DNA of 33,837 nucleotides from Candidatus Eiseniibacteriota bacterium. GTDB lineage: Bacteria > ARS69. The stretch spans positions 1 to 33,837 of the forward strand of contig JBQTGV010000136.1 in NCBI GenBank assembly GCA_052390515.1. The letters run 5' to 3'. A model generated the notes under the pieces. The model saw nothing but the letters and a program-made list of their open reading frames with translations, was not told where the DNA came from and searched no databases. The translations under genes were made by a program, and so were the position numbers. Position 1 is the stretch's first letter; each line of letters starts with the position of its first letter. Shown in pieces: positions 1 to 33,837 of the stretch.

Positions 1-32
1 GGGGGGGGGGGGGCCCGGCCCCCCCCCCCCCC
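1..32 (-). terminator. Possible GC hairpin (G13...C14) just downstream of the DUF11 gene; probably distorted by contig-end errors
   Basis: G run at 1-13 is complementary to C run at 19-32 and lies 18 nt past the stop at 51. Pure homopolymer arms at the window edge suggest an artefact. Confidence 0.25.
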
Positions 33-50
33 GCCGGGTGTCGGTGCGCC

Positions 51-3000
51 TCAGTCGAGCCGAACAGCCTTGCGCACCGCCGAGAACGACCCCGCCTGCA
101 GCCGTACGAAGTAGACCCCGGTCGAGACGCGGGCGCCGCCGCCGTCCCGGCCGTCCCAGTTCGCCAGGAACCGACCTGCGGTCAGCGGCCCGTGCACGAG
201 CGTCGCCACCAGTCGGCCTGTGATGTCGTAGACGGTCAAGTCGACCTCCGCCGGGCTCGGAACGTCGAACTGGATCCAGGTCGCGTCGCGGAAGGGATTG
301 GGCCGCGCGGCCGACAGCGAAGTCGAGGTCGGGACGAACGGGGTCTGCACCAGCGCACCGACGACGCGCTCGACGGTGATGTCGACCGCAGCCGCGTCGT
401 TACCGGAATCCAGGTCTGTCTGGTCGACGGCGGTCAGAGCGGCGCTGTTGGTGATCGTGGAATCGCCGGTGCCCACCTCGACCGCAGCGGTGATCTGCAG
501 CGTGGCGATGGCCGCGCCGGCCAGCGTGCCCACCGACCAGATTCCGGTGCCGTCGTCGTAGCTCCCGTGGCTGGGCAGGTCGGAAACGTGCACCACGCCC
601 GCCGGCAGCAGGTCGGTCACTTCCACACCGGTGGCCTGGAGGAGGCCCACGTTCGTCGCCGTGATCGTGTAGACGATGGTGCTTCCCTCGGGGGGCGTCT
701 CGTCGTCCACCACCTTTGCCACGGCGATGTCCACGAACTGCACGGTGATGTCCGCCGTAGCGACGTCGTTCGCGGAGTTCGTGTCGGTCTGATCGGAGGC
801 CGTCCGCGTGGCGACGTTCTGGATGGTCTGGCCGGTCGTTCCCGCGTTGACCGTGACGGTGAGCGTCAGCGTGGCGGTTGCCCCATTCGTGAGAGCGGGA
901 ATCGACCACTGGCCACTGCCGATGGAGTAGGAATTGCCTTGGCCCGGGTTGGCGGTCTGGAACGTCGTGCCCACAGGCACGAGGTCCGTGACCTTCACGC
1001 CGGTGGCGCTGTTGGGTCCGAGATTCGTGGCCGTCACCGTGTAGATGACTGGATCCCCCTCCTTCGGAGTCGGATCGTCGGCGGCCTTCGAGACGTCGAT
1101 GTCGATCTCGGGAGAAACGTGGATGTCCACCGCAGCGGAATCGTTGCCCGGACTCGTGTCGGTCTGGTCCACCGCCGTCACCGAGGCCACGTTCTGGATG
1201 GTCGTTCCGGCGGTGCCGTTGTTCACGGTGGCGGTGAGACCGAGCGTGGCCGACGTGGCGTTGGCCAGGGAGCCGACCGTCCAGAGCCCCGCGCTGTAGC
1301 TTCCCTGGCTCGACGTCGAGCTGACGAACGTCAGGCCGGCCGGCAGGACGTCGGTGATTTCGACTCCGGTGGCGACGTTCGGCCCGTTGTTCGTCACGGT
1401 CACGGTGTACTGGATCGTGCCGCCCTCTTCCGGCGTCGCGTCGTCGACGATCTTCCCGACGGCGAGATCGACGGCCTGCACGGTGATGTCCGCGGTGTCG
1501 GAATCGTTGCCGGGGTTCGTGTCCCCCGGCATCGACGCGGTCCGCGTGGCGACGTTCTGGATCGTCGACCCCGCCGTGCCGATATTGACCGCCGCGTTGA
1601 TGGTCAGCGTTGCTGTCGTACTGACCCCGAGAGGCCCGAAGTCCCAGGCGCCGGTCTGATCATCGTATGTTCCCTGAGACAGCACCGATGAAGAGTACGT
1701 GACACCCGCTGGAAGCAGATCGGTCACGGTGACCGAGGTCGCGGGGTCGGGTCCGCCGTTCGTCGCCGTGACGGTGTAAACGATCGACGCGCCCTCGTTC
1801 GGCGCCGGGTTGTTCACCGACTTGGTCACGGAGATGTCGACCGACTGCACGGTGAGCGTCGCCGAGTCGGAGTCGTTGGCGGGGCACGAGGCTCCCAACG
1901 CCGAGGCGGGGACGGCAGCCGTGTTCTCGACCACGGCCCCGGCGGCTCCGACGTCGATCGTGGCGGTGATGGCCAGCGTGGCCGAGCCGCCGTTCGCGAT
2001 CGTCCCGACCGACCAGACGCCGCTGCCGCTGCTGTACGTTCCCTGGCTGGGGGCGTCGGAGGCGTAGGTCAACTCGGCGGGGAGCACGTCGGTGACCTGC
2101 ACCACGGCGGCCGCGTCCGGACCGCCATTCGTCACCACGATCGTGTAGACCACCGCGTCGCCCTCGGCCGGGCTGGTGTCGTCGACGTTCTTGGTGACGG
2201 CGAGGTCGACGGACTCGACGAGGATGCTCGCCGTGTCGGAGTTGTTGGCGGGATTCGTGTCCGTCTGGTCGGCGGCGGTGATGGAGGCGTCGTTCTGGAT
2301 CGTCTGGGCGGCGGTGCCGGCATTCACCGTGGCACTGAGCTGGAGCGTGGCCGAGCCGCCGTTCGCCACGGTACCGACGGTCCAGGCGCCGGTGCCACTG
2401 TTGTAGCTTCCCTGGCTGGGGGAATCGCCGGCGTAGGTCACCCCCGCCGGGAGCACGTCGGTGACCTGCACGCCGGTGCCGGCGTCGGGACCCGCGTTGC
2501 CGACCGTGATCGTGTAGGTGATCGTGTCACCCTGATTCGGTCCCGGATCGTTCACCGTCTTGGTGATCCCGAGGTCCGCGGACTGCACGGTGATCTCGGC
2601 GGCATCGGAGTTGTTCGCGGGGTCGGTGTCGACCTGCCCGAGCGAGATCAGGCTGGCGATGTTCTGGATCGTCTGCGCGGCCGTTCCGGGATCGACCGTC
2701 GCGGTGATGCTCAGCGTGTGGGCCGCACCGTTCGTCAGGCCCCCGAGGGCCCAGCGTCCGGTGGCATCGCTGTAGGTCCCCTGCGTGGCGGATGCCGAGA
2801 CGAAGGTGGTCCCCGCGGGAAGAACGTCGGACAGTAGGACAGCGGTCGCCGGGTTCGGACCCAGATTCTCGGCGATGACCTGGAAGACGATCGTATCCCC
2901 CTCGTTCGGAGCCGTGTTGTCGACGCTCTTGGTCACGGCGACGTCCACGTTGACGAGCTGGACAGAGGCTGGACCCTCGTCTGTGGAAAACAGGAGCTCC

Positions 3001-3218
3001 CCACCGTCGGCCGACCAGCGCGGGTTCGTCTCCTGCCCGGGATGGAGCGTGACGCGAACGGCCTCGCCGCCGTCCGCCGGCGCGACCCAGAGGTCGCCGT
3101 CCTGCACGAGTGCGATGCGCGTTCCGTCGGGCGACAGAACTCGCTCCTGGCTCGACGGCGCTCCGAACACGAGGCCTGCGGGGAGCAGCAGCAGGCCCGT
3201 CCATGATGCGAGGTTCAT
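51..3218 (-). CDS. Secreted protein with an N-terminal PD40/TolB-like fragment, 7 tandem DUF11 Ig-like domains and a C-terminal FlgD-Ig (T9SS-CTD-like) domain, 1055 aa
   Basis: ATG at 3218 follows a GGAGGGAG SD, then signal peptide MNLASWTGLLLLPAGLVFG. Seven ~123-aa repeats of pattern D(L/I/V)xxxK..P..GD...YT....N.GP..A..V...D.LP. The C-terminus reads RPNPF...VYDITGRLVATL...WDGRD..G..V.TGVYFVRL. Confidence 0.9.
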   Translation of the reverse strand: MNLASWTGLLLLPAGLVFGAPSSQERVLSPDGTRIALVQDGDLWVAPADGGEAVRVTLHPGQETNPRWSADGGELLFSTDEGPASVQLVNVDVAVTKSVDNTAPNEGDTIVFQVIAENLGPNPATAVLLSDVLPAGTTFVSASATQGTYSDATGRWALGGLTNGAAHTLSITATVDPGTAAQTIQNIASLISLGQVDTDPANNSDAAEITVQSADLGITKTVNDPGPNQGDTITYTITVGNAGPDAGTGVQVTDVLPAGVTYAGDSPSQGSYNSGTGAWTVGTVANGGSATLQLSATVNAGTAAQTIQNDASITAADQTDTNPANNSDTASILVESVDLAVTKNVDDTSPAEGDAVVYTIVVTNGGPDAAAVVQVTDVLPAELTYASDAPSQGTYSSGSGVWSVGTIANGGSATLAITATIDVGAAGAVVENTAAVPASALGASCPANDSDSATLTVQSVDISVTKSVNNPAPNEGASIVYTVTATNGGPDPATSVTVTDLLPAGVTYSSSVLSQGTYDDQTGAWDFGPLGVSTTATLTINAAVNIGTAGSTIQNVATRTASMPGDTNPGNDSDTADITVQAVDLAVGKIVDDATPEEGGTIQYTVTVTNNGPNVATGVEITDVLPAGLTFVSSTSSQGSYSAGLWTVGSLANATSATLGLTATVNNGTAGTTIQNVASVTAVDQTDTSPGNDSAAVDIHVSPEIDIDVSKAADDPTPKEGDPVIYTVTATNLGPNSATGVKVTDLVPVGTTFQTANPGQGNSYSIGSGQWSIPALTNGATATLTLTVTVNAGTTGQTIQNVATRTASDQTDTNSANDVATADITVQFVDIAVAKVVDDETPPEGSTIVYTITATNVGLLQATGVEVTDLLPAGVVHVSDLPSHGSYDDGTGIWSVGTLAGAAIATLQITAAVEVGTGDSTITNSAALTAVDQTDLDSGNDAAAVDITVERVVGALVQTPFVPTSTSLSAARPNPFRDATWIQFDVPSPAEVDLTVYDITGRLVATLVHGPLTAGRFLANWDGRDGGGARVSTGVYFVRLQAGSFSAVRKAVRLD

Positions 3219-3368
3219 CTCGACTCCCTCCCTGCGCGACGTGCTTTCTTCGCGCAGCACGGAGTGGAACGACGGTCTCGGCGGGGGAGTCGCGCGCGGC
3301 GGGCGCGAACGGGGGTGAGGGAGTCGTTCGCCGGACCGATCGGGAAGCCAGGTGCTTCCCCGGCGCTC

Positions 3369-3394
3369 AACCTAGCAGCTTCTGTTCGAAACAG
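3369..3394 (-). promoter_or_regulatory. Candidate extended -10 promoter (TGcTAGGTT) for the DUF11 gene, with an adjacent palindrome CTGTT-N3-AACAG (3382-3394)
   Basis: Locally AT-richer patch about 150 nt upstream of the ATG. A perfect 7-bp hairpin (3342-3360) lies just downstream of the implied start site. No clear -35. Confidence 0.3.
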
Positions 3395-3792
3395 CTCGGA
3401 AGAAATGGCCGGGCGCCGGTCGGCCGTGCGGCTGCGTTCCCGCGGCGCCCGCTGAGGCTTCAGCGCGGCCGGAAGGGGGTCTCGGCGTCCAGGGCGGCGC
3501 GTCGTTCACTCCCCAGGCGGCACCTGATGGCCTCGTCGGGTACGTGCAGGCACCCCCGGCGCGACCCGCTCGCGGGCTTCCCGCCTCGAGGAGGATGACC
3601 GGCAACCGGATCGTCGTTGTCTCCTCACCGAAATGGAGTTCACATCTTGCGGAAGCCCCTCCGCAGAGGCGGATACCAAGATGGACTCAGGCGACCGTGC
3701 GTTGGTCCACGTCGCGATGGCGAGTCGATCTCACGACGTGCCGCGCGAGTGTACGCGAGGCCTTCTGAGTCGTTTCTTTCGAGACGGAACAC

Positions 3793-4836
3793 TCAGGTCG
3801 TGCGCCGCCCCTTCTGCCACGCATGGAGCACCAGCGCCACGGTGATGACCACGTAGGCCACGAAGACCCGGAAGTACTCGCCGATCTGGGCGTCCCCGGC
3901 CAGCGCCTTCCCGGCGAGCGGCGAGACCACGAAGAGCGTGTGGAACAGCAGCGTGCCGAGCAGCGCCTGCCCCACCGTGGCGCGGGACACGGTCGCGCCG
4001 GAGACGAGCAGCGCCGCGATCGAGAACATGCCCACCTGTTCGTGCGAGTTGTAGGTGTTCAGCGTGCCGATGTTCTGCAGGAAGAGCAGCTGACCCCACG
4101 CGGCGAGCACCGTGGACATCGCCGTGGCGATCACCCGGTTTCGCTCCACGTCGATCCCCGCCGCCGCCGCCACGTGCGCATCCTGACCCATCGCGCGGAA
4201 CTCCTGGCCGAGCTTGGTGCGGAAGAACAGCAGGGTCAGCGCGCAGAACGCGGCGATGACCGCGAACGTCGCCACCGGCACGCGGATGGGTCCGGCTCCG
4301 AGCGCCACCTGCACCGGCAGCAGGTCGTCCACCGCGTACTGCACTCCGGTGAGGTCCACCGTGTTGCGCAGGCCGTAGCCCTGGGGGAGCAGCAGCGCGT
4401 CGTCGGCGAAGGGAATCACCGATCCCAGCGCGAAGAGGAACACGAGCTGGTAGAGACCGTTGGCGAAGAACCCGGCGATGAGCCCGCTCACCATCTCGCG
4501 GCCCTTGGCGTGGTTGAAGAGCCAGCCCGTGGCGATGCCGAAGAGCGTCCCCAGGGGCAACGCCAGCGCGAAGGCCAGCGCGAAGCCGGACGCGCCGCCG
4601 ACCCCCCAGTACGTGACCAGGATCGCGGCGATCTGCCCGGCCATCGCGCCGATCACGATGCCGAAGTTGAGGCCGAGGCCGGCCAGGATGGGAACGAGCA
4701 GCGAAAGCACCAGCAGCGCGTTGCGCCCGAAGCGCACCAGCAGCTCGCGGACGAGGAAATCGGGCGTGATCTTCGCCGCGAGGATACCGACGAAACAGAG
4801 CGCCGCGAAGAGGACCGGCACGGCGAAGCGTCCCAT
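3793..4836 (-). CDS. ABC transporter permease (sugar/nucleoside CUT2-like)
   Basis: Multi-TM protein starting MGRFAVPVLF, ATG overlapping the upstream stop (TGATG). Motifs GLGLNFG and RTKLGQEFRAMGQD...A.AAGI. Confidence 0.88.
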   Translation of the reverse strand: MGRFAVPVLFAALCFVGILAAKITPDFLVRELLVRFGRNALLVLSLLVPILAGLGLNFGIVIGAMAGQIAAILVTYWGVGGASGFALAFALALPLGTLFGIATGWLFNHAKGREMVSGLIAGFFANGLYQLVFLFALGSVIPFADDALLLPQGYGLRNTVDLTGVQYAVDDLLPVQVALGAGPIRVPVATFAVIAAFCALTLLFFRTKLGQEFRAMGQDAHVAAAAGIDVERNRVIATAMSTVLAAWGQLLFLQNIGTLNTYNSHEQVGMFSIAALLVSGATVSRATVGQALLGTLLFHTLFVVSPLAGKALAGDAQIGEYFRVFVAYVVITVALVLHAWQKGRRTT

Positions 4837-5879
4837 CAGCGGTCCCCTCGGCGGGTGAGCGCGTAGAGGATCATGCCGTTCTGGATGATGAGCCGCGCGG
4901 TCTCGGAGAGGTCCCCGGCGATGACCTGGCTCGTGACCGGCAACGCCACGGTCAGGATGGACTGGAAAAGCAGCGTGCCCACGATCACGTGGACGAGGGT
5001 GGCCCGCGCGAGCGTGGCGCCTCCGATCAGCAGGCACGCCACGGCGGGGAAGGCCATGAGCAGCGGCGCGGTGTAGAGCTGGACGAATCCGTAGGAGCTG
5101 GCGAACACGACGATGCCGACCGCTCCCAGCACCGTAGAGAACGTGGTCGCCTGGATGCGCGTGCGTTCGTCGGAGATGCCGGCGGCGCGGGCGAAGCGCG
5201 GGTTGGAGCGGGCCGCAGCGATGGTGATGCCCGCCCGCGTGCGGAAGAAGAGCCACACGAAGAGGCAGGCCAGCGCGAAGAGCAGCAGCGTACCGGTGGG
5301 GAAGCGGACGCCGAGCACCTGGAAGCTCCAGAGCCGGTCGAGGAGCTGGCCCCAGGAATCGCTGAGCGTGAGCGTGGTGCGCAGTCCCTTCCCGCCGATC
5401 GCCCAGACGAGCGTCGGGTTGTGGAGCGGCGCGACGACCCAGAAGATGCTCATGCCCGAGACCACGGCGAACCCGAGGTACGTGCCGACCATCATCTCCT
5501 GGCCGCGCGTTCGGTTCAGCAACCAGCCGTAGCCGACACCCGCGGGAAGGGCGAGCACCGTGCCGATCGCCGCGGCCAGCGCCAGCCCGGACCAGCCGCC
5601 GATGCCGTGCTCGAGGGAGACGACGCAGCCGACGAGACCGCAGATGATGCCCAGCGGCAGCCCGAAGTTGAGACCCACGCCGCCCATCACGGCCGGCAGC
5701 AGCGCAAGCACGAGCAGCCCGTTGCGCCCGACCCGCAGCAGGGAGTCGGAGATCAGCCCGGCGACGTCCATCTTGGTGGCGGTGGCGATGCCGAAGAGCA
5801 CGGCCAGGAACGCGGTGATGAGAAGGCGCGGGACGCCGGCGGAGCGGATGCGTTCGCGGAGGACGGACGCCACGCTCAC
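4836..5879 (-). CDS. ABC transporter permease (paralogue of the neighbouring permease)
   Basis: Real part of the 4836..8579 ORF. GTG at 5879 overlaps the ATPase stop (GTGA) and follows a GGAGGTG SD. Motifs GVGLNFG and RTRAG...NPRFARAAGI. Confidence 0.88.
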   Translation of the reverse strand: MSVASVLRERIRSAGVPRLLITAFLAVLFGIATATKMDVAGLISDSLLRVGRNGLLVLALLPAVMGGVGLNFGLPLGIICGLVGCVVSLEHGIGGWSGLALAAAIGTVLALPAGVGYGWLLNRTRGQEMMVGTYLGFAVVSGMSIFWVVAPLHNPTLVWAIGGKGLRTTLTLSDSWGQLLDRLWSFQVLGVRFPTGTLLLFALACLFVWLFFRTRAGITIAAARSNPRFARAAGISDERTRIQATTFSTVLGAVGIVVFASSYGFVQLYTAPLLMAFPAVACLLIGGATLARATLVHVIVGTLLFQSILTVALPVTSQVIAGDLSETARLIIQNGMILYALTRRGDR

Positions 5880-7483
5880 TGCTTCACCTCCCGGCGATGC
5901 GAGGTCAGCTCGCCGGCCATGGCCAACCCGAACTGCTCGTCGCCGGCGTCCGGCGGCAGCACCGCCTCGATCCGGCCGCCGTACACGATGGCGATGCGGT
6001 CGCAGAGCGCGCGCAGCTCGGCGATCTCGGACGACGTCACCAGCAGCGAGAGCCCCTTCTCGCGGTTGAGGTCGCGGAGGATGGCCAGCACGCGCTCCTT
6101 CGCCCCGACGTCGATGCCGCGGGTCGGCTCGGAGACGAGCAGCGTGTCCGGGTTCATCGTCATCGCCCGGGCGAGGCAGACCTTCTGCTGGGTGCCGCCG
6201 GAGAGGCGTCGCACGTGCTGCCGCGGTCCGGTGCAGCGGATGTCCAGCGCGCGGATCATCTCCTGCGCGTGACGCCGGACGGCACGCGCGTCCAGCAGGC
6301 GAAGCGCCGGCAGCGGTGCGCCGTGCAGGAAGCGGTTCTGCGCCTCGATGGCGGTCAGGACCATGTTCAGCTCGATGGACTCGTCGAGCAGCACGCCGAC
6401 CCCGCGCCGATCCTCGGACACGAAGGCGAGCCCGGAGCGCAGCGCCCCGTGTGCGTCGTTCAGCCGGAGCGGCGCGCCGTCCTTCGCCACTTCGCCGCGC
6501 GCGGGGTAGATGCCCATCAACCCGTTGGCGATGCCGATCTTTCCGTGGCCGGCGAGCCCGGCGAGGCCCAGGACCTCGCCCTTCTCGATCCGGAAAGAGA
6601 CGCCGCGGACTTCCTCGCCGGGCATGTCCACGTGCAGGTCGCGGGCCTCGAGGGCCGGCGCGCCGCCCGCGCGCGCGGCTTCGCCGGCGTGCCGCTTCAC
6701 CGCCGCCGGCCGCCCCACCATCAGCTCCGCGATCTTCTCGACGGTCGTCGCCTTCGGGTCGAGGCGCCCGACCACGGCACCGTCGCGGAGCACGGTGATG
6801 TCGTCGGCCACGGCCAGCACTTCGTCGAGCCGGTGCGTGATGAAGAGGATGCCGAGCCCCTTGCCGGCCAGCGCGCGCATGACGCCGAGGAGCTGCGTGG
6901 CCTCGGACTCGGTGAGCACGGCGGTCGGCTCGTCGAAGATGAGCAGGCGGGCGCGCTCCTTGTCCACCTCGCGGGCGATCTCCACGAACTGCATGTGTCC
7001 GACGGGAAGCCCGGCCACGGGCAGCCACTCGTCGACGCCGAGCCCGACGGTGTCGAGCGCGGCGCGCGCGTCGGTGCCGCAGCGCTCGAAGTCCACGCGC
7101 TCGAGCTTTCTGCCGAGCACGCGCGAGAGCGGCGTCGGGCGCGTCGGCTCGCGGTTCAGCTTGATGTTCTCGGCGATGGAGAAGCCGGGAAGCAGCATGA
7201 ACTCCTGGTGGACCATGCCGAGCCCGGAGTCCATCGCCTCCCCCGGCGAGCCGAACCGCACCGGGAGCCCCTCGAGCAGGACGTCGCCCTGGAATCCGCC
7301 GGTCTCGCGGATGACCTGCATGCCGAAGAGCACGTTCATGAGAGTCGACTTGCCGGCGCCGTTCTCGCCGACGAGGGCGTGGATCGTTCCCGGACGGACG
7401 GCGAGGGAAACGTCCCGCAGCACGCGGTGACCCTCGAAGGACTTGGAGATGCCGCGCAATTCGAGGACGGCGGGGGCGCTCAT
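5876..7483 (-). CDS. Sugar-type ABC transporter ATP-binding protein with two fused nucleotide-binding domains
   Basis: Walker A GENGAGKST, MVHQE, IFDEPT, ITH. Second domain has EDRR, LSGGTQQKV and EPTRGIDVGAK. Confidence 0.95.
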   Translation of the reverse strand: MSAPAVLELRGISKSFEGHRVLRDVSLAVRPGTIHALVGENGAGKSTLMNVLFGMQVIRETGGFQGDVLLEGLPVRFGSPGEAMDSGLGMVHQEFMLLPGFSIAENIKLNREPTRPTPLSRVLGRKLERVDFERCGTDARAALDTVGLGVDEWLPVAGLPVGHMQFVEIAREVDKERARLLIFDEPTAVLTESEATQLLGVMRALAGKGLGILFITHRLDEVLAVADDITVLRDGAVVGRLDPKATTVEKIAELMVGRPAAVKRHAGEAARAGGAPALEARDLHVDMPGEEVRGVSFRIEKGEVLGLAGLAGHGKIGIANGLMGIYPARGEVAKDGAPLRLNDAHGALRSGLAFVSEDRRGVGVLLDESIELNMVLTAIEAQNRFLHGAPLPALRLLDARAVRRHAQEMIRALDIRCTGPRQHVRRLSGGTQQKVCLARAMTMNPDTLLVSEPTRGIDVGAKERVLAILRDLNREKGLSLLVTSSEIAELRALCDRIAIVYGGRIEAVLPPDAGDEQFGLAMAGELTSHRREVKQ

Positions 7484-7510
7484 GGGGGGCGTGGCCGGCC
7501 TCCCGCGCGA

Positions 7511-8635
7511 TCAGTACACGAGGTGATCGAGGAGGATCAGGTACTGGTTCCCGGCGGTCTCGTCGTACTTGCGGATGCGCACCGGCGCGCCGGCCTCGTC
7601 CTGGATGTACTTCTGCACGACGGCGGGGTCCTTGTAGTCGATCTTGCCGTCCACGGCATCGACGAGCAGGTTCGCCGCGGCGCGCAGGGCGACCATGCTC
7701 TCGGGCGCCACCCACGTGCCGAAGTGTCCTTGCATCCCGTGCTCGGCGATGACGCGGCGGTTCTCGGTGTTGATGTAGGCGATGTCGCCGGCTTTCTCCG
7801 GCGGGATGCCGATGCCCAGCGCCGTCGGATAGCCGTGCGTGGGACTCGGGCAGCACTGCTCGGGGACGTATCCGCCGTTCGTCAGGACCGAGCGGATGAG
7901 CGGCTCCTGCATGCCGCAGTTCGTGGAGAAGAACGCGGTGTCGGTGCCCAGCTTCTTCACCTGGCGCGGCTGATCCTCCAGAACGAACTGCTGCGTCGCG
8001 GGAAGGCCGCCTTCGGCCATCGGGTCGGGAGCCGTGACGAACAGGAAGTCGAGACCCATCTCCGTGCAGGCCTGCTTCATCCGGTCGCGGCGGTCGGCGA
8101 GAAGCTGCTGGGACATGTGCCGCGGGAAGGAGTAGTGCACGAGATGCTTCGCGCCCATGGCCGCGGCCTCGGCCACGATGGTGCGCCCGCGCTCGAGCTG
8201 GTCGGGCTGGATGGCGAGGTCGCAGGCCACGTTCACGACCGCGGGATCCTCGTGCGGCTCGATGAACGCGATCAGGATTTCGGGGCGCTGCTCGCGGATC
8301 TTGCGCGCCGCGGCGACGGAGCCGGGAACTGCCTGCCCGACCACGATCACCTTCACCCGGGGATCGGAAGCCAGACCGGTGAGCTGCGCAATCACCGTTT
8401 CCTGCTCGGTCATGAAGTTGTCGGGATAGCTCACGTGCACGACGCGGTCCCCGTACTTCGCGCTGACCTGCTGGCCGGCGCGGAACTCCTCCTCGTTCTG
8501 CGACACCGTTCCCGTCATGATTCCGATGCGGAAGGGTTGGTCCGACGACGGCGGCGGCACGGCCTCCCGGGGGGCGCAACCGGCGATCAAGAGGGCGGCG
8601 GCGAGGCAGTGCAGCACGGCGGCGAGGCTTCGCAT
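7511..8635 (-). CDS. DUF3798-family substrate-binding lipoprotein
   Basis: ATG at 8635 and lipobox LIAGC. Motifs IGIMTGTVSQNEE, YPDNFM.EQET, HYSFPRHMS, FF.TN.GMQEPL and CCPSPTHGYP. Sits first in the ABC cluster. Confidence 0.8.
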   Translation of the reverse strand: MRSLAAVLHCLAAALLIAGCAPREAVPPPSSDQPFRIGIMTGTVSQNEEEFRAGQQVSAKYGDRVVHVSYPDNFMTEQETVIAQLTGLASDPRVKVIVVGQAVPGSVAAARKIREQRPEILIAFIEPHEDPAVVNVACDLAIQPDQLERGRTIVAEAAAMGAKHLVHYSFPRHMSQQLLADRRDRMKQACTEMGLDFLFVTAPDPMAEGGLPATQQFVLEDQPRQVKKLGTDTAFFSTNCGMQEPLIRSVLTNGGYVPEQCCPSPTHGYPTALGIGIPPEKAGDIAYINTENRRVIAEHGMQGHFGTWVAPESMVALRAAANLLVDAVDGKIDYKDPAVVQKYIQDEAGAPVRIRKYDETAGNQYLILLDHLVY

Positions 8636-8642
8636 GCTGTGC

Positions 8643-8671
8643 AATGTGCGCGAAGCCGCAGCCCGTGTCAA
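8643..8671 (-). promoter_or_regulatory. Sigma70-type promoter TTGACA-N17-CACATT for the ABC operon (probably leaderless)
   Basis: Perfect -35 at 8671-8666, 17-nt spacer, -10-like hexamer at 8648-8643, ATG 7 nt downstream and no SD. Confidence 0.55.
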
Positions 8672-10002
8672 TCGCGGGGCCGCGGGAGCTCGCTCACCAC
8701 GTCGGCGCGGTAAAAACGCTCGTAGAAGCCGGGATCCAGGTGGTGGGCCTGGTGCGCCAGGACGGTGCGGAACGGGCCGCTGCCGGGCGGGATGCGTCCG
8801 TAGCGGCGGAAGACGTACTCGCAGCACGCGATCGTCGCGGCGATGGCGCCGTCGGAGTGCTGCGGGATGGCCGTCTGGACCTTCGCACCGTCTCGCCAGC
8901 CGCTCGCTGCGCCGCCGTCGCGCATCGTCCCCGCGCCCGGCGCGAACTTCGAGTCGACGAACGCCAGGACGGCCTCCTCCATGCTGCGAAAGTACGGCGG
9001 GCACCAGGGGCGAAGGAGCACGCTGCCGTTCCGCTCCAGGCCGATCGCCGTGGGCACGAGCGCGTCCTTCCCGGCGAACTTCATCAGGGCGCGCACCGCC
9101 GGCGCGCTGCCGATGATCCGGGAGAGGCGCTGCTCCTCCATGCGGAAGCCGAGCGCTCTCGTCCAGCCGAACGGATGCGCGGCGAAGTGCGGGAAGCCGC
9201 CGAGTCCGAGCGCCTGCGTCATGAGTCCGAGGTTCTGGATCATCGCGCCGTGCTCGACCGCCGCCAGCTCGTACAGCCAGCCTTCCAGGAAGCTCAGCGT
9301 GACGACGCGCCCGCGCGCCGGATCGTCGTGCAGCCAGCCGCCCTTGGACCGCGCGAACCGACCCACGCCCGCCGGCCGGAACCCCGCGCGGTCGTCCAGC
9401 AGGAAGTAGCCGAACTCCTCGTTGAACGCGGAGAGCAGAATATTGATGGTGAGCGCGGTGAGCTCGTTCACGGGCAGGAAGTACGTCGTGCCGGGGACGT
9501 TCGCCGACCACTTGTTGAAGGGCGGAACGTAGGGCAGCTCGCGCGGGACGTCCGGGCGAACGTCGGCGATGCGCACCCGGCTCTTCTCGTAGAGCGAGGT
9601 CAGCTCGCCGGCCCGCGCCGCGGCGATGAGCGCGGGCAGCTCGGCCCTGGGGAAGTCCTGCGGCCGGCGGATCATCCAGGCGCCGCCGTCGTTCAGTACG
9701 AAGAGCACGACGTCGTGCAGCGCGTCGGGGCTCGGCACTGTCCGTCCGACGAGCTGCGCCATGATGTTGCCGCTGCCGCTTTCGTCCTCCGTGCCACGCT
9801 CGTAGGGCAGCTCCGCCAGTGCCCAGCCGGTGATCCCGCACGCGGCGAAGACGAGAGCCGCCTCCTCGTCGGGAGTCAGCGGTTCGGCGCGAAGCGTGCT
9901 TTCGAACGAGAGCGGCCCGCCGTCGAGCCGCAGTCCACGCGCGAAGCGGCGCGAACGCCGCTCCAGGAGCGCGCGGAAGAGCGGGTACTCGAAGACGTTC
10001 AC
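8668..10002 (-). CDS. Nitroreductase-fold (SagB-like) flavoprotein of unknown function, 444 aa
   Basis: GTG at 10002 overlaps the upstream stop (GTGA). Motifs LLERRSRRF (FMN-binding Arg motif), RTVPSP and EHGAMIQNLGLMTQALGLGG. Confidence 0.65.
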   Translation of the reverse strand: MNVFEYPLFRALLERRSRRFARGLRLDGGPLSFESTLRAEPLTPDEEAALVFAACGITGWALAELPYERGTEDESGSGNIMAQLVGRTVPSPDALHDVVLFVLNDGGAWMIRRPQDFPRAELPALIAAARAGELTSLYEKSRVRIADVRPDVPRELPYVPPFNKWSANVPGTTYFLPVNELTALTINILLSAFNEEFGYFLLDDRAGFRPAGVGRFARSKGGWLHDDPARGRVVTLSFLEGWLYELAAVEHGAMIQNLGLMTQALGLGGFPHFAAHPFGWTRALGFRMEEQRLSRIIGSAPAVRALMKFAGKDALVPTAIGLERNGSVLLRPWCPPYFRSMEEAVLAFVDSKFAPGAGTMRDGGAASGWRDGAKVQTAIPQHSDGAIAATIACCEYVFRRYGRIPPGSGPFRTVLAHQAHHLDPGFYERFYRADVVSELPRPRD

Positions 10003-10328
10003 GGGTCGGACCGGCGCGCGCCGCACTTCCAGCACTCGTCGAACTGCGGCTCGAGCTCCTCGCCGCAGGCCGCGCACTTCCAGGTTCCCGCCGGCGCCGC
10101 GGGCGGTTCGGACGCGGCGGCGTACTCCTCGATGATCTTCAGTGCCTCGATCTCGTCCGCGTCGTCCAGCACCCACACCGTGGGCGGCGTGTCCACCGTC
10201 ATCGGTACGGCGGCGAAGGCCCCCCACAGCGCTTCGCCATGGACCTCCGCCTCGATGCCGCGGGCGTCCAGCAGGCTGCGCACCACCTGCGCCTCGGTCG
10301 GGTCCGTAGCGACGAAGACCTGTCTCAC
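9999..10328 (-). CDS. DUF2007 (putative signal transducing) protein with a C-terminal zinc ribbon
   Basis: EAQVVRSLLDARGIEAEV at the N-terminus and WKCAACGEELEPQFDECWKCG at the C-terminus. Confidence 0.8.
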   Translation of the reverse strand: MRQVFVATDPTEAQVVRSLLDARGIEAEVHGEALWGAFAAVPMTVDTPPTVWVLDDADEIEALKIIEEYAAASEPPAAPAGTWKCAACGEELEPQFDECWKCGARRSDP

Positions 10329-10472
10329 TGCCGTGGCTCCGCCCGGAAGGGAACGCTGCCGGCCGCCGCGTCAGGGTAGCGGGGTCCCAGGGGGCCGCGC
10401 GAGGGGAATTGCGGTAATCTCCCCGTCCCGCCCCGAACCGAGCGTCCCGGGCGGGGTAGAAGGAGCATCGCC

Positions 10473-11571
<1,099 letters not shown>

Positions 11572-11582
<11 letters not shown>

Positions 11583-14500
11583 CGGGGCGCGCCGGCGCTT
11601 CGAGCGGGCCGCCCTGCTCTGCTGCTTCGCGCTCATCGGCGCGGACGCCGTCGAAGAGCCCTGGGACATCTCCTCCAGCTCGACCAGCGCCACGCGCGGC
11701 GAGGACGGCGCGCGCATCATCAGTTTCGCCGGCGACGTCCTCATCACCCACGGTGCCATGACGGCGACGTCGGAGAACGCGCGTTATCTCGAGGGACCAC
11801 GCCGGGTCCTACTGGAAGGGCGCGTGGTGATGGAGCAGGACTCGACCGTCGTGCGCGCACCGTTCGCGTACTACGACCGCGGTTCGGGAGTCGCCACGTT
11901 TCCATACGGTGTGCTGATCGAGCGGCCGACGGGCACGGCGGTGGCCGACGTCGGCGTCTGGCACCGCAACGAGAAGCGCTTCGAGCTGCGCGGCGACGCC
12001 TCCGCCGCGGACACCAGCGGCACGCTCGACGCCGAGCAGATGACCTACGACACCGCGGGCGAAGTGCTCTGGGCCGTGGGTGACGCGCGGCTCGTCGACG
12101 ACGTGAGCGGCGTCATCGTCAACGGGCAGAATCTGCGCTACTCCCGCGCGGAGTCGGAGGCGGTCGCGACCGGAGCGCCGACCGCCGTCTTCGCCGATGA
12201 ACAGGACGTCGACGTGCACGTGGCCGCGGAGCGGCTGACCTACGATCCGAGCGTGCGGCGCGCGGTGGCGGAAGGCTCGGTGCGCATCCGCCGCGAGGGC
12301 ATGGAGGCGACGTGCGGGAAGGCCACGTTCCTCCGCGACGAGGACCGCGCGGTGCTGGAGGAGGGGCCCAGCATGGTGGACGGATCGAGCGTCGTGGTCG
12401 GGGAGCGGATCGAGATGTGGACCACCGCGCCGGGGCGGCGCGTCGTGCAGGTGGACGGCGCTGCGTCCGTCTCGAACCAATTCCAGACCGACCGCCCTGG
12501 TCCGGACGCGGCCGAGCCGGAGGGTGCGGAGCCCGAGGCGGCGGACGGGGAAGGCGAGCAGCCGGAAGCCGTCGGACCGGACGCGGCCGGGGCCGAAGAG
12601 GCGAAGACGGACGCCGTGCTCGAGGAGGCGCGGGCCCGCTCGGAGCAGGCGGCGGGCCAAGTGCGAGAGCGCGTGAAGCTGCCGGACTCGACGGGCGTCG
12701 TCCCGGACGTTCCGGAGGTGGCGCCGGCGGAGCAGATCGTGGAGGGGGCTCTGGCGGCGGCGGCCGACGCGGTGGCGGCAGCTTCCGACGCAGTCCGGGC
12801 GGCGGCCGACTCGGTCGCGGCCGCTCAGGTCGCCGAGACCGCCGAAGGCGCCGACACGGCAGCCGCCGACACCACGGACGCCGAGCCGGTGCCGCCGTGG
12901 CTGAAGACGCCGTCGGACGAGCTTCCCGTCCAGAACCTGCTCTTCGGCGATCGCATCACCATGTACTTCGTGGACAACGCCGTCGAGCACGTCGTGGTCA
13001 TCGGCCATGGACGCAGCAAGTTCTTCCCCAGCGAAGCGCAGGGCGAGCTCACCGAGTGGAACGACGTCACCGGAGACACGCTCTACGTCTGGTTCGAGGA
13101 GTCCGACGTGGACAGCGTCCACGTGGCCGGCAGCGGCGAAGGACAGTACCGCTTCCCCGCGGGCGAGTTCGCGGGGCAGTCCGAGGACGAGCTGCGCGCC
13201 GCCGGCAAGCTCGTCGACTACGACGCGCCGTTCATCCGCTACATTCGCGGCCAGGAGACGATGCACCTCGACCGTGGGGCGGAGGTCCACTACAAGACGA
13301 TGACGCTCACTTCCGGCCGGATCGACTTCGAGGCGAGAAAGGAGATCATGACCGCCTCGGGGGATCCTCCGCCCGTGCTCATCGACCGCGAGGACGAGAT
13401 CCGCGGAGAGCGCATGAACTACCACCTGCCCAGCGGCAAGGGCGAGATCCTCACCGGGCGGACGGAGTTCGAGGCCGGATACTACCGCGGGCGAGACGTG
13501 TGGAAGATGGGCGAGGACGTGCTGGCGGTCGACCACGCGGAGTACACGAGCTGCGACCTGGAGGAACCTCACTACTACTTCGCCTGCCGCAACATGAAGA
13601 TCTACCTGGGCAATCGCATGGTCGCTCGCCCGGTGGTCCTCAAGGTGCGCCACATCCCGATCTTCGCCCTGCCGTTCTACATGACCTCGCTGCGCAAGGA
13701 GCGGCACTCCGGATTCCTGCTGCCGCGCGTGGAGTTCGGCGTGGACGACGAGCGCGGCCGCTTCATCCGCAACTTCGGGTACTACTGGGTACCGAACGAC
13801 TACACCGACGCGACGCTCACGTTCGACTTCTTCCCGGCGCGCGACCAGTTCGTGACCTACCTGGACACGCGTTATCACCTTCGCTATCGCTTCGAGGGCA
13901 ACGTCGGTCTCAAGTACAATCGCGACGTCTCCGCGGGCCGCAGGGAGACCGCGGTGGAGGTCCGGCACCAGCATCAGTTCTCGGAGGCGTCACGGCTGAC
14001 GGCCAACGCCAGCTTCATCTCGGCCAACTCGATCTACCAGAACATCGACGACTCCCGCCGCCTCGATCGGGACCTGTCCTCCCACGCGACCTTCACGAAG
14101 CGCTTCGGCGAGTCCCGCAACTTGCAGGTCGAGGCGCGGCGCAACGAGAACCTGGACGACGGTTCCTTCACGCAGACGCTGCCGTCGATCACGTTCACCC
14201 AGCCGAGCGTGCCCATCACCGGACGGAACACCCGCACCGGAGCGGGAGAGGAAGCGCAGGCCAGGTGGCTCGACGAGATCTACTACAAGGTGGACGGGCG
14301 CGCCGTGAACCAGAGCCAGCGCACCACGGCCGGCGTCGAGGTGGAGCGGATGGGCTCCACCGTGGACGGTCGGCTCACCACGACACAGGATCTGCTCCGC
14401 TACCTGCGGATCAGCCCGGCGCTCAACGGCGAGACGACGTGGATCGACGAGGACGCGAGGGGTGATCACAATGCGTTCCGCTCCACCTACGACGCGTCGC

Positions 14501-15435
14501 TGACCGCGCGCACCGACCTCTACGGGACGTTCCTGCACCCCGTCGGTCCGGTGCAAGGCTTCCGTCACGTAGTGCGTCCCAGCGTTTCCTGGTCCTGGAT
14601 TCCGGACTTCCGCGAGTACTTCTTCGTGGACTCGACGGGAGCGCGGAAGGACCGCTTCACTCCGTTCGGGAGCATCCGCGGCACGCCGATCAAGGCGAAC
14701 CGACTGAACCTCTCCGTGGGGAACCTGATCCAGACGAAGGTGGACTGGGCGGAGCAGGAACGTCGCTACGACCTCTTCAACCTGAACACCTCGATCGGCT
14801 ACGACCTGCTGGCCGAGGACAGGCACACGAAGCCGTGGTCTTCGCTGAACAACTCGCTGACCGTCCTGTCCGCGGCGCCGGTGAACCAGACGTGGTCGGT
14901 GTCGCACGATCCGTACTCCTGGGATCTGCTCGGCAGCTCGGTCACCACGAGAGCGATGATCTCGTCGCGGCGGGATGCGGCGGAGGGAACGCTGGATGAC
15001 CCGGCCCTCACCGAGGATCCGGGCGAGCTGGGCGGCGAGTTCGAGGATCCCGTCGGCGGAGGCCGCGGCCCCGGTCTGACCGGCCGGTACACCGGCGGGG
15101 ACTGGCACGCCACGGTGAGCCACACCGCGCACCGAGGCGGGTCGTCGGGATCCACGACGTCCAACCTGGTGTTGAACGCGAGCTGGTCGCCGACCGCGCA
15201 TTGGCAGGTGTCCTTCGACTACCAGTACGACGTGAAGGAGGGTCTCAACACGGCGCAGTCGTTCTCGGTGCATCGCATGGTGCACTGCTGGGATCTGTCG
15301 TTCGACAGACGCCTGCTCGGCGGCGAGTGGCAGTACTATCTGCGGGTGAACGTCACCGACCTTCCCGACATCCAGCTCGAGCGCGGAGACCGCACCTCGG
15401 GGCGCGGCTTCGGCACGTCGACGCTGCCGTTCTGA
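11572..15435 (+). CDS. lptD: LPS assembly protein LptD fused to a long N-terminal OstA/LptA-like beta-jellyroll region, ~1287 aa
   Basis: Probable TTG start at 11572 before a signal-like segment (start uncertain). Repeated G.V.I / A....YD jellyroll strands. LptD motifs [34 protein letters not shown] and C-terminal HCWDLSF. Confidence 0.8.
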
Positions 15436-15437
15436 CG

Positions 15438-16280
15438 ATGACGAACGCACCGGGCTGGCCGCCCCATCCGCCGCCGGATCCACCACCGCTCCAGCGTCCG
15501 CCTCCTCCCACGCCACCGCGCCGTCGTCGCTTGGCGAAGTGGGGTCCCATCGGACTCGCGCTGGCGTTCCTGATCGGCAAGGCCAAGGTCATCATCCCGG
15601 TGCTCAAGTTCGCGAAGTTCGGCACGCTCATCAGCATGTTCGTGGCGGTATGGGCGTACGCCCTCTTCTGGGGCTTCCCCTTCGCGCTGGGATTCGTGCT
15701 GCTCATCCTCGTGCACGAGCTGGGCCACGCACTCGTGCTGCGACAGCAGGGCATCCCGGCCGGCGCCCCGGTCTTCATCCCGTTCCTCGGCGCGGTCATC
15801 GCCATGAAGGGGATGCCACGGAACGCGTGGGTCGAGGCGCTCGTCGGCATCGGCGGCCCGGTGCTCGGCAGCCTCGGCGCGCTCGTCTGCCTGATCATCG
15901 GGTGGATGACCGATTCACTCATCTGGTACGCGCTGGCATCCACCGGCTTCCTGCTCAACCTCTTCAACCTGCTGCCCATCAGCCCCCTCGACGGTGGCCG
16001 CATCGTCGGCGTGATCAGCCGCTGGATCTGGGTCGCCGGCTATGCACTCGCCATCGTCGCGTTCCTGGTGACCTTCCACCCGATGCTGCTGCTCATCCTG
16101 ATCTTCGGGCTGCTCGGCCTCGGCCGCGCCATCCGCGGTACCGGCCCCGGCTACTACGACGTGCCCGTGGAGCGGCGGATCGTCATGGGCTTTGCCTACT
16201 TCGGACTCGCCGCCGCGCTCGCGGTGCTGATGCAGATCGCGGACCGGCAGCTCGAGGGGTTCCCGGGCCGGTACGGCTGA
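15438..16280 (+). CDS. Site-2 protease, peptidase M50 family
   Basis: ATG 2 nt after the lptD stop. HELGH, GGP and NLFNLLPISPLDGG motifs within TM segments. Confidence 0.92.
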   Translation: MTNAPGWPPHPPPDPPPLQRPPPPTPPRRRRLAKWGPIGLALAFLIGKAKVIIPVLKFAKFGTLISMFVAVWAYALFWGFPFALGFVLLILVHELGHALVLRQQGIPAGAPVFIPFLGAVIAMKGMPRNAWVEALVGIGGPVLGSLGALVCLIIGWMTDSLIWYALASTGFLLNLFNLLPISPLDGGRIVGVISRWIWVAGYALAIVAFLVTFHPMLLLILIFGLLGLGRAIRGTGPGYYDVPVERRIVMGFAYFGLAAALAVLMQIADRQLEGFPGRYG

Positions 16281-16322
16281 GTGGACCGGCAGCTCGAAGG
16301 GTCTCCGGGCCGGTACGGCTGA
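16239..16322 (+). repeat. Imperfect tandem duplication (2 x 42 bp) of the M50 gene 3' end including its stop codon
   Basis: GGACCGGCAGCTCGAGGGGTTCCCGGGCCGGTACGGCTGA (16241-16280) versus GGACCGGCAGCTCGAAGGGTCTCCGGGCCGGTACGGCTGA (16283-16322), 37/40 identical. Confidence 0.95.
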
Positions 16323-16423
16323 CCGGTTCAAGGCAGCTCCAAGACCCGCCGAAACTCCCCCTGTGGACATCCGCTCGCCGGCCTGCCAGGCGGTTGCGGC
16401 CGGTCCTCCCCGCGGGAGCCGCC

Positions 16424-17494
16424 TTGTCTCTGCAGATCGAGAGCCTGCTCGAGGGCATGGTCAAGTTCAACGCCTCCGACCTGCACGTGAAGGTCGGCAG
16501 TCCGCCGGGCTACCGCATCGACGGGGCGATCCAGCCGGTCAAGAACCTCGAGCGCCTCACGCCGCTCGACACGATGACCCTGGCGAAACAGCTCCTGACC
16601 GCCGAGCAGTTCCGCGAGCTCGAGGAGCGCGGCGACCTCGACTGGGCGCACAGCGTCCCGGGGCTCGCGCGCTTCCGCGTCAACGCGATGAAGCAGCGCG
16701 GCTCCATCTCCATGTTCTTCCGCCGCATCCCGGTGGACGCGCCGGACATCGATCGGCTCGGGCTACCGCCGATCTGCAAGGACCTCGTGCTGCGGCCCCG
16801 CGGGCTGGTGTTCGTCACCGGGCCGGCCGGCTGCGGGAAGTCCACCACCGTCGCGGCGATGATCGCCTTCCGCAACCGCTCGGAGCGCGGCCACATCCTG
16901 ACCATCGAGGACCCGGTGGAGTTCATCCACCAGGATCAGCTCAGCTTCGTGAACCAGCGCGAGGTCGGCGGTGACACGCCGACGTTCGCCACCGCGCTGC
17001 GCCATGCCTTCCGCCAGGACCCGGACGTGATCGTCGTCGGCGAGATGCGCGACGCGGAGACGCTGGCGCTCGCGCTGACGGCCGCGGAGACCGACCATCT
17101 CGTGCTCGCCACGCTGCCCACGCCGGGCGTGGTGCACACCGTGGAGCGCCTCGTGGATTTCTTCCCCCGCGAGCACCAGCCGGAGAAGCGCATGCAGCTC
17201 GCCGACACGATCGCCGGCATCATCTCCCAGGTGCTGCTGCCGCGGAGCGGAGGCGGGTTGATTCCCGCGCACGAGATCCTGATCGGCACGGAGGACGTCC
17301 GCTCGTGCATCCGTCAGGGAACGACGGCGCAGCTGCGAAGCATCATCCAGGCGTCGGCCTCCAAGGGAATGATGCTGATGGAGACGAGCCTCGCGCGGCT
17401 GGCGCGCGAAGGGTTCGTGGACGTCGAGTCCGCGTGGTCCAAGGCGAACGGCGCATCCGCGGACATCGCCGGTTCACGGGTTCGCCCCTCCTGA
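16424..17494 (+). CDS. pilT: PilT/PilU-family type IV pilus retraction ATPase with an atypical His box
   Basis: TTG at 16424 after GGGAG. Motifs ASDLH, RIDG, RFRVN, GPAGCGKSTT, TIEDPVEF, QREVG.DT and RQDPDVIVVGEMRD. Confidence 0.88.
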   Translation: MSLQIESLLEGMVKFNASDLHVKVGSPPGYRIDGAIQPVKNLERLTPLDTMTLAKQLLTAEQFRELEERGDLDWAHSVPGLARFRVNAMKQRGSISMFFRRIPVDAPDIDRLGLPPICKDLVLRPRGLVFVTGPAGCGKSTTVAAMIAFRNRSERGHILTIEDPVEFIHQDQLSFVNQREVGGDTPTFATALRHAFRQDPDVIVVGEMRDAETLALALTAAETDHLVLATLPTPGVVHTVERLVDFFPREHQPEKRMQLADTIAGIISQVLLPRSGGGLIPAHEILIGTEDVRSCIRQGTTAQLRSIIQASASKGMMLMETSLARLAREGFVDVESAWSKANGASADIAGSRVRPS

Positions 17495-17497
17495 CCG

Positions 17498-18031
17498 TCA
17501 GCGGTAGAGGCCCTTGACGCGACCCCACGTGGCGGCGGCCACGGCCGTCGGCGCGTGCACCGATTCGCACGCGGTGTATCCGGCGAGGTCATCCAGGTAG
17601 CTTCCCGTGGCGAAGGAGTCGACACCGGCGGCGTCGACGCGGAAGCGCAGCACCGCGAGCCGTCCGATGGCACCCGACGGGATGGGCGAAGCGCTGAAGC
17701 CGCCCACCCGCACGACGTGCAGCGCGGGAAGGTGCGCGGCGCTGAGGGTCCAGCCGGCGGTCAGGTTGCCCGTGGCGACGCCGTCGAACGACAGCACGCT
17801 CTCCGGGAAGGACACGTCCAGGGCGAAGGCGTCGACCGGACCGGTGGTGTGCACCGTCACCGCGACGCCGACGGTGTCGCCGACGTCGCCGAGGAGCTCG
17901 CGGATGCCCACCTCTCCGGCGAGGCGCTCGTTGCAGCCGAGCACCGAGGCGTCAGCGCCGAGCGCAGGGGCGGTCAGCGCGAGGAGCGCGGCGAGGCCGG
18001 CGGCGGCGCGCGTCCCGACTCCCATCGTCAT
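17498..18031 (-). CDS. Secreted cohesin-like domain protein with a C-terminal TWGRVKGLYR motif
   Basis: GGAGG SD and a signal peptide ending ALG-A. Cohesin-like pattern GDTV.V.V.V.....V.AF..DVSF...VLSF.....G.L...G.LA.LRFRV. Confidence 0.7.
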   Translation of the reverse strand: MTMGVGTRAAAGLAALLALTAPALGADASVLGCNERLAGEVGIRELLGDVGDTVGVAVTVHTTGPVDAFALDVSFPESVLSFDGVATGNLTAGWTLSAAHLPALHVVRVGGFSASPIPSGAIGRLAVLRFRVDAAGVDSFATGSYLDDLAGYTACESVHAPTAVAAATWGRVKGLYR

Positions 18032-18073
18032 CCCCACCTCCCGCCGCCGAACATCTCCTCACCTCCGCGCACT

Positions 18074-18097
18074 CCCCGCGCGCACGTTCGCGCGGGG
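18074..18097. other. Perfect 9-bp GC hairpin between the thioredoxin-like and cohesin-like genes
   Basis: CCCCGCGCG-cacgtt-CGCGCGGGG. No U tract, so it may be a stability or processing element rather than an intrinsic terminator. Confidence 0.5.
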
Positions 18098-18109
18098 CCG
18101 GCGGAGCGG

Positions 18110-18577
18110 TCAAGGGACATTCGGGCCGGGCGGCTCGAAGCTCCCGGCCAGCGCCTCCTCCAGCCAGGCACGCACCAGCGGCGGCGGCCGGCGGCCGCGC
18201 AGCACGGCCCGAGGACGGCCGCGCGCGTCCAGGAAGACGTACGCCGGAACGAGGCCGTGCCCGAGCGCCTCGAACACCGGGGCGAAGCGCGGGTCCGCGC
18301 GGGAGAGAACGAACGTGTGCACGCCGAACTCGCCCGGTCTCACGTCCAGGCGAAGGTCCTCCTCGGCGGCGCGGCAGGCGGCGCAGTCGGGGTCGATCAG
18401 CAGCACGAGGGCCGGCTCGCCGGAGCGGTCCGGTGTCCCGCGCGGCGCCGCAACCAGCGCCGCCTCGAGCGCGTCGAGACCGCCGGCCGGCGCGCGCGCC
18501 GACCGGACCGCGGCCGCGGCCGCGCCGAGCGCAGCGAGAAGCAGGAGCGCGGCGATGCCTCGCCGAGCGTTTCGCAT
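18110..18577 (-). CDS. Exported thioredoxin-fold protein (CAAC)
   Basis: Signal peptide MRNARRGIAALLLLAALG, active-site-like PALVLLIDPDCAAC and cis-Pro loop VPAYVFLDARG. Confidence 0.7.
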   Translation of the reverse strand: MRNARRGIAALLLLAALGAAAAAVRSARAPAGGLDALEAALVAAPRGTPDRSGEPALVLLIDPDCAACRAAEEDLRLDVRPGEFGVHTFVLSRADPRFAPVFEALGHGLVPAYVFLDARGRPRAVLRGRRPPPLVRAWLEEALAGSFEPPGPNVP

Positions 18578-18589
18578 GGGGCGGCTCCG

Positions 18590-18605
18590 TGCAACCCGTG
18601 TGCCC
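18590..18605 (-). promoter_or_regulatory. Candidate sigma54 -24/-12 promoter GGGCACACGGGTTGCA
   Basis: GG-N10-GC spacing with both GGCAC and TTGCA cores, immediately upstream of the thioredoxin-like gene. Confidence 0.5.
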
Positions 18606-18735
18606 CACGGAGGCGCCGCCTGGGCGGAGCAGTGCACGAATCTCGCGGCCCGCGGGTCGTCCGGTTTCCGCCGCCGCCAACGCCCCTTGACGCGGTCCGC
18701 GGCGACCGGCATACGTCGCACGGCACGGAGGCGGC

Positions 18736-19935
18736 ATGAGCGGCTCGAAAGGAACCATCGCCATCCTCACCGGCGGCGGCGACGTCCCCGGACTCAACCC
18801 TGCCATCCGCGCCATCACCAACCGCGCGCTCCGCGAGGGCTTCTCCGTGCTGGGGATCCGCCGTGGGTGGGCGGGCCTCGTCGACGTCGTGCCGGACAAG
18901 GCCGCCGACAACACGGCGAACGTGCTCCCGCTGACCGAGAACATCGTGAACCGGGCGGCGCGGACCGGCGGCACGATGATCCACACCTCGCGGACGCGGC
19001 CGAGCCACCTCCCGCGGATCCGCGTGCCCGAGCACATGCGCAGCCGTTACCCCGCCGAGATCAACGACGTCACTCCCGACGTGCTCCGCAACCTCGAGTT
19101 CCTGGGCGTGGACACGCTGATCCCCATCGGCGGCGACGACACGTTGAGCTATGGCCGGCGGCTGCACGAGGAGGGCGTGAAGATCGTCGCCATCCCCAAG
19201 ACGATGGACAACGACGTGCCCGGCACCGACTACTGCATCGGGTTCAGCACGTGCGTGACGCAAACGATCGAGATCGCGAGGCGGCTGCGTACGACGGCCG
19301 GATCGCACGAGCGCTTCCTGGTGCTGGAGGTGTTCGGGCGCTACGCTGGCTTCACCGCGCTGCTGCCGACGATGGCCGGAGCGGCCGACCGCTGCGTCAT
19401 CCCGGAGAGCCCGTTCGACATCGAGCGGCTGACTGAGCTGCTCGTCTACGACCGGAACCGCAATCCCAGCCGCTACTCCGTGGTGCTCGTCTCCGAGGGC
19501 GCGACCTTCTCGGCGAAGGACGACCGCACTTACGAGGATCACGAGACCGACCAGTACGGACACAAGAAGCTCGGCGGCTTCGGCGACGTCGTGGCCGACC
19601 GGCTGAAGGAGCTTTCGCCGAAGTACAACCAGGGTCAGCGCGTCAACGTGGTGAACCAGCGGCTCGGCTACCTGGTGCGTTCCGGGGATCCGGACGCGCT
19701 GGACTCCATCGTGCCCATGGCCTTCGGCAACATCGCCATGGATCTCGTGCTCCGTGGGGAGACGGGGCGGCTGGTGACCGTGCGCGGCGGGCGTTACGGA
19801 AGCGCCCCCATCGCCGTCGTGGCCGGGGCGAAGAAGATTCTCGACGTGGGGCGCTACTACAACACCGAGCGGCTGCGGCCGGCCTACTCCTCGTTCGAGG
19901 GCCAGCCGCTGACCATTCTCAGTGACGGGGAGTGA
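18736..19935 (+). CDS. pfkA: PfkA-family 6-phosphofructokinase with PPi-dependent signature
   Basis: GGAGG SD. Motifs TGGGDVPGLN, GGT..HTSR, IGGDDT, PKTMDND, EVFGRYAG, VSEG and LGYLVRSG. Confidence 0.93.
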   Translation: MSGSKGTIAILTGGGDVPGLNPAIRAITNRALREGFSVLGIRRGWAGLVDVVPDKAADNTANVLPLTENIVNRAARTGGTMIHTSRTRPSHLPRIRVPEHMRSRYPAEINDVTPDVLRNLEFLGVDTLIPIGGDDTLSYGRRLHEEGVKIVAIPKTMDNDVPGTDYCIGFSTCVTQTIEIARRLRTTAGSHERFLVLEVFGRYAGFTALLPTMAGAADRCVIPESPFDIERLTELLVYDRNRNPSRYSVVLVSEGATFSAKDDRTYEDHETDQYGHKKLGGFGDVVADRLKELSPKYNQGQRVNVVNQRLGYLVRSGDPDALDSIVPMAFGNIAMDLVLRGETGRLVTVRGGRYGSAPIAVVAGAKKILDVGRYYNTERLRPAYSSFEGQPLTILSDGE

Positions 19936-20000
19936 GGGGACGCGCTGCCGGCGTGGTCCTCGAGTCTCTCACCGCGAGCCGTCTCTTCCCGACCATCCGG

Positions 20001-20009
20001 TGGTACATT
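20001..20009 (+). promoter_or_regulatory. Candidate extended -10 element (TGgTACATT) for the alcohol dehydrogenase gene
   Basis: TGn-TAnnnT match about 70 nt upstream of ATG 20081. No -35 recognised. Confidence 0.3.
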
Positions 20010-20080
20010 GGCGTGGACCAGAACCGAACCGATGCGGCGGGCGCTCGGCCGGCGAATGTATCACCTGGAAGGAGCACCCC

Positions 20081-21187
20081 ATGAGCAAAGCGACAGCGTC
20101 GACGGCGGAGCAGGCAGGCACGTCCGCCGGGACGTTCACGGCACGAGCGTACGCGGCAACGAGCGCCACCTCTCCGCTCGCGGCGGCCGCGATCCGGCGG
20201 CGCGCGCCGGAGCCGCAGGACGTGCAGATCGAGATCCTCTACTGCGGCGTCTGCCACTCGGACCTGCACCAGGTCCGTGACGAGTGGCACGCCACGATGC
20301 CCACGCAGTATCCCTGTGTCCCGGGACACGAGATCGTGGGACGCGTCGTGAAAGCCGGCAGCGCGGTGAAGCGTTTCAAGGAGGGCGATCTCGCGGCGGT
20401 CGGCTGCATGGTGGACTCCTGCAGGACCTGCGCGTCCTGCCGCGAGGGCTTGGAGCAATTCTGCGACGGCCCCGCGACGTTCACCTACAACGCTCCGGAC
20501 AAGCATGTCGGTGGCGTCACGTTCGGGGGGTATTCGGACAGCATCGTCGTGGACGAAGCATTCGTGCTGCGCGTGTCGGACGGGAAGAACCTGCCCGGGG
20601 TGGCGCCGCTCCTGTGTGCCGGGATCACGACGTACTCGCCGATGCGGCACTGGAACGTGAGCAAGGGTCAGAAGGTGGGAGTGGTCGGGCTGGGCGGCCT
20701 CGGGCACATGGGCGTGAAGTTCGCTCGGGCCTTCGGTGCGCACGTGGTGCTGTTCACGACGTCGCCGAGCAAGACCGCGGATGGCCTGCGCCTCGGCGCG
20801 CACGAGGTCGTGGTATCGAGGAACGAAGCGGAGATGCAGAAGCACGCAGTGAGCTTCGACTTCATCCTGGACACGGTGTCGGCCGAGCACGATTTGAACG
20901 CGTACCTGAACCTGCTGAAGCGCGACGGGACCATGACCCTGGTCGGCGCGCCCGAGAGGCCGAGTGCGCTGACCTCGTTCGGGTTGATCTTCAAACGGAG
21001 GCAGCTGGCTGGCTCCCTGATCGGCGGCATCCGGGAGACGCAGGAGATGCTCGACTTCTGCGCCGAGCACGGCATCACCGCCGACATCGAGCTCATCCGC
21101 ATCCAGCAGATCAACGAGGCCTACGAGCGGCTCCTGAAGAGCGACGTGAAGTATCGCTTCGTGATCGAAATGGCTTCGATGAAATAG
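20081..21187 (+). CDS. Zn-dependent NAD(P) alcohol dehydrogenase (cinnamyl-ADH/YahK-like)
   Basis: AAGGAG SD. Motifs CGVCHSD, GHEIVG, structural-Zn C..C..C.......C, APLLCAGITTYSP, GLGGLG and DVKYRFVI. Confidence 0.95.
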   Translation: MSKATASTAEQAGTSAGTFTARAYAATSATSPLAAAAIRRRAPEPQDVQIEILYCGVCHSDLHQVRDEWHATMPTQYPCVPGHEIVGRVVKAGSAVKRFKEGDLAAVGCMVDSCRTCASCREGLEQFCDGPATFTYNAPDKHVGGVTFGGYSDSIVVDEAFVLRVSDGKNLPGVAPLLCAGITTYSPMRHWNVSKGQKVGVVGLGGLGHMGVKFARAFGAHVVLFTTSPSKTADGLRLGAHEVVVSRNEAEMQKHAVSFDFILDTVSAEHDLNAYLNLLKRDGTMTLVGAPERPSALTSFGLIFKRRQLAGSLIGGIRETQEMLDFCAEHGITADIELIRIQQINEAYERLLKSDVKYRFVIEMASMK

Positions 21188-21208
21188 CGTTCGAGAGTCT
21201 CCGGACGC

Positions 21209-21727
21209 TCACTTGCCTCGGAGCTCGAGCAGGAGCTCCGAGGCTGGCCGTGCATAGGCCGGCGTCCGAGAGAGGTCGTCGAGCAGCGGCCGGGCGGCGC
21301 CGATGTCCCCTCGCGCAAGATGCGCCTGCGCCAGGCACCACTTCGCCCGGACCGAGACGGTGGCGTCCGTGGACGCCGCCGCCGCCGCGAGCGGCTCGGT
21401 CGCCGCGTGCGGCTGCGCATCGAGCAGCAGGCTCGAGCCGAGGAAGAGACGCGCCTCGTCCCGCCTCGGCCACCCCTCGCCGGCCAGGGCGATCAATCCC
21501 GCAAAACCGGCCGCAGCCTCGCGCCAGCGCCCCGCCTCGTAGTGCGCGACCGCGTCGCCGAGGGCCGGCAGGTCGCCGGGCGAGACAGCCGGCGCCCGCA
21601 GCGGCTCGGCCCGCGCCAGCCGCCCCACGTCCGGCGGTGCCTCCGGCCGGACCAGCAGGGCCAGGCCGATTGCAGCCACCAGGGCCGCCGGAAAGGCCGC
21701 GCGCTCGAGGACCTGCCGCCGCGTCAT
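21209..21727 (-). CDS. Membrane-anchored TPR-like protein
   Basis: N-terminal hydrophobic helix followed by TPR-like helices (AVAHYEAGRWREAAAGF, ARLFLGSSLL, AKWCLAQAHLARGD). Confidence 0.7.
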   Translation of the reverse strand: MTRRQVLERAAFPAALVAAIGLALLVRPEAPPDVGRLARAEPLRAPAVSPGDLPALGDAVAHYEAGRWREAAAGFAGLIALAGEGWPRRDEARLFLGSSLLLDAQPHAATEPLAAAAASTDATVSVRAKWCLAQAHLARGDIGAARPLLDDLSRTPAYARPASELLLELRGK

Positions 21728-21733
21728 CGGCGC

Positions 21734-21739
21734 AGTCTA
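21734..21739 (-). promoter_or_regulatory. -10 element TAGACT 6 nt upstream of the TPR gene ATG (leaderless candidate)
   Basis: TAGACT-gcgccg-ATG with no SD. Confidence 0.45.
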
Positions 21740-21885
21740 CCCCGTGAATCGCCGCCACGCCGGCCGGCGCCGGCCGAATCTCCTGTAGCGATAATTCACA
21801 CCCGCCGATAGGTTCGGAGCGGGGCGAAGTCGCGGAAGCGCCGGCAGCACCGTCGCTTGCGCCGACCGCCGCTGTTCGCCGATTC

Positions 21886-21901
21886 GGGAACGGCGGTTGC
21901 G
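21886..21901 (+). promoter_or_regulatory. Candidate sigma54 promoter GGGAACGGCGGTTGCG for the Omp85-TCS operon
   Basis: GG(21887-88)-N10-GC(21899-900) with TTGC, 33 nt before ATG 21934. The operon encodes a sigma54 activator. Confidence 0.45.
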
Positions 21902-21933
21902 TATGGCAGGAGCGACCACAACCCGGAGAACCC

Positions 21934-23322
21934 ATGAAGCGCGCGACGTCGATCGGTTCGGGGCGGATCCGCCGGATCGACTGGCTCCTCCTGCTGGTGC
22001 TGAATCTCGCTCTCACCCCGCATCCCGTGGCGGGTGCCGACCGTGCGCTCGTTCTCGAGTCCATCCGGATCGAGGGCGCCGCTCGCACCGGCCGTTCCAC
22101 CGTCCTCGACGACCTGCCGCTGCAAGAGGGCAGCGCCGTCACCCCCGACCAGATCCTCGACGCGGTGGACGAGCTTCGCCGCGCGGACATCTTCGCCGCC
22201 GTGGACTTCCGCACCGAGCGCGGCAGCGAGCGCGGGCGCTTCGTGCTGGTCCTCGTCGTCGAGGAGCGCGGGCTCGACTTCCGCTTCGGCACCGGCTACC
22301 ACGACCTGGACGGCTGGTACCTGATTCCCGCGCAGCTCCGCTTCGACAACCGACTCGGCCGCGGCGAACGCCTTCGACTGCAGGCCAACGTCGGCTACCG
22401 CATCGGCGGGCTCGAGCTCGTGATGGACGATCGCCGCTTCGCCGGCGGCGCGGGCTTCTGGGAGGCGAAACTGGCCGGCCACGCCATCGATCACCCCTAC
22501 TTCGTCGACGGCGTGGAGTACCGGCACCGCGTGGAGCAGGGCGAAGCCGGCGCGCTCGCCGGATGGCGGATGGGCCGCACGCGCGTGCAGTTCGGCGCGC
22601 GCTTCGAGCGGATCGACCCGGACTCCTCCGCCGAGGCGGCGCAGGACGACCCCTTCCGCGACATCGAGCGCGGGGAGGAGCTCGCCTTCGCCGATCTGCC
22701 CGGCGGCGTGGCGTCGCGCGTCGGCGAATCCGAGCGCACCGTCCTGCACGCGCAGTTCGAGGTGGACTCGCGGTCCAGGCGGCGCGTCTCGTTCACGCCG
22801 GCCGCCGGCGTCTGGGGCCGCGTGCGCGCGGAGACCTTCGCCGGCGCCGACGATCCGAGCTTCAGCGGCGTGACCGCCGACCTGCGCGCCTACCGGGCGG
22901 TGGCCGGCGGCGCGCTCGCGCTTCGCCTGCGGGGCGGCGCCGTGCAGACCGACGCCGCGTTCTACGACCGCTACCACCTCGGCGGGCTGTACACCGTGCG
23001 CGGCTTCCCCAGCCAGTCGCTCTCGCCGCCGGAAGGGGACACGCGCTTCTGGACCGCGGCCGTCGAGTTCCGCGCGCCGCTCGCGGGGCGGCCCGATCGG
23101 CCGCGGGTGCTCGGCTTCGTCTTCGCCGACGCCGGCGACGGCTGGCAGCAGAGCGGCGCGGGCAGCGCCGGGGGCGAGGACGCCGCGGCCTCCGCCGGCT
23201 TCGGCTTCCGCATCCGCGTTCCGTGGTTCGACTCGCTCGGCATCGACTTCGGCATGCCGATCACCGAGTCGCCAGTGGACGAGGCGTTCCACGGGAACGC
23301 GGCGCTCGGATGGAACTTCTGA
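21934..23322 (+). CDS. Omp85 (BamA/TamA) family outer-membrane protein with a single POTRA domain
   Basis: Signal peptide, one POTRA (IRIEGAART...L...G.......I.....L....IF..V...LVLVVEER), loop-6 LGGLYTVRGF, FADAG and terminal GWNF. Confidence 0.85.
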   Translation: MKRATSIGSGRIRRIDWLLLLVLNLALTPHPVAGADRALVLESIRIEGAARTGRSTVLDDLPLQEGSAVTPDQILDAVDELRRADIFAAVDFRTERGSERGRFVLVLVVEERGLDFRFGTGYHDLDGWYLIPAQLRFDNRLGRGERLRLQANVGYRIGGLELVMDDRRFAGGAGFWEAKLAGHAIDHPYFVDGVEYRHRVEQGEAGALAGWRMGRTRVQFGARFERIDPDSSAEAAQDDPFRDIERGEELAFADLPGGVASRVGESERTVLHAQFEVDSRSRRRVSFTPAAGVWGRVRAETFAGADDPSFSGVTADLRAYRAVAGGALALRLRGGAVQTDAAFYDRYHLGGLYTVRGFPSQSLSPPEGDTRFWTAAVEFRAPLAGRPDRPRVLGFVFADAGDGWQQSGAGSAGGEDAAASAGFGFRIRVPWFDSLGIDFGMPITESPVDEAFHGNAALGWNF

Positions 23323-24011
23323 TGCGTCGAGCCCTGCAGGCGGCGGCGCTCTCGTCGGTATCGCTGACGTTCGCCCTGCTCGATGCCGCGCGCGCCGCCG
23401 AGCCGGAGCTCGTCGCCATCGAGCCGGCGCGTTCGGCCACGCACGTGACCTGTACGGTACAGACCGCACACCTCCCCGGCGACCGGCTGTCCTCCTCGCT
23501 CGAGAGCGGGCTGCCCTCGGCGATCGAGATGGACCTGGACCTCTTCGACGGGCGGGACCGCGTCGTCGGAACGAACCGCGTGTTCCTACGCGTTGCGTTC
23601 GACCTGTGGGAAGAGGTGTTCCGCGTGGAGGGCGCGGGCGAGCCGCGCAGCTTCGCGGATCTCGCCGGGCTCGAGGGGTTTCTGGGCCGGATTCCGCGGC
23701 TGCCTGTCGCGGCGCTCGGGCCGCTGGACGGAGCGAAGCAGCACCGCATCCGCGTGGCGCTGCAGCTGCATCCGGTTGCGCCGAAGGAAGCGGAGCGGCT
23801 CGGGCAGTGGGTCGCCGGCGAGAGCGGCGAGAGCGGCGAGACCGCGGATCCCGACGGCCGCGAGGTGTCGGTCAGCCTCGGCGAGGTGATCCGCTTCTTC
23901 TATCGTGGGGCGCGACGCGCGGGGGCGGCGGAGTCGGAGCGGTTCTCCGCGTGGTTCGTGCCGGACGCGCTGGCGGCCCCTGAGGAGAGCGATGCAGCGA
24001 ATCCGCAGTAG
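23322..24011 (+). CDS. Exported DUF4390-like protein
   Basis: TGATG coupling, signal peptide, L.SGLP and V.FDLWEE.FRV pattern. Position directly before an NtrY-like kinase is typical for DUF4390. Confidence 0.6.
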   Translation: MRRALQAAALSSVSLTFALLDAARAAEPELVAIEPARSATHVTCTVQTAHLPGDRLSSSLESGLPSAIEMDLDLFDGRDRVVGTNRVFLRVAFDLWEEVFRVEGAGEPRSFADLAGLEGFLGRIPRLPVAALGPLDGAKQHRIRVALQLHPVAPKEAERLGQWVAGESGESGETADPDGREVSVSLGEVIRFFYRGARRAGAAESERFSAWFVPDALAAPEESDAANPQ

Positions 24012-25416
24012 GCTCGTCCTCGCGTTCGTCGTCGTCGCGCTGCTGCCGGCCGTGCCGCTCGCGTTCCTGGTGCGGGATCTGCTGGAGCGAAGCTTCGCGC
24101 CGCCGTTCACGGCCGACGCGGCCGCGGCGCTGGAAGCGGCGCTCGAGGATCAGCGGGAACGTCTTCGCGAGGCCCGCGAGCGCTTCGCCGCGGAGATCGC
24201 GTCGGGGGCGGCGCCCGCGTCCGGCGACCTCGCGTTCGACCCGTCGGCCTCGGGTCGAGTGCCTGCGGAACTGGCGGCGTGGGAAGGCACCCGCGCCGCT
24301 GCCGGCGTCTTCGGGCCGGAGCGCGTCGGCGAGTGGCTCGCGGCGTCGGTGCCGGCGCCGGACGGATCGCGGCGAATCCTCGCTCGGCCGCTGCCCGAGG
24401 GGCTCGCCGCGCGCGCCGAGCAGGTCGTCGACGCGGTCGCGTTGCTCCGCGCCTTCCGGGAGGACCGTGCCGCCGTGCTCCGCAGCTTCGTCGTGCCGTT
24501 CCTGTTGTCGTACGCGCTGTTGCTCGCCGTCGCCTTCGCCGTCGGCACGATGCTCGCGCGGCGGATCGCCCGGCCGGTCGAGGCGCTGGCCGCGGGCGCC
24601 GCGCGGGTCGGCGCCGGCGCGCTCGACACGCGGGTCGAGACGGACGCGTCGGGCGAGGTCGGCGAGCTGGTCGGCGCGTTCAACCGCATGGTCTGTGACC
24701 TCGCCGCCCAGCGCGAAGAGCTAGCGCGGCTGGAGCGCGTGGCGGCTTGGCGGGACCTCGCCCGGCACTTGGCGCACGAGATCAAGAACCCGCTGACACC
24801 GATCCAGCTCGCCGTGCAGCAGCTCGGCGAGAAGTGTCCGAAGGCAGGCACCGGCGGCGCGGCCGAGGCCGAGTACCGCGCGCTGGTCGGCGAGTGCGTC
24901 GAGATCGTCGACGAGGAGGTGGCGAGTCTTCGCCGGCTCGTGAAGGAGTTCTCCGAGTTCGCGCGGCTGCCGGAGCCGAAGCTCGAGCCCGGCGACGTCG
25001 CCCTCCTGCTCGACGAGGTGGTGCGTCTCTACGGGGCGGAGCGCGCGTCTAGAAGCGGGGACGCCACGGTGCCGGCGCGCTTCGACGCCGCCGAGCTCAA
25101 GCGCGCGCTGGTGAACCTGGCCGACAACGCGCTCGCCGCGTGCCGCGCAGCCGGCCGGCCGGAGCGCGTCGAGCTGTCCTGCACCCGCGACGGCGGCGCC
25201 GCGCGCATCCGCGTCACCGACCGAGGCTCGGGAATCGCCGCGCAGGACCTTCGCCGCATCTTCGAGCCGAACTTCTCCACGAAGAAGGAAGGGATGGGCC
25301 TGGGGCTCGCCATCGTCGAGGGAATCGTTCGCGGGCACGGGGGGACGATCCGCGTGGAGAGCGTTCCGGGCGAGGGCGCCACGTTCACGATCCGGCTGCC
25401 CGAGGAGGGGCGATGA
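23992..25416 (+). CDS. NtrY-like HAMP sensor histidine kinase
   Basis: GAGGAG SD, two TM helices, HAMP (EVGELVGAFNRM), H-box AWRDLARHLAHEIKNPLTPIQL, EFSEFAR, NLADNA, DRGSGI and G.GLGL. Confidence 0.93.
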   Translation: MQRIRSRLVLAFVVVALLPAVPLAFLVRDLLERSFAPPFTADAAAALEAALEDQRERLREARERFAAEIASGAAPASGDLAFDPSASGRVPAELAAWEGTRAAAGVFGPERVGEWLAASVPAPDGSRRILARPLPEGLAARAEQVVDAVALLRAFREDRAAVLRSFVVPFLLSYALLLAVAFAVGTMLARRIARPVEALAAGAARVGAGALDTRVETDASGEVGELVGAFNRMVCDLAAQREELARLERVAAWRDLARHLAHEIKNPLTPIQLAVQQLGEKCPKAGTGGAAEAEYRALVGECVEIVDEEVASLRRLVKEFSEFARLPEPKLEPGDVALLLDEVVRLYGAERASRSGDATVPARFDAAELKRALVNLADNALAACRAAGRPERVELSCTRDGGAARIRVTDRGSGIAAQDLRRIFEPNFSTKKEGMGLGLAIVEGIVRGHGGTIRVESVPGEGATFTIRLPEEGR

Positions 25417-25468
25417 AGAGCTGCGCGTCGGTCTCGGAGAAGGGGCGATGAGGAAGCGCGTCCTGGTC
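25402..25468 (+). repeat. Degenerate 35-bp-period tandem duplication of the kinase/regulator junction, creating mini-ORF 25413-25451
   Basis: GAGGAGGGGCGATGAAGAGCTGCGCGTCGGTC is followed by GAGAAGGGGCGATGAGGAAGCGCGTCCTGGTC. Confidence 0.7.
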
Positions 25469-26869
25469 GTCGACGACGAGAAGAACATTCGGCGGACGCT
25501 GGCGATGGTGCTCGGCGCGGAGGGCTTCGACGTCATCGAGGCCGATTCGGCCGAAGCCGGCCTGCGCGCGCTGGAAGAGTCCGGCGCCGACGTCGTGCTG
25601 CTCGACCTGAACCTCCCGGGGATGGACGGTCTGGAGATGCTCCGCCAGGTGAAGCGGACCGATCCGGACCGCGCCGTGATCATGATCTCCGGACAGGGGA
25701 CCGTGCAGACGGCGGTGGAGGCGACGCGCGCCGGCGCCTTCGACTTCCTGGAGAAGCCCCTGGCGAGGGAACGCGTGCTCGTGGCGGTGCGCAACGCGGC
25801 GAGCGTGGGGAGCCTGGGGCGGGACGTTCGCGACCTGCGTGAGCGGGAGCGCGGCCGCCACGCCATGATCGGGGACTCGGAAGCTGTGCGGCGGCTTCGC
25901 GAGGAGATCGAGCGCGCGGCGCCGACGAACGCACGCGTGCTGATCCTCGGCGAGAGCGGCACGGGAAAGGAGCTGATCGCGCGAGCGCTGCACGAGGCGT
26001 CGGCACGCGCCGCCGGGCCTTTCGTGAAGGTGAACTGCGCGGCGATCCCCGAGGAGCTCATCGAGAGCGAGCTGTTCGGCGCGGTGAAGGGCGCGTACAC
26101 CGGGGCCGACTCGTCCCGCGACGGCAAGTTCGCGCAGGCCGACGGCGGGACGATCTTCCTCGACGAGATCGGCGACATGAGCGCACGCGCGCAGGCCAAG
26201 GTCCTCCGCGCGCTGCAGGAGGGCGAGATCGAGCGCGTCGGCGGGAGCGGCGTCGTGAAGGTGGACGTGCGCGTCATCGCCGCGACGAACAAGGATCTGG
26301 AGAACGAGGTCCGCGCCGGCCGCTTCCGCGAGGATCTGTGGTATCGCCTGAACGTGGTGCCGATCCGCGTCCCGCCGCTGCGGGAACGGTCCGGCGACGT
26401 CGCCAGGCTTGCGCGGCACTTCCTGGAGCGTTTCCGGGCGGAGAACAACCGCGGGCCGATGCGGCTCACGGACGAGGCGGTGGCGGCCCTGGAGCGTTCG
26501 CCGTGGCCCGGGAACGTCCGGGAGCTGCAGAACTTCGTGGAGCGGCTGGCCATCATGGCCCGGGGCGCGGAGATCGGGCCAGCGAACCTCGGGCTCACGT
26601 CGCCTGCGAAAGTTGCCGAAGGAACCGCGGATGACCGCGCGGCCGGACCCGCTGGGCCGAGGGGCCTTTCGCCGGGCGAGATCGAGGCCGCGGGTGGTCT
26701 CGTCGAGGCGCGGCGGCGGTTCGAGGCAGCCTGCATTCGCGAGTGCCTCGAAGCCGCGCAGGGAAACGTGTCGCACGCGGCCAGGCTGCTCGGGATCGAC
26801 CGCACGAACCTGCACAAGAAGCTGGCGAGCCTCGAGATCGAGGCGGCCAAGGAGGAGGAAGGCAGATGA
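25448..26869 (+). CDS. Sigma54-dependent response regulator (NtrC/NtrX family: REC-AAA+-Fis HTH)
   Basis: VVDDE, LLD, GESGTGKE, ESELFG..KGAYTGA, FLDEIG, RFREDL.YRLNV, WPGNVRELQN and NVSHAARLLGI.R.NL.KK. Confidence 0.95.
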   Translation: MRKRVLVVDDEKNIRRTLAMVLGAEGFDVIEADSAEAGLRALEESGADVVLLDLNLPGMDGLEMLRQVKRTDPDRAVIMISGQGTVQTAVEATRAGAFDFLEKPLARERVLVAVRNAASVGSLGRDVRDLRERERGRHAMIGDSEAVRRLREEIERAAPTNARVLILGESGTGKELIARALHEASARAAGPFVKVNCAAIPEELIESELFGAVKGAYTGADSSRDGKFAQADGGTIFLDEIGDMSARAQAKVLRALQEGEIERVGGSGVVKVDVRVIAATNKDLENEVRAGRFREDLWYRLNVVPIRVPPLRERSGDVARLARHFLERFRAENNRGPMRLTDEAVAALERSPWPGNVRELQNFVERLAIMARGAEIGPANLGLTSPAKVAEGTADDRAAGPAGPRGLSPGEIEAAGGLVEARRRFEAACIRECLEAAQGNVSHAARLLGIDRTNLHKKLASLEIEAAKEEEGR

Positions 26870-27510
26870 AGTCACTCGGCATCGGCGCCGCGGCGGCGAT
26901 CTTCGCCCTCGTGGCTGCTCAGGCAGACCCGGCCGCAGCGTCGGACACGCGCGGCTTCATGATGGGGCTCGATCTCGGCACCAGTCACATCGACGCGCAG
27001 GACGAGTCGTCCGGCGCACCCGCGGGCTCCGTGTTCATCGAGGACACCGGCGCCGGCGCGAGCCTGCTCTTCGGTTGGGGCTTCACGCCGTCCTTCGCGC
27101 TGCGGCTCAACGCGTCCGGCGGCCAGCACGACACCAGCGATCCCGACACCGAGTTCTGGCTGAACAGCGGGACGCTCGAGGCAATGTATCTCTTCCGGAA
27201 TCCGCAGCCCGTCCGGCCCTTCGTGCTCGGCGGCGTCGGTGGGTTCACCATGCGCTCCCGCCGCGACGATCTGGACTTCGAGACGACCGGTCCCGGCGTC
27301 GTTCTCGGCGCGGGCCTCGTGTACTTCGCCGGCGAGCGCTTCGCCTTCGACTTCGAGGTGCGCGGCGACTTCATCAACTGGGACGAAGCGACGGCAACGC
27401 TCACGCAGCCGGGCGGAAGCCAGATTCAGATCGACGTGCCGATCGAGGAAGAAGGCTCCGCGGCCAAGTTCCTGTTCGGCGTGAACTGGTGGTTCGGCCG
27501 GGGAGAGTAG
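26866..27510 (+). CDS. Small outer-membrane beta-barrel protein (OmpA-TM/OMP_b-brl-like)
   Basis: ATGA coupling with a strong SD, signal peptide, about 8 amphipathic strands, RPFVLGGVG and last strand KFLFGVNWWF. Confidence 0.8.
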   Translation: MKSLGIGAAAAIFALVAAQADPAAASDTRGFMMGLDLGTSHIDAQDESSGAPAGSVFIEDTGAGASLLFGWGFTPSFALRLNASGGQHDTSDPDTEFWLNSGTLEAMYLFRNPQPVRPFVLGGVGGFTMRSRRDDLDFETTGPGVVLGAGLVYFAGERFAFDFEVRGDFINWDEATATLTQPGGSQIQIDVPIEEEGSAAKFLFGVNWWFGRGE

Positions 27511-28886
27511 GAACGGAACGTCGCCAGCACGAGGAAGAGCACGGCGATCGAGGCCGGCCCGAGCAGCAGCCGCTGCAACGTGTCGTAGAGGTACTCCTCG
27601 GTCTCGTGCGGCCAGATGACATAGAGCGCCACGTCGACGGCGATCAGCACTGCGACCGGTAGAAGCAGGTACCGGAGCGGACTGCGGATCGCCGTCTTCG
27701 CTCTGGCCACGAGCACCACCAGGAAGAGCGGCCACAGCACGTTCCAGTGACCCACGTCGGTGAAGTGGTGGAGAAAGATGCCGGGCAGCCCGCCGACGCG
27801 GTGCAGGTGGCCCCACACCGTCGCCCACGTGACATTGGATGCGTTGACGACGTCGTTCTCGAGTCCGGCGGCCCGCGTGAAGAGGCTCCAGGGCAGGACG
27901 ACGAGCGCGCCGGGAAGGGCGAAGCGGGCGAAGGCGGCCGCCGCGCGGCGCGGCCTGCTCCGCCCCTCGACGACGACGTAGAAGCCGAGCGTCACCGCCA
28001 GCGACAGGAAGAGCGCGAAACCGTCGTTCTTCGTCCAGCCGCAGAGCCCCGCGAAGATCCCGGCGAGCACGAGGAGTCGGCCGTCCTTCTCGTGCATCCA
28101 GCGGAAGAGCAGCCCGAGGCTCGTCACGAAGTAACAGACCAGCACCGGCTCGACCATCGTGCCGATGACCCACCTCTGCAGTCCGGAGAGCGTCGCGAAG
28201 AGGAGCGCGCCGAGCAGCGCCGGCTCGACGGCCACGGTGCGGCGCAGAAAGGCGAAGGCGTTGACGCACAGCGCCGCGTGGAAGAGCGGGAAGAGGACGC
28301 GCGGGGGCTGATCGTTCCACTCTCCGAGGAAGAGGAGGATCCACGTCTCGAGGAGCGGGACGTGCTGCGGGTAGTCCCAATGCCCGAAGGTCTTCTCGAA
28401 CTCCGGGAAGAGGTCGAGCGGGACGATGCGATGCACGAAGAAGATCTTCGCCTTGTAGGCCCACATGGCCCACGCGTCCCAGTGGTCGATCTCCACGAGC
28501 ATCGTCCGGGCGAAGACGGTGGCGAGGCTCACGACGATGGAGGCGACGAGGACGACGCGGAGCGGAAGGGATGCCGGTGCGACGGCGGCGACGGCGGCCG
28601 GCGCGTCGGGAGGTGTGGAACGCCCCCGCCGGAGAGCGAACACGATACCTGCCGGCAAGAGCAGGATGGTGGCGAGGAGCCGCGTGTCGAAGTGCACGCC
28701 GGCGAACGAGAGCAGCAGCATCGTCAGGGTGAGTGCGCCGGATCCGAGGCCGAACGCGAGGGACAACCGATCGAGCCGGCCGAAGAGCGACCGCGCTCCG
28801 AAGCAGGCGTCGAGCAGCAGCCAGCCGGCCAACGTCGGTACGGCCAGCGCCGCCGCGACGCGAACGAGATCCATGCCGTCGCTCAC
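27426..28886 (-). CDS. GT-C fold membrane glycosyltransferase (ArnT/PMT-like)
   Basis: GTGA coupling and about 12 TM helices. First external loop has WDAWAMWAYKAK, plus DYP and WTKNDG motifs. Confidence 0.65.
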   Translation of the reverse strand: MSDGMDLVRVAAALAVPTLAGWLLLDACFGARSLFGRLDRLSLAFGLGSGALTLTMLLLSFAGVHFDTRLLATILLLPAGIVFALRRGRSTPPDAPAAVAAVAPASLPLRVVLVASIVVSLATVFARTMLVEIDHWDAWAMWAYKAKIFFVHRIVPLDLFPEFEKTFGHWDYPQHVPLLETWILLFLGEWNDQPPRVLFPLFHAALCVNAFAFLRRTVAVEPALLGALLFATLSGLQRWVIGTMVEPVLVCYFVTSLGLLFRWMHEKDGRLLVLAGIFAGLCGWTKNDGFALFLSLAVTLGFYVVVEGRSRPRRAAAAFARFALPGALVVLPWSLFTRAAGLENDVVNASNVTWATVWGHLHRVGGLPGIFLHHFTDVGHWNVLWPLFLVVLVARAKTAIRSPLRYLLLPVAVLIAVDVALYVIWPHETEEYLYDTLQRLLLGPASIAVLFLVLATFRSYSPRPNHQFTPNRNLAAEPSSSIGTSI

Positions 28887-29344
28887 CGCCGCGAGAGCAG
28901 GTAGCGGTTCGGGCCGAGGAACTCGACCTGCACGTATCCGGGAGGCGTTTCGAAGTCACGCACGCCGTACACGAGGATGTGATCGCGCAGGGTCCGGTCG
29001 TCGCCCGTGTTCCGCGGGTAGAGGAGGTAGCGGGCGCGGTCCCGGAGGAACTCGTAGCGGTAGGTCGGTTCGGTCGGGAGCACGATCTGGAGCTCGGCGC
29101 CGGGCGGCAGCAGCGCGTCGCAGAACTGCAGGGTCTCGTACCACTCGGCGGTCTGCGGATCGAGTCTCGAGTGGTGGCGGCGCAGCGTCTCGGGATCGGC
29201 ACTCAGGGCGAAGCGGTAGTAGGGGAGATGCTCGCGGACGGCTCCGGTGGCGAACGCGACGTACACGGAGAGCCAGACGGCGAGCAGCGCCCAGGTGAGG
29301 CCACGTTCCCGAGCGTGAATCGGCAGCGCCCCCCTCGCCGTCAT
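28883..29344 (-). CDS. Membrane-anchored hypothetical protein coupled to the GT-C gene
   Basis: One N-terminal TM helix, then a small soluble domain with RARYLLYPR. Stop overlaps the GT-C start. Start uncertain (ATG 29344 chosen). Confidence 0.65.
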   Translation of the reverse strand: MTARGALPIHARERGLTWALLAVWLSVYVAFATGAVREHLPYYRFALSADPETLRRHHSRLDPQTAEWYETLQFCDALLPPGAELQIVLPTEPTYRYEFLRDRARYLLYPRNTGDDRTLRDHILVYGVRDFETPPGYVQVEFLGPNRYLLSRR

Positions 29345-29388
29345 CGAAGCCGCGTGACCGCCATCGAGATGAGACACTTCATGAAGGG

Positions 29389-29394
29389 AGTGTA
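29389..29394 (-). promoter_or_regulatory. -10 element TACACT 6 nt upstream of a mini-ORF ATG (29382)
   Basis: TACACT-cccttc-ATG. No convincing -35. Confidence 0.4.
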
Positions 29395-29482
29395 GCCGAT
29401 CGGCCCGCGGCACGCGTCAGCGCAGGTTGCCCGAGGGCGGCGGCCCGCCAAGGCATCACGGGATGCTCGGGAGCGGGGGACG

Positions 29483-30421
29483 CTACTCCGGCGGCGTGAA
29501 GACGAACGGCGCCTGGAACGTGACCTCTCCGGAGGCGACCTTCGGGAACTTCCAGGCCTCGATCTGCGCGAGCGCGCACGCGGTGAGCGCGGCGGAGCGG
29601 AGCGTGTCCTTCACCACGGCAGCTTCCGTGACCTTTCCGGAGGCGGCCACGGTGATGGCGACGATCAGCTTGCCGCCGAGCGACGGGTTCCTCTCCAGCT
29701 CGTTGTCGTAGCAGAACTGGATTCCGGGCGCGTACTTCCGCACCACCGCGAGCAGTGACGCATCGGTGCGGATCTCGCTGGCGGACGTCGGGGCGCCGTC
29801 GGCCCCGCGCCCCTGCGGCGCACCCGAGCCCGACTCGGGCAGCGCCTCGATCTCGATGCGGGCACCGGCGATCGCCACGCTCGGCCCCGCGGAAGCGCCG
29901 GCAGCCGCCGACATCGGGGTGATGTCGGCGACCTGGTTCGAGCCCCGCCCGGATCGGGTCGTCCGTCGCTGAGTCGTGCGCGCCGGGGTCGTCGGCTCCT
30001 TCGAAGCGAGCGTGGCGTCGAGTCCGGTCAGCATGCCGTCGAGCGAGGCGGCGGCGGCGTTCAGCTGCTTCGTGGCCTCCTTCGCGCGTTGCCGTCCGGC
30101 GGCGCCGGCGTCGACCACGGGCTTCGGCTTCGGCTCGGGAGCGGCGGCCTTGGCGACTTCCGGCGTCGGGGCCTTCCTCGCCGCAGGCGGGGTGGGAGCG
30201 GGCTTGGCCGCGGCCTCCGCCTCCGGGCGCACGGGCGGCGGCTTCGGCGCCTCGGGCTCGAGCCAAGTGACCTCGATGAGCTCGTCCGGCTCGGCGACAT
30301 CCATGCGTGCGAAGCCCAGATAGAGCAGCAGCGCTGCGTGCACGACGGCGCTCGCGATGAGCGCCTGCCGGGTTCGGGCCCGGATCCGGTCGAACTCGAC
30401 CGCCAGCATCATCGTGCTCAT
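29483..30421 (-). CDS. TonB-like energy transducer with an AgmX/PglI-type C-terminal domain (GltG-like)
   Basis: N-terminal TM with SAVVH (S-x3-H), a Pro/Ala/Lys spacer, and C-domain IQFCYDNELERNPSLGGKL.V.I......G.V........TL....LTAC....I..WKFP......PFVF. Confidence 0.8.
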   Translation of the reverse strand: MSTMMLAVEFDRIRARTRQALIASAVVHAALLLYLGFARMDVAEPDELIEVTWLEPEAPKPPPVRPEAEAAAKPAPTPPAARKAPTPEVAKAAAPEPKPKPVVDAGAAGRQRAKEATKQLNAAAASLDGMLTGLDATLASKEPTTPARTTQRRTTRSGRGSNQVADITPMSAAAGASAGPSVAIAGARIEIEALPESGSGAPQGRGADGAPTSASEIRTDASLLAVVRKYAPGIQFCYDNELERNPSLGGKLIVAITVAASGKVTEAAVVKDTLRSAALTACALAQIEAWKFPKVASGEVTFQAPFVFTPPE

Positions 30422-30843
30422 CGAACGATCTCCGTGTGCGGCTTGGTCGCCACGGCGATGCGCGTAGCCCCCGCGGCACGTGCGTCCTCCAGGAGGGCGC
30501 GGACCGCGGCGTACTGCACCCCGGCGTCGGCCCGAACGACGAGGAACCTGTCCTCGGCGTCGCGCTTCTCGAACTTGGCGGCGAGCTCGCGCCGGAGCAT
30601 CGTGCGCGGCATGACCTCGTCGTCGATGGCCACCTTCGACTCCCGGGACAGGGTGACGTTGACGTGCGGCTCGTTACCCAGCGTCTTGCTCTTGGCCGGA
30701 GGCAGCTCGAGCTCGAGAGGCGGGACGGCGAGCATGGGTGCCGTGATCATCAGGATGATCACCAGCACGAGAGCCACGTCGATGATCGGCGTCACGTTGA
30801 TGGTCACGTTCTCGGAGTCGTTCGGCACGAAAGGGCGACGCAT
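30418..30843 (-). CDS. exbD: ExbD/TolR (AglQ/S-like) motor subunit
   Basis: INVTPIIDVALVLVIILMI with the channel Asp, L.LP and VVRADAGVQY. Start is 30843 (ATG) or 30846 (GTG). Confidence 0.9.
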   Translation of the reverse strand: MRRPFVPNDSENVTINVTPIIDVALVLVIILMITAPMLAVPPLELELPPAKSKTLGNEPHVNVTLSRESKVAIDDEVMPRTMLRRELAAKFEKRDAEDRFLVVRADAGVQYAAVRALLEDARAAGATRIAVATKPHTEIVR

Positions 30844-31253
30844 CACTCCCCCCCTTGCGCGATGGCGATCGCCTCGGCGCCGCTGAGCTTCGCCTGGTCG
30901 AGAACGTTGACGAACGCGCCGTGGGAGACGCCGTCTCCGCAGGTGACGACGACCGGCGGCGGCTGCGGCACGGCCAGGAGCGGAGCGAGCGCTGCAGAGA
31001 GCTCCGAGCGCGCCAGGCGCGCGCTGTTGAGCAACACGTCGGTGTCATCCGGAATGGAGATCACCACGGGCTCGGCGGGCTCCTCGGCAACTTCCGCGTC
31101 GGCCGCATGCGTACGCTGCACCGCGATGTTCGACTCGGACGCGAGCGGCGTGAGCAGCATCAGGATCACGACGAGCACGAGCGACACGTCGATCAGGGGC
31201 ACGACGTTGACCTCGTGCATTCCGTTCCCGTTCGCGGAGTTGTCGGAGTGCAT
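30843..31253 (-). CDS. exbD: ExbD/TolR (AglQ/S-like) motor subunit
   Basis: GGAGG SD, VNVVPLIDVSLVLVVILML and D.VSHG..V.VLD.AK..G. Confidence 0.9.
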   Translation of the reverse strand: MHSDNSANGNGMHEVNVVPLIDVSLVLVVILMLLTPLASESNIAVQRTHAADAEVAEEPAEPVVISIPDDTDVLLNSARLARSELSAALAPLLAVPQPPPVVVTCGDGVSHGAFVNVLDQAKLSGAEAIAIAQGGE

Positions 31254-31255
31254 GG

Positions 31256-31972
31256 TTACCTCCCGACGGCATGCCCGGGCGTGCGAGCGGGCGTGGTGGC
31301 GGTGGGCCGGGTCTCGGGAGCGCGGGCGGGTGCGGGCGCCGACGACGGGCGAGCCGACATTCCGGCCAGAGCGGCCCGGATCCGGCGCGTGTGGTTCTCG
31401 GCGACGGTGAGCATGGTGTTCATACGGCGCACGAGGTGGTTGTAGGTGACGAGGGACGGCACGGCGATGATGATTCCGGCTGCCGTCGTGAAGAGCGCCT
31501 CGGCGATGCCCGCGGCGACCACGGACGGTCCGGCCGAGCCGGCCAGGGCCATGTCCTTGAACGCGTGCATGATTCCCCAGACCGTTCCGAGGAGACCGAT
31601 CAGAGGCGAGATCGCCGCCATCGTGCCGAGGACGCCGACGTTGCGCTCCAGCATCATGCGCTGCTCGCTGAGGGCGATGTACACGCGCTCCTCGAGAACG
31701 TTGTCCGCGGCCGGACCATCGCGGAAGAGCGCGGCGGCTGCGGCGCCGAAGGGGTGCTGGGTGGCCTGGCAGATCCGCGCCGCCTCGCGCACGTTGCCCG
31801 ACTCCAGCTCGGAGAGCGCTTTGCGGACGGTGGCGTCGGGATCGCCGCGCCGCTTGGCGAAGTAGAGGAAGCGCTCGATCGCCGCCCCGAGGGCGAGCAC
31901 GCTGCAGGCGACGAGGACGATGAAGACCGGGCTCGTCCCCATCAGCTTGAGCCAGTTGAAGTCGGTGGACAT
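31256..31972 (-). CDS. exbB: MotA/TolQ/ExbB proton-channel protein (AglR-like)
   Basis: AAGGAG SD, ATG at 31972, IERF, and SPLIGLLGTVWGIM.AF...GIAEALFTTAAGIIIAVP. Confidence 0.93.
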   Translation of the reverse strand: MSTDFNWLKLMGTSPVFIVLVACSVLALGAAIERFLYFAKRRGDPDATVRKALSELESGNVREAARICQATQHPFGAAAAALFRDGPAADNVLEERVYIALSEQRMMLERNVGVLGTMAAISPLIGLLGTVWGIMHAFKDMALAGSAGPSVVAAGIAEALFTTAAGIIIAVPSLVTYNHLVRRMNTMLTVAENHTRRIRAALAGMSARPSSAPAPARAPETRPTATTPARTPGHAVGR

Positions 31973-31974
31973 GT

Positions 31975-32298
31975 TCACTCCTTCAGGGCGGAGGCATCCG
32001 CGGCGTTGAGGGAATCCGGGGGCGTGACCGTGACCGGGATCGTGATCGGGACCGGGATCGTGATCGGGACCGGGCCCGACGGCGTGATCTCGTTCGCCAC
32101 CGCGTCGAGCGGGGGCAGGTACTCCTCGAGAAAGTCGAGGGGACGTTCCGTCTCGCGCGAGGTGATGAAGAGCACGCGCGGCAGGCGCACCTCGCCCTCG
32201 ATGGTGATCTCGTCCAGCGTCTTGACGCCGGCGTCCGCGCGCCGGCCCTCCGCCGCCGGCAGCATCAGCAATCCGATGGCGAGTGTCAGGAACGTCAC
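31975..32298 (-). CDS. Small exported protein, CglF/GltF-like
   Basis: GTGA coupling and a signal peptide. LDEITIEGEVRLPRVLFITSR resembles the D..IEG....P....I..R core of GltF, and the gene follows gltD/E-like genes. Confidence 0.6.
   Translation of the reverse strand: MTFLTLAIGLLMLPAAEGRRADAGVKTLDEITIEGEVRLPRVLFITSRETERPLDFLEEYLPPLDAVANEITPSGPVPITIPVPITIPVTVTPPDSLNAADASALKE
32023..32076. repeat. 3 x 18-bp in-frame tandem repeat (6-bp sub-period) encoding PVPITI-PVPITI-PVTVT
   Basis: CGTGACCGTGACCGGGAT / CGTGATCGGGACCGGGAT / CGTGATCGGGACCGGGCC. Confidence 0.9.
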
Positions 32299-33167
32299 GG
32301 CTGCTTCTCCTCCCCGTTCTGCCGGGCCAGCTCGACGGAGAGGGCCTGCTCCAGCCCGTCGGGATCGTCGCTGGCGACTTCCCGGTAACGGGCGAACCAG
32401 TCACGGGCGCTCTTCGTGTCGAAGCGGTAGAAGTGCTCGACGATCGCCAGGTTGTAGAGCGGACCGGGAAGCTCCGGTTCCAGGCGGTTCGCCTTGATGA
32501 AGTGCTCTCGCGCAGTCTCGGGGTCACCGGCGTAGAGCCGGGTGATGCCGTAGTTGTTGTGATTCACGGCGGTCGGCGCCGCATCCAGCGCGCGCCGCGC
32601 CGTCTCCTCGGCGGCCTCGAAGCCTTCTCCGCGCAGCCGCAGGTACGCGAGCCCGGCTCCGCCCGCGGCCCAGTCCGCCAGCTTCGGTTCCAGCGACGCC
32701 ACGATCTGCTCGGCGTGCTGCGGGTCGCCGGCCGCGTCGTAGTGCAGGGCCAGCGCGACGCCGAGCAGGTCCGGCAGCGGGCCGCGCTGACGCGCCCCTT
32801 CGAGGGCGGCGATGGCCTCGTCGTGCCGGCCCGCGTCGTACCAGAGCTTCGAGGCGAGCGAGAGCGACGGCGCGTGAGCGGGATCCCGCGCGAGCGCTTG
32901 ACGCAGAGCCGCTTCGGCCTGAACGGCGTCGCCGTCCTCGAGACGGATCTCGGCGATGCGGAACGGCCAGTACGGCTCGGCGGGATGCAGCGTGGCCTTC
33001 GCCCCGAGCTCGGCGATCTCGCCGGGCGCGCTCTCCGCGGCCACCGGCTCCGCCCGGTCGCTGCCGACCCATGGGATCCAGCGGAATGGAATCGTCGAGC
33101 AGCCGCCCAGAGAGAGCGTGCATGCCACGGCGAACGCCGCCCGCGAGAACGAGGCCCGGGTGCTCAC
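32295..33167 (-). CDS. TPR lipoprotein, GltE/AglT-like
   Basis: GTG at 33167 overlaps the upstream stop, lipobox LGGC, TPR repeats, and a C-terminal NNYGI...YNLAIVEHFY..D...A...F.RY pattern. Confidence 0.7.
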   Translation of the reverse strand: MSTRASFSRAAFAVACTLSLGGCSTIPFRWIPWVGSDRAEPVAAESAPGEIAELGAKATLHPAEPYWPFRIAEIRLEDGDAVQAEAALRQALARDPAHAPSLSLASKLWYDAGRHDEAIAALEGARQRGPLPDLLGVALALHYDAAGDPQHAEQIVASLEPKLADWAAGGAGLAYLRLRGEGFEAAEETARRALDAAPTAVNHNNYGITRLYAGDPETAREHFIKANRLEPELPGPLYNLAIVEHFYRFDTKSARDWFARYREVASDDPDGLEQALSVELARQNGEEKQP

Positions 33168-33837
33168 TTCGCGTCTTCCTCTTCGGGGGGCGCTGCGGAG
33201 ATCCAGGGATGCTCGACCTCGGGGCGATGTGCGAAGCGTCGCGCGATGCGCGGCCACAGCTCGCTCTCGGCCCGCTCGACCCAGTCGCCCTCGGCGCCGC
33301 CCTCCGCGGCACGTCGAACCAACCCCGCCCAGGTCTCTTCCCCGCGGTCCCAGAAGTCCCAGCTGCGCTCTTCCAGGACCTGCTCGTAGGCGGCCAGATC
33401 GTCCCCCTCCAGATCGGCGGGCCGGTCGCTCTCCATGAGTGCGTCGCCGAACTCCACCAGGCACTCCCCGATGCGAAACGCCGCGGCCTGGTTCCACGGG
33501 GCGACGGCGTATTCCGAGCACGCCCGGTACTCGGTCAGGGCACCTTCGAGCAGCTTCTTCTTCTGGGCCACGGCGGGCTCCAGCGGCTGCGTCAAGCGGG
33601 CCCGCTCGAGCGCGATCCGCGCCTCCTCGCCGTGACGGAAGCGCACCTCCGCGAGGATCCCGCGGGAGGCGAGCGAATCGTGCTTCGCGGCGAGATCCAG
33701 GTAGCGTCGGAGGTTCACTGCGCGCGGGTCCTTGGCTAGCGCCCGCGTGACAGTCTCCTCCGGTGAGAGGGCCGCGAGCGCCCGGCCGGCCCGGCGCTCG
33801 AGAAAACAAAAGGCCGCCAGCACGACGCCACGCCAAC
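33164..33837 (-). CDS. C-terminal part of a large TPR protein, GltD/AgmU-like (5'-truncated by the window edge)
   Basis: Frame is open to the window end. The pattern KKKLL......Y.....Y....W..AAAFRIG.....F..AL....RP..L..D.L..Y...LEE matches the GltD/AgmU C-terminus as I recall it. Confidence 0.7.
   Translation of the reverse strand, partial: WRGVVLAAFCFLERRAGRALAALSPEETVTRALAKDPRAVNLRRYLDLAAKHDSLASRGILAEVRFRHGEEARIALERARLTQPLEPAVAQKKKLLEGALTEYRACSEYAVAPWNQAAAFRIGECLVEFGDALMESDRPADLEGDDLAAYEQVLEERSWDFWDRGEETWAGLVRRAAEGGAEGDWVERAESELWPRIARRFAHRPEVEHPWISAAPPEEEDAK

Follow-up and report, generated by a model that had tools for sequence, protein, structure and literature searches.

A probable Glt/Nfs-family trans-envelope operon with a swapped proton motor in a Candidatus Eiseniibacteriota genome

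The Nfs operon encodes outer-membrane barrel(s) and periplasmic proteins, followed by D, E, a small protein and G. Outside the myxobacteria, a core complex encoded at a single locus was published as early as 2011; no non-myxobacterial member had a demonstrated function, and the core genes, which occur in non-gliders, were argued to be insufficient for motility (PMC3169522). GltF and GltA/B were listed in the same study as restricted to Myxococcales and Bdellovibrionales. An AglR5-QS-GltG motor akin to TolQ5R2-TolA is predicted in passages of PMC11761067.

Seven minus-strand open reading frames were confirmed at 29483-33835 of the window, the whole 33,837-nucleotide stretch of DNA analysed here, at the place where the original prediction had put them (Table 1). 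Coordinates and family matches agree with its description of seven co-directional, tightly coupled genes and with the order it gave; by coordinates, four junctions are 4-nt start/stop overlaps and two are 2-nt gaps. The window is an entire contig (C136), so the truncation of the first gene is due to assembly and not to biology. In agreement with the original prediction, the genome is non-myxobacterial; its phylum is tiny, with a single family.

The cluster resembles the published core complex (PMC3169522) in being a single locus outside Myxococcota with GltD-, GltE- and GltG-like genes, one TolQ-like and two TolR-like subunits. It differs in that (i) GltC, which belongs to the published core, went undetected; (ii) it has a GltF-like gene and a GltA/B-family barrel; (iii) the motor lies outside the Agl clade. 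With the Nfs and Glt systems it shares overall gene order, an AgmX/PglI-type C-domain on the G protein and TPR scaffolds. Those systems use an AglRQS motor encoded at a separate locus, whereas the operon described here contains its own, and outside the C-domain sequence identity to them does not exceed about 20%. We think it likely that the seven genes make up the distal half of an operon of about 12 genes encoding a Glt/Nfs-family trans-envelope machine, with its motor swapped for one of the S2 type. S2 denotes a second system, of the form TPR-ExbB-ExbD-ExbD-TonB, seen in the relative G004.

Table 1 Features of the cluster in the window
Feature	Position	Strand	Basis
TPR scaffold C-terminus, 223 aa	33164-33835	-	ORF open at contig end
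TPR lipoprotein	32295-33167 (start approximate)	-	lipobox LSLGGC, TPR families
Small "IEG" protein, 107 aa, with KTLDEITIEGEVRLPRVLFITSRE	31975-32298	-	motif, locus conservation
ExbB/TolQ-like proton-channel subunit	31256-31972	-	PF01618 MotA_ExbB, 105 bits
ExbD/TolR-like subunit 1	30843-31253	-	PF02472, 69.5 bits; membrane Asp
ExbD/TolR-like subunit 2	30418-30846	-	PF02472, 85.9 bits; membrane Asp
TonB-like protein, 312 aa	29483-30421	-	NF033768 AgmX/PglI C-domain; QFCY + TACA
TonB-like protein membrane anchor, residues 1-55	30257-30421	-	His-containing, S2/TonB type
TonB-like protein periplasmic part	29483-30256	-	linker, conserved helical segment, AgmX/PglI C-domain

Of 48 sister loci, 29 have the full set of seven elements in the same order, 16 are interrupted by the end of a contig, and 3 depart from the pattern. 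Given this recurrence, the arrangement is far beyond chance. The placing of the motor between the gltF- and gltG-like genes, originally read as an insertion, is simply the usual arrangement for clusters of this type, seen in dozens of MAGs. The MAGs with sister loci are labelled Krumholzibacteria, Eisenbacteria, Latescibacteria and Gemmatimonadetes, with one locus (L026) labelled Fibrobacteraceae. Conserved synteny, a GltG-type C-domain, GltD and GltE profile matches and a probable GltF together uphold the proposed membership of the Glt/Nfs family. For GltC, NF033756 matched none of the cluster proteins, those encoded upstream included, and phmmer with the bona fide protein found no match in the sister loci at E<=0.01.

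The TonB-like protein carries the only NF033768 (AgmX/PglI) C-domain in the genome, scoring 88.4 bits (cut-off 40). The two cysteines to which the original prediction had drawn attention are invariant, in 10 of 10 relatives in one comparison and in 30 of 30 in another. The GltG equivalog model NF033760 falls tenfold short (65 bits, cut-off 650) and TonB_C (PF03544) is a near miss (23.2 against a threshold of 24.6). GltG has two cytoplasmic FHA domains according to passages of PMC11761067; in the window protein, a profile search found no FHA match and only about 20 residues precede the membrane helix, in line with the FHA-less transducer that had been described. The periplasmic part consists of a Pro/Ala/Lys-rich linker, a conserved helical segment and the C-domain. 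From residue 57 to residue 312 the protein shares 47% identity with the GltG encoded in the G004 cluster, with which the anchor region gave no alignment. Residues 14-55, in the anchor, match the N-terminal end of the canonical TonB encoded at the S2 locus in the same relative (38% identity, E 4e-7). Anchor type tracks motor type in the clusters inspected. The TonB-like protein is thus a natural hybrid, since its membrane anchor came along with the S2 motor.

One TolQ-like and two TolR-like subunits make up the motor, as in AglRQS, and both ExbDs keep the channel aspartate expected of them (PLIDVSLV in subunit 1, PIIDVALV in subunit 2). The best NCBIfam matches are the TolQ and TolR models, at 102 bits for ExbB (TIGR02796, cut-off 221) and at 57 and 78.5 bits for the two ExbDs (cut-off 127); the TolQ, TolR, ExbB, ExbD and TonB equivalog models all stay below cut-off for the window proteins. 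In the ExbB tree, obtained by a quick search and containing several long branches, an Agl clade (51 rows, 98*) holds 34 of 36 sister clusters. The window ExbB falls outside it; its companions in a 99* clade are the G011 cluster ExbB and a G004 paralogue encoded away from the cluster, and it lies in the same half of the tree as the genome's own TolQ. An AU test rejected monophyly of the window ExbB with the Agl clade (p 7e-5, the group having been defined after the tree was seen). Orthology of the motor with AglRQS, as first proposed, was rejected on this basis. The original prediction had also named, as an outcome that would count against it, an ExbB grouping with ordinary ExbB/TolQ beside a receptor gene or tolB-pal; the TolQ-side grouping is found, whereas neither kind of neighbour is.

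The window motor is 49% (ExbB), 52% (first ExbD) and 44% (second ExbD) identical to the S2 motor of G004, and neither window ExbD has a phmmer match at E<=1e-3 among the ExbDs of Agl-type clusters. The S2 source system includes a canonical TonB_C protein; its other parts are absent from this genome. The same swapped arrangement is found in a second assembly, G011, on a 1.25-Mb contig, which argues against misassembly. By these sequence comparisons, the motor is of S2 type, not AglR type, and was swapped in together with the transducer anchor. The swap may further mean that nothing but the membrane anchor has to fit the stator, in which case a Glt-type periplasmic and outer-membrane machine could be powered by any stator of Tol/Exb type that brings its anchor along.

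A motor that groups with generic TolQ/ExbB-type proteins rather than AglR, an anchor similar to canonical TonB and a TonB_C score close to threshold would also suit an ordinary TonB-ExbB-ExbD energiser of nutrient uptake that lies near TPR accessory genes, its AgmX/PglI domain being a variant TonB C-domain that contacts the TonB boxes of receptors encoded elsewhere. Paired ExbD genes are likewise found in the genome's ordinary TonB locus. We regard this explanation as unlikely. The genome has that ExbB-2ExbD-2TonB locus of its own, alongside separate Tol-Pal, ExbBD and MotAB systems. TonB-dependent receptor, TolB and Pal families gave no match among the 26 window ORFs scanned, as the original prediction had it, and receptor families gave none upstream on contig C5 either. 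The C-domain and linker have orthologues in clusters run by Agl-type motors, and the cluster is conserved with GltD-, GltE-, GltF- and GltA/B-like genes in 29 of the 48 loci. The cluster does share with Tol-Pal and TonB-ExbBD systems an ExbB/TolQ plus ExbD/TolR stator with its membrane Asp, and a transducer with a single-pass His-containing anchor and Pro-rich linker. It differs from them in its output domain, which is of AgmX/PglI type rather than TonB_C or TolA-III, and in having no linked receptor, TolB or Pal.

The 223 residues encoded by the truncated first gene are 51-55% identical to the C-termini of 1475-1635-aa proteins from genomes of the same family. Searched by tblastn, the protein of a relative matched C5 with residues 90-1271 and the window contig with residues 1242-1454, which probably places the remainder of the gene at the end of C5. 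Alignment by hhalign of this C-terminal family with Myxococcota/Bdellovibrionota GltD gave 95.8% (E 8e-9) over 97 columns, at GltD 933-1032. The large TPR proteins of sister clusters match bona fide Myxococcaceae GltD by phmmer with E down to 6e-27, and by BLASTP the match is collinear over 487 residues (E 6e-10). The Myxococcaceae reference locus was validated with GltE (393.6 > 225), CglF/GltF (93.9 > 90) and GltG (652 > 650). Homology searches of the fragment and of its full-length relatives thus identify the product as a remote GltD homologue, the C-terminal part of a putative giant periplasmic scaffold, in line with the original Agl-Glt-like reading.

The GltD-like protein also contains five to six YbgF-like TPR stretches (TIGR02795 at 96-106 bits). 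These could point to a second Tol-Pal-like system of envelope integrity or division, combining a TolQR-like motor and TolA-like transducer with CpoB/YbgF-like TPR proteins; the TolQ and TolR models as best, if sub-threshold, matches of the motor and the position of its ExbB in the tree half of the genome's TolQ would agree. Bona fide Myxococcaceae GltD yields identical YbgF matches, so they are uninformative on Tol versus Glt. A canonical TolQ-TolR-TolB-Pal set is already present on contigs C40/C121 (TolB and Pal on C121), TolB and Pal are absent within the cluster and beside it, and sister clusters mostly have Agl-type motors. A second Tol-Pal system is accordingly very improbable.

The start of the TPR lipoprotein overlaps the stop of the upstream gene by 4 nt. 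Compared with the GltE family by hhalign it gave 99.3% (E 3e-20, 199 columns), a result inflated by TPR repeats. The GltE model NF033758 reached 40.8 bits (E 1.3e-10), far below its cut-off of 225, and PilW and PrsT models score the protein as high. The match to GltE may owe much to generic TPR similarity. The GltE likeness stands in so far as the families align; the model score and the equal showing of other TPR models tell against it.

The small protein is secreted or anchored and carries the invariant motif TLDxITIEGExxxPxVLFITSR. Its family is present in 42 loci, and I33, G35, P40, V42 and F44 are invariant among 31 sequences. It matches GltF in position (between E and G), size and signal peptide, and the two families align by hhalign at 66% (E 5e-5, 34 columns). 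An HMM of the small-protein family run over 12,264 ORFs found GltF-family or GltF-position ORFs as its best non-family matches, reciprocally, with scores of at most 17.5 bits. No Pfam or NCBIfam model matched the protein, NF033764 included, and BLASTP against bona fide GltF gave no alignment. The protein is a probable, very divergent GltF; the original GltF-like assignment agrees with position and profiles, and not with the direct model and pairwise searches.

Upstream, the operon probably continues on contig C5, which adds a GltA/B-family outer-membrane barrel and three to four more conserved genes. The end overlap of C5 and C136 covers only about 70 nt (about 80% identity) before the sequences diverge; the two are presumably joined. 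The upstream set comprises an SH3 and GltA/B-family barrel protein, a second putative barrel, a tandem-PepSY protein and a coiled-coil/beta-sandwich protein, and upstream genes are kept in 26, 27 and 28 sister loci. The SH3-barrel protein scores 62.7 bits against a cut-off of 60 with TIGR04565, a family that includes GltA and GltB of the reference genome, and is the sole protein above cut-off in this genome. The compact core that was originally envisaged gives way to a longer set of genes. A search for a conserved cargo gene around the cluster found none. Overlapping the first upstream gene in this genome is a gene for a surface-type NHL protein that bears a T9SS sorting tail; it is not conserved at that position across sister loci.

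In the stoichiometry and contacts that we infer for the machine, the ExbB/TolQ-like ring and two ExbD/TolR-like subunits would act as a stator that turns proton flow into conformational work on the lone membrane helix of the TonB/TolA-like transducer. The transducer linker and the disulfide-capable AgmX/PglI C-domain would dock on a periplasmic scaffold made of the GltD-like protein of about 1,600 aa and the GltE-like TPR lipoprotein. The GltF-like adaptor would probably offer its invariant beta-strand motif to the C-domain in the fashion of a TonB box. The barrels and the tandem-PepSY and coiled-coil/beta-sandwich proteins of C5 would complete the route to the surface. In place of the original Agl-type motor and the transducer's own anchor, this lineage has those of S2, exchanged together. 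The output would be the movement or assembly of an outer-membrane or surface component, rather than nutrient uptake or focal-adhesion gliding.

Homologues of GltD, GltE, GltF, GltG and GltA/B together with a proton motor in one operon, and the NHL protein with its sorting tail, might be taken to indicate a working gliding machine like Agl-Glt in these uncultured lineages. Myxococcus-style focal-adhesion gliding is not indicated because the cytoplasmic coupling part looked for, the FHA of GltG, is absent. GltC, the further component searched for, was not found, the core genes alone are held to be insufficient for motility (PMC3169522), and sister loci lack the NHL gene at the corresponding position. 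Gliding is the least probable of the explanations considered.

A further reading is tentative and somewhat less likely than not. The ancestral Glt/Nfs machine may already have had a GltA/B-type barrel and a GltF-type adaptor, the motif TLDxIxIEGxxxxPxVxFIxxR may be the 'TonB box' of AgmX/PglI C-domains, and only the anchor may have to match the stator. If true, the barrel and the adaptor would not be myxobacterial or bdellovibrionite additions, and the 'TonB box' role would span these candidate phyla through to Myxococcus. For the contact between adaptor and C-domain in the mechanism proposed above, passages of PMC11761067 predict that a GltF beta-strand pairs with the sheet of the GltG C-domain. 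Complex prediction with residues 19-80 of the small protein and the C-domain here gave a score of 0.42 (best of 3 controls, 0.00), to be read against a mark that 58 of 80 solved complexes attained, as did 2 of 110 mismatched pairs, scores of 0.60 or below including only 7 of the 80 solved complexes and both mismatches that passed. The prediction runs share at least 95% of contacts, with partner pLDDT of at least 51, and weakly support a contact between the small protein and the C-domain.

By their ORF coordinates, the seven genes of the cluster (see the table) overlap by 4 nt at four start/stop junctions and lie 2 nt apart at the other two. ORF calling together with Pfam and NCBIfam scans confirmed every detail observed in the original prediction: the gene order, the tight junctions, the Asp of both ExbD proteins and the two-Cys C-domain. 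The TonB-like protein ends in the genome's only AgmX/PglI C-terminal domain (NCBIfam NF033768, 88.4 bits, cut-off 40), and all 30 relatives compared keep both Cys (QFCY, TACA). The same Pfam and NCBIfam scans found no FHA domain in this GltG-like protein, as had been proposed.

Genes of the Glt-type cluster, of the contig (C5) placed upstream of it, and of the S2 locus in G004, a complete same-family genome
Feature	Position	Strand	Remarks
GltD-like C-terminal fragment, 223 aa	33164-33835	minus	open at contig end
TPR lipoprotein (GltE-like)	~32295-33167	minus	lipobox LSLGGC
107-aa small protein	31975-32298	minus	contains KTLDEITIEGEVRLPRVLFITSRE
ExbB-like protein	31256-31972	minus	Pfam MotA_ExbB 105 bits
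ExbD-like protein, first	30843-31253	minus	Pfam ExbD 69.5 bits; membrane Asp kept
ExbD-like protein, second	30418-30846	minus	Pfam ExbD 85.9 bits; membrane Asp kept
TonB-like protein, 312 aa (GltG-like)	29483-30421	minus	NCBIfam NF033768
NHL protein with T9SS tail	C5, packed upstream of GltD-like gene	same as GltD-like gene	
202-aa lipoprotein	C5, upstream of GltD-like gene	same as GltD-like gene	
211-aa secreted protein	C5, upstream of GltD-like gene	same as GltD-like gene	in 4 loci; most loci cut before this gene
301-aa SH3 + outer-membrane barrel	C5, upstream of GltD-like gene	same as GltD-like gene	TIGR04565 62.7 bits, cut-off 60
189-aa protein	C5, upstream of GltD-like gene	same as GltD-like gene	tandem PepSY-like fold
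279-aa protein	C5, upstream of GltD-like gene	same as GltD-like gene	helices + beta-sandwich (model)
S2 locus (L158)	G004:C1:4328000-4346000, 6474-13041	minus	

The window is one entire contig (C136, 33,837 bp) of a 4.27-Mb MAG in 223 contigs, 95% complete. As predicted, this genome is not myxobacterial; its phylum comprises only about a dozen species genomes in the collection searched, all of one family. An NF033768 protein scored over the cut-off in 7 of the 10 phylum genomes at least 80% complete, one per genome; three Myxococcota genomes gave 19-24 GltG-model matches each. Sister loci in the named collection bear such submitter labels as Gemmatimonadetes/Gemmatimonadota, Candidatus Krumholzibacteriia, Eisenbacteria, Latescibacteria or just 'bacterium', and one is labelled Fibrobacteraceae.

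The window cluster is a genuine member of the known Glt-type family of machines. Since no GltD-specific NCBIfam match exists, GltD homology was tested against a reference locus in a Myxococcaceae MAG (G041), validated with four curated models: GltE (393.6, cut-off 225), CglF/GltF (93.9, cut-off 90), GltG (652, cut-off 650) and GltC (864, cut-off 450). Two TIGR04565 barrels adjoining this GltC were taken as GltB and GltA, and the 1238-aa protein upstream of GltE as GltD. Full-length large TPR proteins of the sister clusters match the reference GltD down to E 6e-27 (phmmer), and a same-family protein aligns collinearly with it over 487 residues (BLASTP, E 6e-10). The C-terminal family that includes the window fragment aligns with GltD residues 933-1032 (hhalign 95.8%, E 8e-9, after removal of one leaked sister sequence from the target; 98.3% with that sequence in). 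The lipoprotein matches GltE (hhalign 99.3%, E 3e-20), a figure inflated by its TPR repeats, and the PilW and PrsT models of NCBIfam score as high on the window protein as does the GltE model.

The small protein belongs to no Pfam or NCBIfam family and gave no BLASTP alignment to bona fide GltF; an ESM Atlas look-up returned unnamed clusters only (scores 0.84-0.86) and was uninformative. Its own family spans 42 loci and has a 35-residue invariant core; hhalign places the protein on the conserved core of the GltF family (66%, E 5e-5, 34 columns). In a search of 12,264 ORFs the best matches of the small-protein HMM outside its family were GltF-family members, at 15.8 bits (E 0.006) and then 10.4 bits, together with unassigned ORFs between gltE and gltG in Polyangia loci. 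In the reverse direction, the GltF HMM matched sister small proteins at the same motif with up to 17.5 bits. The small protein is probably a very divergent GltF, judged by these profile comparisons, and the common motif is a good candidate for strand pairing with the GltG C-domain. A complex prediction of residues 19-80 with the C-domain scored 0.42 (best of three controls 0.00), in the range up to 0.60 where only 7 of 80 solved complexes pass the mark, along with both of the mismatches that do so; over all scores, the mark is reached by 58 of the 80 solved complexes and by 2 of the 110 mismatched pairs. The runs share at least 95% of contacts, with a partner pLDDT of at least 51, and the model hints that the small protein may contact the AgmX/PglI C-domain. 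The motif provides a concrete, mutable candidate for that contact.

The placement of the motor between gltF and gltG, read in the original prediction as an insertion, is the standard form of this cluster type and no peculiarity of the window, since the complete order (GltD-like, GltE-like, small gene, ExbB, two ExbD, GltG-like) recurs in 29 of 48 sister loci. A further 16 are cut by a contig end and three deviate: in L030 and L035 no motor genes separate the small gene from the GltG-like gene, and in L038 an ExbB-like gene was the only motor gene detected. Among Bdellovibrionota-labelled loci, ExbB-ExbD-ExbD directly precedes the GltG-like gene in seven (L070, L076, L081, L093, L095, L097, L098), and the motor instead precedes gltD...gltF-gltG in four others (L080, L087, L096, L099); motor position therefore varies there.

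The operon would extend past the window. A relative's 1460-aa protein matches the end of C5 with residues 90-1271 and C136 with residues 1242-1454 (tblastn), and this complementarity, together with synteny in relatives, is why we infer that the two contigs adjoin. Their ends share about 70 nt of the GltD-like gene at about 80% identity (window 33769-33835; G000:C5:98527-98593) and then diverge; the last ~200 nt of C5 have no match in the window. The mismatch looks like strain heterogeneity at an assembly break. Just before the GltD-like gene, the 301-, 189- and 279-aa genes are conserved in 26, 27 and 28 loci respectively. Of the gltC/A/B/H-like genes to be sought beyond the contig, a GltA/B-family barrel is present as the 301-aa protein, the only one in the genome over the TIGR04565 cut-off; phmmer (E<=0.01) detected no GltC in the sister loci. 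The 189-aa protein was modelled with pLDDT 90 and its tandem PepSY-like fold (4exr, E 1e-5) is descriptive only. In the 279-aa model (pLDDT 78) a 70-residue helix and a further helix, either membrane or signal, accompany a beta-sandwich; its matches (HGSNAT luminal domain, transthyretin, TssJ, AlgF) are generic beta-sandwiches, none above a query TM-score of 0.28, and imply no function. Besides these upstream genes, a search around the cluster found no conserved cargo genes.

The proposal of an AglRQS-type motor did not survive phylogenetic analysis. The window genome has five MotA/ExbB-family genes including the window copy; the others lie with a Tol-Pal set split between the end of C40 (TolQ) and C121 (TolR, TolB, Pal), with an ExbB-ExbD-ExbD-TonB-TonB locus plus MotAB on C165, and as ExbBD on C93. 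In a quick IQ-TREE analysis of 75 ExbB proteins, which contains long branches, 34 of 36 cluster-linked ExbB of sister loci form one clade (support 99). A wider clade of 51 rows (support 98), the Agl clade, unites it with Bdellovibrionota Glt-linked ExbB and with two-ExbD paralogues from two Myxococcota genomes. The window ExbB lies in the other half of the tree, in a clade (support 99) with a G004 paralogue from outside the cluster and the cluster ExbB of G011, a same-family genome. The Krumholzibacteriia-labelled L054 has a third cluster-linked ExbB outside the Agl clade, and its motor may be an independent replacement. Constraining all cluster-linked ExbB to the Agl clade cost 83.9 log-likelihood units (AU p 7e-5, for a group named after the tree had been seen).

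G004 has an Agl-type motor in its Glt-like cluster and, separately, the S2 locus, which encodes a 1027-aa TPR protein, ExbB, two ExbD, a canonical TonB (TonB_C 54.9 bits) and a 315-aa protein. Its ExbB, first ExbD and second ExbD are 49%, 52% and 44% identical to those of the window; S2 is the apparent donor type of the window motor. The S2 TPR, TonB C-domain and 315-aa genes are absent from the window genome (tblastn, E<=1e-5). Of 12 family genomes, four have an S2-type ExbB (at least 49% identity over almost the whole length), inside the cluster in the window genome and G011 and elsewhere in G004 and G006. Compared with its congener G007, G011 has D, E and G proteins 59-61% identical and an ExbB only 29% identical; compared with the window, its D, E and G proteins are 51-55% identical and its motor 67-68%. 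The swap in these two genomes is compatible both with one event with lateral spread and with two events. A chimeric assembly as the source of the odd motor was rejected, as the same arrangement is found on a 1.25-Mb contig of G011 and the junctions in the window are 4-nt overlaps.

The exchange reaches into the transducer. The anchor of the TonB-like protein (residues 14-55) shares 38% identity (E 4e-7) with the N-terminal end of the S2 TonB. Residues 57-312 share 47% identity with the GltG of the G004 cluster, which does not align at its own N-terminus. By alignment, the protein is a hybrid of an S2-type anchor and a GltG-type periplasmic part. Among the N-termini of 15 GltG-like proteins, the non-Agl-motor clusters of G011 and L054 have a His-containing anchor of the window kind, another anchor without His (YRxPxxGxxDP...VPERFAKLILE) is common to ten clusters that have Agl-type motors, and those of L030, L035 and L038 resemble neither. 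Anchor kind follows motor kind in these clusters, and together with the hybrid alignment this identifies ExbB, both ExbD and the anchor as the exchanged unit. The window lineage is thus a natural chimera in which stator and transducer membrane helix were swapped as a unit and the periplasmic part is still Glt-type. This points directly to the membrane helix as the specificity determinant and offers a template for engineered Myxococcus chimeras.

By homology with Tol/Exb stators, proton flow through the ExbB ring and heteromeric ExbD pair would act on the transducer anchor. A published Myxococcus account (PMC11761067) describes an AglR5-QS-GltG model resembling TolQ5R2-TolA. There, GltD is wrapped by GltG, whose C-domain rests against the N-domain of GltD and pairs through its sheet with a beta-strand of GltF, and GltE is bound to the C-domain of GltD. 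At the outer membrane the machine would end in the SH3-barrel, perhaps along with the 211-aa protein. The output may be the handling of a surface or outer-membrane component, because (i) no receptor, TolB or Pal is linked to the cluster; (ii) housekeeping systems exist elsewhere in the genome; (iii) the cluster shows none of the gliding machine's cytoplasmic coupling parts. To our knowledge, Agl-Glt/Nfs is the only known Tol/Exb-type motor driving directed movement of surface structures, and we know the force path from stator to outer membrane from predicted models only. The present cluster type, which groups the genes for motor, transducer, scaffold, adaptor and barrel into a single operon, offers a compact form of the system for comparative work.

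Glt-like machines encoded at a single locus outside Myxococcota are already known as a kind, since a 'core complex', whose function its authors gave as unknown, was described in Geobacter and all carrying non-Deltaproteobacteria (one Beta-, several Gammaproteobacteria, one Fibrobacteres) (PMC3169522). That study listed gltF, gltA and gltB only in Myxococcales and Bdellovibrionales; in contrast, the non-myxobacterial clusters here add GltF-like and GltA/B-family genes. This addition, the wide distribution in several uncultured phyla and the natural replacement of a motor together with its transducer anchor go beyond the published picture. Literature searches gave nothing on such clusters in Krumholzibacteriota; the only relevant papers among those listed deal with Myxococcus.

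The TonB-like gene is followed on its own strand (window 27426-29413, minus) by a 176-aa gene, after 69 nt, and then by a 486-aa gene that overlaps the 176-aa gene by 4 nt. The multi-pass membrane protein encoded by the latter weakly matches PMT_2-like glycosyltransferases (E 0.001). No terminator-like site was found between the cluster and this pair, which we excluded because it is not syntenic in four relatives. On the opposite strand, 2-5 kb from the cluster (window 23905-27510, plus), lie genes for a HAMP histidine kinase, a sigma-54-dependent NtrC-like response regulator and a small outer-membrane beta-barrel protein. T9SS-type sorting tails occur on proteins both in the window and upstream. 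The 1069-aa product of window 51-3260 (minus), with seven DUF11 repeats (713 bits) and a FlgD_ig-type C-terminal tail, is probably a T9SS-sorted surface protein.
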